From a bacterium (GTDB lineage: Bacteria > Patescibacteriota > Minisyncoccia > UBA6257 > JAGOQP01), in contig JAKANP010000003.1 of the NCBI GenBank assembly GCA_021812345.1, positions 82 through 64,081 on the forward strand: 64,000 bases of DNA. The letters are read 5' to 3'. The translations under genes were made by a program, and so were the position numbers. The number at the start of each line of letters is the position of its first letter. Position 1 is the stretch's first letter. Shown one piece after another: positions 1-64,000 of the stretch. Under the pieces are notes generated by a model that saw nothing but the letters and a program-made list of their open reading frames with translations, searched no databases and was not told the origin of the DNA.

Positions 1-1
1 G

Positions 2-1027
2 GATATCGGGACAACATCCATAAAAATTGCGGAACTGTCAAAAGGGAAACCCAATCCTAATTTGGTAAATTATGCGGTTTTGGAAAGCTACAGTCATTTT
101 GAAAGAGCCAATAATGTTATTCAGGCGAACTCTTTGAAAATTTCAGAGCCTGAGGCAACCGCTTTGTTAAGAACTCTTTTAAAACAAGCAAAATTTTCCA
201 GCAAGTCGGTAGTTGCTTCAATACCGTCTTATGCCTCTTTTATAACTTTTATGGAAATGCCCGCAATGAGCCAGGCCGATACCGAAAAGGCGATGGGATT
301 TCAAATCAAGCAAAATATTCCGCTACCTCTTTCGGAAATTGCCGTTGATTGGATAAGAGTCGGGGAACGCACCGATGAAAACGGATTTTCAAAACAACAA
401 ATAATGCTCATTGCCATTCCTAATGAAACAATAAATAAATACAAAACAATTTTTAAAAATGTCGGATTGTCTTTGAGAGCATTGGAAGTTGAAAACCTGG
501 CTTTCTCCAGGGCGGTAATCGGCGCCGACAAAACCGCAACGTTAATTGTTGATATCGGCGCTCATTCAACAAACATCAGTGTCGTGGACCAGTCGTTTTT
601 GAAACACAATACCCAGATTGATTACGCCGGAGACACTTTAACGGAGGCGGTAGTTAAGGGATTGGGGATAAGTTATAAAAGAGCCGAGGAATTGAAAAAA
701 CAAAGGGGCATTACCGGCGGGGTTGGCGAGTATGAGTTATCCACATTGGAAACTCCGTTCATTGATGTTATAATAAGTGAGGTTATAAAAGTTAAAGATA
801 ATTTTGAAAATAATTTCGGAGTAAAAATTCAGCGATGTCTTTTGATAGGTGGGACGGCTAATCTTTTGGGAATAGATAAATATTTTGAAAACCAACTGGG
901 ATTGCCGACAGCGTTAGGAAACGGATTACTTTTCGTTTCAACCCCGTCCGAACTTAATGTCGTCGAAAGAGAACTTCAAACGAGATTCGCTATTGCCATC
1001 GGACTGGCAATTAAAAATTTTATTTAG
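2..1027 (+). CDS. pilM: Type IV pilus assembly protein PilM (5' partial, starts before window)
   Basis: Frame 2 reads DIGTTSIKIAELSKG from nt 2 (PilM/actin-like N-terminus) before the first ATG at 62; PilM-like length and position ahead of pilN/pilO. Confidence 0.8.
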   Translation, partial: DIGTTSIKIAELSKGKPNPNLVNYAVLESYSHFERANNVIQANSLKISEPEATALLRTLLKQAKFSSKSVVASIPSYASFITFMEMPAMSQADTEKAMGFQIKQNIPLPLSEIAVDWIRVGERTDENGFSKQQIMLIAIPNETINKYKTIFKNVGLSLRALEVENLAFSRAVIGADKTATLIVDIGAHSTNISVVDQSFLKHNTQIDYAGDTLTEAVVKGLGISYKRAEELKKQRGITGGVGEYELSTLETPFIDVIISEVIKVKDNFENNFGVKIQRCLLIGGTANLLGIDKYFENQLGLPTALGNGLLFVSTPSELNVVERELQTRFAIAIGLAIKNFI

Positions 1028-1040
1028 TAAAATATAAACA

Positions 1041-1610
1041 ATGCCGGATATTAATTCAACTATTGGTAGAGCGAGATCAGCCGGAATACCGTCAACAGGT
1101 TTTCCTTGGCGACTTCTGATTATTTCCATTGTCGTTTTCGGATTGACCGTTTTGATTTGGGCCGGAATTTCTTTCGGATATATTCCTTATTTGAATTCTC
1201 AAATAAGTTCGGTTGACTCGGCATTTAAAAGTTTATCGTCACAAATAAATACAAGCCAGCAACAAGACCTTGCTCAGTTTTACTCTCAACTTTATAACAT
1301 TCAAACATTATCAAAAAATCACAGTTATTCTTCAAAATTATTCGATGTTTTGGAAAAAGATGTTTATCCGATGGTTAAAGTTAATAATGCGCAATTGGAC
1401 ATAAGTTCGGGCAATCTTTCCATCGATGGGACCGCATTTGACTACGCCACTTTAATAAATCAATTGGCGATATTAAAAGCCGATCCGAATATCGCCTCGG
1501 TCTCTTTGGATTCTTCAAAACAAAATTCATCCAAAGACGGCAATGGAGTTTTATTCTCAATAAAATTAATTTTCAGCAACGGATTTTTTAATCAACCGTC
1601 ACAACAATAA
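1041..1610 (+). CDS. pilN: Type IV pilus inner-membrane component PilN-like
   Basis: 189 aa, one N-terminal TM helix (LLIISIVVFGLTVLIWAGI), immediately after pilM. Confidence 0.6.
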   Translation: MPDINSTIGRARSAGIPSTGFPWRLLIISIVVFGLTVLIWAGISFGYIPYLNSQISSVDSAFKSLSSQINTSQQQDLAQFYSQLYNIQTLSKNHSYSSKLFDVLEKDVYPMVKVNNAQLDISSGNLSIDGTAFDYATLINQLAILKADPNIASVSLDSSKQNSSKDGNGVLFSIKLIFSNGFFNQPSQQ

Positions 1611-1620
1611 TTTAAATTTT

Positions 1621-2193
1621 ATGAAACCGACTTCAAAAAGAATTTTATTTATATTGTTAACGATGTTCTTCCTGATTGCCTCAGTGGTGGTTTACTCATC
1701 TTTTATTCAAAGCGCTTACAGCCAAGTAGTTTCGCTAAGAGGGCAACTGGCTTCAGAACAAAGCAATTATCAGCAATTAAGCCAAACGATTGCTCAGATA
1801 AAAACATTGATTGATAAGTTTCAAAGCCAATCATCAGATCGCAGTAAAATTTCTTTAATCCTGCCGACATCAAAAGATCCAAGCTATTTACTGAGTCAAA
1901 TCGTAGGATTGGCTCAAGCTGATGGTGTTGTAATATCTTCAGTTGGAACTCAAATTCTTCCGATTCAGCCGTCCGGGTCAAATATTGTTAAAGGAATCGG
2001 ACAAATAAAAGCCGATGTCGCTTTATCAGGAAGTTATGCTTCTTTTAAAACCTTCTTAAAGCAAATGGAAACGAATATTTTGATTTTGGATGTTAATAAT
2101 TTGAAATTATCTTCCTCTCAACAATCGGGAGCAGGAAGCGTTCCCACTTTAAGTTACAACATTTCTTTAACCAGTTATTATCAATCTAATTAA
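1621..2193 (+). CDS. pilO: PilO-like pilus assembly protein
   Basis: 190 aa, N-terminal TM helix, coiled segment, position after pilN. Confidence 0.55.
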   Translation: MKPTSKRILFILLTMFFLIASVVVYSSFIQSAYSQVVSLRGQLASEQSNYQQLSQTIAQIKTLIDKFQSQSSDRSKISLILPTSKDPSYLLSQIVGLAQADGVVISSVGTQILPIQPSGSNIVKGIGQIKADVALSGSYASFKTFLKQMETNILILDVNNLKLSSSQQSGAGSVPTLSYNISLTSYYQSN

Positions 2194-2215
2194 GTTAAAT
2201 AAATTAAAATAAATT

Positions 2216-2512
2216 ATGGCAATTTTTATAGAAGAAGAAAAAGGTAATGGAGGGGGATGGTTTGGATTCGGGATTGTCGCGATTGTTTTGATTATTTTGG
2301 CTTTTGCTATTTATTATTTGTTTTTTATTTCTCCTCAATTAATAAACACGGTTGTCCCACCAAGTCTTCAAGTCGTAAGCGACATAAAACAACTTTCCAA
2401 TTTCGATCCGAATACGGTTTTAAACGGAACTTTTTACAACAGTCTAAAATCAACAGTAAGTCCTCCTAATCCGCCACCGGCGGGGAACGCCACTCCTTTT
2501 GGAGTTTACTGA
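2216..2512 (+). CDS. Small membrane protein in pilus cluster (PilP-like position)
   Basis: 98 aa, single TM helix, Pro-rich C-terminus, sits between pilO and pilB. Confidence 0.4.
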   Translation: MAIFIEEEKGNGGGWFGFGIVAIVLIILAFAIYYLFFISPQLINTVVPPSLQVVSDIKQLSNFDPNTVLNGTFYNSLKSTVSPPNPPPAGNATPFGVY

Positions 2513-2573
2513 TTTAATTAATTTATAAACAAGTCGCATTTTGATGAAAATTAAAGTTTAAAAATATCGGCAA

Positions 2574-4313
2574 ATGGAAAATAAAGTTTTAATAGATAAA
2601 TTAATCGCAGCCGGATTTTTAACTCAAGACAACGGACAGAAGCTTCTTCAGGAAGCTTCTTTTGCCAAACGTCCGGTTGAAGATCTGATTTATGAAAGAC
2701 GAATTGTTCCGGAACAATCTTTGACTGAGACCAAGAGTCAGATTTTAAATATTCCTTACAAAAATGCGGATGTTTCTTCCATTGGCGACAATTTGATGAA
2801 AATTGTTCCCGAGACGACAGTCAGAAATTTCAGAGTAGTTCCGATGGAATTAAAAGACGATTTGCTGATTGTCGGAATGGTTAATCCGGACGATCCAAGA
2901 GCGCAAGAGGCGCTTAAATTTCTCGCCCGTCAAATTAAAGCCAATTTGGGAATTTATTTGATACCAATGTCGTTATGGGAAGCGGTTTTGAGAAAATATT
3001 CTCCTTATCGCAGTGAAGTTGAAGAGGCGGTCAAATCCATATCTTCTACCAGTATTAAAAAAATGTCTTCAGGACAACAGATTGTTCAGTTGGAAGCGGG
3101 GCAATCGGCGGGAGAAGATGCGCCGATTATTCGCATTGTCGCTTCAACGTTAAAAGAAGCGGTTTATCAACGATCTTCGGATATTCACATTGAACCGCAA
3201 AGAAATCGATTGAGAATCAGATTTCGTTTGGATGGAGAACTTCAGGAAGTAGCATCAATGCCAATAGAACTTTATCAGCCGATAGTTTCCCGTATAAAAG
3301 TTTTGTCAAATTTAAAAATTGACGAGACTAGAATTCCTCAGGATGGAAGATTCAGAACGATGCTTTTGGGGCGCGATATAGATTTTCGTGTGGCGACATT
3401 TCCGACGCCTGTCGGTGAAAAAGTGGCTATTCGTGTTTTGGATCCGACCGTCGGATTGAAAGGATTGGAAGAGCTGGGACTTTTGGGAAGAAATCTAACT
3501 ATCATAAAAGATGGCATTCAAAAACCTTTTGGAATGATTTTAATTACCGGACCGACCGGATCCGGAAAATCAACAACTTTGTATGCTTTGATGCAGGTTT
3601 TAAATAAAGAAGATGTTAACATTGTAAGCTTGGAAGATCCGGTTGAATATTATATGGACGGACTCAATCAATCCCAGGTTCATCCGGAAATCGGATATGA
3701 TTTCGCTTCCGGATTAAGGCAAATTTTGCGTCAGGACCCGGACATTATTATGGTTGGTGAAATCAGAGACAACGAAACGGCAGCGCTGGCGGTTCACGCC
3801 GCTTTAACCGGTCACATAGTTTTGTCCACCTTGCACACCAATAATGCGGCCGGAGTGGTTCCCAGATTAATAGACATGAAGGTTGATGAATTTTTACTGC
3901 CGGCTTCTTTAAATTTGATGGTTGGACAAAGATTAGTTCCGCGTCTTTGTCAGCAGTGCAAGAAAGAAAAAGAATTGACTCCCGAATTGAGAAAAATAGT
4001 TGAAGGTGTTGTTGCTGAAATGAATCCCTCCGATTTGAAAGATTTTGGAGTTTCTTCTCCTTATAAAATTTACGAGTCACCGGGATGTTCGGCATGTAAC
4101 GGAAAAGGAGTTTCGGGCAGAGTGGCGATGTTTGAAATATTAAGAATGACTTCGGAATTGGCGGAAGTTATAGATCAAAAAGGAACCGAAGGCGATATCG
4201 TTAAAGAAGCGGTAAGACAAAAGATGATAACTTTAAGACAGGACGGAGTGGTCAAAGCGCTTAAAGGGCTGGTATCGCTTGAGGTTGTATTAAGAGAAAC
4301 CGAAGAATTATGA
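2574..4313 (+). CDS. pilB: Type IV pilus assembly ATPase PilB (GspE family)
   Basis: Walker A GPTGSGKSTT, Asp/His boxes, C-terminal tetracysteine CQQC...CSAC, 579 aa. Confidence 0.9.
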   Translation: MENKVLIDKLIAAGFLTQDNGQKLLQEASFAKRPVEDLIYERRIVPEQSLTETKSQILNIPYKNADVSSIGDNLMKIVPETTVRNFRVVPMELKDDLLIVGMVNPDDPRAQEALKFLARQIKANLGIYLIPMSLWEAVLRKYSPYRSEVEEAVKSISSTSIKKMSSGQQIVQLEAGQSAGEDAPIIRIVASTLKEAVYQRSSDIHIEPQRNRLRIRFRLDGELQEVASMPIELYQPIVSRIKVLSNLKIDETRIPQDGRFRTMLLGRDIDFRVATFPTPVGEKVAIRVLDPTVGLKGLEELGLLGRNLTIIKDGIQKPFGMILITGPTGSGKSTTLYALMQVLNKEDVNIVSLEDPVEYYMDGLNQSQVHPEIGYDFASGLRQILRQDPDIIMVGEIRDNETAALAVHAALTGHIVLSTLHTNNAAGVVPRLIDMKVDEFLLPASLNLMVGQRLVPRLCQQCKKEKELTPELRKIVEGVVAEMNPSDLKDFGVSSPYKIYESPGCSACNGKGVSGRVAMFEILRMTSELAEVIDQKGTEGDIVKEAVRQKMITLRQDGVVKALKGLVSLEVVLRETEEL

Positions 4314-4382
4314 GCCACATTTTTATAAAATAAATATTTTTTAAAATTTTGAAATAAAAATATAATAAGATATAATATCAAT

Positions 4383-5453
4383 ATGACTGACTACAAACAA
4401 AAATTAAATGATTTGCTTTTAATGTGCGCCAAGCAAGACGCTTCCGATTTGCACATTGCCGTCGGAAGACATCCGACTTTGAGAATTGACGGCGCTTTAG
4501 TTCCTTTGACCAAGGAATCAATTTTAACTCCTCAAGATACCGAAGGATTGGTTACTGCAATTTTAACCGAAACTCAAAAGGGAGAAATGTCTTTAAAAAA
4601 ACAAGTTGACTTCTCATATACTTTTGAAGATAAGGCGCGTTTCAGGGTTAATACTTATTATCAAAGAGGATTTATGGCGATGGCCATGAGATTGATTCCG
4701 GCAAAAGTAAAAACCGTTGAAGAATTAAGATTGCCCCCGATAGTTCATGATTTTTCATCTATATCTCAAGGATTTGTTTTGGTTGTCGGTCCCGCCGGTC
4801 ATGGAAAGTCCACCACTTTGGCGGCAATCATTGATGAAATAAATCACAATAGAACGGAACACATCATAACCATTGAAGACCCGATAGAGTATCTTTTTTT
4901 ACAAGACAAAAGCATTGTCTCTCAGAGAGAGGTTAAAATAGATACCGTTGATTTTTCCGATGCCTTAAGATCGCTCTTAAGACAAGACCCGGATGTGGTG
5001 ATGATAGGAGAAATGCGCGATACCGAATCAATTTCCACGGCGCTAACCGCCGCCGAAACGGGACACTTGGTTCTTGCCACTTTGCACACAAATTCCGCAT
5101 CGCAAACTATTGATCGTATTATCGACAGTTTTCCGGCAGAACAGCAAAGCCAAGTAGCTTCACAGCTTTCTGCGGTATTAGTTGGAATAGTTTCAGAACG
5201 TCTTATTCCAAGAATTGATGGCGGAAGAGTTCCGGCTTGCGAAATCATGATCGCCAATCCGGCCATAAGAAATTTGATTCGTGAAAGAAAAACTTATCAG
5301 ATAGATTTGGTTATTGAGACTAATTCTCAAGAAGGAATGATAACCTTAAATCGTTCGCTTACCGATTTGGTCAAAAGAAGGGAAATCAGCTTGGAAAATG
5401 CGGAAACTTATTCGTTGAATCCTTCGGAATTAAGAATTTTGTTGGAGAAATAA
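4383..5453 (+). CDS. pilT: Twitching motility / pilus retraction ATPase PilT
   Basis: Walker A GPAGHGKSTT, 356 aa, PilT-like motifs (LRQDPDVVMIGEMRD, TGHLVLATLHTNSA). Confidence 0.9.
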   Translation: MTDYKQKLNDLLLMCAKQDASDLHIAVGRHPTLRIDGALVPLTKESILTPQDTEGLVTAILTETQKGEMSLKKQVDFSYTFEDKARFRVNTYYQRGFMAMAMRLIPAKVKTVEELRLPPIVHDFSSISQGFVLVVGPAGHGKSTTLAAIIDEINHNRTEHIITIEDPIEYLFLQDKSIVSQREVKIDTVDFSDALRSLLRQDPDVVMIGEMRDTESISTALTAAETGHLVLATLHTNSASQTIDRIIDSFPAEQQSQVASQLSAVLVGIVSERLIPRIDGGRVPACEIMIANPAIRNLIRERKTYQIDLVIETNSQEGMITLNRSLTDLVKRREISLENAETYSLNPSELRILLEK

Positions 5454-5498
5454 TTTTTAATTTTAATTTCTTAAGAAACATTAAACGGCGAAAGAATT

Positions 5499-6713
5499 AT
5501 GAAATTCAAATATCAAGCAAGAAATAAAACAGGAGAGCTTCAGGTGGGATTTGTTGAAGGCCCGAGCAAGGATGCCGCCATAAGCACGCTCACTACTCAC
5601 GAGCTTTTTGTCTTGAGTTTGGAGTCCGCCGAAAGAAAAAGCCCCTTTGATAGCATTTTGGGTTTTTTTAACAGAGTCAAAACAAAGGATTTGATGGTTT
5701 TTACCAGGCAACTGGCGACAATGCTTGAATCCGAAATGCCGTTAAACAGCGCCTTGCAATCTCTTTATCAGCAAACTCCTAAAGTCGCTTTAAAGGAAGC
5801 CGTCTTTGAAATTTTACAGGATGTTGAAGCGGGACTTTCTTTATCGCAAGCGCTTGAAAGACAACAACCAATTTTTTCCGACTTTTATGTGAGTATGGTT
5901 CGCTCGGCTGAAGTAACCGGACGTCTTGAAGAGTCGATGATGTTTTTGGCAAGCTACATAGAAAAAGAAGCCGGTTGGAAAGGAAAAATTTCAACTGCCA
6001 TGATTTATCCCGGAGTTTTAATCACGATGTTTGTTATTGTTGCCGGAGTTATGGTGGCTTTCGTTTTTCCTAAAATTGGTCCGGTCTTTCAGGATTCGGG
6101 AGTACAACTTCCATGGATGACGCAGGCGCTTTTGACTGTCGGTTCATTTTTGACCAACTGGTGGTGGCTGGCGATATTACTTGTTGCCGGTATTGCATTC
6201 ATAATTGTCGATTATTTTAAAAGTCCCGAAGGAAAAGCGGTTGGAAATCAGTTGATTATAATTGTGCCGGTTTTTGGGGAGCTTTTCAGAAAAATTTATA
6301 TCGCCAGATTTTCTCAATCGCTCAGCGTTTTGATTAAAGGAGGAATTCCCATAACTCAGGCGATTGAAATCGCTTCTTCTACTATCGGTAATGTGGTATA
6401 CGAGGAAATTTTAAAAGATATTGCCGAAGGAGTGAGAGAGGGGGCCTTGCTTTCAAATTTGCTGTCTTCTTATCCAAAATATTTTCCTTTGATGGTTGGC
6501 CAAATGGCGGCAGTCGGAGAAAGCACCGGAAGAGTTGATGAGATGATGAGCAAAATATCCGATTTTTATGATAATGAAGTAAATGATATGATGGCAAACC
6601 TGTCCGAGCTTATTCAGCCGATATTGATTTTGATTATCGGAGTTTTAATCGGACTTCTTTTTGCCGCAATATTGCTTCCAATCTACAATTTGGCGCAATC
6701 GTTTAAGATTTAA
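5499..6713 (+). CDS. pilC: Type IV pilus platform protein PilC (GspF family)
   Basis: 404 aa, two T2SF-like halves, polytopic membrane protein. Confidence 0.85.
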   Translation: MKFKYQARNKTGELQVGFVEGPSKDAAISTLTTHELFVLSLESAERKSPFDSILGFFNRVKTKDLMVFTRQLATMLESEMPLNSALQSLYQQTPKVALKEAVFEILQDVEAGLSLSQALERQQPIFSDFYVSMVRSAEVTGRLEESMMFLASYIEKEAGWKGKISTAMIYPGVLITMFVIVAGVMVAFVFPKIGPVFQDSGVQLPWMTQALLTVGSFLTNWWWLAILLVAGIAFIIVDYFKSPEGKAVGNQLIIIVPVFGELFRKIYIARFSQSLSVLIKGGIPITQAIEIASSTIGNVVYEEILKDIAEGVREGALLSNLLSSYPKYFPLMVGQMAAVGESTGRVDEMMSKISDFYDNEVNDMMANLSELIQPILILIIGVLIGLLFAAILLPIYNLAQSFKI

Positions 6714-6817
6714 AAAATGAAAAAATTTGATATAATGAATATATATTGTTTGAGGTCGATTAGTGTATTGAAATTTAAATAAATGTTTTTTAAAAAAATA
6801 ATTAAAATAATTAAAAT

Positions 6818-7324
6818 ATGAATAAAAATATTATTAAAAAAAGTTCGGGTTTTACTTTAATCGAAATGCTTATTGTGGTTGCCATTATTGCCGTTTTGGC
6901 CTCAATCTTTTTAGTGGGATTAAGCGGTTTTAGAGGAGCGGCAAACGATTCAAGAAGATTGTCGGATTTGCAAAAAGTCCAAAGCTATTTGGAATTATAC
7001 TATAATAAAAATGGCAGTTATCCTGCGGCGGCGGATTGGTCTGCTTTAGCAACTGCTTTGAGTGGAGCCAGTATTGGAGTTAATGTCATTCCAAATGATC
7101 CTGTTGCCGGCCAAGTTTATTATTATGAATATAGTCCGTTAACTTCTCCTCAAAAATACGTTATGGCAGCTATTCTTTCCGACCCTAATTCTAAATCTGT
7201 TTTGGATGAAGCCAGCTCTTCTTTGGGTGGATTTAAAAGTGGTGCTACTGGTTGGTCAGGAAGCTTTACTACCATTGGCAGTTGTGGAAGTAATGGAGTC
7301 TATTGCGTTTCATCCGGATTTTAA
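6818..7324 (+). CDS. pilA: Type IV major pilin (PilA-like)
   Basis: Class III signal peptide then G|FTLIEMLIVVAIIAVLA N-methylation motif; 168 aa. Confidence 0.85.
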   Translation: MNKNIIKKSSGFTLIEMLIVVAIIAVLASIFLVGLSGFRGAANDSRRLSDLQKVQSYLELYYNKNGSYPAAADWSALATALSGASIGVNVIPNDPVAGQVYYYEYSPLTSPQKYVMAAILSDPNSKSVLDEASSSLGGFKSGATGWSGSFTTIGSCGSNGVYCVSSGF

Positions 7325-7333
7325 TTTAAAAAT

Positions 7334-8221
7334 ATGAGCGCATATTTAGAAATCGGATTATTTTTAATAGGCCTTGCTTTTGGAAGCTTTCTTAACGTTA
7401 TTACTCTGCGTTATTCTCCGCAGGAAGGTTTTTATCACAAAAAACATTATTTGGGCCGTTCGCATTGTCCTCACTGTCAGAGAAATCTTATGTGGTATGA
7501 ATTGGTTCCTTTATTCAGTTATGTTTTTTTGAAAGGGAAATGCCGTTCCTGTCAAACCAAACTTACCATTCAGTATCCTTTGGTAGAACTTGCTTCGGGA
7601 TTAATTTTTGTTTTTGTTCCGATTGTTTTGCGCGGTCTGTTTTTATCTTTATCGCCAAATATTTTGGTTTTAATCGCGACTTCGTCGGTCATCTGGATAA
7701 CGGCTTTTATGTTTATGCTGGCGATGCTGGTTATAGATTGGAGGCATTATATAATTCCCAATTCCGTAAGTTTAACTTTATTTATAGTGGCTTTGATTTG
7801 GATTATCGTCGGCCAGTATAACGGAGCTTTTAGCAGTATTTACGGAGCTTCTTTTTTGAAACAGTTTGCGGCAATTTTCCCTCAATTTTCTTCTCAAATT
7901 TTAAATCATTTAGCCGGAGCTTTCTTGGGACTTTTGTTTTTTTTGGGAATATTTGTATTTTCCAAAGGCAGGGCAATGGGCATGGGGGATGTTAAACTGA
8001 TGGGAGTTTTGGGACTTTTGTTCGGATGGCCCGATACTTTAATAGTGATGCTTCTGTCTTTTATAATCGGAGCTTTAACGTCGGTTTTTCTGATGGCGCG
8101 GGGAAAAAAGAAAATCACCGACAAAATTCCATTCGGGCCGTTTATTGTTATTTCCGCGGCAATCGTTTTTTTCTTCGGGGCTGGATTAATGAGCGCCTAT
8201 TTTGGTATAATTGGAATGTGA
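7334..8221 (+). CDS. pilD: Prepilin peptidase PilD (A24 family)
   Basis: CPHC...C..C zinc motif at N-terminus, polytopic membrane protein, GDVKL motif. Confidence 0.85.
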   Translation: MSAYLEIGLFLIGLAFGSFLNVITLRYSPQEGFYHKKHYLGRSHCPHCQRNLMWYELVPLFSYVFLKGKCRSCQTKLTIQYPLVELASGLIFVFVPIVLRGLFLSLSPNILVLIATSSVIWITAFMFMLAMLVIDWRHYIIPNSVSLTLFIVALIWIIVGQYNGAFSSIYGASFLKQFAAIFPQFSSQILNHLAGAFLGLLFFLGIFVFSKGRAMGMGDVKLMGVLGLLFGWPDTLIVMLLSFIIGALTSVFLMARGKKKITDKIPFGPFIVISAAIVFFFGAGLMSAYFGIIGM

Positions 8222-8811
8222 AATTCCCAATAAAAAAAATAAAACCATTTTTCGACTCGAATGGTTTTACTCTGGTTGAATTACTGGTGACTATTTCATT
8301 AATGGCGGTTTTTGTCACCTTTGCTTTGGGATATAACAGAACTGCCGACCAACAGCTGGCTTTGTTCAGGGAAGAGGGAAAATTTGTCAATGAAATTTAT
8401 AAAGCGCGTTCTCTGGCTATTACCACGTTTAATAGAACCGGAACTTCAACCGATGTTCCTTGCGGTTATGGAATTCATATAGCATCTTCAACCGCGGTGA
8501 CTCTTTTTAAGGACCTTCCCGATGTTCCCGGAAACTGCAAAGATTATACTCAATTAAGTTTAGGAAGTATTTATTCATCACAAAACGGCAATGAAGACGT
8601 TGAAACAATTTCATTAAATGGAATTTACATTTCTTATTCCGGCAGCAGTGATTTTTCATTAAATCCGATAGATATTCTTTTTGTTCCTCCCGATCCATCG
8701 GTTTATTCAAATAAAAACTTTCCTATTAATCTTCAGCTTACTTCTCCGGCACTTTCAACTTCTCCAATCGCGGTTACCATAAATCAATTTGGTCAAATCT
8801 CAACTCAATAA
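8218..8811 (+). CDS. Minor pilin / pseudopilin (probable GTG start overlapping the pilD stop)
   Basis: In-frame GTG at 8218 gives VKFPIKKIKPFFDSNGFTLVELLVTISLMAV prepilin signal; the longer annotated ORF from 8026 overlaps pilD. Confidence 0.65.
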   Translation: MKFPIKKIKPFFDSNGFTLVELLVTISLMAVFVTFALGYNRTADQQLALFREEGKFVNEIYKARSLAITTFNRTGTSTDVPCGYGIHIASSTAVTLFKDLPDVPGNCKDYTQLSLGSIYSSQNGNEDVETISLNGIYISYSGSSDFSLNPIDILFVPPDPSVYSNKNFPINLQLTSPALSTSPIAVTINQFGQISTQ

Positions 8812-8816
8812 TTTTT

Positions 8817-9350
8817 ATGAATATATTTAAAGAAAATTCAGGACAGGTATTGGTGGAAACGATGGTTGCTTTAACTATGGTTACCATCGGCCTTTTGGGA
8901 ATTTTAAGCTTGCTCTCTTATTCTATAGGACTCAATAAAGTTGTTTCCGACCAGTATGTTGCTTCTTATATTGCCGCCGAAGGAATAGAAATTGTTAAAA
9001 ATATAATAGATAACAATGTGGTTTCTGGGAATCCTTATAATACGGGATTGGATTCTCCCGGAAACTATATTGCTGATTATAAAAGCACCAGTCTTACTCC
9101 TGTCGATTCTACAAACAATGTTCCGTTGAGATTTGATAACTGTTCTTCTTTGGGGGCGACAATGAAATACGCATATATTCAAGATTGTATTTGTGTCAAT
9201 ACTGCCGCGCAGACGTCTTTTAAAAGAACTATAAATATTTCCTATTATGATATTAATGAGATGATAGTGAAATCAACGGTTGATTGGACAAGCAGAGGCG
9301 GAATTACAGGTGAAATTGTTGTTGAAGATCATTTTTATAATTGGCGTTAA
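8817..9350 (+). CDS. Minor pilin / pseudopilin
   Basis: N-terminal GQVLVETMVALTMVTIGLLG prepilin-like hydrophobic segment with conserved Glu. Confidence 0.6.
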   Translation: MNIFKENSGQVLVETMVALTMVTIGLLGILSLLSYSIGLNKVVSDQYVASYIAAEGIEIVKNIIDNNVVSGNPYNTGLDSPGNYIADYKSTSLTPVDSTNNVPLRFDNCSSLGATMKYAYIQDCICVNTAAQTSFKRTINISYYDINEMIVKSTVDWTSRGGITGEIVVEDHFYNWR

Positions 9351-9360
9351 AAATATTAAA

Positions 9361-9912
9361 ATGAGATTTAATAATTTTAAATTTAATAAGCAAGAAGGGC
9401 AATCATTGGTTGAAATGCTGATTGCGATGAGCATTTTTGTGATATTCATCGTTATTGCTGTTGGGGGGTTTATTCAAACTATGACCAACCAAAGAATTGT
9501 TTTAAAACTTAGCGCCGCAACCGATAATATGAGTTTTTCTTTGGAGCAGATGATGAGAGAAATCAGAGTAGGTAATAATTTTAATGTTTATGACAATGGC
9601 CAATCCATAAGCTTTAATGGTTATGACGAAAATGGCAATCAGGAAAATATTATTTATTCTCTTAATTCTTCTACCGGAGCTATTGATAGAACTTTTTCTA
9701 TTCCCGCTTCTATTCCCGCAATAAACGTTTCTCCAAGCACGGCTCCGCTTACTGCCAACAATGTTACCGTGAGTTATTTTAATGTAAGCAAGTATCAGCC
9801 GCATAATCCTGGACCGGCGTTGATAACTATCGTGATAGGCGTCACCGCTTCCGATAGAGGAGTTTCTATCACTAATTATATTCAAACAAGCGTAAGTTCA
9901 AGGGCTTTTTAA
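9361..9912 (+). CDS. Minor pilin / pseudopilin (start at second ATG)
   Basis: MRFNNFKFNKQEGQSLVEMLIAMSIFVIFIVIAVGG prepilin-type N-terminus. Confidence 0.6.
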   Translation: MRFNNFKFNKQEGQSLVEMLIAMSIFVIFIVIAVGGFIQTMTNQRIVLKLSAATDNMSFSLEQMMREIRVGNNFNVYDNGQSISFNGYDENGNQENIIYSLNSSTGAIDRTFSIPASIPAINVSPSTAPLTANNVTVSYFNVSKYQPHNPGPALITIVIGVTASDRGVSITNYIQTSVSSRAF

Positions 9913-9920
9913 ATAATCAA

Positions 9921-10319
9921 ATGAAAACAAAAAATCCAAAAATAAATAACAATTTTCAATCGGGACAGGCGATGTTAATAGTGGTTTTGATTTTGGGGGC
10001 GACAATGCTCGGAGTAACGACGATTGTCGGATATGTCTCTCTCCAAAAAATAAAAAATGTTGCCAATATCACGGATTCAACCAAAGCAATTTATGCCGCC
10101 GATTCGGGAGTGGAGTGGTGTTTTTATAATAAAATCGGTTCTAATGGAACGTCAACCTTTGATTGTTCGGGGAGTTCTCCAACTACCGGGACAAGCAGTT
10201 TGTCGCTAAGCAACGGTTCTTCGGTTTCCGTTTCCGAATCCGGTCAGGAAGTTAAATCAATCGGAACCGATAACAGTTCTTATAGGGCTTTTGGCATATT
10301 TCTTGACCAATTTAAATAA
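9921..10319 (+). CDS. PilX-like minor pilin
   Basis: N-terminal SGQAMLIVVLILGATMLGVTT resembles the PilX N-terminal domain. Confidence 0.5.
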   Translation: MKTKNPKINNNFQSGQAMLIVVLILGATMLGVTTIVGYVSLQKIKNVANITDSTKAIYAADSGVEWCFYNKIGSNGTSTFDCSGSSPTTGTSSLSLSNGSSVSVSESGQEVKSIGTDNSSYRAFGIFLDQFK

Positions 10320-10358
10320 CGGATTCTTTTTAGGTAAAAACGCATTTGATTTTTTATT

Positions 10359-12416
10359 ATGACTGAAGAACAGGCAAAAGAAAGAATTGCCAAATTAAGA
10401 AAATTTATAAATTATCACAGGACTTTATATCACACCTTTGATGAGCCTATTTTGTCGGATGAAGCATTCGATACTTTAAAAAATGAGCTGGAAGAACTGG
10501 AATATGAATATCCTCAATTTTTATCTTCCGCTTCTCCGACTCAAATTGTCGGCGGAAAACCGCTTGATAAATTTACAAAAGTGAGGCATGAGTTTCCGAT
10601 GCTTTCTTTTGATGATGCATTTTCCGATTTGGAAATGGAGGAATGGCTCGAAAGAATGAATAACTATCTTGGATACGATGCTCTTAAAAAAAATGAAAAT
10701 AAAAAAGAATCATTTTTTTATTGCGAATTGAAATTAGACGGACTTGCCATTGAGCTGATATATGAAAATGGAAATTTGGTCCTAGGAGCGACTCGAGGAG
10801 ATGGAGTTATCGGAGAAGACGTGACTCAAAACGTAAAAACAATATCGTCCATTCCGCAAAAACTTACTCAATTGGGTTTGTGGAAAATTCCAAAACATCT
10901 TATTGTAAGGGGAGAGATTTTAGTGTCCAAAAAAGAATTGGAAAGAATAAACAAAGAACAGGGAAAAAAAGGATTAAAAACATTTGCCAATGTCAGAAAT
11001 CTTGCCGCCGGATCTATCCGACAACTTGATCCGAAAATCGCCGCTTCAAGGAAGTTGGAATCTTTTCAATACGACATTGTTAATGATTGCGGGCAAAAAA
11101 ATCACGAAGAAGAACACAAAATGTTGGTTTCTTGGGGATTTAATATTAATCCATACAATCGTCCGGAAAAAAATTTAAAAGGCGTGATTGATTTTAGAAA
11201 TTATTGGGAAAAAAACAGGGAAACGTTGGATTACGACATAGATGGCATCGTTGCTATTGTTAATGACAATAAAATTTTTGATTCAGCCGGAGTTATCGGC
11301 AAAGCTCCCAGAGCGGCAATTGCTTACAAATTTTCTCCGCGTCAGGCGTCTACCGTTGTTGAAGATGTCGTTATCCAAGTGGGACGAACCGGGATCTTAA
11401 CCCCGGTAGCTGTTTTGCGTCCGACGGAAGTTGGAGGAATCACCATCACTCATGCAACTTTGCATAATTTTGATGAGATAAAACGACTTGGACTTAAAAT
11501 CGGCGATACGGCAATAGTCACTCGCGCCGGAGATGTTATTCCTAAAATCATCGGAGTTTATAAAGAATTAAGAACGGGAAAAGAAAAAGAAATAAAAATT
11601 CCGTCAAAATGTCCGATTGACGGCGCTCCGGTTAAAAAAGACGGAGTATTTTTAAAATGTTCCAATCCAAAATGCGGAGCGATAAACAGGAATTTAATCA
11701 TTCATTTTGCATCCAGAGACGCGTTTGATATCAGAGGACTTGGAGATAAAATCGTTGACAGATTTTTGGATGAAGGATTAATTTCGGGGCCAGCCGACAT
11801 CTTTCTTATAAAAGAAGGGGATATTTCTTCCTTAAAAAAATTCGGAGAAAAATCGGCTCAAAATATTATTGATCAAATAAAAAAATCAAAAAAAATTTTA
11901 TTGAATAAATTCATTTATGCCTTGGGAATTCTTCAAGTAGGTCAAGAAACGGCAAAAACTTTAGCAAAGAAATTTATGTCTTCAGGGGAAAAAATTTCAA
12001 TTTCAGAATTTCAAAAATATTTTAATAAATTATCTCTGGAAGAATTTGAAGAAATGTCCGATATCGGGCCAAAAGTGGCTTTAAGCATAAAAAATTGGTT
12101 TAAAGATTCTCACAATAAAAAACTTCTTGACGCGCTTGAAAAATCGGGAGTTGAAATATTAGGATATCATGAAAAAAACAAGGGCATATTTTCAGGGTTT
12201 AATATCTGTTTAACCGGAGGATTAAAATCGATGTCTCGGCCAAGAGCCAAAGAGATGATTGAGAATAATGGGGGACATTTTAATTCGGAAATTACGACCA
12301 AAACAAACATTGTAATTGCCGGCGACAATCCGGGATCAAAACTGAAAAAAGCCGAAAGCTTGAAAATAGAAATCTGGAATGAAAAAAAATTTTTAGACAA
12401 GTTGAGTAAGATATAG
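10359..12416 (+). CDS. ligA: NAD-dependent DNA ligase LigA
   Basis: Adenylation motif CELKLDG, OB fold, Zn finger CPIDGAPVKKDGVFLKCSNPKC, HhH and BRCT regions, 685 aa. Confidence 0.9.
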   Translation: MTEEQAKERIAKLRKFINYHRTLYHTFDEPILSDEAFDTLKNELEELEYEYPQFLSSASPTQIVGGKPLDKFTKVRHEFPMLSFDDAFSDLEMEEWLERMNNYLGYDALKKNENKKESFFYCELKLDGLAIELIYENGNLVLGATRGDGVIGEDVTQNVKTISSIPQKLTQLGLWKIPKHLIVRGEILVSKKELERINKEQGKKGLKTFANVRNLAAGSIRQLDPKIAASRKLESFQYDIVNDCGQKNHEEEHKMLVSWGFNINPYNRPEKNLKGVIDFRNYWEKNRETLDYDIDGIVAIVNDNKIFDSAGVIGKAPRAAIAYKFSPRQASTVVEDVVIQVGRTGILTPVAVLRPTEVGGITITHATLHNFDEIKRLGLKIGDTAIVTRAGDVIPKIIGVYKELRTGKEKEIKIPSKCPIDGAPVKKDGVFLKCSNPKCGAINRNLIIHFASRDAFDIRGLGDKIVDRFLDEGLISGPADIFLIKEGDISSLKKFGEKSAQNIIDQIKKSKKILLNKFIYALGILQVGQETAKTLAKKFMSSGEKISISEFQKYFNKLSLEEFEEMSDIGPKVALSIKNWFKDSHNKKLLDALEKSGVEILGYHEKNKGIFSGFNICLTGGLKSMSRPRAKEMIENNGGHFNSEITTKTNIVIAGDNPGSKLKKAESLKIEIWNEKKFLDKLSKI

Positions 12417-12478
12417 CGTTTATATTTGATTAACGATTCCCCCTGATAAATAATTAGCGGCTCGATTACAAAATTATT

Positions 12479-13984
12479 ATGGAAAATGACTCAAAAATAT
12501 TTTACAGATTAATGGAAGCTTTGCCGGCATTTTTAACGTGGCTGACTGTCTTGTTAATGTTTCTTTTGTCGTGGAAAATTCCAAGCGCAGTTGCCATTTT
12601 TATAATACTTTTTGATATCTATTGGTTGCTTAAAACTATTTATTTATCTTTTCATTTAAAAAGCAGTTTTAACAGGCTCAAAAAAAATTTAAAAATCGAT
12701 TGGTTGAAATCTTTGGAAAACAATCAAAAAACCAATTTAAAATGGAAAGAGATTTATCATTTGATTATTTTGCCGATGTATCAGGAACCGTATTCGGTTG
12801 TCAAAGAAACTTTTGAAAGATTAATCGAGTCAAATTATCCGCTTGATAAATTCATAGTTGTTTTAGCGATTGAGGAAAGGGCCGGCCAGCAGGCTCAGGA
12901 TGTCGCTTTAGATATCGAAAAAAATTACGGAAATAAGTTTTTTAAGTTTTTAATTTCGGTCCATCCTTATGGACTGGCTAAAGAAATTTCAGGCAAAGGA
13001 TCAAACGAATCGTGGGCCGCTAAAAAAGTTCAATCGGAGATTATCGATCCGGTCGTTATTCCATATGAAAATATTTTGGTTTCTGTTTTTGATGTTGATA
13101 CTCAAGTTTTTAAGGATTATTTCGGAATTTTGACCGAAACTTTTTTAATGGAAGGTGATGACGGACAGTTTTCAAGCTATCAGCCGGTGCCGCTATTTTT
13201 AAATAATATTTATCAAGCTCCGGCTCTGGCAAGAATTATAGGCTTTTCTTCAACTTTCTGGCATCTGATGCAACAATCGCGAGCGGAAAAATTGACAACT
13301 TTTTCTTCCCACTCGGTTCCGTTCAAAGCGCTTTGTGAAATCGGTTTTTGGCAAAAAGATATAGTTTCCGAAGATTCAAGAATTTTTTGGCAATTTTTTT
13401 TACATTTTAACGGCCATTGGAAAACCGTTCCGCTTTTTTATCCGGTTTCTATGGATGCCAACGCGGCTCCCACATTTTGGGGGACAATGATCAATCTTTA
13501 CAAGCAACAAAGACGATGGGCTTGGGGAAGTGAAAATGCCGCTTTTCTTTTTTCCGGATTTAAAAAAAATAAAAAAATATCCACCGGTAAAAAAATTTAT
13601 TGGACATTTCATTTGCTTGAAGGTTATCATTCGTGGGCTACCAGTTCTTTGATTATTTTTGCTTTAGGCTGGCTTCCAATTATGCTCGGAGGAGTCTCTT
13701 TTGGGGCAACTTTAATCGCTTATAATTTACCCAGTGTTACCAGATGGATTATGACTTTGGCTTCTTTGGGTATTATCAGCTCCGCTTTTTTGTCTATGGC
13801 TTTATTACCGCCAAAGCCGTTTGGGTTTAAAAAAATAAACAGTTTATGGTATTTTTTATCGTGGATTTTAATGCCGGCAACGCTCATATTTTTCGGGGCG
13901 CTTCCGGCTATTGAAGCTCAAACCAGGTTGGCTTTATCCGGAAAATTCAGGTTGGATTTTTGGGTAACGCCAAAGCACAGATAA
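12479..13984 (+). CDS. Polytopic membrane glycosyltransferase family 2-like protein
   Basis: N- and C-terminal TM helices, DxD-like acidic motifs, QQRRWAWG (QxxRW) motif typical of processive GT2 enzymes. Confidence 0.4.
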   Translation: MENDSKIFYRLMEALPAFLTWLTVLLMFLLSWKIPSAVAIFIILFDIYWLLKTIYLSFHLKSSFNRLKKNLKIDWLKSLENNQKTNLKWKEIYHLIILPMYQEPYSVVKETFERLIESNYPLDKFIVVLAIEERAGQQAQDVALDIEKNYGNKFFKFLISVHPYGLAKEISGKGSNESWAAKKVQSEIIDPVVIPYENILVSVFDVDTQVFKDYFGILTETFLMEGDDGQFSSYQPVPLFLNNIYQAPALARIIGFSSTFWHLMQQSRAEKLTTFSSHSVPFKALCEIGFWQKDIVSEDSRIFWQFFLHFNGHWKTVPLFYPVSMDANAAPTFWGTMINLYKQQRRWAWGSENAAFLFSGFKKNKKISTGKKIYWTFHLLEGYHSWATSSLIIFALGWLPIMLGGVSFGATLIAYNLPSVTRWIMTLASLGIISSAFLSMALLPPKPFGFKKINSLWYFLSWILMPATLIFFGALPAIEAQTRLALSGKFRLDFWVTPKHR

Positions 13985-14004
13985 TTTTTAAATCTATTTA
14001 AATT

Positions 14005-15159
14005 ATGAAAATTTTAGCCATAGAAACCAGTTGTGATGAAACCGCTATTGCTCTCGTGGAAGCAAAGGGCGGCATAAATAATTTTGAATTTGAGATTATA
14101 AAAAGTTCGGTTGCTTCGCAAATAAAACTTCATTCCAAATTTGGAGGCGTAGTTCCAAATTTGGCAAAACGCGAACATATTAAAAATTTGCCGATACTTC
14201 TAAACAAAACATTCCCCGAAATAAAAAAAAATAAACAAATACCGAAAATAGATTTAATTGCCGTTACCGTCGGTCCGGGACTGGAGCCGGCATTGTGGAC
14301 CGGAGTTCAGTTCGCCAAAGAACTTTCTGATAAATGGAGAAAACCGGTTGTCGGCGTTAATCATCTGGACGGTCATTTATACAGTTTTTTGTTGTCGGAA
14401 AAATTTGAAGATAAAAAATATTTGAATAAAAATTCCAAAAAAATAAAAAATAAAAAATACAAAATAAAGGATAAATCAAATCTGTTTCCGGCAATTTCTC
14501 TTATTGTGAGCGGAGGGCACACTATTTTAGCTGAATTAAAAAGTTTTAAGGAATACAAGAAACTTGGAGAAACCTTAGACGATGCAATTGGGGAATCTTT
14601 TGATAAAGTCGCCCGACTATTAAACCTCCCTTATCCCGGAGGTCCGGAGTTGGAAAGAATGGCAAAAAGAGGTGATAAAAAATCTATTCCTTTTCCTTCG
14701 CCCATGATAAATCAAAAAAATTACAATTTTAGTTATTCCGGACTTAAAACTTCCGTTTTGTATTATTTAAAAAATATCGGTTCGACAGTTAATGATTTTT
14801 CTCTTTCAAATAAGGAAAAAAATGATTTAAAGAAAATAGAATCAAAAGAAAATTTAAGAGCCAATATAGCGGCCTCGTTTCAATACTCCGCTTTTAATTC
14901 CGTTGTTAAGAAAACATTACGCGCCGTTCAAGAAAAAAAAGCCAAACTTATTGTTGTCGGCGGGGGAGTGGCGGCAAATAAAAATCTACACGATTTTTTT
15001 GTTTCCGAAATAGAAAAAAATAAATTGAAAACGGATTTAATTTTTCCTCCTTTGGAATATTGCATGGACAATGGAGTAATGATTGCTTTAGCGGCTTACA
15101 TTAATAAATTAAAAAACAAAGAATATCCGCTTGAAGCCAACGGGAATTTAAATATATGA
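14005..15159 (+). CDS. tsaD: tRNA N6-adenosine threonylcarbamoyltransferase TsaD with Lys-rich insertion
   Basis: MKILAIETSCDETAIALVE, VNHLDGHL, VSGGHT, VVGGGVAANKNL motifs; about 30-aa K-rich insertion between the His pair and SGGHT. Confidence 0.85.
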   Translation: MKILAIETSCDETAIALVEAKGGINNFEFEIIKSSVASQIKLHSKFGGVVPNLAKREHIKNLPILLNKTFPEIKKNKQIPKIDLIAVTVGPGLEPALWTGVQFAKELSDKWRKPVVGVNHLDGHLYSFLLSEKFEDKKYLNKNSKKIKNKKYKIKDKSNLFPAISLIVSGGHTILAELKSFKEYKKLGETLDDAIGESFDKVARLLNLPYPGGPELERMAKRGDKKSIPFPSPMINQKNYNFSYSGLKTSVLYYLKNIGSTVNDFSLSNKEKNDLKKIESKENLRANIAASFQYSAFNSVVKKTLRAVQEKKAKLIVVGGGVAANKNLHDFFVSEIEKNKLKTDLIFPPLEYCMDNGVMIALAAYINKLKNKEYPLEANGNLNI

Positions 15160-15179
15160 AAAAAGCGCTAAAAAGCGCT

Positions 15180-15425
15180 TTAAAATGTTGTGTTGTCTAC
15201 AAGAAGTTTGTCGGTGATTCTTTTGCGTTCGATTTCAATCAGCTTTTTTTCTCTCCAATTGGGACGCGTCATTAAAGCGGCCACAATCGGATTTTGAGAA
15301 GCGACTTCAATCGCTTCGGTAAGCCTAATCTTCGCAGTTTCGTCAATAAAGACCATCGCGATGATTGATTTTTGAGGACCTTTATACAAAAAATTTTGAC
15401 TGGCTCTGAAAATGTAAGCGGTCAT
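15180..15425 (-). CDS. Small conserved hypothetical protein (weak DUF370/RemA-like resemblance)
   Basis: 81 aa; MVFIDETAKIRL loosely resembles the RemA SPESAPIKR segment; 4-bp overlap with upstream ORF. Confidence 0.3.
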   Translation of the reverse strand: MTAYIFRASQNFLYKGPQKSIIAMVFIDETAKIRLTEAIEVASQNPIVAALMTRPNWREKKLIEIERKRITDKLLVDNTTF

Positions 15426-15763
15426 CTTTCTTCCTTGTCGTTGTCGTTCTTGTTCTTTGTGAGAATGATATTTTGACCGATGGCAAGTTGGGAAATGCCG
15501 AGCCGGTTTTCTCCCATTTTGTGGAAAATAAATGTTTCGGTATTGATGATGATGTTCTTGATTGATTCCCTTATCTGCTTTCCCTTGATAATTTTTTTGA
15601 AATTATCCAAATCGATCGTGATTTCTCCGGAAACGATTTTGATATCCTTAACAACTCCGTGATAAATCTGAAAATCAATAATTTCTATGGAGCCCCCCTT
15701 AAATTGCTTGAGCTGTGAGTCGGTTATGTTCACTCTCTTTCCTCCTCTTGTTTTTATTTCCAA
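15422..15763 (-). CDS. Hypothetical protein
   Basis: 113 aa ORF co-oriented and overlapping the 15180 ORF; shares a divergent intergenic region with ftsW. Confidence 0.35.
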   Translation of the reverse strand: MEIKTRGGKRVNITDSQLKQFKGGSIEIIDFQIYHGVVKDIKIVSGEITIDLDNFKKIIKGKQIRESIKNIIINTETFIFHKMGENRLGISQLAIGQNIILTKNKNDNDKEER

Positions 15764-15846
15764 AGGACTTTTTTTAATATACTGATTATGCGCTTTATGT
15801 CAAGTTTTGTTTTTTGTTTTTTTAGATGATAGAGTTAATTTAAACT

Positions 15847-16920
15847 ATGAATTCAATTCTTAAAAAAATAGATTGGCAAATGATAATCGCCATCTCCGTT
15901 CTAATTTTTGCCGGTTTATTGAGCCTGCTCAGTTCCAGTTCGGAATTTTTTCATAAACAAATTTATTGGATAATTTTAGCTTTAGCGCTGTTTGTTTTTC
16001 TTATTTTTGTAGATTTAAGATCTTTTTTCAGCCATCGCTCGGTAATCAGGGGTCTTTATATCTTAATGTTTTTTGTTTTACTTTTTGCATTTTTTTTCGC
16101 GCCAAGGATAAAAGGAAATCGCTCATGGATAGTTTTGGGGCCTTTTCAATTCCAACCATCCGAGTTTGCCAAAGTTGTTTTGATTATTTCATTGGCTTAT
16201 TTTTTCTCAAAAGCTCACATAGGGATTGGAAGGTGGAAAATAGTTTTAAATTCTTTTTTTTACTTTTTATTTCTAGGCGCAATGGTGGCGGCGCTTCCCG
16301 ATATGGGCTCGGCTTTTGTTTTGTTTGCTTTATGGTTCGGATTTGTTCTGGTATCGGGAATGCCGTTTAAAAAAATCATTATCTCTTCTTTAATTTTTGT
16401 TATTGCTTTTGCTTTAATGTGGGTTTTTATCTTTAAGCCATACCAGAAAGAAAGAATAATCGGCGTTCTTTTGCCTCAAAGCGATCCGTTGGGGGCAAAC
16501 TATCACGCTATTCAATCAAAAATAGCTATAGGTTCAGGGGGTTTATTTGGCCAAGGGTTCAGACAGGGGACTCAAGTCCAGCTTGGATTTTTACCCGAAG
16601 CTCAAACCGATTTTATATTTGCCGCTATTGCGGAAGAAGGGGGGCTATTGGCTATGCTGATATTACTTATCGCTTTCGGGTGGCTTATTTTAAGGATTGT
16701 AAAAATGGCCGGAATGATTGACGGCAATTTTAATAAGTTTTTGTGTTTGGGGACGGCTATTTTGTTTTTGTCGCAATTTATTTTGAATGTCGGATCCAAT
16801 TTGGGAGTTTTGCCGATTGTCGGAGTAACTTTTCCATTTGTTAGTTACGGAGGATCAAGCTTGCTTGCCAATACTATTTTAGTCGGAATGATACAATCCG
16901 CCTGGGTTAAAAGGGGATAG
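15847..16920 (+). CDS. ftsW: SEDS-family peptidoglycan glycosyltransferase FtsW/RodA
   Basis: 357 aa, about 10 TM helices, FtsW/RodA signature segments (PSEFAKV, DFIFAAIAEEGG). Confidence 0.8.
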   Translation: MNSILKKIDWQMIIAISVLIFAGLLSLLSSSSEFFHKQIYWIILALALFVFLIFVDLRSFFSHRSVIRGLYILMFFVLLFAFFFAPRIKGNRSWIVLGPFQFQPSEFAKVVLIISLAYFFSKAHIGIGRWKIVLNSFFYFLFLGAMVAALPDMGSAFVLFALWFGFVLVSGMPFKKIIISSLIFVIAFALMWVFIFKPYQKERIIGVLLPQSDPLGANYHAIQSKIAIGSGGLFGQGFRQGTQVQLGFLPEAQTDFIFAAIAEEGGLLAMLILLIAFGWLILRIVKMAGMIDGNFNKFLCLGTAILFLSQFILNVGSNLGVLPIVGVTFPFVSYGGSSLLANTILVGMIQSAWVKRG

Positions 16921-16923
16921 TTT

Positions 16924-17493
16924 ATGATTAAAAAGCGAAAAATATTAAAAAATATTTTTTTTGAAAACGATCCGAGGTTCGTGGCCCGGAATCTTTTGGG
17001 AAAAATTATCGTAAGAAAAATAGGAAATAAAGAAATAAAAGTGGTGATTTCGGAAACCGAAGCATATTTGGGAGAAAAAGATTTGGCATCCCACGCTCGT
17101 TTCGGAAAGACCGAAAGAAACAAAGCGATGTTTGAGGGCGGAGGTGTTTGGTATGTTTATTTTGTTTATGGGATTCATTGGCTTTTAAATATTGTTACCG
17201 AGACAAAAGAAAAGCCGTCGGCTGTGTTGATAAGAAGAGGAATTCTGTTGGATAAGAATAAAAAAATATTAAATGGTCCGGCAATTCTTTCCAAGGTTTT
17301 AGAAATTGACGGAGAATTTTCCGGTAAAATGAGTTCCAAAAAAACAAAATTATGGATTGAAGATTGGGGGCTTGATTTAAAAAAAAATAAGATCAGACAA
17401 TTTTCCAGAATCGGAATTGGTTATGCCGGAAAATGGGCTAACAAAAAATTAAGATTTGGATTGGATAAACCAGATAAATTGGGATTTTTTTAA
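16924..17493 (+). CDS. mpg: DNA-3-methyladenine glycosylase (Mpg/AAG family)
   Basis: ARNLLGKII..., ETEAYLGEKDLASHA, GGVWYVYFVYG motifs. Confidence 0.8.
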   Translation: MIKKRKILKNIFFENDPRFVARNLLGKIIVRKIGNKEIKVVISETEAYLGEKDLASHARFGKTERNKAMFEGGGVWYVYFVYGIHWLLNIVTETKEKPSAVLIRRGILLDKNKKILNGPAILSKVLEIDGEFSGKMSSKKTKLWIEDWGLDLKKNKIRQFSRIGIGYAGKWANKKLRFGLDKPDKLGFF

Positions 17494-17765
17494 TAAAACG
17501 GTCATCTTTTGCCTTAATATCCACGGGGACTTGATTTTTATTTTTTAATGTGGCAATATTATCTTAACTTCTGGATACCGATTTTTTAGAATAATTTTTA
17601 AATTAAGGCGACTTTTGTCAATTTCGAAAAATATGAATTTGACAAGTCCCAAATTTATAGTGTTTAATACCAATTAATTTTATAAAATTGACAAAAATAA
17701 TCCTCTTATAAACAAGGAAGGGAGGATTGATTTTTTTGCGTAAAGAAAATAATTAAAATTTTTTT

Positions 17766-20700
17766 ATGTCGACAAAAAATATTGAAGTCAAAAAATTTTC
17801 TACTCACCCAGGCGATTTTATAAGGATTCCTTTTATGGGTGAAATCCAATTCAATTCTTGGAATTGGTTTTTAAAAAAAGGAATTAAAGAACTTTTTAAG
17901 GAAATATCTCCGATCAGAGATTATACAACAAAAGAATACGAACTTTATTTTGAAGATTATTCGTTTGATGAACCGAAATTTTCGGAAGAAGAATCTTGGC
18001 AAAGAAGTTCAACTTTTGAAGCATCTTTGAGGGCCAAGGTGCGTTTGGTAAATTTAAATACAAAAAGAGAAGTTGTTCAGGAAGTTTATTTGGGCGATTA
18101 TCCGATGATGACTCAAAGAGGAACATTTATTATCAATGGCGTAGAAAGAGTGGTTGTTTCTCAGTTTATCAGGTCTTCCGGGGTATACTTTAATGCCAGA
18201 GCCATCAGAGGAAAAAAGTATTTCGGAGCAAAAATTATTCCAGATAGAGGAAGTTGGATGGAATTTGAAACAGAAGCCGATGGATTTATAGGAGTTAAAA
18301 TAGACAAACACAGAAAGGTGGCGATTACCGACCTCTTGAGGGTTTTTGGATTGGAAAATAACGAAGATATAATAAAAACATTTTCTGATATAGACAACGG
18401 ACCGGTTAAATATATTCAAGCTACCTTAAAAAAAGACGCCGCTTCCGACGTCTCAAACTCTTACATTGAAATTTATAAACGATTAAGACCGGGAGATTTG
18501 GCCAGCCCGGAAAATGCAAAAGGATTAATAGACGGAATGTTCAAGCGTTCGGACAGATTTTCTCTCTCGGAAGTCGGACGCTATAAAATGAATCAAAGAT
18601 TGGCCGTCTCGCCAAAAGAAAAAGTTGATACTCAATTAATTCGTCTTGATGATTTGATTTTAATTGTAAGGGAAATAATCAGATTAAATAATGATGATCA
18701 TGCCGAACCGGATGATATTGATTCTCTTTCCAATAGGCGCGTAAGGTCTGTCGGAGAATTGCTTCAATCGAGAATGAGAGTTGGGTTTGCCAGAATGAGG
18801 AGAATTATCCAAGACAGAATGTCTACTTTGGAAGTGGAACAAGTTACGCCGTTGCAATTGGTCAATCCCAAACCGCTTTCATCGGTTGCCAGAGAATTTT
18901 TAATTTCCTCTCAACTTTCTCAATTTATGGATCAAGTAAATCCATTGGCGGAACTTTCTCACAAAAGAAGATTATCGGCTTTAGGTCCCGGAGGATTAAC
19001 TCGTGAACGCGCCGGTTTTGAAGTGCGCGATGTTCACGAATCTCATTACGGAAGAATTTGTCCGGTGGAAACTCCGGAAGGACAGAATATCGGTCTTATA
19101 AATCACTTATCAAATTTTGCCAGAGTTAATGATTACGGTTTTTTGGAGACCCCTTATGCCAAAGTTAAAAATGGAAAAGTAACCGACGAAATAGTTTGGA
19201 TGACAGCTGCCGAAGAAAAAAAATATAAAATTGCCGAAGGAGGAGTGGCGCTTGATGATTCCAAAAAAATAGTCAATGAATCGGTTGAGGCCAGAATCAA
19301 CGGAGAACCGGAGGTTTGTTCAAAAGAAGATGTTGATTTTATAGATGTTTCGCCGACTCAAGTAATCAGCGGAGCAACTAATTTGATTCCATTTTTGGAA
19401 CATGATGATGGCAATAGAGCATTGATGGGAGCAAACATGCAAAGACAGGCTGTGCCGTCTATTAAAGCGGATGCTCCTTTGGTTGGAACCGGAATTGAAG
19501 AACAAATCGCCAAAGATTCGGGAAGAGTTATTATGGCAACAGAAGACGGCGAAGTGGTTGAATCGGATGCCCGTCATATTGTCGTTAAAAATAAAAAAGG
19601 TTCCAAAGATTTTTATGATGTTTTGAAATTCAGACGCTCCAATCAATACACTTCTATTAATAATAAAACTATTGCCAAAGTGGGGCAGAGGGTTAAAAAA
19701 GGAGATGTTTTAGCCGACGGTCCGGCAACGGAAAACGGCGTATTGGCTTTGGGACAGAATTTGCTGGTCGCTTTCATTCCTTATTTTGGAGGAAATTACG
19801 ACGATTCTATAGCTATTTCGGAAGCTGTTGCCAGACAAGACAGATTTACCTCTATTTATATAGAAGATTTTTCTTGCGATGTAAGAGACACAAAATTGGG
19901 ACCGGAAGTTACCACTTCCGACATTCCCAATGTTTCTGAAGATAAATTAAGAAATCTTGACGAAGAAGGAGTTATCAGAATTGGGGCGGAAATCAGAGCG
20001 GGAGATATCTTGGTTGGAAAAATATCGCCCAAAGGAGAAACGGAACTTACCGCCGAAGAAAAACTTTTACGTTCAATATTCGGAGAAAAAGCAAGAGATG
20101 TAAAAGATTCGTCATTGTATCTTCCACATGGAAAATCCGGAAGAGTTGTCGGTATTAAAGTTTTTTCAAGAGAAAGGGGCGACAAGCTTGAACCTGGAAT
20201 AATAAAAAGAATTCAAGTGGAAGTAGCTCAATTGAGAAAAATAAGAGCCGGGGACAAACTTGCCGGACGACACGGAAACAAAGGAGTTATTTCAAGAATT
20301 TTTCCGGTTGAAGATATGCCTTATTTGGCGGACGGCACTCCTGTTGATATCGTTTTAAATCCTTTAGGAGTTGCTTCCCGTATGAACTTGGGACAAATTT
20401 TGGAAACTCATTTGGGAATGGCCGCAAAAAAATTGGGTTATAGAGCGGTGAGTGAAGTTTTTGTCGGAGCCACCGAAGAAGAAATAAGCGCCGAACTCAA
20501 AAAAGCCGGTTATCCCGAAAATGGAAAATTTGTCATTTATGACGGAAAAACAGGAAAAAGATTCGATCAAGAAGCAACTGTCGGATATATTTATATGCTT
20601 AAACTCAACCATTTGGTTGAAGATAAAATTCACATGCGTTCAATCGGTCCGTATTCTTTAGTCACTCAACAGCCGCTTGGAGGAAAGGCTCAATTTGGAG

Positions 20701-20954
20701 GTCAGAGATTTGGAGAGATGGAGGTCTGGGCTCTTGAAGGTTACGGTTCCGCCTATACCTTGCAGGAAATGTTGACGATAAAATCAGACGATGTTTTGGG
20801 AAGAGCCGCCGCTTTTGAATCGATTGTTAAAGGAGAGGAATTAAAAATGTCCACAAGTCCCTCGGCGTTTAATGTTTTGACCAACGAAATAAACGCGCTT
20901 GGATTAAAGGTTGAGCCAATTAAGAAAGAAGATTTGCCTGACGAATCTTTATAA
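17766..20954 (+). CDS. rpoB: DNA-directed RNA polymerase subunit beta
   Basis: 1062 aa with canonical beta-subunit blocks (GPGGLTRERAGFEVRDVH, NMQRQAVP, GGQRFGEMEVWALE). Confidence 0.97.
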   Translation: MSTKNIEVKKFSTHPGDFIRIPFMGEIQFNSWNWFLKKGIKELFKEISPIRDYTTKEYELYFEDYSFDEPKFSEEESWQRSSTFEASLRAKVRLVNLNTKREVVQEVYLGDYPMMTQRGTFIINGVERVVVSQFIRSSGVYFNARAIRGKKYFGAKIIPDRGSWMEFETEADGFIGVKIDKHRKVAITDLLRVFGLENNEDIIKTFSDIDNGPVKYIQATLKKDAASDVSNSYIEIYKRLRPGDLASPENAKGLIDGMFKRSDRFSLSEVGRYKMNQRLAVSPKEKVDTQLIRLDDLILIVREIIRLNNDDHAEPDDIDSLSNRRVRSVGELLQSRMRVGFARMRRIIQDRMSTLEVEQVTPLQLVNPKPLSSVAREFLISSQLSQFMDQVNPLAELSHKRRLSALGPGGLTRERAGFEVRDVHESHYGRICPVETPEGQNIGLINHLSNFARVNDYGFLETPYAKVKNGKVTDEIVWMTAAEEKKYKIAEGGVALDDSKKIVNESVEARINGEPEVCSKEDVDFIDVSPTQVISGATNLIPFLEHDDGNRALMGANMQRQAVPSIKADAPLVGTGIEEQIAKDSGRVIMATEDGEVVESDARHIVVKNKKGSKDFYDVLKFRRSNQYTSINNKTIAKVGQRVKKGDVLADGPATENGVLALGQNLLVAFIPYFGGNYDDSIAISEAVARQDRFTSIYIEDFSCDVRDTKLGPEVTTSDIPNVSEDKLRNLDEEGVIRIGAEIRAGDILVGKISPKGETELTAEEKLLRSIFGEKARDVKDSSLYLPHGKSGRVVGIKVFSRERGDKLEPGIIKRIQVEVAQLRKIRAGDKLAGRHGNKGVISRIFPVEDMPYLADGTPVDIVLNPLGVASRMNLGQILETHLGMAAKKLGYRAVSEVFVGATEEEISAELKKAGYPENGKFVIYDGKTGKRFDQEATVGYIYMLKLNHLVEDKIHMRSIGPYSLVTQQPLGGKAQFGGQRFGEMEVWALEGYGSAYTLQEMLTIKSDDVLGRAAAFESIVKGEELKMSTSPSAFNVLTNEINALGLKVEPIKKEDLPDESL

Positions 20955-20974
20955 AATTAAATTAAAAAAATAAT

Positions 20975-23900
20975 ATGAGTTCAACAGATTTTGATTATTT
21001 AAAACTTAAGGTTCCTTCCCCCGAGGAAATTTTAGCTCAATCTTACGGAGAGGTCACAAAGCCGGAAACTATAAATTACAGAACACAACGTCCTGAAAAA
21101 GACGGTCTTTTTTCCGAAAGAATTTTCGGTCCGACAAAAGATTACAGGTGTTATTGCGGAAAATTTAAGGGCATAAGATATAAAGGGACGATCTGTGATA
21201 AATGCGGAGTGGAAGTCACCCGCGCTATCGTGAGGAGAGAAAGAATGGGGCATATTAAATTGGCCGCTCCGGTTACTCATGTTTGGTTTTTAAAAACCGG
21301 AAATTCAAAATTGGGAATATTCTTTGATGTTCCGTCGCATAAACTCGAGAAAGTTGTTTATTATGCCGCTTACATAATCACTTCAATCAATGAGGAAAAA
21401 AGAAAAGAAATTTTGGAAAATCTCTCCGAAGAATTCAAAGAAAAGAAAAGAGGATTAAAAGACAAAGCTTCCGATCTAAAAGTGATTGAAGACTCGTTCA
21501 ATCACTCGAAAGATTTTTTGTCGTCAATAAAATTAGGATATGTTTTGGGAGAGTCCGATTATTTTGAGTTTGCCAGAAAATTTGGAGATGTTTTTGAAGC
21601 CGGAAGCGGAGCGGAGGCTTTGAGAAAGATTTTGGAAAAAGTCAATTTGAAAAAAGAAATTTCGGAAACAGAAAAACAACTTGACGCGATTTCTAAAAAG
21701 AAAAACAGTATTCATGAAAAAAAGATTTTGCAGAAATTAAAAATTTTGCATTCTTTTTATAAAAACGATATCAGGCCGGAATGGATGATAATGACGGTTC
21801 TTCCTGTTTTGCCTCCGGATTTAAGACCAATGGTTGCTTTGGACGGAGGACGTTATGCGAGCTCCGATTTAAACGATCTTTACAGGAGAGTTATAAATCG
21901 CAATAACCGTCTTCAAAAGTTGATGGAATTAAGAGCGCCGGAAATTATTATAACGAACGAAAAAAGAATGCTCCAAGAAGCGGTTGACGCTTTAATAGAT
22001 AACACTGCCCGATTGGGAAGACAACAGCTTTCCAGCCAAAACAGGCCGCTTAAATCTTTGGCGGATATATTAAAAGGAAAACAGGGAAGATTCAGACAAA
22101 ATCTTTTGGGAAAAAGAGTTGATTATTCGGCGCGTTCGGTAATTGTTGTCGGCCCCGACTTAAAACTTAATGAATGCGGTATCCCCAAGAAAATGGCATT
22201 GGAACTTTTTAAACCGTTTGTTATCAAAGAAATTTTGGAAAGAGGAATGGCTCATAACATAAAAAATGCCAACCGCTTGATAGAGCAGGGAATCCCGGAA
22301 GTTTGGGAAATATTGGAAGAAGTCATCACCAACAAATCTGTTTTGTTAAATCGCGCTCCTACATTGCACAGATTAAGTGTTCAAGCATTCAAACCGGTTT
22401 TAATTGAAGATTTAGCAATAAGAGTTCCTCCAATGGCTTGCGCCGCTTTCAATGCCGACTTTGACGGAGACCAAATGGCCGTTCATTTGCCGCTTTCAAA
22501 AGAAGCTCAAAATGAATCTTGGGATAGAATGCTTTCTTCAAAAAATATCATCAAGCCGTCCAACGGAGAGCCTAGCGCTACTCCCGCTCAAGACGTAGTT
22601 TTAGGAGTTTATTATCTGACTAAAATCTTGGGAGAAGTTCAAGACGAATCCAAAATGAAAATTTACAACGATAAAAATGAAGCGCTGAAAGCGTTGGAAT
22701 TTGGATATATAAAAATCAACGAACCAATCAAAGTAGGTTTTCTAAAATCGGAAATAACTTCCGCCGGAAGATTGATTTTTAATGAAATTCTTCCGAAAGA
22801 ATTTGGATTTATTAATTCCGTGGCAGATAAAAAATTTCTATCTAATTTGGTTTCAAAACATATCAGCTTGTTCGGCTCTGAAAATACTTGGGAATTTTTG
22901 GATAGAATAAAAAAATTAGGTCTTGAATACGCCGCTTTATCGGGAATAACGTGGAGTATGTATGATTTGAAAATTCCAAAAGAGAAAAACGAAATTGTTC
23001 AAAAAGCTTATAAAGACGTTGAAGAAATAAGAAAACAATACGAAAACGGATTTTTGGATTCTTTGGAGAAAAAAGTGAGAACCGTAAGAGTTTGGGAAAA
23101 AGTAAAAGATGAAATTGCCAAACTTGTTCCAGGAGCCCTTTCTGAAACCAACCCGATATTTTACATTATTGATTCTAAAGCCAAGGGATCATGGGAGCAG
23201 GCAGTTCAGACCACGGGAATGAAGGGATTAGTCGCTAATCCTCAAGGACAGACGATAGAGCTTCCGGTTGTTTCTTCTTATAAAGAAGGGCTTTCGGTTT
23301 TGGAATTTTTTATAAACACTCACGGATTAAGAAAGGGATTAACCGATACCGCTTTAAAAACCGCTCAAGCGGGATATTTAACCAGAAGAATGGTTGACGT
23401 TTCTCAAGACATAATTATAGACAGCAAGGATTGTAAGACCAAAGAAGGTAGAACGATAGACAGAGAAAGCGGAGATAAATACGGATATAATTTTGCTCAA
23501 AGAATTTTTGGCAGAGTTTTGGCTCAAGATGTAAAAGAAGGAAATAAAATTATTGCTTCATCCGGAGAGGATATAACCAAAGAACTCGCCGAAAAAATAT
23601 TCAATTCTTCCGCCGATAAAGTTGTTGTCCGTTCTCCTATAACCTGCAAATCTCTTCATGGTGTTTGCGCCAAATGTTACGGACTTGATTTAGGACGCCT
23701 TGAAGAAGTTAAAGAAGGAGAAGCGGTGGGAATTATTGCCGCTCAATCAATAGGAGAGCCGGGAACTCAGCTTACTTTAAGAACTTTCCATACCGGAGGA
23801 GTTGCCGGCCAGGATATAACTTTGGGACTGCCCAGAATCGAGGAAGTTTTCGAGGCGCGTCCTCCCAAAGGAAGAGCGGCTCTCGCCGAAGAAGATGGAA

Positions 23901-24577
23901 TTGTTCAAGATATAGAAGAAACCATGTTTTTAAGATCTATTAAAGTAAAAGTCCATGGAAAAACATCTTCAAAATCAAAATCCAAATCAAAAATAAAAGA
24001 ATATTCCGCTCCAAGGAATGTTAGTTTATTTGTTAATATTGGAGATAAAGTTAAAAAAGGACAACAATTATTCGAAGGAAACTTGGATATAAAAGAACTT
24101 TTTAAATTGAGAGGAATGGAAGAGGCTCAGAAATATATCATCAATGAAGTTCAAAAAATATATATTTCCAACGGAAATGTCATTAATGACAAACACATCG
24201 AATTGATTGTAAGACAAATGTTTGCCAGAGTAACAATTAAAGAATCGGGAGATACGGATCTTGTCCCGGGACAAGTAATTGAAAAAGGAAGATTCTTGGA
24301 GATTAACAGACGAATGAAGGGTGAGGGGAAGAGTCCCGCTAAGGCAAAGCAGCTTTTAATGGGAATAACCCGATCCGCTTTATCAACCGATAGTTTTCTT
24401 TCAGCCGCTTCTTTCCAGGAAACCGCCAGAGTGTTGGTTAATGCCGCTACCGAAGCCAAAGTTGATAGAATAAGAGGACTAAAAGAAAATGTTATTATCG
24501 GAAAACTAATCCCTGCCGGAACCGGATATGTCAATAATCAAAAAATGAAAGATTCGGAAAAAAACGATGAAGAATGA
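20975..24577 (+). CDS. rpoC: DNA-directed RNA polymerase subunit beta'
   Basis: 1200 aa; N-terminal Zn motif CYCGKF...CDKCGVEV; catalytic NADFDGDQMAVH. Confidence 0.97.
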   Translation: MSSTDFDYLKLKVPSPEEILAQSYGEVTKPETINYRTQRPEKDGLFSERIFGPTKDYRCYCGKFKGIRYKGTICDKCGVEVTRAIVRRERMGHIKLAAPVTHVWFLKTGNSKLGIFFDVPSHKLEKVVYYAAYIITSINEEKRKEILENLSEEFKEKKRGLKDKASDLKVIEDSFNHSKDFLSSIKLGYVLGESDYFEFARKFGDVFEAGSGAEALRKILEKVNLKKEISETEKQLDAISKKKNSIHEKKILQKLKILHSFYKNDIRPEWMIMTVLPVLPPDLRPMVALDGGRYASSDLNDLYRRVINRNNRLQKLMELRAPEIIITNEKRMLQEAVDALIDNTARLGRQQLSSQNRPLKSLADILKGKQGRFRQNLLGKRVDYSARSVIVVGPDLKLNECGIPKKMALELFKPFVIKEILERGMAHNIKNANRLIEQGIPEVWEILEEVITNKSVLLNRAPTLHRLSVQAFKPVLIEDLAIRVPPMACAAFNADFDGDQMAVHLPLSKEAQNESWDRMLSSKNIIKPSNGEPSATPAQDVVLGVYYLTKILGEVQDESKMKIYNDKNEALKALEFGYIKINEPIKVGFLKSEITSAGRLIFNEILPKEFGFINSVADKKFLSNLVSKHISLFGSENTWEFLDRIKKLGLEYAALSGITWSMYDLKIPKEKNEIVQKAYKDVEEIRKQYENGFLDSLEKKVRTVRVWEKVKDEIAKLVPGALSETNPIFYIIDSKAKGSWEQAVQTTGMKGLVANPQGQTIELPVVSSYKEGLSVLEFFINTHGLRKGLTDTALKTAQAGYLTRRMVDVSQDIIIDSKDCKTKEGRTIDRESGDKYGYNFAQRIFGRVLAQDVKEGNKIIASSGEDITKELAEKIFNSSADKVVVRSPITCKSLHGVCAKCYGLDLGRLEEVKEGEAVGIIAAQSIGEPGTQLTLRTFHTGGVAGQDITLGLPRIEEVFEARPPKGRAALAEEDGIVQDIEETMFLRSIKVKVHGKTSSKSKSKSKIKEYSAPRNVSLFVNIGDKVKKGQQLFEGNLDIKELFKLRGMEEAQKYIINEVQKIYISNGNVINDKHIELIVRQMFARVTIKESGDTDLVPGQVIEKGRFLEINRRMKGEGKSPAKAKQLLMGITRSALSTDSFLSAASFQETARVLVNAATEAKVDRIRGLKENVIIGKLIPAGTGYVNNQKMKDSEKNDEE

Positions 24578-24643
24578 TAAATCCATTATTTAACTTGCAA
24601 ATCCGATAAAATCCGTGCTATTGTATAAAAAATTTAAAACACA

Positions 24644-25057
24644 ATGAAAGAAGAAAAAAACAAAAAAGAATACGAATTGTCTTTTTGGCTCAAAGAAGGG
24701 GCTCCTTTAAACAAGGTTGAATCAATGTTAAATACAACCGGAGTCAAAATAACCTACAATTCCGAGGCAAAAAGAAGCCGTCTTTCTTATCCAATCAAAA
24801 AAGAGACCGAGGGCTATTTCGGATTTATTCATTTTAATGGAGATGAACAAGATACCAAATTAATCGCCCATGAATTGAAAGTTGATCCGGAGGTTTTAAG
24901 GTTTTTAATCTCTAAAAATCCCATAAAAAAATCGGAGCCAAGAGATATAAGAAGACAAATTCCCGAAGCAAAATTCATTCAAAAAATTGAAGAGAAGCCG
25001 TCGGATCTTGTAACCAATGAAGAATTGGAAAGAAAATTGGAAGAAATATTAAAATAA
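24644..25057 (+). CDS. rpsF: 30S ribosomal protein S6
   Basis: YELSFWL...RLSYPI...GYFGFIHF parallels bS6; upstream of ssb-rpsR in the conserved operon. Confidence 0.75.
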   Translation: MKEEKNKKEYELSFWLKEGAPLNKVESMLNTTGVKITYNSEAKRSRLSYPIKKETEGYFGFIHFNGDEQDTKLIAHELKVDPEVLRFLISKNPIKKSEPRDIRRQIPEAKFIQKIEEKPSDLVTNEELERKLEEILK

Positions 25058-25101
25058 AAAGTCGGCACAATATTTAATTCTTCGTTTTTTAAATTTAATT
25101 T

Positions 25102-25581
25102 ATGAATTTAAACAAAGTATTCATTATCGGAAGAATAACAAACGATATCGTTTTGAAAGCAACCAGCACTAATCAAGCGGTAACCAGTTTTAATGTGGCG
25201 ACTAACAGAGTTTGGACTGATAAATCCGGACAGAAACAGGAAGAAGCCGAATTTCACTCCGTGGTTGTTTGGGGAAGACAAGCGGAATTGGCGAGCCAAT
25301 TCCTTTCAAAAGGAAGCTTAGTGCTTATTGAAGGAAGATTAAAGACAAGAAGTTGGAAGGATACCAATAATCAGAACCATAAGGTAACAGAAATAATTTG
25401 CGAAAGAATGCAATTTGGTCCCAAATCACAAAATTCCGGATCAAATTCTTTCCGTCAGCAATCCGCTTCTTATGGCAAATCCAGCGTTAAAGAGGTTGAA
25501 ACTCAGGATGAAGAGATCCCTCAAATTTCAATGGATGAATCTCTTGAAGATGAAATAAAGCCCGAAGATCTTCCTTTTTAG
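25102..25581 (+). CDS. ssb: Single-stranded DNA-binding protein
   Basis: OB-fold N-terminus (VFIIGRITNDIVLK..., FHSVVVWGRQAE), acidic tail ending EDLPF. Confidence 0.9.
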   Translation: MNLNKVFIIGRITNDIVLKATSTNQAVTSFNVATNRVWTDKSGQKQEEAEFHSVVVWGRQAELASQFLSKGSLVLIEGRLKTRSWKDTNNQNHKVTEIICERMQFGPKSQNSGSNSFRQQSASYGKSSVKEVETQDEEIPQISMDESLEDEIKPEDLPF

Positions 25582-25602
25582 AATTAATTTTAAAAATATT
25601 TT

Positions 25603-25803
25603 ATGAAACAATGTTATTTTTGTTCGCAAAATTTAAAAGATGTTGATTTTAAAGATAGCGCTTTGTTGAGACGCTTTATTTCTTCTCAAGGGAAAATTAT
25701 TGATCCTCAGCATACCAACACCTGCGCTAAACATCAGAGAAAATTGGCTAAAGCCATAAAACGCGCCCGAAATATGGGGGTAGTTTCAGCGGTTAGAAAA
25801 TAA
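25603..25803 (+). CDS. rpsR: 30S ribosomal protein S18
   Basis: CYFC...DFKDSALLRRFIS..GKI, 66 aa. Confidence 0.9.
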   Translation: MKQCYFCSQNLKDVDFKDSALLRRFISSQGKIIDPQHTNTCAKHQRKLAKAIKRARNMGVVSAVRK

Positions 25804-25851
25804 ATTGATATTTTTTGAAGAGTTTTTTTGTTTTTTAATTAAATATTTTTT

Positions 25852-26436
25852 ATGTTTTCGCTTGATATTTCTCTTTTTTATTTTTTATTCAATCTTGGCC
25901 AAAGCTTAAAAATTAATTGGCTTTTTATTTTTTTTGCGTCTTATCTTCCGTATTTTATAGGATTTGCATTTTTGTATTTGATTTATAAAACAAAAGACGT
26001 TAAGAAAAAGCTTTATTATTTCAGTTTTGCCGTTTTGACTTCAATTTTAAGTCTTGCATTGATTACTCAAACCATAAGATTTTTTTTCCATCATCTCAGA
26101 CCGTTTATTGCTTTAAATCTAACTCCCATGATTGTTGATAATTCATGGTCGTTTCCTTCCGGACATTCGGCCTTCTTTTTTGCCGTCGCTTTTTCAACAT
26201 TTTTAATCAGTAAAAAATGGGGGTGGATTTTGACCGGCTCCACGATTATCGTTGTTATTTCAAGAATCATTGTCGGTGTTCATTGGCCTTCCGATATTTT
26301 GGGTGGGGCAATTGTTGCTTATATTTCATTTGCTGTCTTTTATTATTGGCTTCTGCCACCTCAGAAAATTATTTTTTCTTCCGAAAATAAAGAGAAAGAC
26401 AACTCAAAAGACCTGGCTTTAATCCAAGAAAAATAA
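25852..26436 (+). CDS. PAP2-family phosphatase (undecaprenyl-diphosphatase-like)
   Basis: PSGHS and SRIIVGVHWPSD acid-phosphatase motifs, about 6 TM helices. Confidence 0.75.
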   Translation: MFSLDISLFYFLFNLGQSLKINWLFIFFASYLPYFIGFAFLYLIYKTKDVKKKLYYFSFAVLTSILSLALITQTIRFFFHHLRPFIALNLTPMIVDNSWSFPSGHSAFFFAVAFSTFLISKKWGWILTGSTIIVVISRIIVGVHWPSDILGGAIVAYISFAVFYYWLLPPQKIIFSSENKEKDNSKDLALIQEK

Positions 26437-26465
26437 AACATCTTATGCAAGATGTTTTATTTTTG
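26435..26465. terminator. Bidirectional rho-independent terminator between PAP2 gene and RyR gene
   Basis: Stem aaaacatctt/aagatgtttt followed by a T-run. Confidence 0.6.
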
Positions 26466-26551
26466 AAATGTAAAAAAGAAACTAAAAAAAAGAAACTAAA
26501 AAATATAAAACTAATTCTTTTAAGACCAATTAATTAGCAAAAAATAAATTT

Positions 26552-27106
26552 TTATTCTTTTTTGTTACAAACCTCAATTGCTTTTCGGATAATAACCCTG
26601 TCTTTTTCTTTTTCCTCTTCAGAAAGTTCGGCATAAGGCTTGTTTTGTTCTGCTGGAGCCCAACTTCCATTTCTCTCCAACCATTTGTCATGAAGCGTAG
26701 AGCTGGCGGCTTCGATAAATAATTCGTCGAGTAGTGTGCCGGCCTCAATGGCTTTTTCAACTTCAGTTACTGCAATTTCAGCAGAAATTTTATTTTCTCC
26801 CTGCCATTCGCTTGGTAAACCCTCGTAAGGAGTGTTGGCAATGTCAACTTCTACCGCCCCACCATGAACTTGTGACCATGCTTTATCTTTTGTCTTTTTT
26901 ATTCTCGGTTCATAATCTTTTGACTCTTCTCTCCAGCGAGGTTTACGCCACTCTTCATGAAGTTGGCTACCGAGGATAGCAATTCTTTCAGCTGTTTTAT
27001 TAAATTTTTCCTCCCTTTGTTTGCTTGCCTCTCTTTGTTCATCGGTCATCATCTCTTCGGCTTTTGTCAATTCTTCCGATGACGGATTGTATTTTTCCAT
27101 GGACAT
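26552..27106 (-). CDS. Tandem RyR-domain protein
   Basis: Two repeats fitting bacterial RyR domain pattern (LHEEWRKPRW...NTPYEGLPSEW and LHDKWLERNGSWAPAEQNKPYAELSEEEKEKDR). Confidence 0.5.
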   Translation of the reverse strand: MSMEKYNPSSEELTKAEEMMTDEQREASKQREEKFNKTAERIAILGSQLHEEWRKPRWREESKDYEPRIKKTKDKAWSQVHGGAVEVDIANTPYEGLPSEWQGENKISAEIAVTEVEKAIEAGTLLDELFIEAASSTLHDKWLERNGSWAPAEQNKPYAELSEEEKEKDRVIIRKAIEVCNKKE

Positions 27107-27225
27107 ATTTTTCTTTCTTAATAATTAACTTGTCAATTTTTATAGAAAGTTGACTAGACTTTATATAAATTTATTTGCGCCGTTGATTTATTTTTTTCTC
27201 CAAAACTATTTAATTTTTCTTACAT

Positions 27226-27245
27226 GGTGCCCGGGGAGAGACTCG
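27226..27245 (-). other. 19-nt duplicate of the tRNA-Leu(CAA) 3' end (CGAGTCTCTCCCCGGGCAC)
   Basis: Exact 19-mer match to nt 27380-27398 in same orientation, 133 nt downstream of the intact tRNA; here followed by an encoded CCA. Confidence 0.8.
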
Positions 27246-27378
27246 CCTACAAATCCTCCCTCGTCAGTCACTCGGTCGGCTCGCAGGCCACCCCTCGTCC
27301 CGACTTATCGGGACTGCGGTCTTCAAGTCCTCCACGCAAGCAGAGCGGTCTGCTTGCTCCAGTCACTAACTTCGTTAG

Positions 27379-27462
27379 TGCCCGGGGAGAGACTCGAACT
27401 CTCAAGACCTTGCGATCACAGGATTTTGAGTCCTGCGTGTCTACCAGTTCCACCACCCGGGC
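27379..27462 (-). tRNA. tRNA-Leu(CAA)
   Basis: Reverse complement gives GCCCGGGTGGTGGAACTGGTAGACACGCAGGACTCAAAATCCTG...GAGAGTTCGAGTCTCTCCCCGGGCA; 7-bp acceptor, anticodon loop CTCAAAA, long variable arm, 84 nt. Confidence 0.85.
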
Positions 27463-27506
27463 ATATTTAAGCTATCTATTATTTTTTATTATTAACAATG
27501 AGCGAA

Positions 27507-27556
27507 GTCAAGGCGGGCGGGAGTCCTGCGCGTCTGCCAATTCCGCCACCCCGGCT
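27507..27556 (-). other. 5' fragment of a tRNA-Leu-like gene (truncated pseudo-tRNA)
   Basis: Reverse complement GCCGGGGTGGCGGAATTGGCAGACGCGCAGGACT matches acceptor/D-arm/anticodon-stem of tRNA-Leu, then diverges. Confidence 0.55.
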
Positions 27557-27625
27557 TTTTTCTTAATTTGTAAATTGATAATACCTCGTTTTTTGGCTAT
27601 AATCAACTTGTTAAATATAAAATTT

Positions 27626-28438
27626 ATGACTCGAGTTATCGCTGTTTGTAATCAAAAAGGTGGAGTCGGAAAAACAACAACCTCAATAAATCTTGGCGGT
27701 TATTTAGCGGCTTTGGGAAAAAAAGTTTTAATTATTGATTTTGATCCGCAAGGAAACGCATCTTCGGGATTGGGATTTTCTCCAAGATTTTTAAAAGAAA
27801 GTGTTTACCATGCCTTGTTCGGATATGCTCATCATGAATCGGTTATAAAACAATCTTCTTTAATAAATCTTCACGTGATGCCGGCAAGTCCGGATTTGGC
27901 AGGAGCGCTGGTGGAGCTGGTTGATGTTCCGGAAAGAGAATTTGTTTTAAAAAAATTAATCAATCGTTTGCGTCATGATTATCACTACATACTCATAGAT
28001 CTTCCGCCCAGCTTGAGTTTACTGACTGTTAACGGATTAGTTGCTTCCGATGAGGTTCTAGTGCCTATTCAAGCCGAATATTACAGCTTGGAGGGCTTGG
28101 GACAGCTTTTGGAAACGATAGAAATGATAAATAAGAATTTAATGACCGATATAAAAGTAACCGGAGCCATAATTACCATGTTTAATAAAAGAGAAACCTT
28201 AAGCCGAGAAGTTGCCCGTGATGTGAGGCGTCATTTTCCTTATCATGTTTTTCAAGTTGAAATTCCTCGTTCAATTTCTCTGGCTGAAAGTCCGAGTTTT
28301 TCAAAGCCGGTTATTCTTTATGATCCGTCTTCTCCCGGAGCCAGAGCTTATGAAACGTTGGCAAGAGAAGTTATCGCTCAAGAAAAAAATGAATACGGCG
28401 CGATGTTGAATAGCGGATTTGGAAGCGTTATTATGTGA
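27626..28438 (+). CDS. parA: Chromosome partitioning ATPase ParA/Soj
   Basis: MTRVIAVCNQKGGVGKTTTSINLG deviant Walker A; start at internal ATG 27626 (upstream part of the long ORF overlaps the tRNA region). Confidence 0.9.
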   Translation: MTRVIAVCNQKGGVGKTTTSINLGGYLAALGKKVLIIDFDPQGNASSGLGFSPRFLKESVYHALFGYAHHESVIKQSSLINLHVMPASPDLAGALVELVDVPEREFVLKKLINRLRHDYHYILIDLPPSLSLLTVNGLVASDEVLVPIQAEYYSLEGLGQLLETIEMINKNLMTDIKVTGAIITMFNKRETLSREVARDVRRHFPYHVFQVEIPRSISLAESPSFSKPVILYDPSSPGARAYETLAREVIAQEKNEYGAMLNSGFGSVIM

Positions 28439-28471
28439 GTGCTGGATATTTGTTAAATTTATTTTTAATTT

Positions 28472-29479
28472 ATGTTAGGAAAAGGACTAGAATCTTTAAT
28501 TCCAAAGAAAAATTCATCCTCCGGCCAGTTTTCCGGAGATGATTTTCAGAATGGAGGTTTTGCAGGTGATGATAAAAAATCTTCATCGGATTTAAATTTA
28601 AAAAAAGAAAACCAATTATCTCAAGAGCAGACAAATAATTCTATCAGTAATGAGCCAAAAATATCGGGTCCGATTTTTTATATTGAAGTCGATAAAATAA
28701 TTTTGAATCCATATCAACCGAGAAAAGAATTTGATCAGGAAGCATTAAAAGAACTTTCTATTTCAATCAGAGAATTTGGCATACTTCAACCCTTAGTGGT
28801 GTCAAAAATTGAAGAAGAAACTGAAACTGGAACGAAAGTTTCCTATCAATTAATTGCCGGTCAAAGAAGGCTTATGGCTTCAAAAATCGCCGGACTAAAA
28901 ACCGTTCCCGTTGTTATCAGAAATGCTCTTAAAAAAACCGAAGCCTTGGAAATGGCGATAGTGGAAAACATTCAACGCGCCGATTTAAACACCATAGAAA
29001 CCGCCCGCGCCTACTCGCGACTGTCGGATGAGTTTGGGTTGACTCAAAGAGAAATTGCCGCTCGTCTTGGAAAGAGTAGGGAAGTTATTGCTAATGCTTT
29101 GCGTCTTTTATCCTTACCGACGGAGATCCAAGAGGCGATTTCAAAAGGAAAAATAAACGAAAGCCATGCGCGTCTGCTTTTGCAAGTAGAAGAGCCGGAT
29201 AAACAAATGGATATTTTTAATAAAATTATCAATGATAATTTGGGAGTTCGCGACATTCGTTTGCATATTAAGCAAAATAAAGGAATTGATTCCAAAGAAA
29301 AATCAATAACAGCCGAAGATTTGGAATTAAAACGTCTCGAAAAAGACCTTTCCGAATTTTTAGGCGCTCCAGTTAATGTGGAATTTTCCCGGGCAGGAGG
29401 GAAAATAGTGATTCATTTCTATTCTCCTGAAGAAGCCAAAGGAATTGCCAATAAAATAAAACCTGAAGATTTAATTTAA
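28472..29479 (+). CDS. parB: Chromosome partitioning protein ParB/Spo0J
   Basis: ParB box GQRRLMASKIAGLKTVPVVIRN, HTH, N-terminal low-complexity extension. Confidence 0.85.
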   Translation: MLGKGLESLIPKKNSSSGQFSGDDFQNGGFAGDDKKSSSDLNLKKENQLSQEQTNNSISNEPKISGPIFYIEVDKIILNPYQPRKEFDQEALKELSISIREFGILQPLVVSKIEEETETGTKVSYQLIAGQRRLMASKIAGLKTVPVVIRNALKKTEALEMAIVENIQRADLNTIETARAYSRLSDEFGLTQREIAARLGKSREVIANALRLLSLPTEIQEAISKGKINESHARLLLQVEEPDKQMDIFNKIINDNLGVRDIRLHIKQNKGIDSKEKSITAEDLELKRLEKDLSEFLGAPVNVEFSRAGGKIVIHFYSPEEAKGIANKIKPEDLI

Positions 29480-29506
29480 AAAAACCGGCTTTATGATGCC
29501 GGTTTT

Positions 29507-31210
29507 TTAATCTATTAATTTATATCCTATTTCCTTAACACCTTCAACTTTTTTTATTTTGAGCATTAAATTTTCGGCTTTTTCTTTATTTTCGGCGCCG
29601 ATAACCAACCGAATAAAAGGATATTTATCATTTAAAAATGTTTCCATTTTTATGACCGGAAAGTGATTTCTTGAAATAATTGTCGTTATGTCTTTAATCA
29701 GTCCGATTCTGGATTTGCATGCTATTTTATATTCCGTCTTTTTTGTTGTTGAAGTGGATTTTTTTATGGAATATTTTATTTTTCTTTTGGCATAATGAGT
29801 TTTTACAAAATTAAGCCAGTTTTCGGAGGCGCGCTTGTTTTTCTGAGTTAAAATATCGACAATATCTCCGGATTGGAGCGGAGTATCAAGAGGAGCAATT
29901 TTGTTGTTTATCTTTGCTCCGGCGCAAGAATCTCCTATATTGCTGTGTATGTAGTAGGCAAAATCAACCGGAGTCGAGCCAACCGGAAGGTCAACAACTT
30001 TCCCTTCGGGAGTTAAAACAAATATTCTGTCCGAGAAAAAATCTATTTTTAACGCTTCTATGAATTCTTTTGATCCGGGGAATTGATTTTGCCATTCTTT
30101 GAGTTGTTTGGTCCAAATAGTTTCCTTGGAATCGACTGCCGATATTTTTCCCTGATTGTAATCATCTTTTCCTTTTTTAGATTCGTAAAACCAATGAGCG
30201 GCGCTTCCATTTTCCGCCTGTTCGTGCATTTCGTCTGTTCTTATCTGAAACTCGGTTGGTTTATCATCCACACAAAAAACAGTAGTGTGAAGACTTTGAT
30301 AGCCATTTGGTTTTGGAAGGGCGATGTAATCTTTTATTCTGCCCGGAAGCGGCGGCCATGTTTGATGAATAACTCCAAGCGCCAAATAACATTCTTCAAC
30401 GTTTTTTACGATTATTCTCAAAGCGATTAAGTCATAAATATTTTCCAAATTCAAATCATAACGCAAAAGTTTTTTGTATAAACTGTATAATCTTTTTGCT
30501 CTGTAATCCAAAGATACCGGGACTATTCCGGCTTTTTTTAAATTCGTTAAAACTATCGGCTCCACTTTCTTTAAGTATTTCATTCTTTCATCGTATGACT
30601 CTTTAACCGAACCGATAAGCCATCTATGTTTTTCCGGATAAATATAGGGGAAAGCCAAGTCTTCAAGTTCTCCGGCGATATTTTGCATTCCTAATCTGTA
30701 GGCAATCGGCGCATAAATTTCCGCCGTCTCCAAAGCGATTCTTTTTTGTTTTTGAATGGGAATATGATTAAGAGTTTTCATATTATGCAATCTGTCGGCA
30801 AGTTTTATAAAAATAACTCTTAAATCTTTGCTTATGGCCAGAATCATTTTTCTTAACGATTCTATGCTCTGTTCTTCTTCTTTATATTTTATATTTCCCA
30901 GTTTGGTAACTCCCTCAACCAAAAAAGAAATTTCCTCTCCGAATTTGTCTTTAACTTCCTGAACGGAAACTCCACAATCTTCGATGGTATCATGAAGAAG
31001 TCCTGCCGATATCGATTGATAATCCAGTTGCCATGATGCCAGCTTGAAGGCCGTTTCAAACAAATGAACAAAATAATTTTCTCCACTGGCGCGTTTTTGA
31101 TTTTTATGAGCATTTTTAGCGAAAACAAAAGCTTTGGCAATAACTTGAGCGCCAACCTCGTCGTCGGGAAAATGTTTTTTAAATTCTTTTGTTAGTTTAT
31201 CTAAAGTCAT
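29507..31210 (-). CDS. rel: Bifunctional (p)ppGpp synthetase/hydrolase (RelA/SpoT family)
   Basis: HD hydrolase (LLHDTIEDCG), synthetase motif (RIKDYIALPKPNGYQSLHTTV), TGS and ACT-like C-terminus. Confidence 0.9.
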   Translation of the reverse strand: MTLDKLTKEFKKHFPDDEVGAQVIAKAFVFAKNAHKNQKRASGENYFVHLFETAFKLASWQLDYQSISAGLLHDTIEDCGVSVQEVKDKFGEEISFLVEGVTKLGNIKYKEEEQSIESLRKMILAISKDLRVIFIKLADRLHNMKTLNHIPIQKQKRIALETAEIYAPIAYRLGMQNIAGELEDLAFPYIYPEKHRWLIGSVKESYDERMKYLKKVEPIVLTNLKKAGIVPVSLDYRAKRLYSLYKKLLRYDLNLENIYDLIALRIIVKNVEECYLALGVIHQTWPPLPGRIKDYIALPKPNGYQSLHTTVFCVDDKPTEFQIRTDEMHEQAENGSAAHWFYESKKGKDDYNQGKISAVDSKETIWTKQLKEWQNQFPGSKEFIEALKIDFFSDRIFVLTPEGKVVDLPVGSTPVDFAYYIHSNIGDSCAGAKINNKIAPLDTPLQSGDIVDILTQKNKRASENWLNFVKTHYAKRKIKYSIKKSTSTTKKTEYKIACKSRIGLIKDITTIISRNHFPVIKMETFLNDKYPFIRLVIGAENKEKAENLMLKIKKVEGVKEIGYKLID

Positions 31211-33447
31211 GTTTTTACCCGGTCTTTTTTGTGAAATTTTTTTGAAGTTTTATCCTTGGGTTTTTCTTTCCACTGATTATACAACTCGGTCAATTCTTTT
31301 TCGGTTTCGGGTTTTTTATTAATTATAAAATTGCAATCCGGCCAACGCGTGCAGGCATAAAAAGGTTTTCCGCGTCCGCGTCCTTTTTTTTCAACAATAT
31401 CTCCGGGATTGTTTTTTCTTTCCGGAGTATCCAAGCAAAGAGGGCAAACAAATCCCGTCTTGTTCCAAATTCTTGATATCCCTTTACATTTTGGATAGTC
31501 AACGCATCCTAAAAAATATCCAAACCTCCCTCTTTTTACTTTCATTGGTTTCCCGCAGAGAGGGCATTTTTCTCCTCTGGTTTTTTCTTCCAGTTCTTTT
31601 ATTTTTGCCGCTTCTTCGGGCATTGGTAAAGTAATCTTGCTTCCTTCTTGCGGACAGGCTAAAAATTTTCCCATTCTTCCGAATTTAATCAGCATCGGCT
31701 TTCCACAATGAGGACAAAGAGTGTCTGAAATCTGAATATTTTTTTGGACTTCCGACTCTTTTTCGTCAAGATGTTTTTCAAAAGGTATGTAAAATTCTTG
31801 GCAAACATTAACCCACGGAATTTGACCTTGAGCTATTTCATCAAGTTCTTCTTCGATGTGAGCGGTAAAATTAACATCTATTATTTCGGGAAAATGTTCT
31901 ACCAGCATATCGTTAACCATAAATCCGATTTCTGTCGGATGATATTTTTTTTCCGTCTTTTCCACATATCCACGCTCTTGAATCGTTGAAAGAGTCGGGG
32001 CATATGTTGAGGGTCTTCCCACTCCAAAATATTCAAGAGCTTTTATCAATGCGGCATCGGTATATCTTGCCGGCGGTTCGGTAAAATGCTGTATCGGCAA
32101 AATTTCTTTTGAAATAATTTTATCGTTTTCTTTAAGCGAGGGGAGATTATTTTCCTTGTCTTCTTGAGTGTCGCTTTCTCCCGATGAGTATACTTTTAAA
32201 AATCCGTCAAAAATAATCGTCTGCCCCGTCGCTCTAAAAACGTATCTATTGTCTTCATCTTTGATATCAACGGATGTTTGCTGAACTTTTGCGGATTGCA
32301 TTTGACAGGCTATAGTCCTTTTCCAAATTAATGTGTACAAACGGGATTGAGAACGGTCTTTTAAATTTGCCATCTCGGGACTTTTTGCAAGATTTGTCGG
32401 TCTGATAGCTTCGTGAGCTTCCTGAGCTCCTTTTGATTTATTGGTAAAATATCTTGGAGAATCGAGTTGGTAGTTTTTTCCAAACGCCTTTCCGATAATT
32501 TGTTGAGCTTGGCTAAGCGCCGAAAAAGACAAATTGAGACTGTCGGTTCTCATATAAGTTATCAGTCCGTTTTCATAAAGTTTTTGAGCAATAACCATCG
32601 TCTGCTTTGCGGAAAATCCAAATCGTCGCGATGCTTCTTGCTGAAGAGTTGAAGTGGTAAAAGGGGGATAGGGATTTCTGTAAACTTCCTTTTTATTAAT
32701 AGAGGCAACGCTATATTTCAATCCGTTTAAATTGGCGGTTATTTTTTCCGTTTCATTTTTATCGGAAATTTCCATTTTATCCATTTTTTTTCCGTCTATC
32801 GAATAAAGCTTGGCGCTAAATATTTTTTTATCTCCGGCTTTTAAAAAATTTCCTTCTATTGTCCAATATTCCTCTTTGTTAAAGTTTTGTATTTCTCTCT
32901 CTCTTTCAACTATCAAGCGCAAAGCAACGCTTTGAACTCTTCCGGCAGAAAGCCCATATCTTATTTTGTGCCACAAAAACGGAGACAATTTATATCCCAC
33001 CAATCTATCCAAGACTCTTCTCGCTTGCTGAGCGTCGACTAAGTTCTGGTCTATGTTCCTAGGATTTTTTAAGGCGTTTTTTATGGCGTCCTCGGTTATT
33101 TCGTGAAAAACTATTCTTTCGAAATTATTGTTTTTCTTCTTTTTGTCTTTTGATTCGCTTAATATTTGAGCAATGTGCCAGGCAATAGCTTCTCCTTCTC
33201 TGTCTTCGTCGCTTGCCAGAATAACCTCTTGAGCTTTTGATGCTTCTTTTTTTAAAGTCTCCACATTTTCTTTGGCTTTTGTCGGTATGACATAAGTGGG
33301 AAGAAAATTATTTTTTACGTCAATTCCAAGCTTGCTTTTCGGCAAATCTCTAACGTGGCCATAAGATGAAAGCACTTTGAAATCCTTTCCTAAAAATCCG
33401 GAAATCGTCTTTGCTTTTGTGGGTGATTCGACAATTATTAATTTCAT
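31207..33447 (-). CDS. topA: DNA topoisomerase I
   Basis: TOPRIM N-terminus MKLIIVESPTKAKTI..., catalytic Tyr region, multiple C-terminal Zn ribbons (CPHCGKPM, CPLCGKPM). Confidence 0.93.
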   Translation of the reverse strand: MKLIIVESPTKAKTISGFLGKDFKVLSSYGHVRDLPKSKLGIDVKNNFLPTYVIPTKAKENVETLKKEASKAQEVILASDEDREGEAIAWHIAQILSESKDKKKKNNNFERIVFHEITEDAIKNALKNPRNIDQNLVDAQQARRVLDRLVGYKLSPFLWHKIRYGLSAGRVQSVALRLIVEREREIQNFNKEEYWTIEGNFLKAGDKKIFSAKLYSIDGKKMDKMEISDKNETEKITANLNGLKYSVASINKKEVYRNPYPPFTTSTLQQEASRRFGFSAKQTMVIAQKLYENGLITYMRTDSLNLSFSALSQAQQIIGKAFGKNYQLDSPRYFTNKSKGAQEAHEAIRPTNLAKSPEMANLKDRSQSRLYTLIWKRTIACQMQSAKVQQTSVDIKDEDNRYVFRATGQTIIFDGFLKVYSSGESDTQEDKENNLPSLKENDKIISKEILPIQHFTEPPARYTDAALIKALEYFGVGRPSTYAPTLSTIQERGYVEKTEKKYHPTEIGFMVNDMLVEHFPEIIDVNFTAHIEEELDEIAQGQIPWVNVCQEFYIPFEKHLDEKESEVQKNIQISDTLCPHCGKPMLIKFGRMGKFLACPQEGSKITLPMPEEAAKIKELEEKTRGEKCPLCGKPMKVKRGRFGYFLGCVDYPKCKGISRIWNKTGFVCPLCLDTPERKNNPGDIVEKKGRGRGKPFYACTRWPDCNFIINKKPETEKELTELYNQWKEKPKDKTSKKFHKKDRVKT

Positions 33448-34316
33448 AATTTAATTTGATAATTAGTTCCTTCTTGAAAAACAAGTTCCTCTAATAATAA
33501 ATTGGATAGAGCGCAGGAAACATCACGAGGATTTAGTTTAGTTATTTGACAGATCTTGTCAACAGAAAGGGGACGAGACGATTTTTTTAATTCATTAAAT
33601 ATCTTTTGCTCATCGGTTTTTAATTCTATTTTTTTATTTTCCTCTCTAATTAAATCATAAGACATATCCGAAAGGAAATCATTAACGCCCGTAATCAGTC
33701 GGGCGCCACTTCTTATCAATTTATGAGATCCGTTGAAATTAAAAGACCCTATTGTCCCGGGCACTACAAAAATAGGTTTTTTCTGCTCGGTGGCAAATTT
33801 TGCCGTTGTCATAGACCCTGATTTAAAAGGCGCTTCAATTACAATAACCGCCGAAGAGAGAGCGCTTATAATTCTGTTTCTCATTAAAAAATTTCCAGGG
33901 AAAGACGGCGTTTGGGGAGGATATTCCGATATTAAGCATCCATTATTTGAAATTATTTTATCGGCTAATTGATTATTTGAAGCCGGATAAATTTTATCCA
34001 GTCCGTTTGCTAAAACGGCAACAGTTTGTCCTCCGGCGTCAACCGCTCCCCGGTGAGCGGATGTATCGATTCCTATCGCCAGTCCGCTGATTATCAAAAA
34101 TCCGTTTTTTGCCAAAGTAAAAGAAAAATCGTAAGCCGTTTTTTCTCCGTAAGCGGAAGCTTTTCTGGTTCCAACGATGGCTACGCAGGTTTTGTTTTTG
34201 GGTATTTCTCCTTTTATATAAATTGATTCTACCGGAGGAATAATGCCGGATAGTTTTTCTAAAAAATCATATTTTTTAAAACTATCGCTTTCTATTTTTG
34301 TAAGATTGTTTTTCAT
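33444..34316 (-). CDS. dprA: DNA processing protein DprA (Smf)
   Basis: Rossmann-like DprA core (GLAIGIDTSAHRGAV..., VIVIEAPFKSGSMTTA), conserved dprA-topA synteny. Confidence 0.85.
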   Translation of the reverse strand: MKNNLTKIESDSFKKYDFLEKLSGIIPPVESIYIKGEIPKNKTCVAIVGTRKASAYGEKTAYDFSFTLAKNGFLIISGLAIGIDTSAHRGAVDAGGQTVAVLANGLDKIYPASNNQLADKIISNNGCLISEYPPQTPSFPGNFLMRNRIISALSSAVIVIEAPFKSGSMTTAKFATEQKKPIFVVPGTIGSFNFNGSHKLIRSGARLITGVNDFLSDMSYDLIREENKKIELKTDEQKIFNELKKSSRPLSVDKICQITKLNPRDVSCALSNLLLEELVFQEGTNYQIKL

Positions 34317-34377
34317 CCTTCTTTATTATACAATATAAATAATAACGGCCAATAATTTAAGTTTATATTTTTAATTT

Positions 34378-34920
34378 ATGTTCGATAAAGCGCTTGATTT
34401 CAAAAAAAGTTTTTACATAAATTTGGGAATTTTGGCGGCGATTATTCTGGTTTTTGTGCTGTTTTCTTATCTTTTGAGAATGAGCATCGATCATCAAATT
34501 TCCGTAATCCAAGACATAAATTCCAAAAAATCTTTTGTTTCGGATTCATCAAACAATCTTTCGGTTTTGATAAAACAATGGAATTTTGTAAGAAATTATG
34601 CTCAACAGGTTTCTTTAATGGTGCCGTCCAAAGACAACCTTGTTAATTTTCAAAAAGATTTAAATGATATTTCACAAAAAGACGGAGTTTCTTTGACTTT
34701 TAATTTTGGCTCCGAAACGCCGGCCTCCGGTTCGGGAAGTCTTGGGTCAATAGGATTTTCTTCTATTATTACCGGTTCTCAGTCGGGAATTTTGAACTTC
34801 ATTCAGGATGTTGAAAACAAATATTATTCTCTTAAAATAAGTTCTTTGGAATTGGTTCAGCAATCCGACACGAGTTCCAAATTGTCAATAACCGGACAAG
34901 TATTTTATTCCGGAAAATAA
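34378..34920 (+). CDS. Second PilO-like membrane protein
   Basis: 180 aa, N-terminal TM, architecture parallels the ORF at 1621-2193. Confidence 0.4.
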   Translation: MFDKALDFKKSFYINLGILAAIILVFVLFSYLLRMSIDHQISVIQDINSKKSFVSDSSNNLSVLIKQWNFVRNYAQQVSLMVPSKDNLVNFQKDLNDISQKDGVSLTFNFGSETPASGSGSLGSIGFSSIITGSQSGILNFIQDVENKYYSLKISSLELVQQSDTSSKLSITGQVFYSGK

Positions 34921-34921
34921 T

Positions 34922-35167
34922 ATGAAAATAAGCATCGAATCCATCAAAAAAAATAAAAGCGAAATAATTTTTTATTCAGTCGGATTAACTTTGTCCGTTA
35001 TTATTATTTTTGTATTTGTTAATTCTATAGGTTATCTTGTTTCCAGTTTGGAGTCGGCGCTTGAGGTGACTCATTCCAATTATTCTTCGGTAACTTTCAA
35101 TGTTGATTCGCTTAAAACATTGGGGGTGGTAAATTCCATACCGCCTTCCGTTGAGGTTTCTCAATAA
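34922..35167 (+). CDS. Small membrane protein
   Basis: 81 aa, single TM helix, translationally coupled to previous ORF. Confidence 0.35.
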   Translation: MKISIESIKKNKSEIIFYSVGLTLSVIIIFVFVNSIGYLVSSLESALEVTHSNYSSVTFNVDSLKTLGVVNSIPPSVEVSQ

Positions 35168-35306
35168 TTTCATCTTGATTTTTTTTGGTTTGCGTATAAA
35201 ATGATTTCATTGGTGTTTTCGCGCAAAATTTATATATAGTGATGCGATTTTTTGCCGGATATGCCATTTTAACAATAAAGTATTGATTCATATTTATTTT
35301 AAAAAA

Positions 35307-35378
35307 GCGCACATAGTTCAGTGGTAGAACGCTGTCCTGATAAGACAGAGGTCCCAGGTTCGATCCCTGGTGTGCGCA
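35307..35378 (+). tRNA. tRNA-Ile(GAT)
   Basis: GCGCACATAGTTCAGTGGTAGAACGCTGTCCTGATAAGACAGAGGTCCCAGGTTCGATCCCTGGTGTGCGCA; anticodon loop CTGATAA. Confidence 0.85.
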
Positions 35379-35394
35379 CACTGCGCTTATTTTA

Positions 35395-35447
35395 CGGGGC
35401 GCAGTAAGACAGAGGTCCGGAGGTCCGATCCCTCCCGCGTGCACAAA
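35395..35447 (+). other. Degenerate duplicate of the tRNA-Ile 3' half
   Basis: GTAAGACAGAGGTCCGGAGGTCCGATCCCTCCCGCGTGCACA parallels ATAAGACAGAGGTCCCAGGTTCGATCCCTGGTGTGCGCACA but cannot fold as a tRNA. Confidence 0.6.
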
Positions 35448-35492
35448 TAAAATGTTCAATCGGAATATTTTTTTGTAGGAAAGATAATATAT

Positions 35493-35569
35493 GGGCGTTT
35501 AGCTCAGTTGGTTAGAGCGTCACATTGACATTGTGAAGGTCAGAGGTTCGACTCCTCTAACGCCCACCA
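35493..35569 (+). tRNA. tRNA-Val(GAC), CCA encoded
   Basis: GGGCGTTTAGCTCAGTTGGTTAGAGCGTCACATTGACATTGTGAAGGTCAGAGGTTCGACTCCTCTAACGCCCACCA; anticodon loop TTGACAT. Confidence 0.85.
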
Positions 35570-35616
35570 TTTTTATAAACTATGAAAAATACCCAAGGTT
35601 GTGGTATTATTTTTTT

Positions 35617-35955
35617 ATGTCAACAAAAGAAATCCCACCGTCTTTCCCATCAATTCCGACCGGAAATTTGGAGGAGGAAAAAATATTGAATTTGGCGAAA
35701 CAATTAAGAGAGTATTCCACGCAATTAATTCTTCAAAGAAAATACAAAGAGCACAGCGCATATTCCGAAGAAATAAAACAAATGAAAGATAAACTTAAGG
35801 AAAAATACGGAGAAGATGTTTTTTTCAGCTGTAGACTTTATCATTTTTTAATTAAAAGCACGATGCCTCCGGGAACAAAAGAAATTTTTGATTTACCAAA
35901 CGGAGAATGGTCGGAATTTATCGAAAAAAAAGCAAAAGAATTCGGAATTAATTAA
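35617..35955 (+). CDS. Hypothetical protein (start at internal ATG downstream of tRNA-Val)
   Basis: The annotated ORF from 35533 overlaps tRNA-Val; MSTKEIPP start at 35617 is more plausible. Confidence 0.4.
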   Translation: MSTKEIPPSFPSIPTGNLEEEKILNLAKQLREYSTQLILQRKYKEHSAYSEEIKQMKDKLKEKYGEDVFFSCRLYHFLIKSTMPPGTKEIFDLPNGEWSEFIEKKAKEFGIN

Positions 35956-35966
35956 TTTTTATTATT

Positions 35967-36299
35967 ATGACTTTTAATGAGTATCAAAATGAATCAAAAA
36001 AGACGGCAAAATATCCCAAAATAGACGGCAAGGGATATTTGTATCCGGTTTTGGGACTTGCCGGAGAGGCCGGCGAAGTTGCCGAAAAAATAAAAAAAGT
36101 TTTTAGGGATAAAAATGGTAAAATTTCCGATGAAACAAGAATTGAAATTATTAAAGAGCTTGGAGATGTGCTTTGGTATTTATCACAGATTTCTTTGGAG
36201 CTTGAGGTTCCTTTTGATAAAGTGGCTGAAGAAAATTTAAAGAAACTCGCTTCTCGTTTTGAGAGAAACAAAATTTCAGGAAATGGAGATAACAGATAA
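35967..36299 (+). CDS. MazG-like nucleotide pyrophosphohydrolase
   Basis: GLAGEAGEVAEKIKK...ELGDVLWYL EExxE/D metal-binding pattern, 110 aa. Confidence 0.7.
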   Translation: MTFNEYQNESKKTAKYPKIDGKGYLYPVLGLAGEAGEVAEKIKKVFRDKNGKISDETRIEIIKELGDVLWYLSQISLELEVPFDKVAEENLKKLASRFERNKISGNGDNR

Positions 36300-36305
36300 A
36301 AAACA

Positions 36306-36995
36306 ATGGAAATTCCGATTATTTATCAAAATAAAAATTTCATTGCCATAAATAAGCCGGCCGGGCTTTTGGTCCATTCTTCGGATTATCAATCAAAAAA
36401 TGAGCCGACATTGGTTGATTGGATTTTAAAAAAATTTCCTCAAGTAAAAAATGTCGGAGATGACACAAAGAATCGCCCCGGAATTGTTCATCGCTTGGAT
36501 AAAGACACTTCGGGAATTATGCTTATTCCTCTAACGAGTGAATATTTTTTTTATCTTAAAAAATTATTTCAAGATAAAAAAATAAAAAAAACTTATCTTG
36601 CCGTGGTTAAGGGGGAGGTTAAAGAAAAAATCGGGAAAATAGATAAGCCCATAGGGATAAAATCGGGAACGACAAAACGAACGGTTTTTTCGGATAAAAT
36701 GTCAAAAGAGGCGATAACTGAATATAAATTGGTAAAAAATTTTGAAAAAGAAGGCCAAAAATTTTCACTTTTGGAAGTGAGTCCTCTTACCGGAAGAACC
36801 CATCAAATCAGAGTTCATCTTAATTTTATAAATCATCCTGTTGTGGGAGATAAAATATATGGAGGAAAACAAAACTCGTTATTGGCATCTCGACAGATGC
36901 TTCACTGCTATGCTCTTGAGTTTGAAATTGAACCGGGGAAAACAATGCGGCTCGAGGCTCAGTTGCCGAATGATTTTGAATATCTTATTAAATAA
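36306..36995 (+). CDS. RluA-family pseudouridine synthase
   Basis: HRLDKDTSGIMLI catalytic Asp motif, 229 aa. Confidence 0.85.
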   Translation: MEIPIIYQNKNFIAINKPAGLLVHSSDYQSKNEPTLVDWILKKFPQVKNVGDDTKNRPGIVHRLDKDTSGIMLIPLTSEYFFYLKKLFQDKKIKKTYLAVVKGEVKEKIGKIDKPIGIKSGTTKRTVFSDKMSKEAITEYKLVKNFEKEGQKFSLLEVSPLTGRTHQIRVHLNFINHPVVGDKIYGGKQNSLLASRQMLHCYALEFEIEPGKTMRLEAQLPNDFEYLIK

Positions 36996-37037
36996 TTGTA
37001 TTATATTTATAAATTAAAATTAAAGTAATAAAACGAT

Positions 37038-38942
37038 ATGGGAAATAAATTTGAAAGTTTTGATGGGCCGATTAAATCCTCCAAGAAAGAAGAAGAGGCG
37101 ATAAAGAGGGTTGTCGATAATTCCGAAGTGGAGAATGCGATAAAAGAATTAAAAACCGCCGGTGAAATTGCCGTAGAAAAAACCGGTGGCCCGATTCCCA
37201 AAAAAGAAGAAAGGATGGGCAGAGATATGACTGCCGCGGAATTGGCTATGAAAAAAGCCGACGAGATGATTGCTCAAATGGATAACAAACCCAAAGAGAA
37301 AAGCGAATTGCCGGAAAGCAAACCGCAAGATGAAATAGAAGATGTTTTTAAATCTTCGGATGGTATTGCCGAATCAGCCAGTCTTCCGGGTAGCGGCAGT
37401 CCCGGCGGTGGAAATAATGGCAATCCTAAATATGAAACACAGATGGGAGGAGGCCCGGGAGATTCCGGTGACTACCCCACATGTCCAAATTGTGGTAAAA
37501 AAATACTTCCCGGGAAAGAAGAATATCACAGAACAAAACAATGTTTATTGGAAAATCCTGATAGCAATGTTTTGAAAGTTAATTCTCACATTGAATTTGG
37601 ACCGGGAGTAACTATTGAAGATTTAGAAAATGAATTAGCCAGAAAAGAAAAAGAACTCCAGGATCTTGAGGGCACTACTCCGGATAATTTTATTTTCAAA
37701 GACACTTTCAGTAGAGAAGATATAGAAAAAACTATAGAAAATAATAAACGACAGCTTAAAAAAGAAATTGAAAGATTGAAAAAGGAGATAGAAAAAATGA
37801 AAGCTGACGCCGAAAGGGAAAAAATACTTTCCGAATTAAATGCCAAGCTTTTAGATGCTCAAGAAAATTTGGAAAAAGCCAAAATGAGCGCCAAACCGAT
37901 GGAAATCGCATATTGGGAAGATATTATTAAAAAAATTAAAGAAGAAATATCAAAATACGAAAAAGGCATAATCCCCGGAGCAATTGATGCGATTAAAAAA
38001 GCTTTCGAATCTTTTAAAGACAGCAATGCGTGGGGATTTATAAAAGAAAGAGCAAAAGGCTTTGGGACTTTCGGTTTTTGGGAATTTCATCAGGCGGAAA
38101 GATTAAGAAGCGGAACAGCTAAAACAGGAAAGACAATCGAGGAGCAGGCAAAACTGATTTCGGAAGAAAAGCATTTGGATTTAAATGCCGCTTTGGAGGA
38201 AGCTTCCCATATGGAAAAAGTTTTTGATGCCGCCGGAATTGATCCGACCGACAGGAGAAAAGAAGAATACGATCTTTTATCAGAAAAAATAACCGATAGA
38301 AAAAAACAGGAAAATGAAGTTGTTATTAAAAAAATAATTGATGGAATTCCGGCCGCTCTCGAAAGTCGAAACGTGCAAAAATATAGGGAAGCCAATACCG
38401 GTAAAATAGCTATGACTCCGGAAAAAATAAAAGATTTGCAGGAGAAAATCAGGATTGAGCTCGAAAAAATGAAAGACGGCACTGCTCGTCAGGATGTTGA
38501 AAAATATGCAACAGTTATGAGAAGAGGATTGGATCCAAAGTGGTGGTCAAGATATATTTATGGCGGATTGGAAACTGCACTGGATGCTATTGGAGTTAAG
38601 TTGATTCTTTCCAAAGTTTTAGCGGAAAAATCGGTTGCGGCGGTTTCGGAAAAAGCTCCCGGACTGGTTTCATCCCATAGTTCTGCCGAAAAAAGCGTTG
38701 AAATTGGAATGAGAGATAATGTTTGGAATGAATCGCGAAGATTCCTTGTTAAAGAGGGAATTTCCAATCCTTCAAACAAACAAGTTCTTGAAGCTGCCAG
38801 AACCGTGGCGCAAGAAAGCGGAGTGACAGTCCCGGAATGGGGAATAAACGGACATATTTTAAGCACCAAGATGCCAGCAGGTTATTTGCTTAAAATGGGG
38901 GGAGTTATAAAAAAATTATTAATGATAAAATCGTTGGGATAA
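37038..38942 (+). CDS. Hypothetical coiled-coil protein with CPNC Zn-ribbon-like motif
   Basis: 634 aa, K/E-rich heptad-like segments, Gly/Pro linker, YPTCPNCGKK; no recognisable family. Confidence 0.4.
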   Translation: MGNKFESFDGPIKSSKKEEEAIKRVVDNSEVENAIKELKTAGEIAVEKTGGPIPKKEERMGRDMTAAELAMKKADEMIAQMDNKPKEKSELPESKPQDEIEDVFKSSDGIAESASLPGSGSPGGGNNGNPKYETQMGGGPGDSGDYPTCPNCGKKILPGKEEYHRTKQCLLENPDSNVLKVNSHIEFGPGVTIEDLENELARKEKELQDLEGTTPDNFIFKDTFSREDIEKTIENNKRQLKKEIERLKKEIEKMKADAEREKILSELNAKLLDAQENLEKAKMSAKPMEIAYWEDIIKKIKEEISKYEKGIIPGAIDAIKKAFESFKDSNAWGFIKERAKGFGTFGFWEFHQAERLRSGTAKTGKTIEEQAKLISEEKHLDLNAALEEASHMEKVFDAAGIDPTDRRKEEYDLLSEKITDRKKQENEVVIKKIIDGIPAALESRNVQKYREANTGKIAMTPEKIKDLQEKIRIELEKMKDGTARQDVEKYATVMRRGLDPKWWSRYIYGGLETALDAIGVKLILSKVLAEKSVAAVSEKAPGLVSSHSSAEKSVEIGMRDNVWNESRRFLVKEGISNPSNKQVLEAARTVAQESGVTVPEWGINGHILSTKMPAGYLLKMGGVIKKLLMIKSLG

Positions 38943-38977
38943 TAAAATAAAATTATTATTAAGAAAATCTTAAAAAT

Positions 38978-39286
38978 ATGGAAAATAATTTTGAAAAAAT
39001 CGGAGAATTATTGGCAAAGTCGCCTTTAGATAAAGAAATCAAAGATGTTGTTTTGGAAAATTTGGATAAAATGCCGGAAAATGCATTAAATGATTTGGCT
39101 TATTCCTTAGAAAAAGAAGATGAACAACTTGAAAATATTTCCAAGATATTAAAAGATTTTGACGCCGATCAAGACGCAAGATGGAACAATTTGGAAGTCA
39201 AGCAAAAAGAAATTGCCGATAAAATGATAGATGAAGCAATAAACGAAATATCAAGCGATGGAAAAGCAGAAGAGAAAGTTAACTAA
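38978..39286 (+). CDS. Hypothetical acidic protein
   Basis: 102 aa highly acidic ORF. Confidence 0.3.
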   Translation: MENNFEKIGELLAKSPLDKEIKDVVLENLDKMPENALNDLAYSLEKEDEQLENISKILKDFDADQDARWNNLEVKQKEIADKMIDEAINEISSDGKAEEKVN

Positions 39287-39294
39287 ATTTATTT

Positions 39295-39323
39295 TTGACA
39301 ATTTGGTTTTTGTATAGTATTAT
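39295..39323 (+). promoter_or_regulatory. Sigma70-type promoter of rplS (TTGACA-17-TATTAT)
   Basis: -35 at 39295-39300, -10 at 39318-39323; ATG at 39334 implies a leaderless or near-leaderless mRNA. Confidence 0.45.
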
Positions 39324-39333
39324 CTTGACTACT

Positions 39334-39660
39334 ATGTTATCCAAAGAAATTTCCGAAAAAATAAAATCCGGCGCTCTTGTGTCGGTAGTTGAAAGAATCA
39401 AAGAGGGCGATAAAGAAAGACAGAGCCAATTTAAGGGCATTGTTTTATCAAGAAAGCATGGCGATCAGCCCGGGGCAACTTTCACTGTTAGAGCGGTCGT
39501 CGATGGAGTGGGTGTTGAAAAAATTTATCCTTTATTGTCGCCGAATATCGTTTCGGTAAAAATAATTTCTTCTCCCAAAAAAGTGGGACGTTCGAAACTT
39601 TATTATTTGAGAAAAGTTTCCAAAAAGAAATCAAGGCAGAAAATCGGAGTAACGGCATAA
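39334..39660 (+). CDS. rplS: 50S ribosomal protein L19
   Basis: ISEKIKSGALVSVVERIKEGDKERQSQFKGIVLSRKH...FTVR...GVEKIYPLLSPNIVSVKI...KLYYLR matches bL19. Confidence 0.8.
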   Translation: MLSKEISEKIKSGALVSVVERIKEGDKERQSQFKGIVLSRKHGDQPGATFTVRAVVDGVGVEKIYPLLSPNIVSVKIISSPKKVGRSKLYYLRKVSKKKSRQKIGVTA

Positions 39661-39694
39661 ATTCAAATCAAATATCAAATCTAAAATATAAAAA

Positions 39695-39724
39695 CAAAAA
39701 CAGGGGATCATACCCCTGTTTTTG
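39695..39724 (+). terminator. rho-independent terminator after rplS
   Basis: aaaacaggggatcatacccctgtttttgg. Confidence 0.65.
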
Positions 39725-39786
39725 GTAAAATACATTGTTATGCGCTAATACCTTGAGCGAAATATTATATTTGATAAAATATAAAT

Positions 39787-40452
39787 ATGAATCCTTTGGG
39801 TAAAGTTAAAATCAAATGGTCTCCGAATTTTGCTTACGCGATTGGGTTGATAGCGACAGACGGAAATTTATCATCAAATGGCAGATGTATTGTTTTTACG
39901 TCAAAAGACTTGGAAATGATAAATAATTTTTTAAAATGTCTATCTGTATCTTCAAAAATAAGCATGAAGGCTAGGAGCAATGAGAAAGAGAAGAAGTATT
40001 ATTATGTTCAGATCGGGGATATAAATTTCTATAAGTTTCTGAATTCTATTGGACTTACTCCGGCAAAATCAAAAACTATCGGAATTATTAACATACCTGA
40101 CAAATATTTCTTTGATTTTTTGCGGGGACATTTTGATGGGGATGGCACTTCCTATTCTTATTGGGATAAGCGTTGGAAATCAAGCTTCATGTTTTATACA
40201 GAGTTCATATCGGCCAGTAAAAAACATATTGATTGGCTTAGGGGCGAAATTTCTAAAAAAATTGGAATCAATGGGCATATAACAAAATCAAAAAATAATT
40301 CAGTTTATCAATTAAAATATGCGAAAAGAGAGTCTACAAAATTGATTTCAAGAATGTACTATGGTAAAAAGGTTGTATGTCTTTCTAGAAAAATAGAGAA
40401 AATCAAAAAGGCATTAGCAATAAATAAAGTTGAAGATGCCCAGGTGCTGTAA
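39787..40452 (+). CDS. Free-standing LAGLIDADG homing endonuclease (double motif)
   Basis: Two LAGLIDADG motifs: YAIGLIATDGNLS and FLRGHFDGDGTSY, 221 aa; not inside an obvious intron or intein host; 3' end overlaps tRNA-Leu(GAG) by 15 nt. Confidence 0.8.
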   Translation: MNPLGKVKIKWSPNFAYAIGLIATDGNLSSNGRCIVFTSKDLEMINNFLKCLSVSSKISMKARSNEKEKKYYYVQIGDINFYKFLNSIGLTPAKSKTIGIINIPDKYFFDFLRGHFDGDGTSYSYWDKRWKSSFMFYTEFISASKKHIDWLRGEISKKIGINGHITKSKNNSVYQLKYAKRESTKLISRMYYGKKVVCLSRKIEKIKKALAINKVEDAQVL

Positions 40453-40521
40453 CTGGTAGCCAGGCCAGCTTGAGGTGCTGGTGTCCGCAAGGACGTGGAG
40501 GTTCGAGTCCTCTCCTGGGCA
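40438..40521 (+). tRNA. tRNA-Leu(GAG)
   Basis: GCCCAGGTGCTGTAACTGGTAGCCAGGCCAGCTTGAGGTGCTGGTGTCCGCAAGGACGTGGAGGTTCGAGTCCTCTCCTGGGCA; anticodon loop TTGAGGT, long variable arm. Confidence 0.8.
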
Positions 40522-40558
40522 CAAAACAAAACAGCCAAATAGGCTGTTTTGTTTTGTG
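40522..40558 (+). terminator. Strong hairpin immediately 3' of tRNA-Leu(GAG)
   Basis: acaaaacaaaacagcc-aaat-ggctgttttgttttgt, 16-bp perfect stem. Confidence 0.6.
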
Positions 40559-40720
40559 CAGGAAGCAGGTAAATTTATTTGCTTGTGTGAGGATTCGAAC
40601 GACGGAGTATGTGCGAGCCAGCAGGCGAGCGCACGAGTCGGTGCCCAGCCCGAGCTGAGCGACTGGCGAAGCGAGAGGCGAGGGTAAATCCCTTACCTGC
40701 CGGTAGGCAGGTCTCCTGGG

Positions 40721-41050
40721 TACTACTTCGCTCCTACTTCGTAGAAACTTCGTAGGACGCGGTAAAGCTTCGTAGCACAAAGCACTACTTTGCTCCTACT
40801 TCGTAGAAACTTCGTAGGACGCGGTAAAGCTTCGTAGCACAAAGCACTACTTTGCTCCTACTTCGTAGAAACTTCGTAGGACGCGGTAAAGCTTCGTAGC
40901 ACAAAGCACTACTTTGCTCCTACTTCGTAGAAACTTCGTAGGACGCGGTAAAGCTTCGTAGCACAAAGCACTACTTCGCTCCTACTTCGTAGAAACTTCG
41001 TAGGACGCGGTAAAGCTTCGTAGCACAAAGCACTACTTTGCTAAAGCTTC
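40721..41050. repeat. Tandem array of 5.2 near-identical 62-bp units with phased TTCGTAG-type subsites (iteron-like)
   Basis: Unit CTCCTACTTCGTAGAAACTTCGTAGGACGCGGTAAAGCTTCGTAGCACAAAGCACTACTTTG repeats without spacers; each unit has three exact CTTCGTAG plus one degenerate copy with start-to-start spacings 11/11/20/20 bp. Confidence 0.9.
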
Positions 41051-41115
41051 TTTTTTTAATAGAGCAAAACATAAAATAGGCCCATCACGGTCTATTTTTG
41101 ATTTTATTTATCAAC

Positions 41116-41144
41116 TTGACACAAGTAATAATATGTGCTAGTAT
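41116..41144 (+). promoter_or_regulatory. Sigma70-type promoter (TTGACA-17-TAGTAT) upstream of the GC-rich ORF
   Basis: Core TTGACACAAgTAATAAT nearly identical to the promoter at 42154; followed by SD AGGGAGG 6 nt before ATG 41249. Confidence 0.5.
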
Positions 41145-41248
41145 TTGCTCATAATCGGGGGATGAGGGATTGTCCCAAAATTCTACCGATACAGCACTCA
41201 ATGTTTTAATGTTTTTGTCCCGATGGGAGTCGGGGCAGGGAGGTCACA

Positions 41249-42025
41249 ATGGAAGCGATGGAGAGAATCAAGGGTTTGATGGACGAGAAGGCCGTCGAGA
41301 AGTGGGCCGGTGAGTTCGGGACCTGGAAGGACAAGATGGTCCACGAGCTCGCCAACGAGCTGTCCAAACGAGGGTTCTCCTCCGAGAACCCGGCAGCGGC
41401 AAAGGACGTCAAGGCGGCCGAGCAGTTTCTGGCCGCCAAGAGGCAGCTCGTGGAGGCGAAGGTCGACGAGACCTTCACCCCCGAGAACATCGCCGCCGCA
41501 CATCTGGACTGCATCATCAAGGTCCAGGTGGATGAGACGCAGGAGTTTCGTGTCATCTGTCAGTCGCCTCGTCACGCCGGGGCGAACATGGCAGTTCTCC
41601 CGACCCAGAAGTTCATCGTCCGCAAGAACGCGGACGGCGAGCTGACTCGGATGTGCCACCAGGGCACATCCGAGGCGATCGTCACCGGCGACTTCCTGGT
41701 CACCGGGGAGGGGCGGATCATGCGCTTCTGTCCCTTCTGCAAGGACAAGGCGATCGCCGCCGCCCGCGAGCGTGGCGAGAAGTTGACGTTCTACCGCCTC
41801 GGCGAGGCGGTGAACAAAATCTCCCGCATCCGGGAGAACGAGGCGCGCGAGGCCGAAGAGAACGCCAAGCGCGAGGCTGAGGCCGAGCGGATGGAGCACT
41901 CGGCTTCCCGACAGATCGCCGGCAAGCGCGTGGACTCCCGACGCGCCGACTTCAACCGTCGGCACACCTCCGGACTCAAGCGTGCCAGCGGAAAGTTGGC
42001 CCGCGATCTCATGAGCGAAGACTGA
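41249..42025 (+). CDS. Orphan GC3-rich protein (foreign-looking), Cys motif FCPFC
   Basis: 258 aa; coding region about 62% GC with strongly G/C third positions in a 35% GC genome; good SD; terminator at 42088; no recognisable domain; the antisense ORF 41198-42046 is a high-GC artefact. Confidence 0.6.
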   Translation: MEAMERIKGLMDEKAVEKWAGEFGTWKDKMVHELANELSKRGFSSENPAAAKDVKAAEQFLAAKRQLVEAKVDETFTPENIAAAHLDCIIKVQVDETQEFRVICQSPRHAGANMAVLPTQKFIVRKNADGELTRMCHQGTSEAIVTGDFLVTGEGRIMRFCPFCKDKAIAAARERGEKLTFYRLGEAVNKISRIRENEAREAEENAKREAEAERMEHSASRQIAGKRVDSRRADFNRRHTSGLKRASGKLARDLMSED

Positions 42026-42087
42026 GTGAAAGCACTCTCTCTTCACTAAATTGACCCTGGAGGAGTCAATAGTGAAGGGAAAAAATC

Positions 42088-42117
42088 AAAACCCTGACAA
42101 TAACGTCAGGGTTTTTT
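42088..42117 (+). terminator. rho-independent terminator
   Basis: aaaaccctgacaataacgtcagggtttttt. Confidence 0.7.
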
Positions 42118-42153
42118 AATTTCCAAGCGAGCATATTTGATGGATCAATTAAT

Positions 42154-42182
42154 TTGACACAATAATAATTTCGGTATATTAT
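42154..42182 (+). promoter_or_regulatory. Sigma70-type promoter (TTGACA-17-TATTAT)
   Basis: aatTTGACAcaataataatttcggtaTATTAT; paralogous to the promoter at 41116. Confidence 0.5.
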
Positions 42183-42318
42183 ATTTTTAGTATTTTTATA
42201 TATAAATTAGTAATGAGCTGACTACCTTCATCTAAAGATGATCGCGGATTTAACGCTGACTCTCGCAGATGAAGAGAGTGAGCTCGTTACTAATGAAAGA
42301 GCAAGAAAGGGGAACAAG

Positions 42319-43068
42319 ATGAGCAATTTATTTTCTTCCGATTTTTTTTCGACTCGCGATATTTTTTTGAATTTGTTTGAGAGCAGTCGGGTTGATATCG
42401 GCAAAAAGGGTTTTCGCTTTAGCACTCAGATTCGAGATTTGGTGAAGAAAGGAATTGAGGTTCTCAAGAGTGGAAACAGAGATGAGATTGGCGGAATCAG
42501 ACAAAAAATTTCCGATGCTTGGACAGAATTAATTGATGCCCGTATTCCTTCGGATCTTGCTTGGCGTCACGAAGCCGAGGCGGCTCAAGAATTGTGGGAG
42601 TTTGAATTTGTTGTAGCTATGTACGATTATCTTTTTGACGGCGCGGCGTTGGATTTTAAGAAGTTTGATATTTATCCGCCGGATGAAGATGGCGATGAAG
42701 ATAGCGAAGAATATCGTGAAAAACAAGCGAGAAACGATTATATGTGTTCATTTACTCCTCAGCAATGGCTCGCCGGTCTTATCGATGCTCCTACCGAATT
42801 GGGTAAGGTTTTGGAGGATTATTGTATTGACAATGATCTTTCTCCCAGCGCGTACGTAGAACTGTGGGATAAATATGTTAAGATCGTGGAGCAAGTTGTG
42901 AACTTTCTCAGCCCGTTTGAAAATGTGTATGGGCAGGTAATCAACAACTCCCGGATGCGCGGATTTGCCAATACTTTTCGCGGTCGCTATGGTCGGCTGC
43001 GCGGATTTCTTGAGAGAAAAAAGCGCGACTTGATGATACTCAGACTTCAAATGAAGATTGGTTTGTAA
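42319..43068 (+). CDS. Hypothetical all-alpha protein (orphan); start at ATG 42319 after SD AAGGGG
   Basis: The annotated ORF begins at 42238, but SD plus ATG at 42319 (MSNLFSSDFF) fits better; intermediate GC (about 45%); terminator at 43083. Confidence 0.45.
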   Translation: MSNLFSSDFFSTRDIFLNLFESSRVDIGKKGFRFSTQIRDLVKKGIEVLKSGNRDEIGGIRQKISDAWTELIDARIPSDLAWRHEAEAAQELWEFEFVVAMYDYLFDGAALDFKKFDIYPPDEDGDEDSEEYREKQARNDYMCSFTPQQWLAGLIDAPTELGKVLEDYCIDNDLSPSAYVELWDKYVKIVEQVVNFLSPFENVYGQVINNSRMRGFANTFRGRYGRLRGFLERKKRDLMILRLQMKIGL

Positions 43069-43082
43069 TTTATTTTAAATAT

Positions 43083-43110
43083 GTCCCGGTAGTTTCCGGG
43101 ACTTTTTTTA
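43083..43110 (+). terminator. rho-independent terminator
   Basis: gtcccggtagtttccgggacttttttt. Confidence 0.7.
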
Positions 43111-43234
43111 TTTAAAATAATTTTATCAAGCATCTTACAACCGTAGGATGCCTGATAAATTAATATTAACGCATAATCATTTTTTGCCTTTTTGTAAAAT
43201 TTTATTTAAAATAAAATCATCTAAAATAAAAATT

Positions 43235-44380
43235 ATGAAACGAGAAAATATTGTCGCCAAAGATCAAACAAGCGAAAAATTGCTCAAGGAAATAGAAAAC
43301 AAAAACGATATTAAAAGTGAAAGAATTAAAAGGCTTTTGGCAATGCCGGATCTTTCACGAAAAATAAATTCTCCGCTTAAATTTATTATTGACGCCATTC
43401 TGGCTCTGCCGATTTTCAAAGATTTTGATATTTTGGAATTTCCGGAAATTGTAAGTGTTCGGGATAATTTTGATTTGTTAAATGCCCCCGCCGAACATCC
43501 CAGCCGAAAAGAAACCGATACTTATTATGTTGACGTAAATCATGTTTTGCGAACTCAAACTACGGTTATGTGGCCGTTTTATTTACAGCGTCCTGAAGCG
43601 ATAGAGCAACTTAAAAAAGAAGGAGAAATAGGATTGTTGAGTTACGGAAAAGTTTTTAGAAAAGATGAAATAGACAGAAGTCATTTTCCGGTTTTCCATC
43701 AGATAGACGGACTTTATATTTGCAAAAAAGAAAAGAAAATAATCGGCATCCCGGAACTTCAGGAGGTCTTAACTGCCATAACGAAAGCTATTTATGGAGA
43801 TATAGAATACAAATTTTTGGAAGACAGTTTTCCTTTTACAAATCCAAGCACTCAAATTGAAATAAAATCAAAAGATGTTTGGCTTGAAGTTGTCGGCGCC
43901 GGAGTGGTTCACACTCAGGTGCTAAAGAATCTTAATATTGATCCGGAAATTTATAACGGATGGGCATTCGGATTCGGCTTGGAGCGTCTGGCGATGATAA
44001 AGAACGGTATCAACGATATCAGAGTTTTTTGGTCCAACGACGAAAGGATTGCCGGACAATTTAAAGATATAAATAGTCAATACAAAGAAGTAAGTAAGTT
44101 TCCGATGACTTATCGCGACATTTCATTTATTATAAATAAGGATACGAGTTTGAATAATTATTACGAAATTGTCCGTGATTGCGCCGGTGATTTAGTGGAA
44201 GAAGTTAAAATGACCGACAAATATGAAAATAATCAAAAATTCGGTCCGGATAAAATAAGTTATACTTTCAGAATTACCTATCGCTCTCCGGAAAGGACGC
44301 TCACCAACGAAGAAGTAAATTTGATACAAGAAAAAATTATTGAAAAAACAAAACAAGAGATAAACGCTGCCGTGCGTTAG
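43235..44380 (+). CDS. pheS: Phenylalanine--tRNA ligase, monomeric type: PheS catalytic core fused to C-terminal FDX-ACB anticodon-binding domain
   Basis: Class II motifs (HPSRKETDTYYV...LRTQTT; FPFTNPSTQIEI...WLEVVGAGVVH; AFGFGLERLAMIKNGINDIRVF) followed by PMTYRDISFII...ISYTFRITYRSPERTLTNEEVN, which matches the FDX-ACB fold normally at the PheT C-terminus; no pheT in window. Confidence 0.8.
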   Translation: MKRENIVAKDQTSEKLLKEIENKNDIKSERIKRLLAMPDLSRKINSPLKFIIDAILALPIFKDFDILEFPEIVSVRDNFDLLNAPAEHPSRKETDTYYVDVNHVLRTQTTVMWPFYLQRPEAIEQLKKEGEIGLLSYGKVFRKDEIDRSHFPVFHQIDGLYICKKEKKIIGIPELQEVLTAITKAIYGDIEYKFLEDSFPFTNPSTQIEIKSKDVWLEVVGAGVVHTQVLKNLNIDPEIYNGWAFGFGLERLAMIKNGINDIRVFWSNDERIAGQFKDINSQYKEVSKFPMTYRDISFIINKDTSLNNYYEIVRDCAGDLVEEVKMTDKYENNQKFGPDKISYTFRITYRSPERTLTNEEVNLIQEKIIEKTKQEINAAVR

Positions 44381-44412
44381 TAAAAAGCATTAAAAAATAA
44401 ATATATAAAAAT

Positions 44413-44715
44413 ATGAAATACGATAAGTTGATTCGTGATAAAATTCCCGAGATAATATCGGCAAACGGGGAAAGGGCTATCACTCATGTGGCTGACAATG
44501 AAGAATATGAAAGAAAGCTTAAACAAAAATTGCTGGAAGAGGTCGAGGAATTTATGGAAAATAGTTCACCCGAAGAATTGGCTGATATTTTAGAGGTAAT
44601 AGATGCGATTTTCGATCAATTCGGATTTGATAGAGATGAAATCAATAAAATAAAAAAAGACAAATTAGAAAAAAGGGGCGGTTTTAAAAATAAATTAATT
44701 TTAGAAGAATCATAA
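44413..44715 (+). CDS. MazG/HisE-like NTP pyrophosphohydrolase
   Basis: KLIRDKIPEII...EELADILEVIDAI...KRGGF pattern, 100 aa. Confidence 0.65.
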   Translation: MKYDKLIRDKIPEIISANGERAITHVADNEEYERKLKQKLLEEVEEFMENSSPEELADILEVIDAIFDQFGFDRDEINKIKKDKLEKRGGFKNKLILEES

Positions 44716-44717
44716 AT

Positions 44718-45728
44718 ATGAAAATAGCAATTAATGGATTTGGAAGAATTGGTCGTTTATTTTTTAGGCAAGCGTGGGGGAACCCGGATTTGGATATCGT
44801 TGCCATAAATGATTTGGGAAATGTGGACGATTTGGCGTATCTATTGAGGCGGGATACCGTCTATCGAACTTGGGATATTGATGTTAAGAGTGATGTAACG
44901 AAAGGGGTCCTAATTGTCGGAGGAAAAGAAATAAAGTTTTTACAACAAAAAGACGCCACCCAACTTCCTTGGGGACAATTAGGTGTTGATGTTGTTGTGG
45001 AATCAACCGGAATTTTTGAATCTTACGAAAAATCAAAAGTCCATCTGGATGCCGGAGCCAAAAGGGTTGTGATTACGGCGCCCGCCAAAGATGCCGACGG
45101 AGATTTAGGACAGACGGTTTTAGTCGGAGTCAATGAAGATAAAATATCAATTTCAAAAATTTCATCAAACGGCTCTTGTACAACCAACTCGGCATCGCCG
45201 GTTATTTCAGTTTTATCCGAAAATCCAGGAATAGAAAAAGCGGTATTAAACACGGTCCATTCATATACCGCCACGCAATCCATAGTTGACGGTCCGGTTA
45301 AGGGAGATGATTTTAGGAGAGGAAGAGCGGCGGCGCAAAATATTGTTCCTTCGACGACCGGAGCGGCGATTGCCGTCACCAGAGCCATTAAAGAACTGGA
45401 AGGAAATTTTGACGGAATTGCCATAAGAGTTCCATCAATAACCGGTTCGGTTTCCGATATAACTTTTATTTCAAAAAGACCGACTACTGCCGAAGAGATA
45501 AATTCTATTTTAAGACAAGCGGCATCATTGCCAAAATGGCAGGGGATTTTGGCTGTAAGCGAAGAACCGTTGGTTTCGTCCGATATAATCGGCGTTCCTT
45601 ATGGAGCGACGGTGGATTTGAAATTTACCAAAGTTATCGGAGGAAATTTGGTTAAGATTCTTTCCTGGTATGATAACGAGTGGGGATATGTAAGTACGCT
45701 CATAAAACATATTTTGAAATTAAAATAA
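44718..45728 (+). CDS. gap: Glyceraldehyde-3-phosphate dehydrogenase
   Basis: MKIAINGFGRIGR NAD-binding N-terminus, active-site SCTTNS, 336 aa. Confidence 0.9.
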   Translation: MKIAINGFGRIGRLFFRQAWGNPDLDIVAINDLGNVDDLAYLLRRDTVYRTWDIDVKSDVTKGVLIVGGKEIKFLQQKDATQLPWGQLGVDVVVESTGIFESYEKSKVHLDAGAKRVVITAPAKDADGDLGQTVLVGVNEDKISISKISSNGSCTTNSASPVISVLSENPGIEKAVLNTVHSYTATQSIVDGPVKGDDFRRGRAAAQNIVPSTTGAAIAVTRAIKELEGNFDGIAIRVPSITGSVSDITFISKRPTTAEEINSILRQAASLPKWQGILAVSEEPLVSSDIIGVPYGATVDLKFTKVIGGNLVKILSWYDNEWGYVSTLIKHILKLK

Positions 45729-45755
45729 TTTTTCGCGTTTTAATCGGTTCACCCA

Positions 45756-47063
45756 ATGAAAAAATATTTTGCCGGCAATTTTGGAGTTATTTTGGTTTTT
45801 GTCGCTTCTTTATTGCCGGCGATTTTTTGGATTTTTCAGGAATCAATCGGAATCAGATTTTCCGGAACGTTCTCCACTTTCAGAAGTTTTGGCCAATTAT
45901 TCGGATTAGTTGGGATAAGTATGTTTGCTGTTTCTCTTTTTTTAAGCGCTCGACTTAAATTTTTTGACAAATATTTTGACGGATTAAGCAGGGCGTATGA
46001 TTTACACCATTTTTTGGGGGGATTGGCTTTCGTGTTTATTCTTTTTCATCCTTTATTTTTGGCGTTGGCTTATTTTTCTGTGACGCCGTCTCTGGCTTTG
46101 AGTTTTTTATTTTTTCCGTCGACGATGGCTGTCAATTATGGAAGAATAGGATTTTTAATAATGTTCATTTTGCTTATTTTGACTTTTTATTATAGAACTT
46201 CCATTAAATATCAAAATTGGAAATTATCCCATAAATTGCTGGGTGTCGCTTTTTTCTTCGGCGGACTCCATTCTTTTTTTATAACAAGCGATATTTCAAC
46301 CAATATGCCGTTGCGTTGGTATATTTTAATTTTATCAGCGGTAGGGATCGCGGCTTATTTTTACAGAACCTTATTGTATCCTTTTAGTGTAAGGCGTTAT
46401 CTTTATAAGGTGTCGGCAATAAAAAAAATAGGGGACGACGTTGTTGAAATCACCATGGTTCCGATCGGAGAAAAGATTAAATATCAAGCCGGACAATTTG
46501 CATTTTTGAGTTTTCAAAGCAATTCCGTGAGCAAAGAACCCCATCCATTTTCTTTGACTTCGCGCCCTGAGGATGATTTTATTCAAATCGGGGTGAAATC
46601 TTCAGGCGATTATACAAAGCATTTAATTAATTTATCCATAGGAGATACGGCTGAAGTCGAAGGAGCATTTGGAATTTTTTCTCCGGAAAAATCAAAAAAT
46701 AGAAATCAGATTTGGATTGCCGGTGGAATAGGGATAACTCCCTTTGTAAGCGTGGCGCGAAGTTTGAATTGGAAAAATTTCTCCGTCGATTTGTATTATT
46801 CTTTCAAAGAAGATGGAGATGGAGTTTATTTGAAGGAACTCGAGGAAATTTCGGAAAAGACCGATAATTTAAGAATTGCCCCGTGGATTTCTCAAAAAAT
46901 GGGAAGAATAGACGCTTCCAAAATAAAAAGAGTAAGCGATAAAATCGAAGAGAAAGTTATTTTTATTTGCGGTCCGTCGGAAATGATAATTGCTTTAAAA
47001 AAAGATTTTATCAATAATGGAGTTTTGAAAGAGAATATTTTTAGTGAGGAATTTAATATGTAA
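45756..47063 (+). CDS. Ferric-reductase/NOX-like transmembrane flavoprotein (FRD domain + FAD/NAD(P)-binding)
   Basis: 6 TM helices with conserved His pairs, HPFSLTS FAD-binding motif, GGIGITPF NAD(P)H-binding motif. Confidence 0.7.
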   Translation: MKKYFAGNFGVILVFVASLLPAIFWIFQESIGIRFSGTFSTFRSFGQLFGLVGISMFAVSLFLSARLKFFDKYFDGLSRAYDLHHFLGGLAFVFILFHPLFLALAYFSVTPSLALSFLFFPSTMAVNYGRIGFLIMFILLILTFYYRTSIKYQNWKLSHKLLGVAFFFGGLHSFFITSDISTNMPLRWYILILSAVGIAAYFYRTLLYPFSVRRYLYKVSAIKKIGDDVVEITMVPIGEKIKYQAGQFAFLSFQSNSVSKEPHPFSLTSRPEDDFIQIGVKSSGDYTKHLINLSIGDTAEVEGAFGIFSPEKSKNRNQIWIAGGIGITPFVSVARSLNWKNFSVDLYYSFKEDGDGVYLKELEEISEKTDNLRIAPWISQKMGRIDASKIKRVSDKIEEKVIFICGPSEMIIALKKDFINNGVLKENIFSEEFNM

Positions 47064-47071
47064 GGAATAAT

Positions 47072-47479
47072 ATGACAAAAAAAATTGTATCAATTTCGCT
47101 TTTTATATCGTGGACCATTTTGGTGATTTTTATAACCGCAGGACTTTTTTCTTTTGGAAATAAACCCAATCAATCCTCTTCCGGTGTTCAACCAAATAAG
47201 ACAACTCCTGTTTCTTCATCGACTGCAACAGCCGGCAATACTTCTATTAAAAGTTATTCATTAAACGAAATTGCCAAACATAATAATCAAAATGATTGCT
47301 GGATGGCAATTGGTGGAAAGGTTTATGATGTTACTTCTTTTATCGGATCTCATCCCGGAGGAGAAAGAGCAATTTTGAGTGGTTGCGGAAAAGATGCCAC
47401 AAACGCTTTTGATAGCCGTCATTCTCAGGCGGCATTTGATTTACTACCTCAATTTTTTATCGGAAATCTAAATTCATAG
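47072..47479 (+). CDS. Membrane-anchored cytochrome b5-like heme-binding protein
   Basis: N-terminal TM helix; cyt-b5 heme-binding block WMAIGGKVYDVTSFIGSHPGGERAIL...GKDATNAFD. Confidence 0.7.
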   Translation: MTKKIVSISLFISWTILVIFITAGLFSFGNKPNQSSSGVQPNKTTPVSSSTATAGNTSIKSYSLNEIAKHNNQNDCWMAIGGKVYDVTSFIGSHPGGERAILSGCGKDATNAFDSRHSQAAFDLLPQFFIGNLNS

Positions 47480-47566
47480 ATAGATAGAAAGTTATTTACA
47501 ACAGAAAGGGTATCTATTTTATTGATTATTATGTATAATAAATTTAATTATTAATTAATATAAAAT

Positions 47567-50500
47567 ATGTTCAAAAAAATATTTTTATCTGTTTTTGTCA
47601 TTTTGGTCGGGTTCGCTTCGGTTTCTTTGGTTAGGGCCCAAAGTGTAAGTGATTTACAGGCTCAACTTCAGGCGCTTTTACAGCAAGTTGCCAATCTTCA
47701 AGCTCAGATTAAAGCTCAAAACGGAGGGACTTCAAATAGATGGTGCTATACTTTCAATAATAATCTTTCTGTCGGCAGTACCGGAAATGATGTTGCCGCC
47801 CTTCAAACCGCTTTAGCTAAAGAAGGATTTACTATGAACTCAACCGAAACAAATAGCGATACCTTTAGCGAATCAACCGCTTCCGCTGTTTCGGGTTTTC
47901 AGGAAAAATATTCAAGTGATGTGTTAAAACCTTTTGGCCTCAATTATGGTACCGGTTTTGCCGGAAAAGGAACCAGGGCTAAACTCAATGCGTTGTACGG
48001 ATGTAATGCTACAAATCCTCCGGTAGTCGTGCCTCCTAGCCCGACATCAACTCCTCCGGTGATTGGCGGTATTACTGTAACGTCTCCGGCTTCCGGCTCC
48101 ACCTGGTATGTTGGTAGTACATATAATATCCAATGGAATAGTGGAATGAGCAGTGACGTTAAGGTTAATATCTCTTTATATGTTCCTCAACAGCTTTGTC
48201 TTGGAGGAACAGTCGTAAATTGTCAGGCTACAGCTCCTTACTCAATAGCTACAAACGTGGATAATGATGGCTCATATGAGTGGAGTATTCCAACTGCATT
48301 GCCTAAACAATATTCGGGTGGCTATATATTGGTTCAAACAGTTAACGGTTCAACTAGCGGTCAAAGCGCAAGTTTTTCCATCTCATTTAATACCGTTATC
48401 GCTCCAATAAGCGTTACTTCTCCTGCGGCGGGCGATACCTGGAAAACTGGCAGTACCTACAATATCAATTGGTCTTCACGGCAGGGAGCTTTGTCTTCGG
48501 CCTATAAAGTAAAAATATCCATGATTCCGGTTTCGCCGACGCCAGTTTGTCCGCTCGGTTCAATGTGCCCGCAATATCTGATAAAGCCCTATGTAATTAC
48601 GGACTCTACCGATAATGACGGCCAATTTTCATGGACTGTGCCGAGTGATTTTTCCGGATATTATGTTGGACAGGAACAGATAATAGTTGAACAAATCACA
48701 ACTAGCGGTTCTTATGTGGCCAATTCTGTATTTGGAAAGAGCGGAGTATTTACAATTACTTCTGGTTCTTCAAGTCAATACCCGGTAATTTCCGGAGTTT
48801 CCGGACCGACTACTCTTAACGTCGGCCAGCAGGGAACTTGGACGGTAAAAGCATCCGACCCTAATAACGGAACATTGAGTTACTCTGTTGTTTGGGGAGA
48901 CGAAACTGTTTGTTCGGGAAATGTTTGTGCTACAAGCATTAACGGATCTCCTACCCCTCCCGTTCAACAGTCAACATTTACTCATGTCTATAACACTGCC
49001 GGAACATTTACTCCTAAATTTACGGTAACTAATAGTGCCGGACTTAATACCCAGACGAGTTTGAGCGTGAGTGTCGGTAAGACGACAACAACATGCGCGC
49101 TTACCGCTAAAGTTGTTGGGACTAATCTGGCTGAAAATAATACGGCATGGGGATTTGATGTAGCGGTTAGTGCCGTAAATCCCCCCACTTCATCTAATGG
49201 TTGGACTACAAATTTCCAAGGATACACTCCCGAAGTGACCGCTTACGGGACAACAAAACATTACGGGGACTTCTTCATTTCTTCCGGACCGTTGTCATTT
49301 ACCGCTCAAGATCAGATCAATAGTAGTTGCGCAACTTCCATAACAGTTTCTCCTCCGGCTACTAATATTTCGAAAACAATAACAGTGACATCACCGGTTG
49401 CGGGTCAAACTTATGCTGCTGGAAGCGCGCTTAATATAGTATGGACGAGCACTGGCGGAGTAGGGCCGGTTGATATTATTGCTTGGCCGTCGGTATCCTG
49501 TGTTTCAAGTGAAGTGCCATGTATGCTGTCTGCGCCAATAACTATTGCCAGCAAAATTTACAATTCCGGTTCTTACTCTTGGACCATACCCCAATCTTGG
49601 TCGGGGGTGTATTCGATTAGTGTTTATGAAGATGGGTCTACCAATACAAGTGGTTCAAGCGGTAAATTCAATATTATTTCCAGTACTTCCGGACAGGTGT
49701 CAATCAATACTGCCAGCAACATAATGTATGGCGGATCGTTTACAAATTATCTTGTGGGGGCTTACACCATCAGTTCTTCGGCATCAAATCCTCTGGCCAA
49801 CCTGAATTCGATTGATGTGGGTCTTGATATAAACAATGCAAACTCGTCGGCAAGTTCCAACCCGACTATTTCGGTTTATGACATTACAACCGGGTCAATT
49901 GTTGGAAGTAATGTGGCCGATGGCATAAATGGAACGAAAGTTTCAATCCCTCTGCAAAACGAAGCTGTTTCCCCAGGAACATATAAGACCTTATACATAT
50001 ATGTGAACGTGAGTAGTTTAAGAACTCCCGTTGATGCAACTCAAAATGTCACGGCTCAGATATCTGCCTCAAATTTAAAATACACATCCGGCGGTGTTAC
50101 TGGATCGACGGGGAGTAACACTGTTTTGGGTTCGGCTAATCCTGTAGTTATAACTCAGATAACGGCAACGTCGACTCCTTTCAGCATCACATTTCCCACA
50201 GCCGGAACGACCGTGGTTCAGGGACAAACGTATAATATAACCTGGTCAGGCGCCGATACCGGAGTGACCGGCTACAACATTTATCTTGGGGGCGGAGCTC
50301 TGGCAAATACGGTTCCTTCTACCGTTAAACTTCTTGGTACTACATCCGCGTCATCTATGGCAGCTAAATCATTTTCCTGGACAGTGGGAAGTGACGTCGG
50401 AACCGGATCAAATTATTACATCCAGTTCGGCGCCCTTGGAGGGCCCGGGGGTGGAGGTGGAATTAGCCCCGCATTCAACATTACCGCCATATCCAATCCG

Positions 50501-50614
50501 TTTCCTGTCAGCACAACTACTACTTCTCAGTTATCCAACAACTCTAATATGGCTAACATATTGTATGCGGCGTCCCAAACGCTTCAGAACATACTGAATT
50601 TATTGTCTCATTAA
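47567..50614 (+). CDS. Large secreted cell-surface protein: signal peptide, coiled coil, peptidoglycan-binding-like domain, repeated Kre9/KNH-like Ser/Thr-rich modules, PKD-like domain
   Basis: Signal peptide MFKKIFLSVFVILVGFASVSLVRA; PG_binding-like LSVGSTGNDVAALQTALAKEGF; recurring I(T/S)VTSP..G.T...GS.YNI.W modules; PKD-like SGPTTLNVGQQGTWTVKASDPNNGTLSYSVVWGDET. Confidence 0.6.
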   Translation: MFKKIFLSVFVILVGFASVSLVRAQSVSDLQAQLQALLQQVANLQAQIKAQNGGTSNRWCYTFNNNLSVGSTGNDVAALQTALAKEGFTMNSTETNSDTFSESTASAVSGFQEKYSSDVLKPFGLNYGTGFAGKGTRAKLNALYGCNATNPPVVVPPSPTSTPPVIGGITVTSPASGSTWYVGSTYNIQWNSGMSSDVKVNISLYVPQQLCLGGTVVNCQATAPYSIATNVDNDGSYEWSIPTALPKQYSGGYILVQTVNGSTSGQSASFSISFNTVIAPISVTSPAAGDTWKTGSTYNINWSSRQGALSSAYKVKISMIPVSPTPVCPLGSMCPQYLIKPYVITDSTDNDGQFSWTVPSDFSGYYVGQEQIIVEQITTSGSYVANSVFGKSGVFTITSGSSSQYPVISGVSGPTTLNVGQQGTWTVKASDPNNGTLSYSVVWGDETVCSGNVCATSINGSPTPPVQQSTFTHVYNTAGTFTPKFTVTNSAGLNTQTSLSVSVGKTTTTCALTAKVVGTNLAENNTAWGFDVAVSAVNPPTSSNGWTTNFQGYTPEVTAYGTTKHYGDFFISSGPLSFTAQDQINSSCATSITVSPPATNISKTITVTSPVAGQTYAAGSALNIVWTSTGGVGPVDIIAWPSVSCVSSEVPCMLSAPITIASKIYNSGSYSWTIPQSWSGVYSISVYEDGSTNTSGSSGKFNIISSTSGQVSINTASNIMYGGSFTNYLVGAYTISSSASNPLANLNSIDVGLDINNANSSASSNPTISVYDITTGSIVGSNVADGINGTKVSIPLQNEAVSPGTYKTLYIYVNVSSLRTPVDATQNVTAQISASNLKYTSGGVTGSTGSNTVLGSANPVVITQITATSTPFSITFPTAGTTVVQGQTYNITWSGADTGVTGYNIYLGGGALANTVPSTVKLLGTTSASSMAAKSFSWTVGSDVGTGSNYYIQFGALGGPGGGGGISPAFNITAISNPFPVSTTTTSQLSNNSNMANILYAASQTLQNILNLLSH

Positions 50615-50776
50615 TTATTAAATAATAATGATAAAAACATAGGTGTGATGCCTCTGTTTTTATTTGGCTACATATTGGTTAAAAAATGAGATATACTTAG
50701 ATAAACAGGTCTTAGATTTTCATCTTTTCTATTAGCTGATTATTAATTACTATTTACTAATCATTATTTACTAAAC

Positions 50777-51244
50777 ATGCTTATTTACATCGGCGCCGAC
50801 CACAGAGGTTTTGCCATTAAAGAATCAATAAAAAAATATCTTACCGATTCCGGATATGAAGTCGTTGATTTTGGAAATGACAAGCTTGACGCAAATGATG
50901 ATTACAATGATTTTGCCGCGAATGTAGCTAAAGAAATAAGCAAAGATCCTTCTTTAGGGAGGGGGATTTTGGTTTGCGGTTCCGGAGTTGGAATGGATAT
51001 TGTTGCCAATAAATTCAGGAATGTAAGATGCTCGCTTTGTTTTTCGGCAGACCACGCCATGTCGGTAAGAACGGATGATGACCCAAATGTTTTGGCTTTA
51101 GCCGCCGATTTCTTGGATGAAAATAGCGCTAAAAAAATTGTTTCCGTATGGCTTCAAACTCAATTTGATAAAAAAGAAAATCATGTTCGCAGAATAAAAA
51201 AAATAGAAGAGCTGGAAACGAGAATTACCAAATATTTTGATTAA
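50777..51244 (+). CDS. rpiB: Ribose-5-phosphate isomerase B
   Basis: MLIYIGADHRGF...ILVCGSGVGMDIVANK RpiB/LacAB signature. Confidence 0.85.
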   Translation: MLIYIGADHRGFAIKESIKKYLTDSGYEVVDFGNDKLDANDDYNDFAANVAKEISKDPSLGRGILVCGSGVGMDIVANKFRNVRCSLCFSADHAMSVRTDDDPNVLALAADFLDENSAKKIVSVWLQTQFDKKENHVRRIKKIEELETRITKYFD

Positions 51245-51878
51245 AATGAAAGTTGCTGTTGGGATTAACGCTAAAAATAAAAATGATTTTTTAAATCAAC
51301 TTGAAAAAGCCAAAATTTTTTTACCTCAAAATGCGGCACTTCATATTGATATTTCACAAAAAAGATTTTCCTCAATAAATTCTTTTTTTGATTTTAAAAT
51401 TTTAAAAAAATATTCCCGTTATTTTAAACTTGAGGGGCATTTAATGGTTCCAAAAAATAAAATCTTAGATAAAAAATGGTTTTCATCGCCTTTAGATGTT
51501 TTATTTATTCATTCGTCAGTTTGTCCCGACTGGGAAAAAATTTTGAAATCGGCAAAACAACACAAAAAAGAAATAGGCGTTGTTTTTGATTTTGACCAGA
51601 AGGAAGGCGATATAATTGTCCCAAAAGGGATTAAAAAAATATTGTTGCTTTCTGTAATTCCCGGAAAATCCGGACAAAAATTCAATTCGTCGGCATTTCA
51701 CGCGATCGATTTTTTGAGAAAAAAATATCCTCATGCTATAATATCGGTTGACGGAGGAATTAATTTAAAAATAGCAAAGAAATTAAAAAATAAAAAAATA
51801 AACAATGTTGTCTCCACTTCTTATATTTGGGAGAACAAAAATCCGACTAAGGCGTATAAAAAATTAATTTCCGTATAG
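51237..51878 (+). CDS. rpe: Divergent ribulose-phosphate 3-epimerase (possible start at 51246)
   Basis: ALHIDI, EGHLMV, LLLSVIPGKSGQKF, ISVDGGIN blocks parallel Rpe HFDVMD, DVHLMV, MSVNPGFGGQ, VDGGVN. Confidence 0.6.
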   Translation: MIKMKVAVGINAKNKNDFLNQLEKAKIFLPQNAALHIDISQKRFSSINSFFDFKILKKYSRYFKLEGHLMVPKNKILDKKWFSSPLDVLFIHSSVCPDWEKILKSAKQHKKEIGVVFDFDQKEGDIIVPKGIKKILLLSVIPGKSGQKFNSSAFHAIDFLRKKYPHAIISVDGGINLKIAKKLKNKKINNVVSTSYIWENKNPTKAYKKLISV

Positions 51879-51891
51879 AAAAAATCTTTGT

Positions 51892-52746
51892 ATGGACTAT
51901 ATTTCTCACAACAGAATAAAATCGTTATACGGCGTTGCCAATCGCTTGAGAGAAGACGTGATTGAGATGCTGGTTGAAGCAGGTTCCGGACATTCTGCCG
52001 GTCCGTTAGATATGGCTGATATTTTTGCGGCGATGTATTTTGGTATTTTGAATCACAAACCGAAAAATCCCAATTGGGAACAGCGTGACAGATTGATTCT
52101 GTCCAACGGCCATATTTGCCCGATTCAATATGCCGCTTTGGCAAGAGCTGGATATTTTCCATTAAAAGAATTAAAAACTTTAAGAAAAATAAACTCCCGT
52201 CTTCAGGGGCATCCTCACAGAGGAAGCCTTCCCGGAATTGAAACCACCTCAGGACCTCTTGGGTCGGGGCTGGCTCAAGGAATTGGGATGGCTTTGGCGG
52301 CAAAACTTAACGGAGAAAAGCATCGAATTTATGTGATGGGTTCGGATGGAGAAATGGAGGAAGGAAATTATTGGGAAGCGGTGATGTTTGCCGGAAAAAA
52401 TCGTTTAAGCAATTTAACTTTGGTTGTTGATAGAAACAATATTCAAATAGACGGCTATACGGAAGATATTATGCCTCTTGAATCAATCAGAGATAAATTT
52501 GAAGCCTTCAGATGGAATGTAATTGATGTCAACGGTCATGACATAGAAGAATTCATTGCCGCAGTTTACGAAGCCAAGTCGATTTATGAAAAGCCGACGG
52601 CAGTTATTGCTCACACCATCGCCGGCAAAGGAGTTGGTTTTATGGAAGGGAATTACTCTTGGCACGGAATTCCTCCAAACAAAGAGCAGGCCAAAGAAGC
52701 GTTAAAACAATTAAGAACATTGGGAGGTAAAATAAAGCACGAATAA
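51892..52746 (+). CDS. Transketolase, N-terminal (ThDP-binding) subunit
   Basis: GHSAGPLDMADIFAAMYF, GHPH, GSDGEMEEGNYWEA motifs of split transketolase. Confidence 0.85.
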   Translation: MDYISHNRIKSLYGVANRLREDVIEMLVEAGSGHSAGPLDMADIFAAMYFGILNHKPKNPNWEQRDRLILSNGHICPIQYAALARAGYFPLKELKTLRKINSRLQGHPHRGSLPGIETTSGPLGSGLAQGIGMALAAKLNGEKHRIYVMGSDGEMEEGNYWEAVMFAGKNRLSNLTLVVDRNNIQIDGYTEDIMPLESIRDKFEAFRWNVIDVNGHDIEEFIAAVYEAKSIYEKPTAVIAHTIAGKGVGFMEGNYSWHGIPPNKEQAKEALKQLRTLGGKIKHE

Positions 52747-52783
52747 GACAATGTAAAAATAAACATATTTAAATATCAAAATT

Positions 52784-53128
52784 ATGTCCGCAATAGAATG
52801 GGTTAAAAAAATTTATATTTATTTATTTTCGGCAATTGGACTGATTATCGCCGTAACCGGTTTGATTCAGCTGATTAATCTGGGATTAAAATCGTGGATA
52901 TTTACCAAAGCCGACAATTATTACAGCTATCCTCAACCGATTTCAACACCAACCGCAGACAGCAAGAGTCAATCAATTATTCAACCTGACCAAAAAGCTG
53001 TTGACGAATATCAACAAAACAATCTAGTCAGTCAGAGACAAAGCTCCGCTTCCAATGCTATTGCGATGATAATAGTCGGAGCGCCGTTGTTTTTATACCA
53101 CTGGAGATTGGCGCGTAAACAGTCGTAA
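52784..53128 (+). CDS. Small membrane protein between transketolase halves
   Basis: 114 aa, two hydrophobic helices. Confidence 0.35.
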   Translation: MSAIEWVKKIYIYLFSAIGLIIAVTGLIQLINLGLKSWIFTKADNYYSYPQPISTPTADSKSQSIIQPDQKAVDEYQQNNLVSQRQSSASNAIAMIIVGAPLFLYHWRLARKQS

Positions 53129-53159
53129 GTCGTTAGTTGTAGTTTGTAAATTAATTTTT

Positions 53160-54152
53160 ATGTTAAATTCAGACGCAAAATTAAATCACAATATTTTTTC
53201 AAGACACATAGATGAAGCACCGACCCGTGACGGATTTGGCAAAGGACTGCTTGAGGCGGGAAGTGAAAAAAATGTTATTGCTTTATCGGCTGATTTGGAG
53301 GAATCCACCCGTTGTCATTGGTTTGCTAAAGTTTATCCGGAAAGATTTATTGAGTGTGGCGTGGCCGAGCAGGGGATGGTAACCATCGCCGCAGGATTGG
53401 CAATTTCCGGAAAAATTCCTTTTGTAAATTCTTATGCCAATTTTTGTCCGGGAAGAACCTGGGAACAGGTTAGAACTACCGCTTGTTATAATAATGCCAA
53501 TGTTAAAATTGCCGGCCATCATGCCGGAATTTCGGTCGGTCCCGATGGAGCTACTCATCAGGCAACCGAAGATATCGCCATAATGCGTGCTTTGCCGAAT
53601 ATGAAAGTAATTGTTCCTTGCGATGCTATTGAAGCTCAAAAGGCGGTTGTCTCTTCAACTCAAATTTACGGTCCCATGTATTTGCGTTTTCAAAGAGAAA
53701 AAACTCCGATAATGACAACCAAGGAAACGCCGTTTGTTTTTGGTAAGGCATATCCTATGTGGATTTCTTCCGGTAAAAATATAGATGTTTTAATAATTTC
53801 AGCCGGACCGATTATTTATAATGCGTTGTTGGCGGCAAAAGAACTGGAAAGAGAAAAAATAAAAACTGTTGTATTAAACAGCCACACCATAAAACCGCTG
53901 GACGAAAAAGAAATTTTAAAGTGGGCGAAAAAAACCGGTGCTGTTGTGACTGTGGAGGAGCATAATATTATTGGCGGATTAGGAGGTGTCGTTTCGGAAT
54001 TGCTTTCTGAAAAAATGCCAACGCCTTTGGAACGAGTCGGCATCAAAGATGTTTTTGGAGAATCGGGTCAGCCCGAAGAGCTTATAAAAAAATACCATTT
54101 GGATGTTAAAGATGTTATTAGCGCGGTAAAGAAGGTTATCAAAAGAAAATAA
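53160..54152 (+). CDS. Transketolase, C-terminal (pyrimidine-binding) subunit
   Basis: FIECGVAEQGMVTIAAGLA and C-terminal domain; 330 aa. Confidence 0.85.
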   Translation: MLNSDAKLNHNIFSRHIDEAPTRDGFGKGLLEAGSEKNVIALSADLEESTRCHWFAKVYPERFIECGVAEQGMVTIAAGLAISGKIPFVNSYANFCPGRTWEQVRTTACYNNANVKIAGHHAGISVGPDGATHQATEDIAIMRALPNMKVIVPCDAIEAQKAVVSSTQIYGPMYLRFQREKTPIMTTKETPFVFGKAYPMWISSGKNIDVLIISAGPIIYNALLAAKELEREKIKTVVLNSHTIKPLDEKEILKWAKKTGAVVTVEEHNIIGGLGGVVSELLSEKMPTPLERVGIKDVFGESGQPEELIKKYHLDVKDVISAVKKVIKRK

Positions 54153-54190
54153 TCAATTCATTTTTATTCTATAAAAATATAACTATAAAT

Positions 54191-54233
54191 TTATTTATCC
54201 TTATTTAATACGATCGTAGAATTTAAGGTGAAA
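54191..54233 (+). repeat. Copy 1 of 42-bp direct repeat ATTTATCCTTATTTAATACGATCGTAGAATTTAAGGTGAAAT
   Basis: 41/42 identical to copy at 54919-54961; about 60 nt upstream of ORF 54293. Confidence 0.85.
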
Positions 54234-54292
54234 TAGATATTTATGTTAATTGTCATTATTTATTAATTTAATTTTTAATTTTAATATTTTTA

Positions 54293-54868
54293 ATGCCAAA
54301 ATTGAGTCCGAGAGTTAAAATAAAAACAGATACAAGAGAGTACAAATTACTCTCTTTTCTCAATGAAGTTGAGAGTGTGATTTTAGATGCGTTTTTCCCC
54401 AAAAAATATCCAGAAGCTGCGTTGTGGAGAGATTTTTTTGGTATAGATTATAAGAATGATATGGATAATAATAAAATAAATTATTTTATATCAAAAACTT
54501 TGGTTCGTTTAAAAAATAAGGGGTTAATTTCAAAAAACGGCTCTACTAAAAAATCAATTTGGAAGATAAATAATGAAGGGAAGAAGATCTTATATTCATT
54601 AAATCGTTTATCTTTACCAAAAAAAGATGGTAAAACTCGCCTAGTTATTTTTGATATTCCGGAAATAAAAAAATATTGCAGGCAATGGATCAGAGATGAA
54701 TTGATCAGACATAATTTTAAAATGCTTCAAAAGAGTGTCTGGATAGGGCAAAGACCATTATCTGAAGAAGTTTTAAGGCACGATAATATGAAAAAAATTA
54801 TTGACAATGTTCACATCCTTGAAATAAAAGATTTAGGCACTTTAGAAAATATTGATTTTGAAGATTAA
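54293..54868 (+). CDS. Winged-helix plus Cas2/PaaX-C-like domain protein (putative regulator)
   Basis: N-terminal wHTH-like (LVRLKNKGLISKNG...SIWKIN); C-terminal RLVIFDIPEIKKYCRQWIRDELIRHNFKMLQKSVW resembles the Cas2-like LVxYDV...R..L...G.R.Q.SV pattern. Confidence 0.45.
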   Translation: MPKLSPRVKIKTDTREYKLLSFLNEVESVILDAFFPKKYPEAALWRDFFGIDYKNDMDNNKINYFISKTLVRLKNKGLISKNGSTKKSIWKINNEGKKILYSLNRLSLPKKDGKTRLVIFDIPEIKKYCRQWIRDELIRHNFKMLQKSVWIGQRPLSEEVLRHDNMKKIIDNVHILEIKDLGTLENIDFED

Positions 54869-54918
54869 AAAAATGTTTTTGTGATAAAATTTAAGTAGTT
54901 CATTTATGTATATATTTT

Positions 54919-54961
54919 TATTTATCCTTATTTAATACGATCGTAGGATTTAAGGTGAAAT
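54919..54961 (+). repeat. Copy 2 of 42-bp direct repeat
   Basis: ATTTATCCTTATTTAATACGATCGTAGGATTTAAGGTGAAAT, upstream of the pfkB-family kinase gene. Confidence 0.85.
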
Positions 54962-55084
54962 GAAATATGAATATAAAATTGAGTTGTTATCTTTTTGATT
55001 TTGTTTTAATGGAATTATTGTTGTGACGTTGGTGTAATAATATTGATGGTGTTTTTTTATAACTAAAAATATTGTATACTATAT

Positions 55085-56149
55085 GTGATACACAAATTAT
55101 TAAATATTCTGATTATGTTGGATGTTATAACTATTGGGACGGTTACCGTTGATACCTTTATTAAGGCGGATTTTTTGAAAACCGTTACCGATAAAAAACA
55201 TTTGGAAAAAATCGGATTTCCTACGGGTCAAGCTCAGTGTTTTTCTTTTGGTTCTAAAATTGAAATCAAAGAACCGATTATTGAAATGGGCGGAGGGGCT
55301 CATAATTCGGCCGTCACTTTTTCGCGGGCAAATTTAAAAACAGCTTCGTTATTTAATGTCGGTTCGGACAAAAATGGAGATTTGATAGTTGAAGAATTTA
55401 TTAAAAAAGGAATTGATCCTTTAACTATTGTCGATAATGGAGAAAAAACCGGCGTCTCTTATATTTTATTGGATAAAAGCGGAGAGAGGACGATTTTGGT
55501 TTTTCGCGGATCATCCGGAGACATTGAAATCAAAGAAATTCCATTTAACAAATTGAATGCCAAATGGGCTTACATTGCCCCCGGAAGCATTCCTGATTCC
55601 GTATTGCTTAAAATTTTCAATTATTTAAAAAAAAATAAAATAAAAATTGCCGTCAATCCGTCAAAGGACATGATTGCGGGGGGAATTAAAAAATGCCGTC
55701 CATTTTTAGATAAAGCGTCGGTAGTTATTATGAATAGAGAAGAGGCATCTTATCTCACAAAAACCTCTTTTGAAAATAAGGAAAGGCTTTTTAAAAAATT
55801 AGACGAATATGTCCCCGGGATTGTTGTAATGACCGACGGCAAAAATGGAGCAATTGTATCTGATGGTAGATTTGTTTATACTTGCGGAATTTTTAAAGAA
55901 AAAAAAGTTATTGACAGAACCGGAGCAGGGGACGCTTTTGGCAGTTCTTTTGTCGCCGGACTCATAGAAACAGACGAGCAGTGTATAAGAGGTATTTGTA
56001 ATCCCAAAAAAATAGAATTTGCTTTAAGAAGGGGAGCGGCAAACGCTACAGCGGTAATAGAAAAAATAGGAGCCACTCCGGGAATTATAACCACTGAAGA
56101 ATTTATGTCTCAAAAAAGATGGAAAAATTTTATCGTTAAAAAAAATTAA
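55085..56149 (+). CDS. PfkB-family carbohydrate kinase (ribokinase-like)
   Basis: C-terminal DRTGAGDAFGSSFVAG PfkB signature; 354 aa (true start may be ATG 55115). Confidence 0.8.
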   Translation: MIHKLLNILIMLDVITIGTVTVDTFIKADFLKTVTDKKHLEKIGFPTGQAQCFSFGSKIEIKEPIIEMGGGAHNSAVTFSRANLKTASLFNVGSDKNGDLIVEEFIKKGIDPLTIVDNGEKTGVSYILLDKSGERTILVFRGSSGDIEIKEIPFNKLNAKWAYIAPGSIPDSVLLKIFNYLKKNKIKIAVNPSKDMIAGGIKKCRPFLDKASVVIMNREEASYLTKTSFENKERLFKKLDEYVPGIVVMTDGKNGAIVSDGRFVYTCGIFKEKKVIDRTGAGDAFGSSFVAGLIETDEQCIRGICNPKKIEFALRRGAANATAVIEKIGATPGIITTEEFMSQKRWKNFIVKKN

Positions 56150-56163
56150 AAAATTATTAAAAT

Positions 56164-57432
56164 ATGATAGCACAAGAAAAGATAGCGCAAATATTGAGAG
56201 CGGATAAAGATGTTGTTTTGGAAACGGAAAAACGCCTTGAAAAAATAACAGGCAAGACGGGAGTTTTTGAATCAATCGTGAGACAAAATGACGAAGCGAT
56301 GGATCAACGATTGGCGATTCTTAATTTGAGCAGAAAATCTTCGGCTAAATCGATTTTTAACGGATTGATAAATAAAATAGAATTGGATAATAAAAAACTT
56401 ATGGAGATAATGAATGAGCCAAATTTTACCTGCAAACAAGGTTGTGAAATTGTGGCAAATTTTGTGTCGTCCGTTGCCGGAAACAGAAACGGATTTTTTT
56501 TAAAGAAAGAAAAATTTATTGAACTGATTAAAGAAATTCCCCCTCAAAAAATTCTTCAAATGCTCGGATATTCTTCCGTTGAAGAATTGATTCAAAAAGA
56601 AGACTGGAAAGAAGTGGCGGCGGCTTTGAGATTTATTCAGGGAGGCGAGTGGATTAACGAAGTATTTTTACCAAAATACAATAAATTGACGGCTGATGAT
56701 TTTGAAAAAAGAGATTTTGAAATTATAGCGCTTGGTCCAAAATGGGAAAAACTTGGAAGAAAATTTGTGGAGAAAAAGTATCACAATATCAGTCATTTAA
56801 AAGAACTTGGAATAATTTTTATAATTCCCGTTTCTTTAAATTTGCCGGGAGAATTAGTGAGAACGGTAGGACTTTTGTTCCACTACATAAACGAGATAAA
56901 ATTTTATTCGGAAATTTTTATAAAAATATCGGAAAATAAAAACGATTTTATAAAAAACATTCAGTCATTATTAAGAGGCGATGTTCCCGATGATAAAAAA
57001 ATTTTATTGTCCGATAATTGGCTTATTGTTCAAAGATATCTTGCCAAAGACGATGAAAATGATTGGCGACTATTTGCGCCTCATTTAAATCCGGAAGCGG
57101 CTCATTGGGAAAAAGCGGAAAAAATGTTCGTTGATTTGGGAACAAAGTATGATTCGTTGGAAAAAGATTTTTCTTTTTGGAAAAACTTGAATTGGGTTGG
57201 AGATTATTTTCCGACCGATACCGGAGTTGATGTTTTGGTGAGTTTTAATCTTATCGACACTTCGATGGCATTGGTTAAAGAAAAAGAAATGATAAAATAT
57301 CTTTATCACCACCAGGAGGCGCTTTGGAATAAAATATTTTATTCTTATTTTGGAGAAGAAAAAACGGAAAATATCGTTAAGAATAATGTTTTAAAGGGTT
57401 ATGTTGAAATTTCTGAAAATTTAATTAAATAA
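56164..57432 (+). CDS. Hypothetical protein (422 aa) embedded in sugar-metabolism gene block
   Basis: Long uninterrupted ORF with tight spacing to pfkB and fba; no recognisable motif. Confidence 0.4.
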   Translation: MIAQEKIAQILRADKDVVLETEKRLEKITGKTGVFESIVRQNDEAMDQRLAILNLSRKSSAKSIFNGLINKIELDNKKLMEIMNEPNFTCKQGCEIVANFVSSVAGNRNGFFLKKEKFIELIKEIPPQKILQMLGYSSVEELIQKEDWKEVAAALRFIQGGEWINEVFLPKYNKLTADDFEKRDFEIIALGPKWEKLGRKFVEKKYHNISHLKELGIIFIIPVSLNLPGELVRTVGLLFHYINEIKFYSEIFIKISENKNDFIKNIQSLLRGDVPDDKKILLSDNWLIVQRYLAKDDENDWRLFAPHLNPEAAHWEKAEKMFVDLGTKYDSLEKDFSFWKNLNWVGDYFPTDTGVDVLVSFNLIDTSMALVKEKEMIKYLYHHQEALWNKIFYSYFGEEKTENIVKNNVLKGYVEISENLIK

Positions 57433-57440
57433 TTTTTAAT

Positions 57441-58322
57441 ATGGCGTCACAATTAAGAGAAATAGTTCAACAGTCAAAATTTCAAAAAACAGCGGTCGGT
57501 CATTTTAATATTTCCGACTTGGTGGGTTTGAATGCTATTTTTACGGCGGCGTTTTCGCTAAAATTACCGGTCATTATCGGGGTATCGGAAGGAGAGCGTG
57601 AATTTATCGGCACCAAACAGGCGGCGGCTTTGGTTAAGAGCATAAGAGATGAATACAATTATCCGATTTTTATCAATGCCGATCACACTCATTCTTTGGA
57701 AAAAATAAAAGAAGCGGTTGAGGCGGGATTTGATGAAGTGCTTTTTGATGCCGGGCAAAAACCGCTTGATGAAAATATCGCTTTAACTAAAGAAGTTGTC
57801 GGATACGTTAAAAATTATAACGAAACATATGGCAAAGACATTATGGTTGAGGGAGAGATTGGGTATATCGGCGGAGGTTCGGTTATTTTGGATAGGATTC
57901 CAGAAGGAGTTTCAATAAAAAAAGAGGATTTAACAAAACCGGAAGATGCCAAAAGATTTGTTCAAGAGACAGGCGTTGATTTACTGGCTCCGGCAGTGGG
58001 CAATATTCATGGAATGTTTGCCGATGTTCCGGACCCGAATCTGGACATTCAAAGAATTGTGGAAATTTATGAAGCATCTCAAACTCCTTTGGTTTTGCAC
58101 GGCGCTTCCGGAAATACGGCAGAAGACATAAAGCAAGCGATTGCTTCCGGAATTTCCATAGTTCATATCAATACCGAACTTAGAGCGGCGTGGAAAAGGG
58201 GACTCGATTTGGCGCTTTTATCTCACCCTAAAGAGATAGCTCCTTACAAAATTTTTCCGGAGATGGTTCATGAAGTTCAAAAAGTTGTATTGGAAAAGTT
58301 AAAAATTTTCAATAATATGTAG
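57441..58322 (+). CDS. fba: Class II fructose-bisphosphate aldolase
   Basis: VGHFNISDL, NADHTHS, VLHGASGNT class II aldolase blocks. Confidence 0.85.
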   Translation: MASQLREIVQQSKFQKTAVGHFNISDLVGLNAIFTAAFSLKLPVIIGVSEGEREFIGTKQAAALVKSIRDEYNYPIFINADHTHSLEKIKEAVEAGFDEVLFDAGQKPLDENIALTKEVVGYVKNYNETYGKDIMVEGEIGYIGGGSVILDRIPEGVSIKKEDLTKPEDAKRFVQETGVDLLAPAVGNIHGMFADVPDPNLDIQRIVEIYEASQTPLVLHGASGNTAEDIKQAIASGISIVHINTELRAAWKRGLDLALLSHPKEIAPYKIFPEMVHEVQKVVLEKLKIFNNM

Positions 58323-58389
58323 CATTTTGTATTTATGTTTATTACAAATTAAAATTTTTTCCAGATTAATTATTCCAGATTAATTATCA

Positions 58390-59643
58390 ATGAATTTCCA
58401 TATAAAATACCTTGCCTACCGGCAGGCAGGCAAAATACAAAATACGCTATACCATCAAGACTCTTTTACTCTTGTTGAAATGATTGTTGTCATTGCTATT
58501 TTAACAATATTGACCGCTGCCGCGGTAGTTGTGATTAATCCCGTTGAGTGGCTCAAGCAATCACGCGATGTTCAAAGAATAACCGACTTAAAAAATATCC
58601 AATCGATAATCGGAAAATATAAATATAGCGGGAACAGAATCGGTTCGCTTGGAAATTCAAACACGGTATATGTTTCTTTGGTGGATGCGAGTTCTTCTTC
58701 TTGCGCCGATTTGGGATTGCCCGCGCTGGCATCGGGGTGGGTTTATAGTTGTGTCACCTCAACAAGCACTTTACAAGATGTTGACGGCACAGGATGGATT
58801 CCAATAAATATATCTTCTTTGGGGATCTTACCGTCTTTGCCGATTGATCCAAGCAATAATGCGACATCAAATCTCTATTATTCTTACATTGTAAATTCTT
58901 CGGGGCAGTTTGAGTTGACGGCAACGTTGGAATCGCAAAAAAAACTTAAAGATACTGCATTGGTTGACAGCGGGACTGATCCGGCAAAATATGAAGTGGG
59001 AGAAACGCTTACTTTATGGACTCAAGCATCAGGACTTGTGGGGTATTGGCCGTTTGAAAATAGTTTGTCTGATAATTCCGGTCTTGGATTCAACGGAACC
59101 TGGTATGGAACTTCAACTTCTAGATATGTTCCTGGTAAGGTTGGTTTCTCGGCTGGATTTTTCAACGGAAGTAGTGATTATGTGGACATTCCATATAATC
59201 AATCTTTGTCAATAACAAACAGTGCGACTTTATCGGGCTGGATATTTTCGACATCAACCTCCGCTTATCAAAGCATTGTGGGTATTCAAAATGCTCACAG
59301 ATTTCTTGCTGTCGGTGGTGGCAATGCTATGAACGGGTGGTGGAATACAAGCTTATTGGATGCCGCATATACCGGCTATGCATGTAATTACTTAAATGGT
59401 TGGCACTATGCTGCGCTTACTTATACATCATCTGATGGGTATTTGAGATTATATTGTGATGGCTTACCTGTTGGTAGTAAATATTATGGAGGAACTCTGG
59501 CAGTTTCTACAAATGATACGACCATAGGTGTTCGTTCCCAATCTCTTAATCTTTATGTTGCCGGATCAATTGATGATGTTCGTGTATATAGTCGAGCTCT
59601 TTCGACATCCGAAATTCAAAATATATACAACGCAACCAAGTAG
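58390..59643 (+). CDS. Prepilin-like protein with C-terminal LamG/concanavalin-like domain (candidate pilus adhesin)
   Basis: SFTLVEMIVVIAILTILTAAAVVV pilin N-terminus (Ser instead of Gly at -1, 25-aa leader); C-terminal LamG pattern (GYWPFENSLSDNSG...DDVRVYSRALSTSEIQNIY). Confidence 0.6.
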   Translation: MNFHIKYLAYRQAGKIQNTLYHQDSFTLVEMIVVIAILTILTAAAVVVINPVEWLKQSRDVQRITDLKNIQSIIGKYKYSGNRIGSLGNSNTVYVSLVDASSSSCADLGLPALASGWVYSCVTSTSTLQDVDGTGWIPINISSLGILPSLPIDPSNNATSNLYYSYIVNSSGQFELTATLESQKKLKDTALVDSGTDPAKYEVGETLTLWTQASGLVGYWPFENSLSDNSGLGFNGTWYGTSTSRYVPGKVGFSAGFFNGSSDYVDIPYNQSLSITNSATLSGWIFSTSTSAYQSIVGIQNAHRFLAVGGGNAMNGWWNTSLLDAAYTGYACNYLNGWHYAALTYTSSDGYLRLYCDGLPVGSKYYGGTLAVSTNDTTIGVRSQSLNLYVAGSIDDVRVYSRALSTSEIQNIYNATK

Positions 59644-60068
59644 TACCTGTCTGCCGGCAGACAGGGAAATTTTATCCGCTTTTGCGGAATAAATAATAAA
59701 AGTTCAATACTTGGCGGGCTAAATAGTAATTGGAAATAAGCAGATGAAAATCAATTGAGATAAATAGAGACGGATAGAGATGCGATAGTATAATTTGACT
59801 AATAAATATATCGGTAGTATAAAATAATCAGCTCGCTTCTAAACGGAGCTTTGCCGCGGACCCGCCAAGGAAGTTTTCAATCAAGTCCCGCCAAACTCAT
59901 CCGCTAAAAATCCACGCCGTTTTTTCCACTCAAGCCGCCTCCGCGGCCTTTTTTTATTTTGTATGTTGTAGTTGGTATTTAGTATAAAAATAATCAAAAA
60001 GCTTGATTTTTTTCAGTTACTGTTGTAAATTGAACAGCGTACAAAATACAAAATACTAATTACCGATT

Positions 60069-60710
60069 ATGTTAAAGCTTGAAGTTAAAAAAAGAGAAAT
60101 TTTTGGAAGTAAAAACAAAAGCCTTTTTGAAGAAGGTCTGATTCCTGCCGAAATCTACGGACATGGATTTGAAAATGTTCATGCCAGTGTTGTATTGAAA
60201 GATTTCAAAAATGTTTTAAAAGAAGCGGGGGAAAGTTCGCTTATCACTGTTTCTGTTGGTAAGGATTCTTTTCCTGCTATTATTTATGATGTTCAAAAAG
60301 ATGTTTTGGGAGATAAAATAATTCATATAGATTTTTACCGGGTGAGAATGGACGAAAAGATAAAAGCTACAGTTCCTTTAATTTTTATCGGAGAAGCGCC
60401 GGCGGTTAAAGAAAAGGGAGGAGTCTTGGTCAAATCCGTTGAAGAAGTTGAAATAGAATCTCTTCCCGGAGATTTACCTCACCAACTTGAAGCTGATTTA
60501 TCCGTTTTGGCCGAACTGCATCAGAGTTTGCATATTAAAGATATTAAAGTTCCCAAGGGAGTTAAAATTTTAGTAGAACCGGAAATGGGTATAGCGACTG
60601 TTACTGAACAGCAAAAAGAAGAAGTAGTTGAAGCTCCCACAACTGAAGCTGCCGAAGGGGCTGTTACCGCCGAAGCTGAAGCTCAGCCGACTGCCGAAAC
60701 AGAAAAATAG
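60069..60710 (+). CDS. rplY: 50S ribosomal protein L25 / general stress protein Ctc
   Basis: Two-domain bL25/Ctc with acidic C-terminal tail, 213 aa. Confidence 0.8.
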   Translation: MLKLEVKKREIFGSKNKSLFEEGLIPAEIYGHGFENVHASVVLKDFKNVLKEAGESSLITVSVGKDSFPAIIYDVQKDVLGDKIIHIDFYRVRMDEKIKATVPLIFIGEAPAVKEKGGVLVKSVEEVEIESLPGDLPHQLEADLSVLAELHQSLHIKDIKVPKGVKILVEPEMGIATVTEQQKEEVVEAPTTEAAEGAVTAEAEAQPTAETEK

Positions 60711-60877
60711 AATACTGCTTCATCCAAGTCCTCATCCAATAAATCCGAAAAATAAAAATAAAAAATTTAAAACAAAAATCCCCTTTTTGTATTTACAAAA
60801 TCAGGGGATTTTTGTTATAATTTTTATATATCGCCAAAAGCACAAAATGACGAATTTTTTTAGTTATTAATCTTTTA

Positions 60878-62332
60878 ATGGACAGACGTTTAATATCGGA
60901 CATAGTTTATAAAGAACCTCAAAAAAGAATCAGACATTCCAAAGAACGTCTTGATTTAAGTTATAAAAAAATATTAAGAATACCTCTAAAAAAAATAATG
61001 GTTTATGGGGCTATTTCGTTTTCTATTTTTTATCTTTTACTGGGAGCGGCAAATGCTCCGATAAGCGAAGGATATCTTTTGGCGGCATCTAATGTTGATA
61101 CACAAAGAGCGGCTTATGAGGCGCAACTGCAGGATTTAGAAAATCAGATAGCTCAAGATGAACAGACGATTGAACAATACAGCAAACAAGGCGCAAGCTT
61201 GTCCGCGGAAATAAAAAAACTTAACGCCAGAATTTCTCAACTCAATTTGCAAATCAAAGCCATTACTTTGACTTTGGCAAAAATAAGCGGAGATATCAAT
61301 GTGACTAAACTTAAAATCACTCAAACCGAAAGCGATATTGAAACGCAAAAAGGTTATTTGTCGGCAGTCTTGCAAAGTGTTTATGAAAGCGATACCACTA
61401 ATGCCGTTCAAATAATGTTGGCAAATCCAAAATTATCCGACTTCTTTTTGGACTTAAATAATTTACTTGCCACACAAGATGATATTCGCTCAACTTTAGA
61501 TAACATAGTTCAACTTAAAAGTAATTTAATTGATCAGAAAGGAGTTTTGGCTTCTCAATACAACGACACCCAACAACTTCAGGAATATCAGTTAGCTCAG
61601 CAGCAGGCCGCTCAACAAACAGAAGCTCAAAAAAATGATTTGCTTAAAGTGACCAAAGGGCAGCAATCAAAGTACGAACAAATTGTTGCCGACAAAAAAA
61701 AGACAGCTGCTCAAATCAGGAGCCAACTTTATCAATTGCTTGGCGGAGGCCAACTTCAATTTGGAGATGCTTATCAACTGGCAAAAACAGCGCAAGATGC
61801 GACTGGGGTTAGGGCGGCTTTGATTTTGGCGGTGCTTGATAGAGAATCGGCTTTAGGAAGAAATGTCGGAAATTGTAAATACAATGTTAATCCTTATTAT
61901 CCAAACAAAGCATCAAATCCAACGACGATGAATCCAAAAAGAGATATTCCGATTTTTCTGCAAATTATGCAATCGCTTAGTATGAATCCTGACAGCGTTT
62001 CGGTTTCTTGTCCTATTCCAAGAGACGGAGCTTATGGTGGAGGAATGGGGCCAGCGCAATTTATTCCTTCAACTTGGTCTTTGTATCAAAGTCAGATTGC
62101 TTCTATTACCGGACATAGCGTTCCTTCTCCGTGGAATAATTTGGATGCGTTTGTGGCGACGGCTCTTTATTTGAAAGACGCAGGCGCTACCGGTTCGTTA
62201 TATAATGAAAAAGTTGCGGCAGCAAAATATTATGCCGGAGGAAGTTGGCAATATTACATTAATACTTACGGAGCGGCAGTTATTGCCAAAGCCGACGAGT
62301 TTCAAGGAGATATAGATGTTTTAACGGGATAA
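60878..62332 (+). CDS. Coiled-coil protein with C-terminal MltB-like lytic transglycosylase domain
   Basis: N-terminal TM then long Q/A-rich coiled coil; C-terminal GGGMGPAQFIPSTW matches the MltB motif G.MG..QF.P.TW. Confidence 0.6.
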   Translation: MDRRLISDIVYKEPQKRIRHSKERLDLSYKKILRIPLKKIMVYGAISFSIFYLLLGAANAPISEGYLLAASNVDTQRAAYEAQLQDLENQIAQDEQTIEQYSKQGASLSAEIKKLNARISQLNLQIKAITLTLAKISGDINVTKLKITQTESDIETQKGYLSAVLQSVYESDTTNAVQIMLANPKLSDFFLDLNNLLATQDDIRSTLDNIVQLKSNLIDQKGVLASQYNDTQQLQEYQLAQQQAAQQTEAQKNDLLKVTKGQQSKYEQIVADKKKTAAQIRSQLYQLLGGGQLQFGDAYQLAKTAQDATGVRAALILAVLDRESALGRNVGNCKYNVNPYYPNKASNPTTMNPKRDIPIFLQIMQSLSMNPDSVSVSCPIPRDGAYGGGMGPAQFIPSTWSLYQSQIASITGHSVPSPWNNLDAFVATALYLKDAGATGSLYNEKVAAAKYYAGGSWQYYINTYGAAVIAKADEFQGDIDVLTG

Positions 62333-62345
62333 ATATTAAATAAAA

Positions 62346-62376
62346 AACCGTCCCAATTTATCGGGACGGTTTTTTA
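62346..62376. terminator. Bidirectional terminator between mltB-like gene and prfA
   Basis: aaaaaccgtcccaatttatcgggacggtttttt. Confidence 0.6.
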
Positions 62377-63105
62377 TTGCTGTTTAGAAAATTCTTTGAT
62401 TATAGGATCCAGGTCGCCGGCTATTATTTTTTCTATGTTGTGAAATTTTTTACCTATGCGATGGTCGGTTACGCGATCATCGGGGAAATTGTATGTTCTT
62501 ATTTTTTCAGAACGTTCCATTGAACCGATTTGTTCTCTTCTTAGTGCTCCCAAGGAGCTGGCTTGCTGGCGCTGCATTTCTTCGTAAAGCTTTGAACGCA
62601 AAATAGTCAGCGCGCTTTCTTTGTTGGCGTTTTGAGAACGTTCGGTCTGGGAAGCGACAACAACTCCGGTAGGTTTGTGTAAAACTCTCACTGCCGTTTC
62701 AACTTTATTGACGTTTTGTCCTCCGGGTCCCGACGAGCGGAAAAATGAAATTTCCAAATCGTTTGGATTTATTTCAAAAACTTTTTGTTCCACTACCGGA
62801 AGTATTGCCACTGAAGCGGTTGAAGTATGGACTCGTCCGGATTTTTCTGTTGCCGGAACTCTTTGAATTCTGTGGACTCCGGATTCATGTTTCAAAGCTT
62901 CGTAAACTCCGGCTCCCTCCATTTTTCCGATAAAAGTTTTATATCCGCCAAGAGTTGTTTGGTTTGAATCAATAACAGAAAATTTCCAGTTTCTTTTCTG
63001 GGCATATTTTTGGTACATATTAACCAATTCACCGGCAAAAATTGAGGCCTCGTCACCACCAGCTCCGGCTCGTACTTCTATGATTATTTTGTTTATATTA
63101 TCCAT
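62374..63105 (-). CDS. prfA: Peptide chain release factor 1-like, lacking N-terminal domain 1
   Basis: PxT-type motif RVPATEKSGRVHTS (RF1 specificity), GGQ motif SGPGGQNVNK; begins at the equivalent of E. coli RF1 residue ~105 (IIEVRAGAGGDEA); only 97 nt separate it from rpmE. Confidence 0.75.
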   Translation of the reverse strand: MDNINKIIIEVRAGAGGDEASIFAGELVNMYQKYAQKRNWKFSVIDSNQTTLGGYKTFIGKMEGAGVYEALKHESGVHRIQRVPATEKSGRVHTSTASVAILPVVEQKVFEINPNDLEISFFRSSGPGGQNVNKVETAVRVLHKPTGVVVASQTERSQNANKESALTILRSKLYEEMQRQQASSLGALRREQIGSMERSEKIRTYNFPDDRVTDHRIGKKFHNIEKIIAGDLDPIIKEFSKQQ

Positions 63106-63202
63106 ATGCTATGAAATACGAAAAAAGTACGAAACTACGAAATTACGAAAAAATTATCTGCTTTCGTACATTCGTAAAAATTTCGTACTTTCGTAGAGAA
63201 AA
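63106..63202. repeat. Inverted array of 4x TACGAA and 4x TTCGTA half-sites between prfA start and rpmE stop
   Basis: TACGAA at 63117, 63128, 63136, 63144; TTCGTA at 63163, 63171, 63182, 63190 (spacings 11/8/8 and 8/11/8); followed by ACTACTTTGCT, which also occurs in the 62-bp repeat unit. Confidence 0.8.
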
Positions 63203-63478
63203 CTACTTTGCTTTCTTAGTTTTTTTAGCAGCTTTAGCGGTTCTCTTTTCGGTTTTGCTTCGGGTTGTCGTTTTTGACGCTTTTTCTCTCTTGGCTTTAA
63301 ATTTCTCAACGCGTCCCGCTGTATCTATCAATTTTTCTTTACCGGTATAAAACGGGTGGCAAGCATAGCAAATTTCGACGGCAATTTCTTTTTTAGTTGA
63401 GCCGACATAAAAAACGTTTCCGCAAGCGCAAGTAACCTTGGCGTTTGGATAATATTCCGGGTGAATTTCTTTTTTCAT
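63203..63478 (-). CDS. rpmE: 50S ribosomal protein L31 with Lys-rich C-terminal extension
   Basis: [10 protein letters not shown]...CACGN...[10 protein letters not shown] bL31 zinc-ribbon motifs. Confidence 0.9.
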
Positions 63479-63629
63479 ATAAATATAAATAATTGAATAA
63501 CTGTAGTTAATTATTAATACACAAATAATATCGGAAAATCAAAAAAAGTCAACAAAATCCAAACTAAAGCGCTTTGACTAGCGTGTTCTCGAAAATTTTT
63601 ATGCGATATGTTTTTAAATGAATAATTTC

Positions 63630-63657
63630 TTGACAATGAACGATTGTTTTGTATACT
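63630..63657 (+). promoter_or_regulatory. Candidate rRNA operon promoter (TTGACA-16-TATACT)
   Basis: cTTGACAatgaacgattgttttgTATACTtat about 300 nt upstream of the 16S 5' end. Confidence 0.45.
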
Positions 63658-63962
63658 TATATCACTTCGTTTTTTAACGGAGAGAACATTAAAATTCAAT
63701 AACCTTAATAATGAGAATTTGTGCGAGCTAGAGATTTAAAATTAATTTTAAAATCTAAAACTGAATTTGAAAACTTTTTTGGTTAACCAAGTCTAAAAAT
63801 TGTCAAAAATTTTTAAACCATTGTCCGTGTAAAAGCGGACCTAAGGCGTCGAAATTTTTGCTACAATTTAACCATTTTTGTTTTTTGATTTTCAAAAGAT
63901 AAAAATAAATATCTGTGGCAGAATTTTCCACGTCTTTGACGGTTTGGAGATTTTGACATTTA

Positions 63963-64000
63963 TATTGAGAGTTTGATCCTAGCTCAGGATGAACGCTGGC
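63963..64000 (+). rRNA. rrs: 16S ribosomal RNA, 5' end only (continues past window)
   Basis: TTGAGAGTTTGATCCTAGCTCAGGATGAACGCTGGC matches the universal 16S 5' terminus. Confidence 0.9.

What the first reader, a model, noticed from the sequence alone, without database searches (positions are those of the whole stretch)
39787..43068. Accessory islet at tRNA-Leu(GAG): free-standing LAGLIDADG endonuclease, GC-rich spacer, iteron-like array and two orphan genes with duplicated promoters
Between core genes rplS and pheS lies a 3.3-kb block that differs sharply from the rest of the window. It contains: (a) a double-motif LAGLIDADG homing endonuclease that is not inside any recognisable intron or intein and whose stop overlaps the tRNA; (b) tRNA-Leu(GAG) with a 16-bp hairpin; (c) about 160 nt of >60% GC DNA ending in a near-copy of the tRNA 3' end (TCTCCTGGGTAC vs TCTCCTGGGCAC); (d) five perfect 62-bp tandem repeats; (e) a 258-aa ORF of about 62% GC with strongly G/C third positions; (f) a second orphan ORF. 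Both ORFs are driven by near-identical AT-rich TTGACACAA-TAATAAT promoters and end in clean terminators. The composition contrast, tRNA adjacency, att-like duplicate and repeat array suggest a horizontally acquired or episome-derived module. The function of both proteins is unknown. No integrase is present in the window.
Basis: partly seen in the sequence, partly recalled or inferred. Interest (0 to 1): 0.8.

Follow-up and report, generated by a model that had tools for sequence, protein, structure and literature searches.

The report
Fast-changing tRNA-Leu locus, not an islet
The block is this genome's version of a locus that every sampled relative carries between rplS and pheS, and it holds a mobile homing-endonuclease gene, an uncatalogued structured RNA that copies the end of the neighbouring tRNA, a variable repeat, a zinc-protein gene whose codon usage is the reverse of the genome's in every relative, and a TRAX/C3PO-like nuclease gene.

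Summary
All the described features are in the sequence, with small corrections. The reading as a recently acquired islet is only partly right.

- **Not an assembly artefact.** Eleven independent contigs carry the block.
- **Same slot in every relative.** At least eight related lineages have a GC-rich gene plus a partner gene between rplS/tRNA-Leu(GAG) and pheS.
- **Family-wide GC excess.** The GC-rich gene (ORF-A) has GC3 of 0.81-0.88 in every lineage, against 0.33-0.6 in its neighbours. It is under purifying selection (dN/dS 0.22).
- **Coding regions diverge far faster than the flanks.** The closest relative shares only the promoters and leaders at nucleotide level.
- **ORF-B is TRAX/C3PO-like.** Its top PDB match is AfTRAX, and the ExxE...DxxxE tetrad is kept.
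- **The LAGLIDADG gene is a sporadic free-standing homing endonuclease.** Its promoter sits on a tRNA-Leu fragment. In two otherwise diverged genomes it is 98-100% identical together with the tRNA.
- **The "GC-rich spacer" is a conserved structured RNA not in Rfam.** 26 of 45 pairs covary. It ends in a copy of the adjacent tRNA's 3' end, and a second copy follows tRNA-Leu(CAA) in this window.
- **The 62-bp array is strain- or assembly-variable.**

The function of the ORF-A/ORF-B pair, the cause of the GC3 bias and the role of the RNA remain inferred.

The parts
39732..39780 (+). Remnant of a tRNA-Leu(GAG) gene (D-loop to anticodon, ...ATTGTTATGCGCTAATACCTTGAG). Its TTGAGC serves as the -35 of the promoter-like site of the endonuclease gene (TTGAGC-16-TAAAAT with TG).
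   Evidence: The remnant is conserved upstream of the ORF in all three lineages that carry the endonuclease, and is absent from L023 and L010, which lack it.
39787..40452 (+). Free-standing double-motif LAGLIDADG homing endonuclease gene (221 aa).
   Evidence: Pfam and PHROG hits and PADLOC HEase. It is present in the window, L020/L025 and L026/L044 (about 63% aa identity) and absent in L023, L010, L008 and L015. L026 and L044 are 98-100% identical at nucleotide level over this region.
40438..40522 (+). tRNA-Leu(GAG). The allele is a mosaic: the acceptor stem is like L025, the body like L010.
40523..40557 (+). Terminator-type hairpin with a 14-bp stem after the tRNA.
40556..40724 (+). It has five helices and ends in a near-copy of the tRNA 3' end (40712-40723).
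   Evidence: Covariance model R1 scores it at 136 bits. RNAalifold finds 22 of 45 pairs with compensatory changes. In one search, 26 of 45 pairs change on both sides, against 13.3 +/- 2.1 in shuffles and 3-7 in slid controls. Rfam has no match.
40722..41042 (.). 62-bp tandem array, 5.2 copies, with the sub-repeat CTTCGTAG three times per unit. Copy number varies between assemblies.
   Evidence: There is no counterpart in relatives.
41073..41098 (+). Terminator-like hairpin that closes the RNA-element/repeat unit.
   Evidence: An equivalent terminator directly follows the element in L026, L030 and L023.
41116..41248 (+). ORF-A promoter (TTGACA-17-TAGTAT with TG) and a leader of about 100 nt, with the conserved motif AUAAUCGG-hairpin-CCGAUACAGCAC and a hairpin next to the GGGAGG ribosome-binding site.
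   Evidence: This stretch is 77.5% identical to L023 although the ORFs differ.
41249..42025 (+). ORF-A, 258 aa, GC3 0.86. It has an invariant C-x4-H...C-x2-C site and a basic C-terminal tail. The family is very small.
41198..42046 (-). In-register antisense ORF (282 aa). It is a by-product of the absence of TTA, CTA and TCA codons, not a gene.
   Evidence: The frame is interrupted in 3 of 11 family members.
42088..42115 (+). ORF-A terminator.
42154..42318 (+). ORF-B promoter (11 of 12 consensus positions) and a leader of about 130 nt with a long-range helix (GAGCTGACT...GAGCTCGTT).
   Evidence: This stretch is 78% identical to L023.
42319..43068 (+). ORF-B, 249 aa, a TRAX/C3PO-like protein with an ExxE...DxxxE motif.
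   Evidence: The catalytic tetrad is described in PMC5100593.
43083..43102 (+). ORF-B terminator.
27227..27366 (-). Second, divergent copy of the structured RNA element, directly downstream of tRNA-Leu(CAA) (27378-27462, minus strand). Its last 18 nt are an exact copy of that tRNA's 3' end.

Best explanation
The 3.3-kb block is this genome's allele of an old, syntenic, rapidly diversifying locus that lies between rplS/tRNA-Leu(GAG) and pheS in a group of small AT-rich genomes. That they are Patescibacteria-like is my inference. The locus is a mosaic of separate units.

1. **A selfish free-standing LAGLIDADG homing endonuclease gene.** It sits immediately 5' of the tRNA gene and is transcribed from a promoter built on a tRNA-Leu fragment. 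It spreads by break-induced gene conversion, which drags along the tRNA and the RNA element next to it.
2. **The tRNA itself.**
3. **A structured RNA of about 165 nt.** It belongs to a family that follows tRNA genes and ends in a copy of the 3' end of the neighbouring tRNA.
4. **A young 62-bp minisatellite.** It lies between that RNA and the RNA's terminator.
5. **Two single-gene transcription units.** Each has a consensus promoter, a conserved structured leader and its own terminator.
   - ORF-A is a zinc-binding protein with a basic tail. Its family keeps GC3 above 0.8 whatever the composition of the host genome.
   - ORF-B is a TRAX-like, metal-dependent nuclease.

I infer that ORF-A and ORF-B act together on RNA, as a bacterial counterpart of C3PO in which ORF-A takes the place of the non-catalytic partner. 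I also infer that their coding regions are repeatedly replaced or driven apart, while the regulatory flanks are kept.

**Shown here:** the anatomy, the synteny, the selection regime, the composition, the RNA covariation and the patchy distribution of the endonuclease gene.

**Inferred:** endonuclease activity and its target, the ORF-A/ORF-B partnership, the reason for the GC3 bias, and the role of the RNA.
For: **Synteny.** The same arrangement is found in at least eight lineages.

**Divergence from L010.** Flanking proteins are 70-84% identical to those of L010, while ORF-A is 38% and ORF-B 39% identical.

**Divergence from the closest relative, L023.** rplS is 93.5% and pheS 86.6% identical at protein level. 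Nucleotide homology survives only in rplS, the tRNA 3' part, the two promoter/leader regions and pheS. L023's gene in the ORF-A position barely matches the ORF-A profile (10 bits).

**Composition.** GC3 is 0.81-0.88 in all 11 genes examined at this position.

**Selection.** dN/dS is 0.22 for ORF-A and 0.12 for ORF-B. The dS of ORF-A is 0.36 against 0.35 for pheS.

**ORF-B.** The top PDB match of the family profile is AfTRAX (E = 7.5e-4), aligned over both acidic motifs. The D114A mutant chain aligns at the nearly invariant Asp. The top five Foldseek hits are AfC3PO chains. Pfam Translin gives E = 7e-4 for the L023 member.

**Endonuclease gene.** Its distribution is patchy. A conserved tRNA fragment and promoter lie upstream of it. 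L026 and L044 are 98-100% identical from rplS to the end of the RNA element, and then fall to 22-89%.

**RNA element.**
Against: - No experiment or expression data supports any part of this.
- The window's own ORF-B does not hit Pfam Translin. The best family member reaches 20 bits against a cut-off of 25.9. Its structure model is poor (pLDDT 57).
- ORF-A and ORF-B are separate transcription units, and the partnership rests only on conserved adjacency.
- L019 has no ORF-B called after its ORF-A homologue; the next gene there looked like RNase J to me. The contig is only 1.8 kb.
- A terminal helix between the 5' end of the RNA element and its tRNA-derived 3' end is clearly specific to its own lineage in only 2 of 5 cases.
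- The cause of the GC3 bias is unexplained.
- Very fast vertical divergence and allele replacement by recombination cannot be told apart with these data.
Confidence: 0.55

Rival explanations
1. The block is a recently acquired genomic islet, from a GC-rich donor or an episome, integrated at tRNA-Leu(GAG). The tRNA-end copy is an att site and the repeats are iterons.
For: - The block is next to a tRNA, and part of the tRNA 3' end is duplicated.
- ORF-A has a strong GC and codon-usage contrast with the genome.
- The coding DNA has no nucleotide homology with the closest relative.
- A sharp identity break falls exactly at the tRNA-end copy when L026 and L044 are compared.
Against: - Homologous genes occupy the same position in all sampled relatives.
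- The GC3 excess is found across the whole family, including distant members in hosts of 42-50% GC.
- ORF-B is only slightly above host composition.
- The direct repeat brackets only the 190-bp hairpin plus RNA element, not the genes, and no third copy exists downstream.
- The array has 1.2 copies in other assemblies and is absent from relatives.
- No homologue was found in any other genomic setting.
Confidence: 0.12
2. ORF-A and ORF-B form a conflict module, such as a toxin-antitoxin pair or an anti-phage or anti-host system. Arms-race selection would explain the extreme divergence and the swapping of alleles. The unusual codon usage would keep the toxic or regulated ORF-A at low expression, or make its mRNA resistant to an AU-directed RNase.
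For: - Divergence is several-fold faster than in the flanks, while the regulatory regions stay conserved.
- Non-homologous or barely homologous GC-rich ORFs occupy the same position.
- A nuclease partner is present.
- A 40-nt palindrome flanks the cassette in L026.
Against: - There are no PADLOC, Pfam or NCBIfam hits for either protein.
- dN/dS is well below 1 in the one close pair tested.
- The two genes are not co-transcribed.
- The locus sits among housekeeping genes in every genome.
Confidence: 0.18
3. The GC-rich spacer has no function. It would be a decayed tRNA duplicate, or the scar of an excised integrative element, and its RNA-like structure would be inherited from tRNA debris.
For: - The element ends in a copy of the tRNA 3' end, and on the opposite strand it holds a T-loop-like 12-mer.
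- A global alignment to the tRNA is weakly better than chance: 23 of 2000 shuffles score as well.
- The element lies at a recombination breakpoint.
Against: - A core of about 130 nt with five helices is conserved next to three different tRNA genes (Leu-GAG, Leu-CAA, Arg-GCG), and once with no tRNA nearby.
- 26 of 45 pairs carry compensatory changes, against 13.3 +/- 2.1 in shuffles and 3-7 in slid controls.
- Many G-U pairs fit the tRNA strand only.
- In most loci the element has its own downstream terminator.
Confidence: 0.12
4. The block is an assembly artefact, a chimeric join at the GC transitions, or the GC-rich 'ORF' is really a non-coding RNA.
For: There are abrupt GC steps. Long ORFs lie on both strands of the GC-rich stretch.
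Against: - The same junctions appear in 11 contigs from independent samples and assemblers.
- Protein-level conservation runs along one frame with in-frame indels.
- GC3 > GC1 > GC2 on the sense strand, and dN/dS is 0.22.
- The antisense frame is interrupted in 3 of 11 members.
Confidence: 0.02

Closest known systems
Phage T4 SegB, and free-standing homing endonucleases in general (PMC2330249; PMC10055350)
   Same: The endonuclease gene lies between genes rather than in an intron or intein, next to tRNA genes. It has a patchy distribution. A near-identical tract that includes the neighbouring tRNA is shared by otherwise diverged genomes, with a sharp boundary of exchange.
   Different: It belongs to the LAGLIDADG family, not GIY-YIG. 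It is on a cellular chromosome, not a phage. Its left border is a tRNA-Leu fragment ending at anticodon position 36 that supplies the promoter. Cleavage has not been tested.
Archaeal C3PO: homo-octameric TRAX-like nucleases AfTRAX (3zc0/3zc1) and NeC3PO (5jr9) (PMC5100593)
   Same: Similar size and all-helical prediction. The ExxE and DxxxE acidic motifs align with the catalytic tetrad. AfTRAX is the top sequence and fold match in the PDB.
   Different: The match is very distant and below Pfam's cut-off. Among bacteria, PMC5100593 reports the superfamily only in Chloroflexi. Here the gene is always paired with an unrelated zinc-protein gene and carries a long structured leader. The window/L010 type has extra insertions.
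RNAs with tRNA-like ends (tmRNA, bacterial YrlA, viral tRNA-like structures) and att duplications of tRNA 3' ends by integrative elements. The T-loop-to-3'-end identity blocks are recalled from memory (Williams 2002).
   Same: The last 13-19 nt equal the T-loop/T-stem/acceptor 3' strand of a real tRNA. Part of that copy is paired with an upstream strand (helix 2). The element sits right after a tRNA gene, where islands usually integrate.
   Different: ARAGORN finds no tmRNA or tRNA there, and no Rfam family matches. There is no resume codon or tag. No integrase is present, and the repeat brackets only about 190 bp. The copied sequence changes with whichever tRNA is adjacent.
Genes kept at non-optimal codon usage (kaiBC, Neurospora frq; recalled from memory)
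   Same: The gene's codon choice is the reverse of the genome's preference (GAG 90% against 14%, AAG 90% against 14%, ATC 100% against 17%), and this is maintained through deep divergence.
   Different: Here first and second codon positions are also GC-shifted. The bias is far stronger, and it co-occurs with hyper-divergence of the protein. No regulatory role is known.

Membership tests
LAGLIDADG homing endonucleases | Two LAGLIDADG motifs in one chain, and a profile match | tested here: met
   AIGLIATDG and LRGHFDGDG are in the translation. Pfam PF14528 gives 39.9 bits against a cut-off of 22.5. phrog_4645 gives 1e-31.
LAGLIDADG homing endonucleases | Residence in a group I intron, archaeal intron or intein (the usual setting) | tested here: not met
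   No host gene is interrupted. No group I intron match was found even at E <= 10. The ORF lies between rplS and an intact tRNA. It is therefore free-standing.
LAGLIDADG homing endonucleases | Mobility: patchy presence, and co-conversion of flanking DNA | tested here: met
   Present in 3 of 7 lineage groups. L026 and L044 are 98-100% identical across the endonuclease gene, the tRNA and the RNA element, but 60-89% identical beyond them.
LAGLIDADG homing endonucleases | Site-specific DNA cleavage | not testable with these tools
   This needs a biochemical assay on the tRNA-Leu(GAG) region of L023 or L010.
Translin/TRAX superfamily (C3PO) | Pfam PF01997 at or above the gathering score | tested here: not met
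   The window protein has no hit. The best members give E = 1e-3 and 20.0 bits against a cut-off of 25.9.
Translin/TRAX superfamily (C3PO) | Catalytic acidic tetrad E-x2-E ... D-x3-E (HsTrax E123/E126/D193/E197; NeC3PO E82/E85/D117/E121; PMC5100593) | tested here: met
   E92, E95 and E161 are invariant and D157 nearly invariant in 14 sequences. They align to AfTRAX ELLE and DAVGE.
Translin/TRAX superfamily (C3PO) | Seven-helix translin fold | tested here: inconclusive
   The single-sequence AF2 model is all-helical but has pLDDT 57. The top five Foldseek hits are AfC3PO (probability 0.96-0.99), but TM-scores are only 0.3-0.4.
Translin/TRAX superfamily (C3PO) | Octameric assembly and metal-dependent RNase activity | not testable with these tools
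tRNA-integrated genomic island | Direct repeats of the tRNA 3' end that bracket the island, plus an integrase | tested here: not met
   The repeat brackets only 40523-40711. There is no further copy within 4 mismatches. No integrase gene is among the called genes of any locus.
tRNA-integrated genomic island | Absence from close relatives (an empty site) | tested here: not met
   Every relative sampled has genes at this position. Only the alleles differ.
Iteron-type replication origin | A conserved array of repeats next to a rep gene | tested here: not met
   Copy number is 5.2 against 1.2 in the same strain. The array is absent from relatives. No Rep-like hit was found.
Any Rfam family, for the spacer RNA and the leaders | A covariance-model match | tested here: not met
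   Only the tRNA reaches significance in 39600-43300 at E <= 10.
tmRNA / tRNA | Detection by ARAGORN or the tRNA model | tested here: not met
   No call at 40556-40724 or 27227-27366.

The most novel reading that the evidence does not exclude
Two things here may be new.

1. **A class of structured RNAs attached to tRNA genes.** These RNAs are about 140-170 nt long with five helices. Each ends in a copy of the T-arm/acceptor 3' strand of whichever tRNA it follows (Leu-GAG, Leu-CAA or Arg-GCG). Two roles are possible. The RNA could be a tRNA mimic, matured by tRNA-processing enzymes. Alternatively it could be a module that marks a recombination junction, at which the downstream cassettes are exchanged.

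2. **A protein family held at GC3 above 0.8 by a gene-specific force, in genomes of 37-47% GC.** The family is paired with a bacterial TRAX-like nuclease. Candidate forces are selection on the mRNA, for example resistance to an AU-directed RNase or gating of translation by rare codons, and strongly GC-biased gene conversion at a recombination hot spot.
Probability: 0.25. Interest if true: 0.85.

Novelty: new variant of a known kind. Interest (0 to 1): 0.64.

Why it matters
1. **Compositional anomaly need not mean recent transfer.** Here the anomaly is inherited with the gene family, across lineages whose synonymous sites should long since have come to match their host genome's composition. This gives a clean natural case for asking what can hold one gene at the opposite codon usage from its genome.

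2. **Translin/TRAX nucleases may extend into a further bacterial group.** They appear here with a fixed, unrelated partner protein. The prokaryotic role of C3PO is still open, and this pairing could help.

3. **The spacer RNA family may be new.** It is absent from Rfam and has strong covariation. Its link to tRNA 3' ends may bear on how tRNA genes become hot spots of genome change.

4. **The endonuclease case is unusually clear.** It shows a free-standing LAGLIDADG gene in a cellular chromosome with a visible tract of exchange.

Tried and rejected
- **ORF-A and ORF-B against family libraries.** Pfam, PHROGs, PADLOC and NCBIfam gave nothing usable.
- **ORF147 of L010.** I looked for remains of it in the window's spacer and found none.
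- **Spacer as a decayed tRNA.** Alignment to the tRNA was weak or non-significant.
- **Group I intron around the LAGLIDADG gene.** There is no Rfam signal and no room for a ribozyme core. PMC13011429 describes the known tRNA introns of Patescibacteria, all in anticodon loops and 184-894 nt long.
- **tmRNA, OMEGA-type guide RNA and bridge RNA readings of the spacer.** I considered and dropped these. No tag or ARAGORN call supports tmRNA. No TnpB, IscB or IS110 gene is adjacent. Part of the tRNA copy is base-paired rather than free.
- **Third att copy downstream.** None was found.
- **Antisense 282-aa ORF as a second gene.** Rejected, because it is not conserved.
- **Terminal helix of the RNA element.** The cognate versus non-cognate duplex test was inconclusive.
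- **Genome-collection scan.** It returned one locus, with an uninformative organism name.

Full report
**1. What is in the sequence**

The window is 37% GC. Between rplS (39334-39660) and a single-chain pheS (43235-44380) I find the following.
- **LAGLIDADG ORF**, 39787-40452: Pfam LAGLIDADG_3 5e-10; phrog_4645 1e-31.
- **tRNA-Leu(GAG)**, 40438-40522.
- **Terminator hairpin** with a 14-bp stem.
- **GC-rich stretch** of about 59-61% GC, up to 40724.
- **62-bp repeat**, 5.2 copies at 98% identity, 40722-41042.
- **Terminator-like hairpin**, 41073-41098.
- **258-aa ORF**, 41249-42025: 63.6% GC, GC3 0.86.
- **Second ORF** ending at 43068.

Promoter-like sites at 41116 and 42154 and terminators at 42088 and 43083 are present. 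Only four stretches of the 64-kb window exceed 54% GC over 150 nt apart from two marginal peaks in other genes: two tRNA regions, the spacer and the 258-aa ORF.

Corrections:
- The hairpin has 14 bp, not 16.
- The repeats are not perfect.
- The second ORF starts at ATG 42319 (249 aa), by alignment with homologues.
- The 282-aa antisense ORF (41198-42046) lies in register with the sense codons. It is explained by the absence of TTA, CTA and TCA codons, and it is interrupted in 3 of 11 family members.

**2. Not an artefact, and not private to this genome**

The exact ORF-A protein is on 11 contigs from independent ENA, NCBI (GCA_027423215.1, GCA_027423225.1) and Logan assemblies, with the same neighbours.

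The ORF-A family is tiny: 3 clusters among 5.8 billion proteins and 9 representatives among 1.84 billion. Wherever enough context exists, the gene sits after a tRNA gene and before an ORF-B homologue and pheS. This holds for L007-L014, L015, L020-L022 and L025. Searching with ORF-B found further loci with the same order: L023/L024/L028 and L026/L027.

**3. A compositional anomaly that is inherited**

ORF-A homologues have GC3 of 0.81-0.88 in every lineage, while flanking genes have 0.33-0.60. This includes the most distant members, L149 and L150.

In the window, the codon choice is the mirror image of the genome's.

| Codon | Share in ORF-A | Share in the genome |
|---|---|---|
| GAG | 90% | 14% |
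| AAG | 90% | 14% |
| ATC | 100% | 17% |

CGN codons also replace AGA for arginine. First and second codon positions are GC-shifted as well.

Between the close pair L010 and L008, ORF-A has dN/dS 0.22 and dS 0.36, against dS 0.35 for pheS. It is therefore a functional protein-coding gene whose synonymous sites change at the ordinary rate, yet stay G/C.

**4. The partner gene is TRAX/C3PO-like**

- A profile of 14 ORF-B homologues has AfTRAX (3zc1) as its best PDB match (E = 7.5e-4). The alignment covers an ExxE and a DxxxE motif.
- The D114A mutant chain (3zc0) aligns its Ala to the family's nearly invariant Asp.
- These four acidic residues are the catalytic tetrad of TRAX and NeC3PO (PMC5100593). 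They are invariant or nearly so in the family.
- Foldseek with a weak single-sequence model (pLDDT 57) still ranks AfC3PO chains first to fifth, and NeC3PO and translin further down.
- Pfam Translin is hit below threshold by two members.
- JGI names one member a translin-family protein.
- PMC5100593 lists Chloroflexi as the only bacterial phylum with this superfamily.

I therefore treat ORF-B as a distant, probably active, TRAX-like nuclease. Membership of the Pfam family is formally not met.

**5. The coding regions turn over, the regulatory regions do not**

- **Window against L010:** flanking proteins are 70-84% identical, ORF-A 38% and ORF-B 39%.
- **Window against L023,** the closest relative (rplS 93.5%, pheS 86.6%): BLASTN finds homology only in five places. 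These are rplS, the tRNA 3' part, 41115-41191 (ORF-A promoter and leader), 42174-42293 (ORF-B promoter and leader) and pheS.
- **L023's gene in the ORF-A position:** it has GC3 0.81 but matches the ORF-A profile at only 10 bits. L023's ORF-B is 58% identical to that of L020, and only about 26-29% to the window's.
- **L026/L044:** these carry a third, apparently unrelated ORF with GC3 0.86-0.88. Gene callers had annotated its antisense frame.
- **ORF-A leaders:** those of the window, L023, L026, L044, L015 and L020 share AUAAUCGG-hairpin-CCGAUACAGCAC. Covariation support is limited.

This pattern means either allele replacement by recombination within conserved regulatory flanks, or extreme diversifying evolution. 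I cannot separate the two.

**6. The LAGLIDADG gene**

- It is present in the window, L020/L025 and L026/L044 (about 63% aa identity) and absent from L023, L010, L008 and L015.
- All copies are preceded by the same fragment of a tRNA-Leu(GAG) gene, from the D-loop to the anticodon. The fragment's TTGAGC is the -35 of a conserved promoter-like site. Loci without the endonuclease gene lack the fragment.
- There is no group I intron.
- L026 and L044 are 98-100% identical from rplS through the endonuclease gene, the tRNA and the spacer element. Identity then drops abruptly to 22-89%.
- This is the footprint expected of homing with co-conversion, as described for T4 SegB in a tRNA cluster (PMC2330249) and for nuclease genes at boundaries of exchange (PMC10055350).
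- tRNA alleles next to the endonuclease gene share the T-loop TTCGAGT. Alleles without it have TTCAAAT or TTCGACT.

**7. The "GC-rich spacer" is a structured RNA family**

- **Where else it occurs.** The same element follows the tRNA and its terminator in L026/L044. A motif scan of metagenomes found it in L030, after tRNA-Arg(GCG). It also found it in L065, after tRNA-Leu(CAA), and in L148, with no tRNA nearby.
- **Covariation.** RNAalifold predicts 45 pairs, 22 with compensatory changes. On a model-fitted alignment of 7 copies, 89.6% of cells pair, against 74.0% in shuffles. There, 26 pairs change on both sides, against 13.3 +/- 2.1 in shuffles (0 of 500) and 3-7 in slid controls. The caveat is that the alignment was fitted to the structure.
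- **Second copy in the window.** The covariance model found it at 27227-27366 (minus strand; 47.8 bits, E = 3.5e-9), directly after tRNA-Leu(CAA). Its last 18 nt are an exact copy of that tRNA's 3' end.
- **The tRNA-end copy is general.** In each locus that has a neighbouring tRNA, the element ends in a copy of that tRNA's T-loop/T-stem/acceptor 3' strand.
- **Internal pairing.** Helix 2 pairs part of this copy with an upstream strand. A further terminal helix is plausible but is lineage-specific in only 2 of 5 cases.
- **A second type.** L023 carries a more divergent type, related to the window's second copy.
- **No known family.** Rfam has no match, and ARAGORN sees no tRNA or tmRNA there.
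- **Function.** Its role is unknown. I consider a tRNA-mimicking processed RNA, or a recombination-junction module, the leading ideas.

**8. The 62-bp array**

The array lies between the RNA element and the terminator at 41073-41098. Four other assemblies of the same strain have 1.2 copies, and one contig starts inside the array. Relatives have nothing similar. I read it as a young minisatellite, or as an array collapsed in short-read assemblies, and not as an iteron origin.

**9. Verdict**

The block is not a foreign insertion, though. It is a conserved locus whose contents evolve or are exchanged unusually fast. Known kinds account for two parts: the free-standing homing endonuclease and the TRAX-like nuclease. 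Three things have no precedent that I could find:
- the family-wide reversal of codon usage in ORF-A;
- conserved leaders in front of interchangeable ORFs;
- the structured RNA linked to tRNA genes.

The functional statements are inferences and are marked as such.

Noticed in passing
window 27227-27366 (- strand), next to tRNA-Leu(CAA) 27378-27462: A second, divergent copy of the structured RNA element. It ends in an exact 18-nt copy of the 3' end of tRNA-Leu(CAA).
   Followed up: partly
window 43235-44380: The 'pheS' gene encodes a class II core plus an FDX-ACB anticodon-binding domain in one 381-aa chain, with no pheT beside it. This is the architecture of mitochondrial-type monomeric PheRS. 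It is conserved in all related loci.
   Followed up: no
window 45756-47063 and 47072-47479: A NOX-like ferric reductase (Ferric_reduct + FAD_binding_8 + NAD_binding_1) is followed by a cytochrome b5 gene. This is an unusual pair for a small AT-rich genome. It is present in L023 but replaced by a PGA_cap gene in L015, L020 and L025.
   Followed up: no
L026 4446-4485 and 5759-5798: Two copies of a 40-nt palindrome (GAAAAAGTA.GCTAT.CGACGATCGTCGGATAG..TACTTTT) bracket the GC-rich cassette from promoter to terminator. They may be cassette borders.
   Followed up: no
L010 2098-2541, L008 2099-2542; L026 3836-4288: Extra small genes sit between the tRNA (or RNA element) and ORF-A. One is a Cys-rich 147-aa ORF in L010/L008. 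The other is an unrelated 150-aa ORF in L026. Each has its own promoter and terminator and no family match. The window has the RNA element and the repeats at that place.
   Followed up: partly
window 40438-40522 compared with L025, L010, L023 and L026: The window's tRNA-Leu(GAG) is a mosaic, with the acceptor stem of the L025 type and the body of the L010 type. tRNA alleles next to the endonuclease gene share the T-loop TTCGAGT, and alleles without it have TTCAAAT or TTCGACT.
   Followed up: partly
L015 7672-7759: In this lineage tRNA-Leu(GAG) lies on the opposite strand between rplS and ORF-A, so the tRNA has been inverted locally.
   Followed up: no
window 37038-38942 and 38978-39286: Two ORFs of 634 and 102 aa upstream of rplS have no Pfam hit above the curated cut-off. 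They are shared with L023 but not with L010 or L015.
   Followed up: no

Follow-up and report, generated by a model that had tools for sequence, protein, structure and literature searches.

Within the window, by which we mean the whole 64-kb stretch of DNA that was analyzed, no tandem repeat comes close in strength to an array of 62-bp units located in the intergenic region upstream of a GC-rich orphan gene, here called X. Each unit carries several copies of one short motif, and the locus raises the question of whether such an array acts on its surroundings or is the outcome of repeat amplification. The array had been predicted to represent iterons, a centromere-like partition site or a high-occupancy operator. 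None of these proposals gained support from the analysis: the array is absent in relatives with the same gene order, neither X nor its downstream neighbor Y encodes a Rep or Par protein, origin and partition signatures are lacking, and the helical phasing of the motif drifts. On balance, and with moderate confidence, we read the array as a young intergenic minisatellite (a VNTR) of a single lineage and not as a conserved replication, partition or operator element. The window otherwise has a GC content of ~37% and encodes type IV pilus proteins, a ligase, ParA/ParB and a split transketolase. The named homologues of one window protein belong to Candidatus Giovannonibacteria, Candidatus Sungbacteria and the 'Parcubacteria group', so that its source is most likely a member of the Parcubacteria within the candidate phyla radiation (CPR).

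TRF resolved a single outstanding array at positions 40722-41042 on the forward strand, with a period of 62 bp, 5.2 copies, 98% matches, no indels and a score of 628. The five full units start at 40722, 40784, 40846, 40908 and 40970, and an 11-nt partial unit follows at 41032-41042. The original prediction of five perfect repeats is right as to the array, but the units are not perfect copies: unit position 8 is C in units 1 and 5 and T in all others, i.e., units 1 and 5 read ACTACTTCGCT, and ACTACTTTGCT is the reading in units 2-4 and in the terminal 11-nt partial unit. A recent expansion would fit both how nearly identical the units are and the variant order along the array (C,T,T,T,C,T). The units abut, the period equals the unit length of 62, and the unique spacers that separate CRISPR repeats are absent, in agreement with the earlier exclusion of CRISPR. 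Elsewhere in the 64-kb window the 62-bp unit was not found. Because TAG occurs in all three forward frames of each unit (40742, 40753 and 40773), because 62 is not a multiple of 3, and because the open-reading-frame list contains no ORF of at least 40 aa across it, the array is noncoding and closed to translation. Head-to-tail units in the range of ~10-100 bp with high identity and free of reading-frame constraint are what is expected of a VNTR.

The octamer CTTCGTAG occurs 15 times in the 64 kb, on the forward strand and within the array in every case, whereas dinucleotide-preserving shuffles gave 0.8 occurrences, with a maximum of 3. The motif search of the window found CTTCGTAG nowhere else, so that the predicted clustering of the motif is borne out. 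Every 62-bp unit holds three exact copies of CTTCGTAG and one degenerate site, CTTYGCTC, and a further degenerate site, CTTCTTTT, lies in the right flank of the array. The site coordinates (40726/40737/40748/40768/40788 and onward) give start-to-start distances of 11, 11, 20 and 20 bp, as had been proposed. The claim of about 20 sites holds as a description of the pattern, which comprises 15 exact plus 6 sites; it does not hold as a count of 20 independent observations, because all but one unit's content consists of copies made by amplification. The independent observations are three exact and one to three degenerate sites. Similarly, the sites had been placed on one face of the DNA, and this applies within a unit but not across the array: at 10.5 bp per turn, 62 bp corresponds by simple arithmetic to 5.9 turns, a shift of about -34 degrees per unit that accumulates to ~170 degrees over the array.

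The intergenic region begins on its left with a forward-strand tRNA-Leu(GAG) gene at 40438-40522, detected by ARAGORN and, at 45.6 bits, by the Rfam tRNA model. The tRNA gene is kept at this locus in relatives and is 89% identical in L010, L011 and L013; a free-standing LAGLIDADG ORF lies upstream of it. Directly after the tRNA, self-complementary matching revealed a perfect, terminator-like hairpin with a 15-bp stem (40523-40557). A species-specific, GC-rich spacer (55-59%) occupies 40580-40720. BLAST and tblastn found no counterpart of it in relatives, and it contains no ORF that is credible; folded as RNA, it gave z = -2.5 for the forward strand and -1.2 for the reverse strand. A tmRNA or tRNA-like gene on the minus strand of the spacer was considered and rejected, as neither ARAGORN nor Rfam detected one. 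On the right side of the array, a weak hairpin that resembles a terminator and is followed by a T-run is found on the forward strand at 41073-41098, followed by the promoter of X at 41116-41144, a near-consensus, TG-extended element (TTGACA-17-TGcTAGTAT), and by a 5' leader of ~100 nt at 41145-41248, which was aligned across six lineages. Within the leader lie a small hairpin, whose pairing is preserved by compensatory changes, a GATACAGYAC box that is conserved, and AGGGAGG as the Shine-Dalgarno sequence. The array had been said to sit immediately upstream of the promoter. This description has to be corrected, as 73 bp separate the end of the array from the -35 box (41116), with the hairpin at 41073-41098 lying between them.

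Neither of the two genes downstream resembles a gene for a replication or partition protein or for a DNA-binding regulator of a classical kind. X (41249-42025, forward strand) encodes a 258-aa predicted zinc-binding protein of no recognised fold. Its third-position GC content (GC3) is 0.86, compared with ~0.30 for the genome, and stays at 0.81-0.87 across lineages with a genomic GC3 of 0.30-0.55. The invariant residues C104, H109, C161 and C164 probably form a zinc site, and the C-terminal tail is charged and basic. The X family is very small, with 3 clusters among 5.8 billion proteins, and a profile search recovered nine representatives among 1.84 billion proteins. Y (42319-43068, forward strand; the ORF could start at 42238) is C3PO/TRAX-like, i.e., of the translin superfamily, and not a Rep or Par protein, an assignment made by profile comparison and modeling. 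The profile matched AfTRAX 3zc1 at E = 0.002, and in a Foldseek search with the predicted structure, the prediction having been run with two sequences, the top 11 matches were AfC3PO and NeC3PO with a probability of 1.0. Residues E91, E94, D156 and E160 of Y are invariant. The gene downstream of Y is pheS, of the monomeric type.

The order MazG, RluA, L19, tRNA-Leu, X, Y, pheS, gap is common to the window and at least four further lineages. Neither a tandem array nor CTTCGTAG is present upstream of X in the relatives that have the same gene order (L010-L017, L170, L172 and L176), and CTTCGTAG is likewise absent upstream of X in L174 and L175. The promoter, leader and Shine-Dalgarno sequence of X, by contrast, are conserved in all six aligned lineages. 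With the array missing where these elements are retained, the array is dispensable for the conserved expression signals of X. Conservation of sites in orthologous promoter regions, as would be expected of an operator, was thus not observed. In L011 and L013 the slot of the array is occupied by an ORF of 147 aa that has a separate promoter and terminator. The possibility that the spacer or the array is a decayed form of this ORF was tried and rejected, tblastn having found nothing. Only L170 has a tandem array at the locus, an unrelated, C-rich one located between X and Y, and the idea of tandem arrays as a recurrent feature of the locus was also set aside. Insertion of a foreign mobile element at tRNA-Leu was rejected as well, since the arrangement of X, Y and their flanking genes is shared by at least four lineages and comparison with plasmid and phage sequences gave no match to the region. 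The three-site pattern had no match in JGI metagenomes or IMG/VR; a looser pattern used on the collection, CTTCGTAGNNNCTTCGTAG with 16 specified bases, returned chance matches and unrelated 11-bp tandem repeats that the pattern itself selects.

How the array could have arisen is indicated by its boundaries. The 11-bp sequence ACTACTTYGCT stands at the left edge of the array (40722-40732, forward strand) and again as the terminal partial unit (41032-41042, forward strand). In the single-copy form of the locus, exemplified by L001 (positions 9722-9794), the same direct repeats bracket one 62-bp segment, lying between ACTACTTCGCT and ACTACTTTGCT. Short direct repeats 62 bp apart are a classical substrate for duplication by slipped-strand mispairing or unequal recombination, and the 11-bp pair is probably the substrate for slippage here. 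We suggest that the ancestral state was one 62-bp segment bracketed by ACTACTTYGCT, as in four other assemblies of the same organism, that slipped-strand mispairing or unequal recombination between the 11-bp repeats would have produced a head-to-tail duplication, and that later slippage between identical units would have raised the copy number. The seed unit would already have had its octamers at 11/11/20 bp, three of them exact CTTCGTAG and one or two degenerate, and its amplification would have created the 15 + 6 octamer pattern. The seed segment itself is akin to short 'TCGTA-module' elements found elsewhere in the genome and is probably derived from one. As for its effect, the array probably acts passively, as a length-variable stretch of DNA that ends 73 bp short of the strong and conserved X promoter. 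The best-supported account of the motif pattern is that it is mostly a by-product of amplification.

Several observations speak against so simple an origin. Three exact octamers together with their degenerate relatives in one 62-bp unit are far beyond chance, and slippage accounts for the octamers inside one unit only if an earlier round of 11-bp duplication is assumed. In addition, three copies of CACTTCG are found in the equivalent upstream region of L010-L013, although these are only loosely similar. The distribution of the motif core in the rest of the window also has to be considered. TCGTAG hexamers number 20 in the window, 15 of them in the array; of the remaining five, four belong to the inverted repeat between rpmE and prfA or to the palindromes around the gene for a PaaX-like protein, both of them structured elements, which hints at a recognized motif. 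The core TTCGTA occurs 34 times: 15 in the array, 8 in the inverted repeat between rpmE and prfA (63117-63196) and 11 scattered. This inverted repeat consists of four TACGAAA followed by four TTTCGTA, the last module reading TTTCGTAG, and as RNA it would form a hairpin of -35.8 kcal/mol with z = -6.4. Located 5 nt after this cluster on the forward strand, and overlapping the rpmE stop codon, is ACTACTTTGCT (63202-63212), identical to the opening 11 nt of the array unit. The shared 11-mer was considered as proof of common descent with the rpmE locus and downgraded, since ~1.9 11-mer matches are expected by calculation for a 62-bp unit in 128 kb (the 64-kb window). The position of the copy and the local alignment of the array with the rpmE-prfA locus, which scored 30 against 19.4 +/- 2.7 for shuffles, nevertheless make the ACTACTTTGCT link between the two loci suggestive. 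For comparison, 80 rpmE loci from other CPR genomes were sampled, and the CG-containing hexamers most prone to cluster at these loci are words from ATACGAAT. Inverted TACGAA/TTCGTA clusters were present in an rpmE 5' UTR (L236) and just upstream of a 16S gene (L240), with weaker ones elsewhere.

The second structured element surrounds a gene (54293-54868, forward strand) whose 191-aa product is PaaX-like (Pfam PaaX_M, 5e-13) and has a Cas2-like domain. Two forward-strand copies of a ~46-bp repeat flank the gene. The upstream copy (54191-54236), 84 nt before the gene, has TACGATCGTA followed by G, which yields the half-site TCGTAG, and the downstream copy (54918-54963) has TACGATCGTAG; both contain the perfect palindrome TACGATCGTA. 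The palindrome copies read TCGTAGAA and TCGTAGGA, both of which are shared with the array, being identical to array sites 1 and 2. TACGATCGTA is also found beside the homologous gene in two other lineages, where the protein is 44-46% identical. One of these lineages has full palindrome copies both upstream and downstream, and in the second the downstream copy is imperfect (TACGATCGTG). In all three lineages TACGATCGTA forms the center of an extended inverted repeat, the outer arms of which have different sequences yet are complementary, and no other occurrence of TACGATCGTA was found in ~463 kb of related sequence. From these sequence relationships a TCGTA-recognizing factor is plausible, for which the PaaX-like protein is, by inference only, a candidate. 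A protein-binding role for the array is likewise possible, given that two further structured elements in the window have the TCGTAG core, albeit inverted there and direct in the array.

These observations lead to the alternative that the array is functional, i.e., that a Parcubacterial factor recognizing TCGTA(G), with the PaaX-like protein (winged helix-turn-helix plus Cas2-like domain) as the best candidate, would fill the 15-21 direct half-sites cooperatively, and that the array would serve the X-Y operon as an upstream regulatory site or as a titration (decoy) site. The restriction of TACGATCGTA to both sides of the PaaX-like gene in several lineages favors such a role, as do the agreement of the palindrome half-site and its flank, TCGTAG(A/G)A, with array sites 1 and 2, the single orientation and 11/20-bp spacing of the octamers, and the TTCGTA clusters that adjoin rpmE, prfA and a 16S gene here and in other CPR genomes. 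Weighing against it, the array is not conserved in any relative, it is separated from the -35 box by more than 70 bp and by a hairpin, and what is conserved at the PaaX-like gene is a palindrome with covarying outer arms, whose dimer need not bind isolated half-sites. Moreover, sharing a 6-mer with the operator of one of the perhaps 10-20 regulators of the genome is a coincidence that we estimate to be uncommon but by no means rare. Taken together, we consider a functional array rather unlikely. A specific form of the idea, in which the array would be a set of recently amplified half-sites for a conserved Parcubacterial TCGTA(G) factor (leading candidate, the widespread PaaX-like protein) and would act as a copy-number-variable titration or regulatory site in front of the unusual X-Y operon, with Y taken as a bacterial C3PO/TRAX-like nuclease, we rate as somewhat less likely again.

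The number of units was compared across assemblies. The exact X protein is present on 11 contigs. Four assemblies, among them two NCBI metagenome-assembled genomes (L001, L002, L003 and L005), have 1.2 copies and are exactly 248 bp, or 4 units, shorter than the window, with a left flank that is 100% identical and a right flank that is 99.6-99.97% identical. The spacing is equally short in each of the seven contigs on which the upstream LAGLIDADG protein is encoded as well. An independent k141 contig, L004, begins inside the array and holds at least 2.3 copies (two full units and a partial one), with the variant order T,C,T as in the window. Furthermore, four Logan contigs have their starts at the array edge, each exactly 30 nt ahead of the point where unique right-flank sequence begins. 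With the Logan assembly k, which we take to be 31, such starts are the signature of a graph branch arising from a unit-to-unit junction. More than one copy is thus real in at least some samples, as follows from the at least 2.3 copies of L004 and from the Logan contig breaks at the edge of the array. Differences in copy number between assemblies may, as an observation in its own right, reflect assembler collapse and not biology.

The earlier suggestion that long-read data might expose the array as a collapse or expansion artefact finds a partial echo in this comparison: the array recurs in an independent contig, but the counts disagree (1.2, at least 2.3 and 5.2 copies between flanks that are 99.6-100% identical), a pattern that collapse by short-read assemblers could also yield. 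Short reads are unable to count the units, because units 2-4 are identical over 186 bp, a length exceeding both k = 141 and the typical read. The differences between assemblies may accordingly be true variation, assembler collapse or both. At the extreme, the 5.2 copies would be an artefact of a mis-resolved de Bruijn loop, the true genome having one unit or some other number. Such an artefact would be in line with the 1.2 copies of every contig in the searched collection that spans both flanks, with the 186-bp identity, and with the shift in flank identity at the array, from 100% on the left to 99.6-99.97% on the right, which is typical of a switch between strain paths. It is harder to reconcile with L004, an independent contig that preserves two full units, a partial unit and the T,C,T order of the window, or with the Logan contigs, whose starts require a unit-to-unit junction in the reads (if k = 31); the 1.2-copy sequence has no repeated 31-mer that could cause the break. 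We regard an artefact of this kind as unlikely.

A still less probable explanation is that the array is transcribed as a repeat RNA, a small RNA or sponge extending from the GC-rich spacer to the hairpin at 41073-41098, whose CUUCGUAG repeats would bind an RNA-binding protein such as X or Y. Suggestive of this are the terminator-like hairpin that follows the array, the separate transcription unit in the same slot of L011 and L013 (the 147-aa ORF and its promoter and terminator), the binding of single-stranded nucleic acid by the Y family, and the very stable RNA hairpin formed by the related rpmE-prfA modules. Yet no promoter-like site was found on the forward strand in 40300-41100, the fold of the unit is no better than that of shuffles (z ~0), and the array is not conserved and hence offers no covariation to compare. 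Rfam was negative for the array: it reported only tRNAs, both for the whole window at the gathering threshold and for 40350-41300 by E-value, where nothing else fell below 0.2. The marks of a structured noncoding RNA were, in short, not seen.

That the array consists of replication-origin iterons or a partition centromere of the parC or parS type is hardly tenable, for although its 11-bp-spaced direct repeats resemble the 11-bp iterons of R1 parC (PMC2241845) and ParA and ParB genes lie 12 kb upstream, no Rep, ParR or ParM gene adjoins it and X and Y are unrelated to these, the flanking proteins contain no Rep or DnaA domain, the window lacks any match, even when up to 3 mismatches are allowed, to a parS 16-bp palindrome of type TGTTTCACGTGAAACA (to which the octamer is unrelated), no cluster of DnaA boxes is present at 40-41.2 kb, cumulative GC skew rises monotonically through the window with no switch, the array is missing from relatives with the same locus, and there is no similarity to plasmids or phages.

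Comparison with known systems places the array closest to the MIRU/VNTR class. Mycobacterial interspersed repetitive units (MIRU) are scattered over numerous loci within a single genome, and many of them extend into the ends of adjacent genes (PMC3635867). As in MIRU/VNTR loci, the units of the array are head-to-tail, near-identical, tens of bp long and intergenic, their copy number differs between assemblies and may do so between close genomes, and their expansion is explicable by slippage or unequal recombination with no function required. The array differs from MIRU in that its unit is found at one locus only within the 64 kb, with none of the dispersal seen there, and in that the unit is itself made of 8-11-bp sub-repeats; the copy differences seen here may be true polymorphism among strains or collapse by the assembler. 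At the plasmid R1 parC locus, two sets of five contiguous 11-bp iterons flank the promoter of the ParR/ParM operon and are bound by ParR (PMC2241845). The array shares with parC its short direct repeats, an 11-bp register, one orientation and a position near a promoter. Its spacing, however, is mixed (11 and 20 bp), its repeats lie on one side of the promoter only and come no closer than 73 bp to the -35 box, and it is chromosomal and not conserved, with a zinc-binding orphan and a C3PO-like protein encoded downstream, unlike the arrangement of a type II parC/ParR system.

MraZ-binding repeats and the tandem boxes of PhoB/OmpR-type regulators have a 10-11-bp register and 2-6 sites, and are conserved across orthologous promoters. 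The array resembles them in having several 6-8-bp direct repeats at about one helical turn upstream of a promoter, but it is not conserved and its multiplicity stems from the recent amplification of a 62-bp unit. Contingency loci, such as those upstream of Neisseria and Haemophilus promoters, have units of 1-7 bp within or beside the core promoter or a regulator site. A length-unstable tract upstream of a promoter, as the array may be, could similarly alter the geometry of the promoter's surroundings, but its unit of 62 bp stands against the 1-7 bp of the known cases.

Taken alone, the array matters little, as one more intergenic minisatellite in an uncultured bacterium. It does offer a caution: in metagenome-assembled genomes built from short reads, the unit counts of repeat arrays are untrustworthy, and it is risky to read such arrays as regulatory architecture. 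Its neighbors, the GC3-rich gene X and the bacterial C3PO/TRAX-like gene Y, may outrank it in interest, and the by-products of this analysis are accordingly a conserved GC3-rich gene, a bacterial C3PO-like gene and a conserved palindrome around a PaaX-like gene. To our knowledge, almost nothing is known of gene regulation in the candidate phyla radiation. If the array did consist of amplified half-sites for a TCGTA(G)-recognizing factor, it would be a VNTR linked to regulon-wide control, in a group in which TACGAA/TTCGTA clusters adjoin rpmE, prfA and 16S genes; and if TCGTAG is a recognition element, a motif-regulator pair together with an amplified array of its sites would provide an experimental handle in the CPR.

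To the left of the 62-bp array (window 31001-40794), the spanning assemblies among L001-L005, which are other assemblies of the same organism, are all 100% identical to the window, whereas to the right of it (40970 onward) those that span the region diverge from the window by 0.03-0.4%. This difference, seen by sequence comparison, suggests that assemblers change strain paths at the repeat. On the left side, a free-standing LAGLIDADG homing-endonuclease-like ORF (39787-40452) lies directly upstream of tRNA-Leu(GAG), with a 15-nt overlap, and is not present at the equivalent position in L010-L013 or L170, relatives that share the gene order. Chromosomal ParA and ParB genes are located at 27224-29479; a search for canonical parS (TGTTTCACGTGAAACA, at most three mismatches) found none anywhere in the 64-kb window.

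Repeats of other kinds were seen elsewhere. Between genes X and Y of L170 (6994-7155), there is a C-rich tandem array with periods of 14, 35 and 49 nt and units such as CTCCACACCTCACC; it belongs to a different lineage from the window array and is unrelated to it in sequence. Many marine single-cell genomes of SAR11 / Alphaproteobacteria (L035, L087, L045, L052, L056, L069, L089, L113 and L137) carry triplets of CTTCGTAG, with spacings of ~11 bp and ~45 bp, that recur ~657 bp apart. These groups surfaced via an overly short search pattern and are probably unrelated to the window array.

Modules of TACGAA(A) and (T)TTCGTA build inverted repeats at several places. In the window, the inverted repeat (63117-63196) sits between rpmE and prfA, with an RNA hairpin z of -6.4. 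Among rpmE loci of other CPR genomes, such repeats are located in the 5' UTR of rpmE in L236 (1428-1496) and, in L240 (961-1025), ~15 nt before the 5' end of the 16S gene; they are further found in L217 (43-90), L211 (1423-1465) and L205. None of them matched in Rfam. When CG-containing hexamers were compared across 80 CPR rpmE loci, ATACGAAT words clustered most readily.

The product of the gene at 54293-54868 is PaaX-like and contains a Cas2-like domain; the gene is accompanied on both sides by a repeat (54191-54236 upstream, 54918-54963 downstream) that centres on the palindrome TACGATCGTA. Loci with homologues of this gene carry the palindrome as well: L265 (67 and 724), L266 (1176 and 1820) and L267 (859). 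Three lineages keep the palindrome at a protein identity of 44-46%, and the outer arms covary; the palindrome was not found in the remaining ~460 kb of CPR sequence examined. The repeat could be an autoregulatory operator, or the hairpin ends of a small cassette.

The gene Y product (42319-43068, in an ORF from 42238) is a bacterial C3PO/TRAX-like protein of the translin superfamily. Its profile matched AfTRAX (3zc1, E = 0.002), archaeal C3PO structures were its top 11 Foldseek matches, and it has the invariant acidic residues E91, E94, D156 and E160; no match was found in Pfam. Several CPR lineages keep Y adjoining X, upstream of pheS. The window PheRS (43148-44380) is one 410-aa protein, in which the class II core (tRNA-synt_2d) is fused to the FDX-ACB anticodon-binding domain, a domain architecture shared with the monomeric mitochondrial enzyme; in contrast, the related locus L180 has a conventional pheS (334 aa) and pheT (657 aa) as separate genes.

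Gene X has an extreme GC3 (0.81-0.87) in every lineage: in the window (41249-42025), in the relatives L011 (2779-3540), L170 (6001-6786), L176 (929-1573) and L172, and in two further loci, L174 and L175. Since the adjoining genes, whose order is conserved, have a GC3 of 0.30-0.55, and since X protein identity between lineages is just 28-43%, the high GC3 is maintained and does not reflect recent foreign DNA. In L180, the X slot is filled by a non-homologous 288-aa gene, in which GC3 is also elevated (0.70 vs 0.40).

Six lineages keep both the X promoter, in which a TG-extended -10 box accompanies TTGACA, and the leader of ~100-150 nt (window 41100-41251; L011 2606-2781; L170 5838-6003; L172 128-333; L176 780-931). 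The leader contains a small hairpin with compensatory stem changes (GGGA/TCCC, CGAGA/TCTCG and GGCA/TGCC), followed on its 3' side by a conserved GATACAGYAC-like box and then the Shine-Dalgarno sequence AGGGAGG. The X leader may be a cis-regulatory leader RNA.

Follow-up and report, generated by a model that had tools for sequence, protein, structure and literature searches.

The locus between rplS and pheS

The window, by which we mean the whole analysed stretch of 64,000 nucleotides, contains at 41249–42025 a protein-coding gene, assigned here to family A, whose G+C content is far above that of its surroundings. This gene lies between a tRNA-Leu(GAG) gene and pheS and is followed by a TRAX/translin-like gene, referred to as the partner. 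The features of the locus are as follows:

39787–40452, + strand: free-standing gene resembling LAGLIDADG homing endonucleases, between rplS (L19) and tRNA-Leu (Pfam LAGLIDADG_3, E=5e-10)
40438–40522, + strand: tRNA-Leu(GAG), conserved upstream landmark (ARAGORN; Rfam at the E-value threshold, 45.6 bits)
40722–41042, no strand: tandem array of 5.2 copies of a 62-bp unit, about 51% GC, part of the tRNA–promoter spacer (TRF score 628, 98% matches; repeat family D1)
41116–41144, + strand: promoter of the sigma-70 type for the high-GC gene, TTGACA, 17 nt, TAGTAT, with a TG motif (consensus scan, 10/12)
41151–41248, + strand: 5' UTR of about 98 nt, 48% GC, with the transcription start predicted from the promoter
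41198–42046, - strand: antisense open reading frame, 282 aa, a by-product whose codons are reverse complements of the sense codons
41249–42025, + strand: high-GC protein-coding gene of family A, ATG to TGA, 258 aa
41372–41391, + strand: conserved hairpin in the coding sequence, GGGUUCUC/GAGAACCC, overlapping the conserved GFSxENP motif (inverted repeat I9)
41646–41674, + strand: perfect 12-bp hairpin in the coding sequence, CTCGGATGTGCC/GGCACATCCGAG, over the conserved CH-G motif (inverted repeat I1)
42088–42115, + strand: intrinsic terminator of the high-GC gene, an 11-bp stem followed by a T-run (terminator scan)
42154–42318, + strand: the partner's own promoter, TTGACA-17-TATTAT (42154–42182; promoter scan, 11/12), and structured leader
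42319–43068, + strand: partner gene, TRAX/translin-like putative Mg-dependent nuclease, 249 aa (profile of 7 orthologues)
43148–44380, + strand: pheS (phenylalanyl-tRNA synthetase alpha), conserved downstream landmark (Pfam tRNA-synt_2d and FDX-ACB in public calls)

The promoter, the Shine–Dalgarno sequence (AGGGAGG, 41237–41243) and the terminator that the earlier note had ascribed to the high-GC gene were all recovered, and a promoter of the TTGACA-17-TATGCTAATAT type also lies 5' of family A genes, and of genes belonging to a second family (B), at other loci. The 5' UTR folds into a 5'-proximal, three-part stem-loop (41154–41190) and a hairpin (41219–41234) which abuts the Shine–Dalgarno sequence and bears an SD-like GGGAG in its loop. 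The 5' stem-loop forms in the window, L032 and L037 (family A) and in L015 and L043 (family B) with stems that differ in sequence, the z-scores of the individual folds ranging from -2.5 to -4.5; individual folds were used, the MAFFT-based consensus fold of the leader being uninformative due to misalignment. Most of the upstream sequences listed show a hairpin directly 5' of the Shine–Dalgarno sequence, and a CCCTGAC...GTCAGGG hairpin similar to the window's terminator is found 3' of the family B gene in L015. The G+C profile of the window runs from 0.26 in the promoter through 0.48 in the 5' UTR and 0.82 at the four-fold sites of the coding sequence to 0.41 in the 3' UTR and 0.20 beyond, climbing at the predicted transcription start and dropping past the terminator.

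The same tRNA-Leu(GAG) gene is located 5' of the module in L001, L002, L004, L006, L015, L032, L037 and L043, and the PheS of the window is 76% identical to that of Candidatus Wolfebacteria MAGs. The variable part of the locus is the LAGLIDADG-like gene, the last 15 nt of which overlap the tRNA-Leu gene: it is present in the window and in L043, has a weak match in L037 and is absent from L001, L004, L015 and L032. A GC-rich spacer (40560–40721) precedes the 62-bp tandem repeat, a marker of which occurs only once in other assemblies of the same sequence. No tRNA-derived or att-like direct repeat was detected within 39600–43200, and no integrase was present among the called genes of the family A and B loci examined. 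Contiguity at the two AT/GC junctions, which the earlier note had regarded as a point on which its reading depended, was confirmed and a chimeric contig excluded at the assembly level, as positions 41013–42300, including both junctions, are identical in six independent assemblies (three from ENA, two NCBI MAGs and one from Logan) over the same 1.3 kb of the locus.

Composition, coding status and relatives of the high-GC gene

The description in the earlier note of a high-GC, GC3-biased reading frame in an AT-rich genome was confirmed: the gene has 63.6% G+C compared with 37.3% for the window, and its G+C at the three codon positions is 0.62, 0.43 and 0.86, while GC3 is 0.27–0.43 in neighbouring genes and 0.24–0.43 in the real genes of the window. 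No other ORF of 100 aa or more in the window is a GC3 outlier, frames overlapping the same locus being set aside. The comparison with host genes further revealed a codon choice that is the inverse of the host's, with GAG used in 27 of 30 cases (16% in the host), AAG in 19 of 21 (13%), ATC in 12 of 12, AAC in 9 of 9 and CAG in 8 of 8; arginine is encoded by CGN in 23 of 25 positions, compared with 58% AGA in the host. Amino-acid composition is also shifted (GARP 0.30–0.46 versus 0.17–0.25), and the shifts in GC1, GC2 and amino-acid usage also fit a long residence in a high-GC background. The ribosomal-protein and core genes of the window have a GC3 of 0.30–0.38 and show no preference for G/C-ending codons, and general translational optimisation was therefore ruled out as the cause.

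Sequence comparison indicates that the gene is genuinely coding. It has a strong three-base periodicity, its dN/dS between close orthologues is 0.22, differences between these are distributed 27/17/53 over the three codon positions, and the coding sequences of orthologues align in frame with one terminal stop each. In 11 of 12 genes the first ten codons are less GC-rich than the remainder, which is what translation in place would lead one to expect. The antisense reading frame was rejected as a true gene: the + strand is favoured by promoter, Shine–Dalgarno sequence, terminator and substitution pattern alike, its GC1 of 0.83 would be unusual in a gene, and the antisense frame stays open because the sense gene contains no TTA, CTA or TCA codons. 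The public gene call at L043 has nevertheless been placed on the antisense strand.

The family A protein consists of an N-terminal helical domain, a central Cys/His domain, a long charged helix containing EAREAEENAKREAEAER and a basic tail. The FCPFC motif (residues 160–164) and the charged C-terminal helix were thus correctly read from the sequence by the earlier note; lysine and glutamate are indeed abundant, the protein being more exactly A/E/R/K-rich. Its statement that there is no recognisable domain holds insofar as Pfam, NCBIfam, PHROGs and PADLOC contain no family for this protein, but C104, H109, C161 and C164 are invariant across family A and H137 nearly so, and four such conserved ligands in a compact domain indicate a zinc site. 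The product would be a zinc-binding and probably nucleic-acid-binding protein. It contains beta strands and is not translin-like; against PDB sequences the family profile retrieved only a SAP-like stretch of pTAC3, which is non-significant (E=0.86). No description of the gene family or of the phenomenon was found in the literature searched.

The term orphan used in the earlier note is nearly appropriate, although an exhaustive profile search of 1.84 billion representative proteins yielded nine homologue clusters of family A; word-indexed protein searches added little. All nine are found in CPR contigs of about 37–52% GC (42–59% as sampled contigs), and every member has 62–69% GC and a GC3 of 0.81–0.88, compared with 33–53% GC for the other genes of the same contigs. 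The order L19, tRNA-Leu(GAG), high-GC gene, partner, PheS, GAPDH is retained in four family A and two family B lineages, with 26–45% amino-acid identity among syntenic family A orthologues (21–45% across family pairs). Four-fold sites of distant orthologues match at 0.34–0.43, where 0.33–0.35 is expected from composition; being near chance identity, these synonymous sites have been turned over, which refutes a recent transfer. Even between proteins that are 86% identical dS is 0.36, which is not lower than the 0.39–0.50 of neighbouring genes, so the synonymous sites are not individually frozen. The high G+C is therefore conserved in every known relative, and by this comparison the gene is not a recent import.

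The slot itself is not invariable. In L019, a Wolfebacteria relative, L19, tRNA-Leu and PheS are found with nothing in between; in L036 a metallo-beta-lactamase-fold gene, and not a TRAX-like one, comes next after that of family A; and in L018 a high-GC ORF directly adjoins pheS on its 5' side, without an intervening TRAX-like gene. Three different tRNA contexts were observed, every family A or B gene being located just 3' of a tRNA gene. Similarity ranks of family A and partner disagree with those of PheS (for L032/L037, partner 55% but PheS only 71%, the lowest value of any PheS pair), and dS between L001 and L004 forms a mosaic ranging from 0.04 to 0.50 along the locus.

Family B occupies the same slot in L015 (6046–6789) and L043 (about 4807–5568), and a metagenome scan added only one further locus. 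Its genes have a GC3 of 0.89–0.96 and share the promoter and the 5' stem-loop with family A. Remote homology between the two families was rejected (hhalign probability 2%). Pfam, NCBIfam and PHROGs contain no family for B, and PADLOC gave chance-level matches only (E 0.007–0.02). Since two unrelated families both have it, GC-richness is, on present sequences, a property of the slot.

Folding of the message and the TRAX-like partner

The coding sequence has a minimum free energy of -385.8 kcal/mol, corresponding to z = -7.9 whether dinucleotide shuffles or permuted codon orders serve as the reference, and to z = -5.9 relative to synonymous shuffles, each set being small (20–40 shuffles). Against synonymous-codon shuffles, family A genes score -5.9, -4.3, -4.3 and -4.5 and family B genes a modest -2.8 and -2.3 (-2.2 to -4.0 overall), while control genes are close to zero (partner 0.05, GAPDH -0.65). 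Both families therefore fold in excess of what the same protein with the same codon usage would give, and sense z-scores exceed antisense ones in 4 of 4 genes tested. RNAalifold assigned -70.7 kcal/mol to a codon alignment, compared with -28.2 +/- 4.9 for codon-column permutations (z -8.6) and -51.0 +/- 6.3 for independent synonymous shuffles in which the protein alignment was kept (z -3.1).

Part of this folding is conserved. The hairpin at 41372–41391 is paired at 7–8 of 8 positions in all five orthologues, and in P0011 a compensatory GGA...AAU change affects two third-codon positions at once. In the hairpin at 41646–41674 the inner 5 bp are conserved, GUGCC/GGCAC being paired at 4–5 of 5 positions in all orthologues. 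The message is also poor in UA dinucleotides and A/T runs: the UA observed/expected ratio is 0.04 in the window gene, which has no A/T run longer than 5, and 0.04–0.58 in family A and B genes versus 0.56–0.71 in host genes, while A/T runs of 4 or more number 0–6 versus 38–81. The family A mRNA thus appears to be selected to be tightly folded and A/U-poor. This modifies the suggestion in the earlier note that selection might act on the DNA itself: a constraint on the nucleic acid is supported, but it maps to the transcript, as indicated by the G+C boundaries and the sense-strand folding excess.

Public calls and the ORF list start the partner gene at 42238 (276 aa); a start at 42319 is suggested by its Shine–Dalgarno sequence and by the shared 'MS...' N-termini of orthologues. 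The two genes have separate promoters and terminators, and the partner's leader contains a long stem (TAGTAATGAGCT.../...GAGCTCGTTACTA) that recurs with changed bases in L015 and L037. The partner profile built from 7 orthologues matches Archaeoglobus fulgidus TRAX (3ZC1, E=7e-5; 3ZC0, E=0.003), and residues E91, E94, D156 and E160, invariant in the 7 orthologues, align to ELLE and GFADAVGEL of AfTRAX, which places the catalytic acidic residues ExxE ... DxxxE of TRAX in the partner; at the position aligned with D156, the 3ZC0 chain has Ala. Of the 7 members, one matches Pfam Translin (PF01997), at E=0.001 and below the gathering score. By profile the partner is thus a putative nuclease of TRAX/translin-like type in which the catalytic acidic residues are preserved. 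Its GC3 is mildly raised (0.43–0.68) and its own mRNA is not over-folded (z about 0).

The partner lies directly 3' of the high-GC gene in 7 of 7 lineages, counting those with at least about 700 nt downstream and the context of the tRNA-Leu to pheS slot or its equivalent in L031. PADLOC has no family for either of the partners tested, and beyond the chance-level matches of family B no protein of the module matched a catalogued defence or toxin–antitoxin family.

Proposed selection on the transcript and its alternatives

The explanation that we favour, and to which we would give about an even chance, is that of a genuine, long-resident and fast-evolving gene whose G+C is kept high by selection on its transcript and which is tied to the neighbouring TRAX-like RNase. 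The extreme G+C of this gene, confined to a narrow, Wolfebacteria-like host clade of the CPR/Patescibacteria, would then be neither a relic of transfer nor the result of a local mutational bias, but would be maintained in every lineage by its effect on the message. The proposed armour of this message would comprise the 5'-terminal stem-loop, the hairpin abutting a strong Shine–Dalgarno sequence, the G/C-rich hairpins within the coding sequence, the near absence of UA dinucleotides and A/U runs, and the strong terminator, and such an RNA may be expected to be refractory to single-strand- and A/U-directed ribonucleases. The module would consist of two genes, that of family A and a separately transcribed TRAX/translin-like nuclease gene, and family B, bearing the same leader and armour, may replace family A in the slot. 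Given that a GC-rich, UA-poor and over-folded slot gene stands next to a TRAX-like gene, we infer from this adjacency that the neighbouring RNase may be the reason for the armour. In one variant the upstream protein, as regulator, inhibitor or RNA-binding subunit of the nuclease, would still have to be made while the nuclease is active; in the other, the mRNA would be shielded from bulk decay in such a way that the dedicated nuclease alone controls it.

A broader version, in which any gene in this slot is kept at about 65% GC, UA-poor and folded because its transcript must survive the RNase or be controlled only by it, is possible but on balance improbable. The same degree of doubt applies to the idea that immunity or regulation is here exerted via the synonymous sites of a whole coding sequence, a logic like that of toxin–antitoxin systems which has not been described before.

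The reading put forward in the earlier note, namely that the gene came very recently from a high-GC donor and captured a promoter, Shine–Dalgarno sequence and terminator of host type, accounts for a composition resembling that of a high-GC genome at all three codon positions and for the accessory nature of the module, which is lacking in L019. It is nevertheless refuted by the related AT-rich genomes, in which orthologues of 26–45% identity occupy the same locus with the same high GC3 and with saturated synonymous sites, and transfer would not create folding beyond that of synonymous shuffles. Nor did the searches reveal a donor: no homologue of family A in a high-GC context was found among the 1.84 billion representatives, and none at all in GTDB species genomes, viral contigs, or phage and plasmid records, and none of family B in viral contigs or in phage and plasmid records. 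We regard such a transfer as barely credible. More weight, although it is still unlikely, should be given to repeated cassette replacement, in which a slot adjoining a tRNA gene is refilled time after time from an unsampled high-GC pool, for instance that of a high-GC host or of a mobile element in these episymbionts, so that each lineage's copy would be young even though the family looks old. Two unrelated families in one slot, the incongruent similarity ranks for L032/L037, the mosaic dS between L001 and L004, the position just 3' of a tRNA gene in all three contexts and the shifted GC1, GC2 and amino-acid usage are all in line with this possibility. What weakens it, besides the failure of the searches to reveal a donor and the absence of an integrase among called genes and of att-like direct repeats, is that promoter and leader are common to families A and B while the G+C step follows the boundaries of transcript and coding sequence, and that excess, partly conserved folding is not explained by origin alone.

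Selection may also act at the level of codons, with G/C-ending codons being read by a different subset of tRNAs so that translation is gated by changes in the tRNA pool or insulated from them, such changes arising for instance from cleavage of particular tRNAs by the TRAX-like enzyme, in a logic analogous to that of bldA/TTA or anticodon nucleases. For C3PO of eukaryotes a part in the processing of tRNA has been reported. PMC5085120 mentions tRNA processing, TRAX genes of archaea show linkage to that of the PheS-like SepRS (PMC5424206), a tRNA gene is always found 5' of the module, and two-fold purine-ending codons are nearly all switched (AAG, GAG and CAG). However, switches from NNU to NNC leave the decoding tRNA unchanged and yet are equally complete (ATC, AAC), GC1 and GC2 are also raised, and neither folding beyond synonymous shuffles nor conserved hairpins would be predicted, which makes this another unlikely explanation. 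That codon usage is adapted to expression in the cells of a high-GC organism hosting the episymbiont is very improbable. A neutral bias restricted to the locus, for instance through GC-biased gene conversion where recombination is frequent or through transcription-associated mutation, would raise G+C without serving any function. It would agree with the mosaic dS and the incongruent similarities, which are signs of recombination here, with the LAGLIDADG genes adjoining it in several lineages and with the mildly raised GC3 of the flanking partner. This is, however, quite improbable, as the G+C step is sharp and follows transcript and coding sequence, with the promoter and post-terminator DNA at 17–47% GC; L19 and the tRNA-proximal genes beside the LAGLIDADG gene are not enriched; and sense-biased folding beyond synonymous shuffles is not expected under such a bias. 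The magnitude of the change (GC3 from 0.32 to 0.86–0.96) is also far beyond that of GC-biased gene conversion in bacteria, for which we know of no reported effect of comparable size. High G+C in an AT-rich genome is a classic signature of non-coding RNA, and the RNA is highly structured, but a structured non-coding RNA or DNA element with a fortuitous reading frame is hardly tenable in view of the coding periodicity, the dN/dS of 0.22, the preponderance of changes at the third sense position, the invariant Cys/His residues and the in-frame orthologues with single terminal stops; Rfam contained no family at the gathering score, with only sub-threshold chance matches (E up to 1). An antisense gene, in spite of the call at L043, and a chimera are as hard to defend, given the origin of the antisense frame in the absence of TTA, CTA and TCA and the six identical assemblies.

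Selection on the transcript, as we propose it, can be set beside several known systems. Compositional islands located by tRNA genes resemble the present locus in their atypical G+C and codon usage, tRNA adjacency and patchy presence in relatives; here, in contrast, the composition is kept in diverged syntenic orthologues with saturated synonymous sites, there is no donor, integrase or att site in the searches described, the G+C boundary follows the transcript, and folding goes beyond composition. ACA-less transcripts are spared by MazF, and the logic proposed here is similar in that a specific message would stay translatable while an RNase degrades bulk mRNA. It differs in involving the composition and structure of the whole transcript (GC3 0.8–0.96, hairpins and UA depletion) rather than the absence of a motif of 3–5 nt, and in that the nuclease would be TRAX-like. 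In the type V toxin–antitoxin system GhoS/GhoT the RNase antitoxin cleaves the toxin mRNA, which offers a parallel to the dedicated RNase that may here accompany a structured message. With the highly structured, long-lived mRNAs of type I systems such as hok and aapA1 (PMC6733600), folding selected inside a coding region is a further likeness. The messages of both types are short and encode small membrane peptides, whereas two unrelated proteins of about 250 aa, not known to be toxic, are concerned here, and the antisense sRNA of type I systems is lacking.

As for Translin/TRAX (C3PO) itself, the partner matches AfTRAX (3ZC1) by profile and keeps the acidic residues, and it adjoins the gene of a PheS-type aminoacyl-tRNA synthetase as in the archaeal TRAX–SepRS operon, but the sequence similarity is remote. 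SepRS is itself a relative of PheRS alpha. C3PO is described as a single-strand RNase in PMC5100593. In the literature searched, no association was found between a TRAX-like gene and a neighbour of inverted composition. A counterpart in terms of design is offered by engineered superfolder mRNAs and structured therapeutic mRNAs, the principle of which is to increase pairing and to decrease unpaired U and UpA through synonymous choice; the candidate described here would be a natural, bacterial example conserved across lineages.

Atypical G+C is routinely taken as evidence of recent horizontal transfer, while at this locus it is a conserved and apparently selected property of a resident gene. This makes it a counter-example able to mislead island finders, and one gene caller has already been misled into an antisense call. 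If the proposed explanation is true, the locus would represent natural selection for RNA stability acting on a whole transcript through its synonymous sites, which is the principle of therapeutic mRNA design, and it would provide a first functional context for bacterial TRAX/translin-like nucleases.

The high-GC gene and its surroundings

The earlier note had described a high-GC, GC3-biased ORF with its own promoter, SD and terminator, and this was confirmed, the signals being located and the gene having 63.6% GC (0.62, 0.43 and 0.86 at codon positions 1, 2 and 3) compared with 37.3% for the window overall. The order in the window is rplS (L19), a free-standing LAGLIDADG gene, tRNA-Leu(GAG), a GC-rich repeat spacer, the high-GC gene, a 249-aa TRAX/translin-like gene (the partner), pheS, a 100-aa ORF and gap (GAPDH), with a PheS showing 76% identity to Candidatus Wolfebacteria / Paceibacterota MAGs, which places the window in a CPR/Patescibacteria genome.

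Features of the locus (window positions)
39787-40452: free-standing LAGLIDADG homing-endonuclease-like ORF, its 3' end reaching 15 nt into tRNA-Leu(GAG)
40438-40522: tRNA-Leu(GAG), upstream of the high-GC gene
40560-40721: GC-rich spacer preceding the tandem repeat
40722-41042: 62-bp tandem repeat, 5.2 copies, 98% identical, ~51% GC, between tRNA-Leu and the promoter
41116-41144 (+): promoter of the high-GC gene, TTGACA-17-TAGTAT
41237-41243 (+): its SD, AGGGAGG
41249-42025 (+): high-GC gene, 258 aa, ATG start, TGA stop
41198-42046 (-): antisense ORF of 282 aa, a by-product whose codons are reverse complements of the sense codons
41372-41391 (+): conserved hairpin in the coding sequence, GGGUUCUC/GAGAACCC
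41646-41674 (+): perfect 12-bp stem in the coding sequence, lineage-specific
42088-42115 (+): intrinsic terminator of the high-GC gene
about 42206-42300: conserved leader stem-loop of the partner

Among ORFs of at least 100 aa, with the frames overlapping the locus set aside, this gene is the sole GC3 outlier in the window, whose real genes lie at 0.24-0.43 (0.27-0.43 for those adjoining it). Its codon preferences invert those of the host: Glu is GAG in 27 of 30 cases (host 16%), Lys is AAG in 19 of 21 (host 13%), ATC and AAC are used throughout (12/12 and 9/9), and Arg is CGN in 23 of 25, where the host prefers AGA (58%). The opposition to host usage noticed earlier was thus borne out by comparison with the window genes. 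Contiguity over the AT/GC junctions also holds: positions 41013-42300, with both junctions inside, are identical across six independent assemblies, and a chimeric contig was therefore rejected as the source of the high GC. The antisense ORF was rejected as a gene, since it mirrors a sense frame from which TTA, CTA and TCA codons are all absent.

A 1015-aa ORF at 47567-50614, with PG_binding, Kre9/KNH and PKD-type domains in public calls, has GC raised to 0.44-0.49, mostly at codon position 2 (0.53), a pattern consistent with the amino-acid composition of a large surface protein and unlike that of the GC3-driven high-GC gene. Each 62-bp repeat unit contains three CTTCGTAG motifs; the same sequence as assembled in L009-L011 and L013 has a single copy of the repeat marker and a LAGLIDADG-to-gene distance 248 bp (4 units) less than in the window, which reflects a genuine polymorphism in copy number or else the collapsing of repeats in short-read assembly. 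Seventeen nucleotides of the tRNA-Leu variable arm (40483-40499, GTCCGCAAGGACGTGGA) are 15/17 identical to 41618-41634 (GTCCGCAAGAACGCGGA), one of the hairpins within the high-GC coding sequence, a match that may be due to chance.

Homologues and unrelated occupants of the same slot

When 1.84 billion representative proteins were searched exhaustively by profile, only nine clusters emerged for the protein and its homologues (family A); GTDB species genomes, viral contigs, and phage and plasmid records yielded no homologue. Every member has 62-69% GC and a GC3 of 0.81-0.88, and for every cluster the other genes of the contig are at 33-53% GC, so that the suggested search for a donor by best hit led only to contigs of this kind. 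In four lineages (the window type, L001/L004, L032, read from a 150-kb contig, and L037) the gene lies between tRNA-Leu(GAG) and the partner/pheS pair. These hosts are closely related (PheS 71-84% identical, L19 63-84%), yet their family A proteins are merely 26-45% identical. At codons with unchanged amino acid, four-fold third positions of distant orthologues match at 0.34-0.43, where base composition predicts 0.33-0.35; synonymous sites have therefore been rewritten, yet are still G or C. Recent transfer with promoter capture, as the earlier note had proposed, is accordingly refuted, the diverged syntenic orthologues in related AT-rich genomes being equally high in GC, an outcome that the note itself had set as evidence against transfer.

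Two other Wolfebacteria-like genomes, L015 (contig 42% GC) and L043 (contig 38.5% GC), have the same layout (L19, tRNA-Leu(GAG), gene, partner, pheS) with a Cys-free, Ala-rich protein of ~250 aa (family B), for which no relation to family A could be detected (hhalign probability 2%). Its genes have 66-68% GC and a GC3 of 0.89-0.96 (0.88-0.90 for the L043 sense frame); high GC is a property of the slot rather than of the protein family. The family B genes and the window gene have in common the promoter type, a hairpin abutting the SD and a 5'-proximal stem-loop, AUCGG ... CCGAU around two inner helices, the sequences of which vary between loci. In L043 the public gene call (4768-5583, minus strand) is the antisense of the family B gene, which lies at about 4807-5568 (+) with an SD, a GTG start codon and a product 49% identical to that of L015, showing how such composition misleads gene finders.

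Several further observations concern these loci. L018, a Paceibacterota contig of 34% GC, begins within another high-GC ORF (1-470; 58-64% GC, GC3 0.74, broken by an N gap), directly upstream of pheS without an intervening TRAX-like gene; it matches none of family A, family B and the partner and may represent a third family in a related slot. LAGLIDADG genes occur at the same place in L043 (similar) and L037 (weakly matched), and none was found there in L001, L004, L015 or L032; tRNA-Leu is on the opposite strand in L015 and L032. Between tRNA-Leu and the high-GC gene, L001 (3444-3887) and L004 (2098-2541) carry a 147-aa Cys-rich ORF (CxC...CxxC) with its own promoter, a mildly raised GC3 (0.52), no match to any known family and a very low dS of 0.04 between the two (neighbours 0.13-0.50). 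Outside the L19-pheS locus, neighbours of family A genes include a metallo-beta-lactamase-fold gene (L036, 1502-1798), the N-terminus of which resembles CPSF73/beta-CASP RNases, and a NUDIX hydrolase (L041, 3-539, minus strand), a link to RNA decay that is suggestive only.

Folding and composition of the transcript

The window coding sequence has a folding energy of -385.8 kcal/mol (-0.50 per nt), compared with about -0.27 per nt for neighbouring genes, with z = -7.9 against both dinucleotide shuffles and codon-order permutation and z = -5.9 against synonymous shuffles keeping protein and codon usage. Other genes of both families also showed an excess, with small shuffle sets (20-40) throughout.

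Folding z-scores (codon-order permutation; synonymous shuffle)
Family A, P0002: -6.4; -4.3
Family A, P0010: -5.1; -4.3
Family A, P0014: -4.3; -4.5
Family B, L015: -4.0; -2.8
Family B, L043: -2.2; -2.3
Partner gene (control): 0.0; 0.05
gap (GAPDH, control): -1.1; -0.65

All four genes for which the two strands were compared had the greater excess on the sense strand, pointing to RNA rather than duplex DNA. When four diverged family A orthologues were aligned by codon, RNAalifold gave a consensus energy of -70.7 kcal/mol, compared with -28.2 +/- 4.9 for codon-column permutations (z -8.6) and -51.0 +/- 6.3 for independent synonymous shuffles keeping the protein alignment (z -3.1), none of 40 of the latter attaining the native value. 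Several local hairpins are common to the orthologues with compensatory changes, such as that at 41372-41391, where P0011 has the pair GGAUUCUC/GAGAAUCC by means of two A/U-ending codons that are rare otherwise; further strong hairpins are confined to particular lineages.

The high-GC messages contain hardly any UA, with observed/expected ratios of 0.04 for the window gene and 0.14-0.58 for the others, compared with 0.56-0.71 for host genes, and no A/T run in these messages exceeds 5. GC follows the transcription unit, at 0.26 in the promoter, 0.48 in the 5' UTR, 0.82 at four-fold sites, 0.41 in the 3' UTR and 0.20 in the DNA beyond. In 11/12 genes GC is lower over the initial ten codons than over the remainder, as expected for a message still needing translation initiation.

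The two proteins and the reading of the locus

Between the L001 and L004 strains the family A gene has a dN/dS of 0.22 (dS 0.36, dN 0.081), with 27/17/53 differences at codon positions 1/2/3 and no reduction of dS; it is protein-coding, under purifying selection and fast-evolving. Five residues (C104, H109, C161, C164 and D73) never vary and H137 hardly does, which indicates a predicted zinc site, C-x4-H ... C-x2-C. In the best AF2 model of the window protein (pLDDT 70), a helical domain forms the N-terminus, and there are also a small Cys/His domain rich in beta structure, in part of low confidence, and a long charged helix followed by a basic tail. No fold relatives were found, and the absence of a recognisable domain noted earlier stands for Pfam, NCBIfam, PHROGs and PADLOC.

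A profile of seven partner orthologues matches Archaeoglobus fulgidus TRAX (3ZC1, E=7e-5), and the invariant E91, E94, D156 and E160 align to the AfTRAX ELLE and GFADAVGEL motifs, D156 falling where the 3ZC0 chain reads Ala. The partner is thus a putative TRAX/translin-like nuclease, of borderline formal membership since just one member reaches Pfam Translin (E=0.001). It has its own promoter and terminator, separate from those of the high-GC gene, and although its public start is ATG 42238 (276 aa), the leader stem-loop, SD and common 'MS...' N-termini of orthologues indicate ATG 42319 (249 aa) as the probable true start. A TRAX-like gene is directly 3' of the high-GC gene in 7/7 lineages with enough downstream sequence (five family A, two family B); in L036 the next gene is instead that of the metallo-beta-lactamase fold. 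SepRS is a PheS-type synthetase, and archaeal TRAX adjoins SepRS much as the window TRAX-like gene abuts pheS. Archaeal TRAX genes and SepRS form an operon (PMC5424206), and C3PO is described as a single-strand RNase (PMC5100593).

The most economical reading of these sequence data is that selection on the mRNA itself would explain the high GC. The evidence supports the earlier suggestion of selection on the DNA in so far as the nucleic acid is constrained, but the level of the constraint appears to be RNA, given the sense-biased folding and transcript-shaped GC. Those two features, together with sharp GC boundaries and folding beyond synonymous shuffles, speak against a mutational or conversion bias of purely regional nature, and general translational optimisation is argued against by the GC3 of 0.30-0.38 in L19, gap, RNA polymerase and other genes. 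That the slot was refilled repeatedly from an unsampled high-GC gene pool we consider improbable; in favour of this are the likewise shifted GC1, GC2 and amino-acid usage, and the unvarying location of the gene immediately 3' of a tRNA gene (Leu-GAG, His-GTG or Ile-TAT).

Under selection on the mRNA, the G/C-rich, UA-poor, heavily base-paired message, with its 5' stem-loop cap and strong terminator, would be armoured against RNases. Because two unrelated proteins share armour, leader and neighbour, the armour may be tied to the adjacent TRAX-like RNase: the message could be protected against that enzyme, or else against bulk decay, which would leave the enzyme in sole control of it.

A module of conflict type, or one resembling toxin-antitoxin systems, would fit several features: fast evolution of the proteins, mutually incongruent similarities of family A, partner and host, a dS mosaic along the locus, the absence of the module from the close relative L019 and a nonsense variant of the partner. 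The last is found in L010 (GCA_027423215.1), a MAG from the same population, in which a single C-to-T equivalent to window 42892 creates a stop codon, the partner being called as 218 aa plus a remainder and the high-GC gene being intact. No catalogued defence or toxin-antitoxin system in PADLOC matched the module. Selection on mRNA folding and RNase-spared transcripts are already-known phenomena of this kind, while the literature searched appears to contain no description of the two families in the same slot or of their association with a bacterial TRAX-like nuclease; the effect seen in the high-GC gene is extreme, conserved and directly testable.
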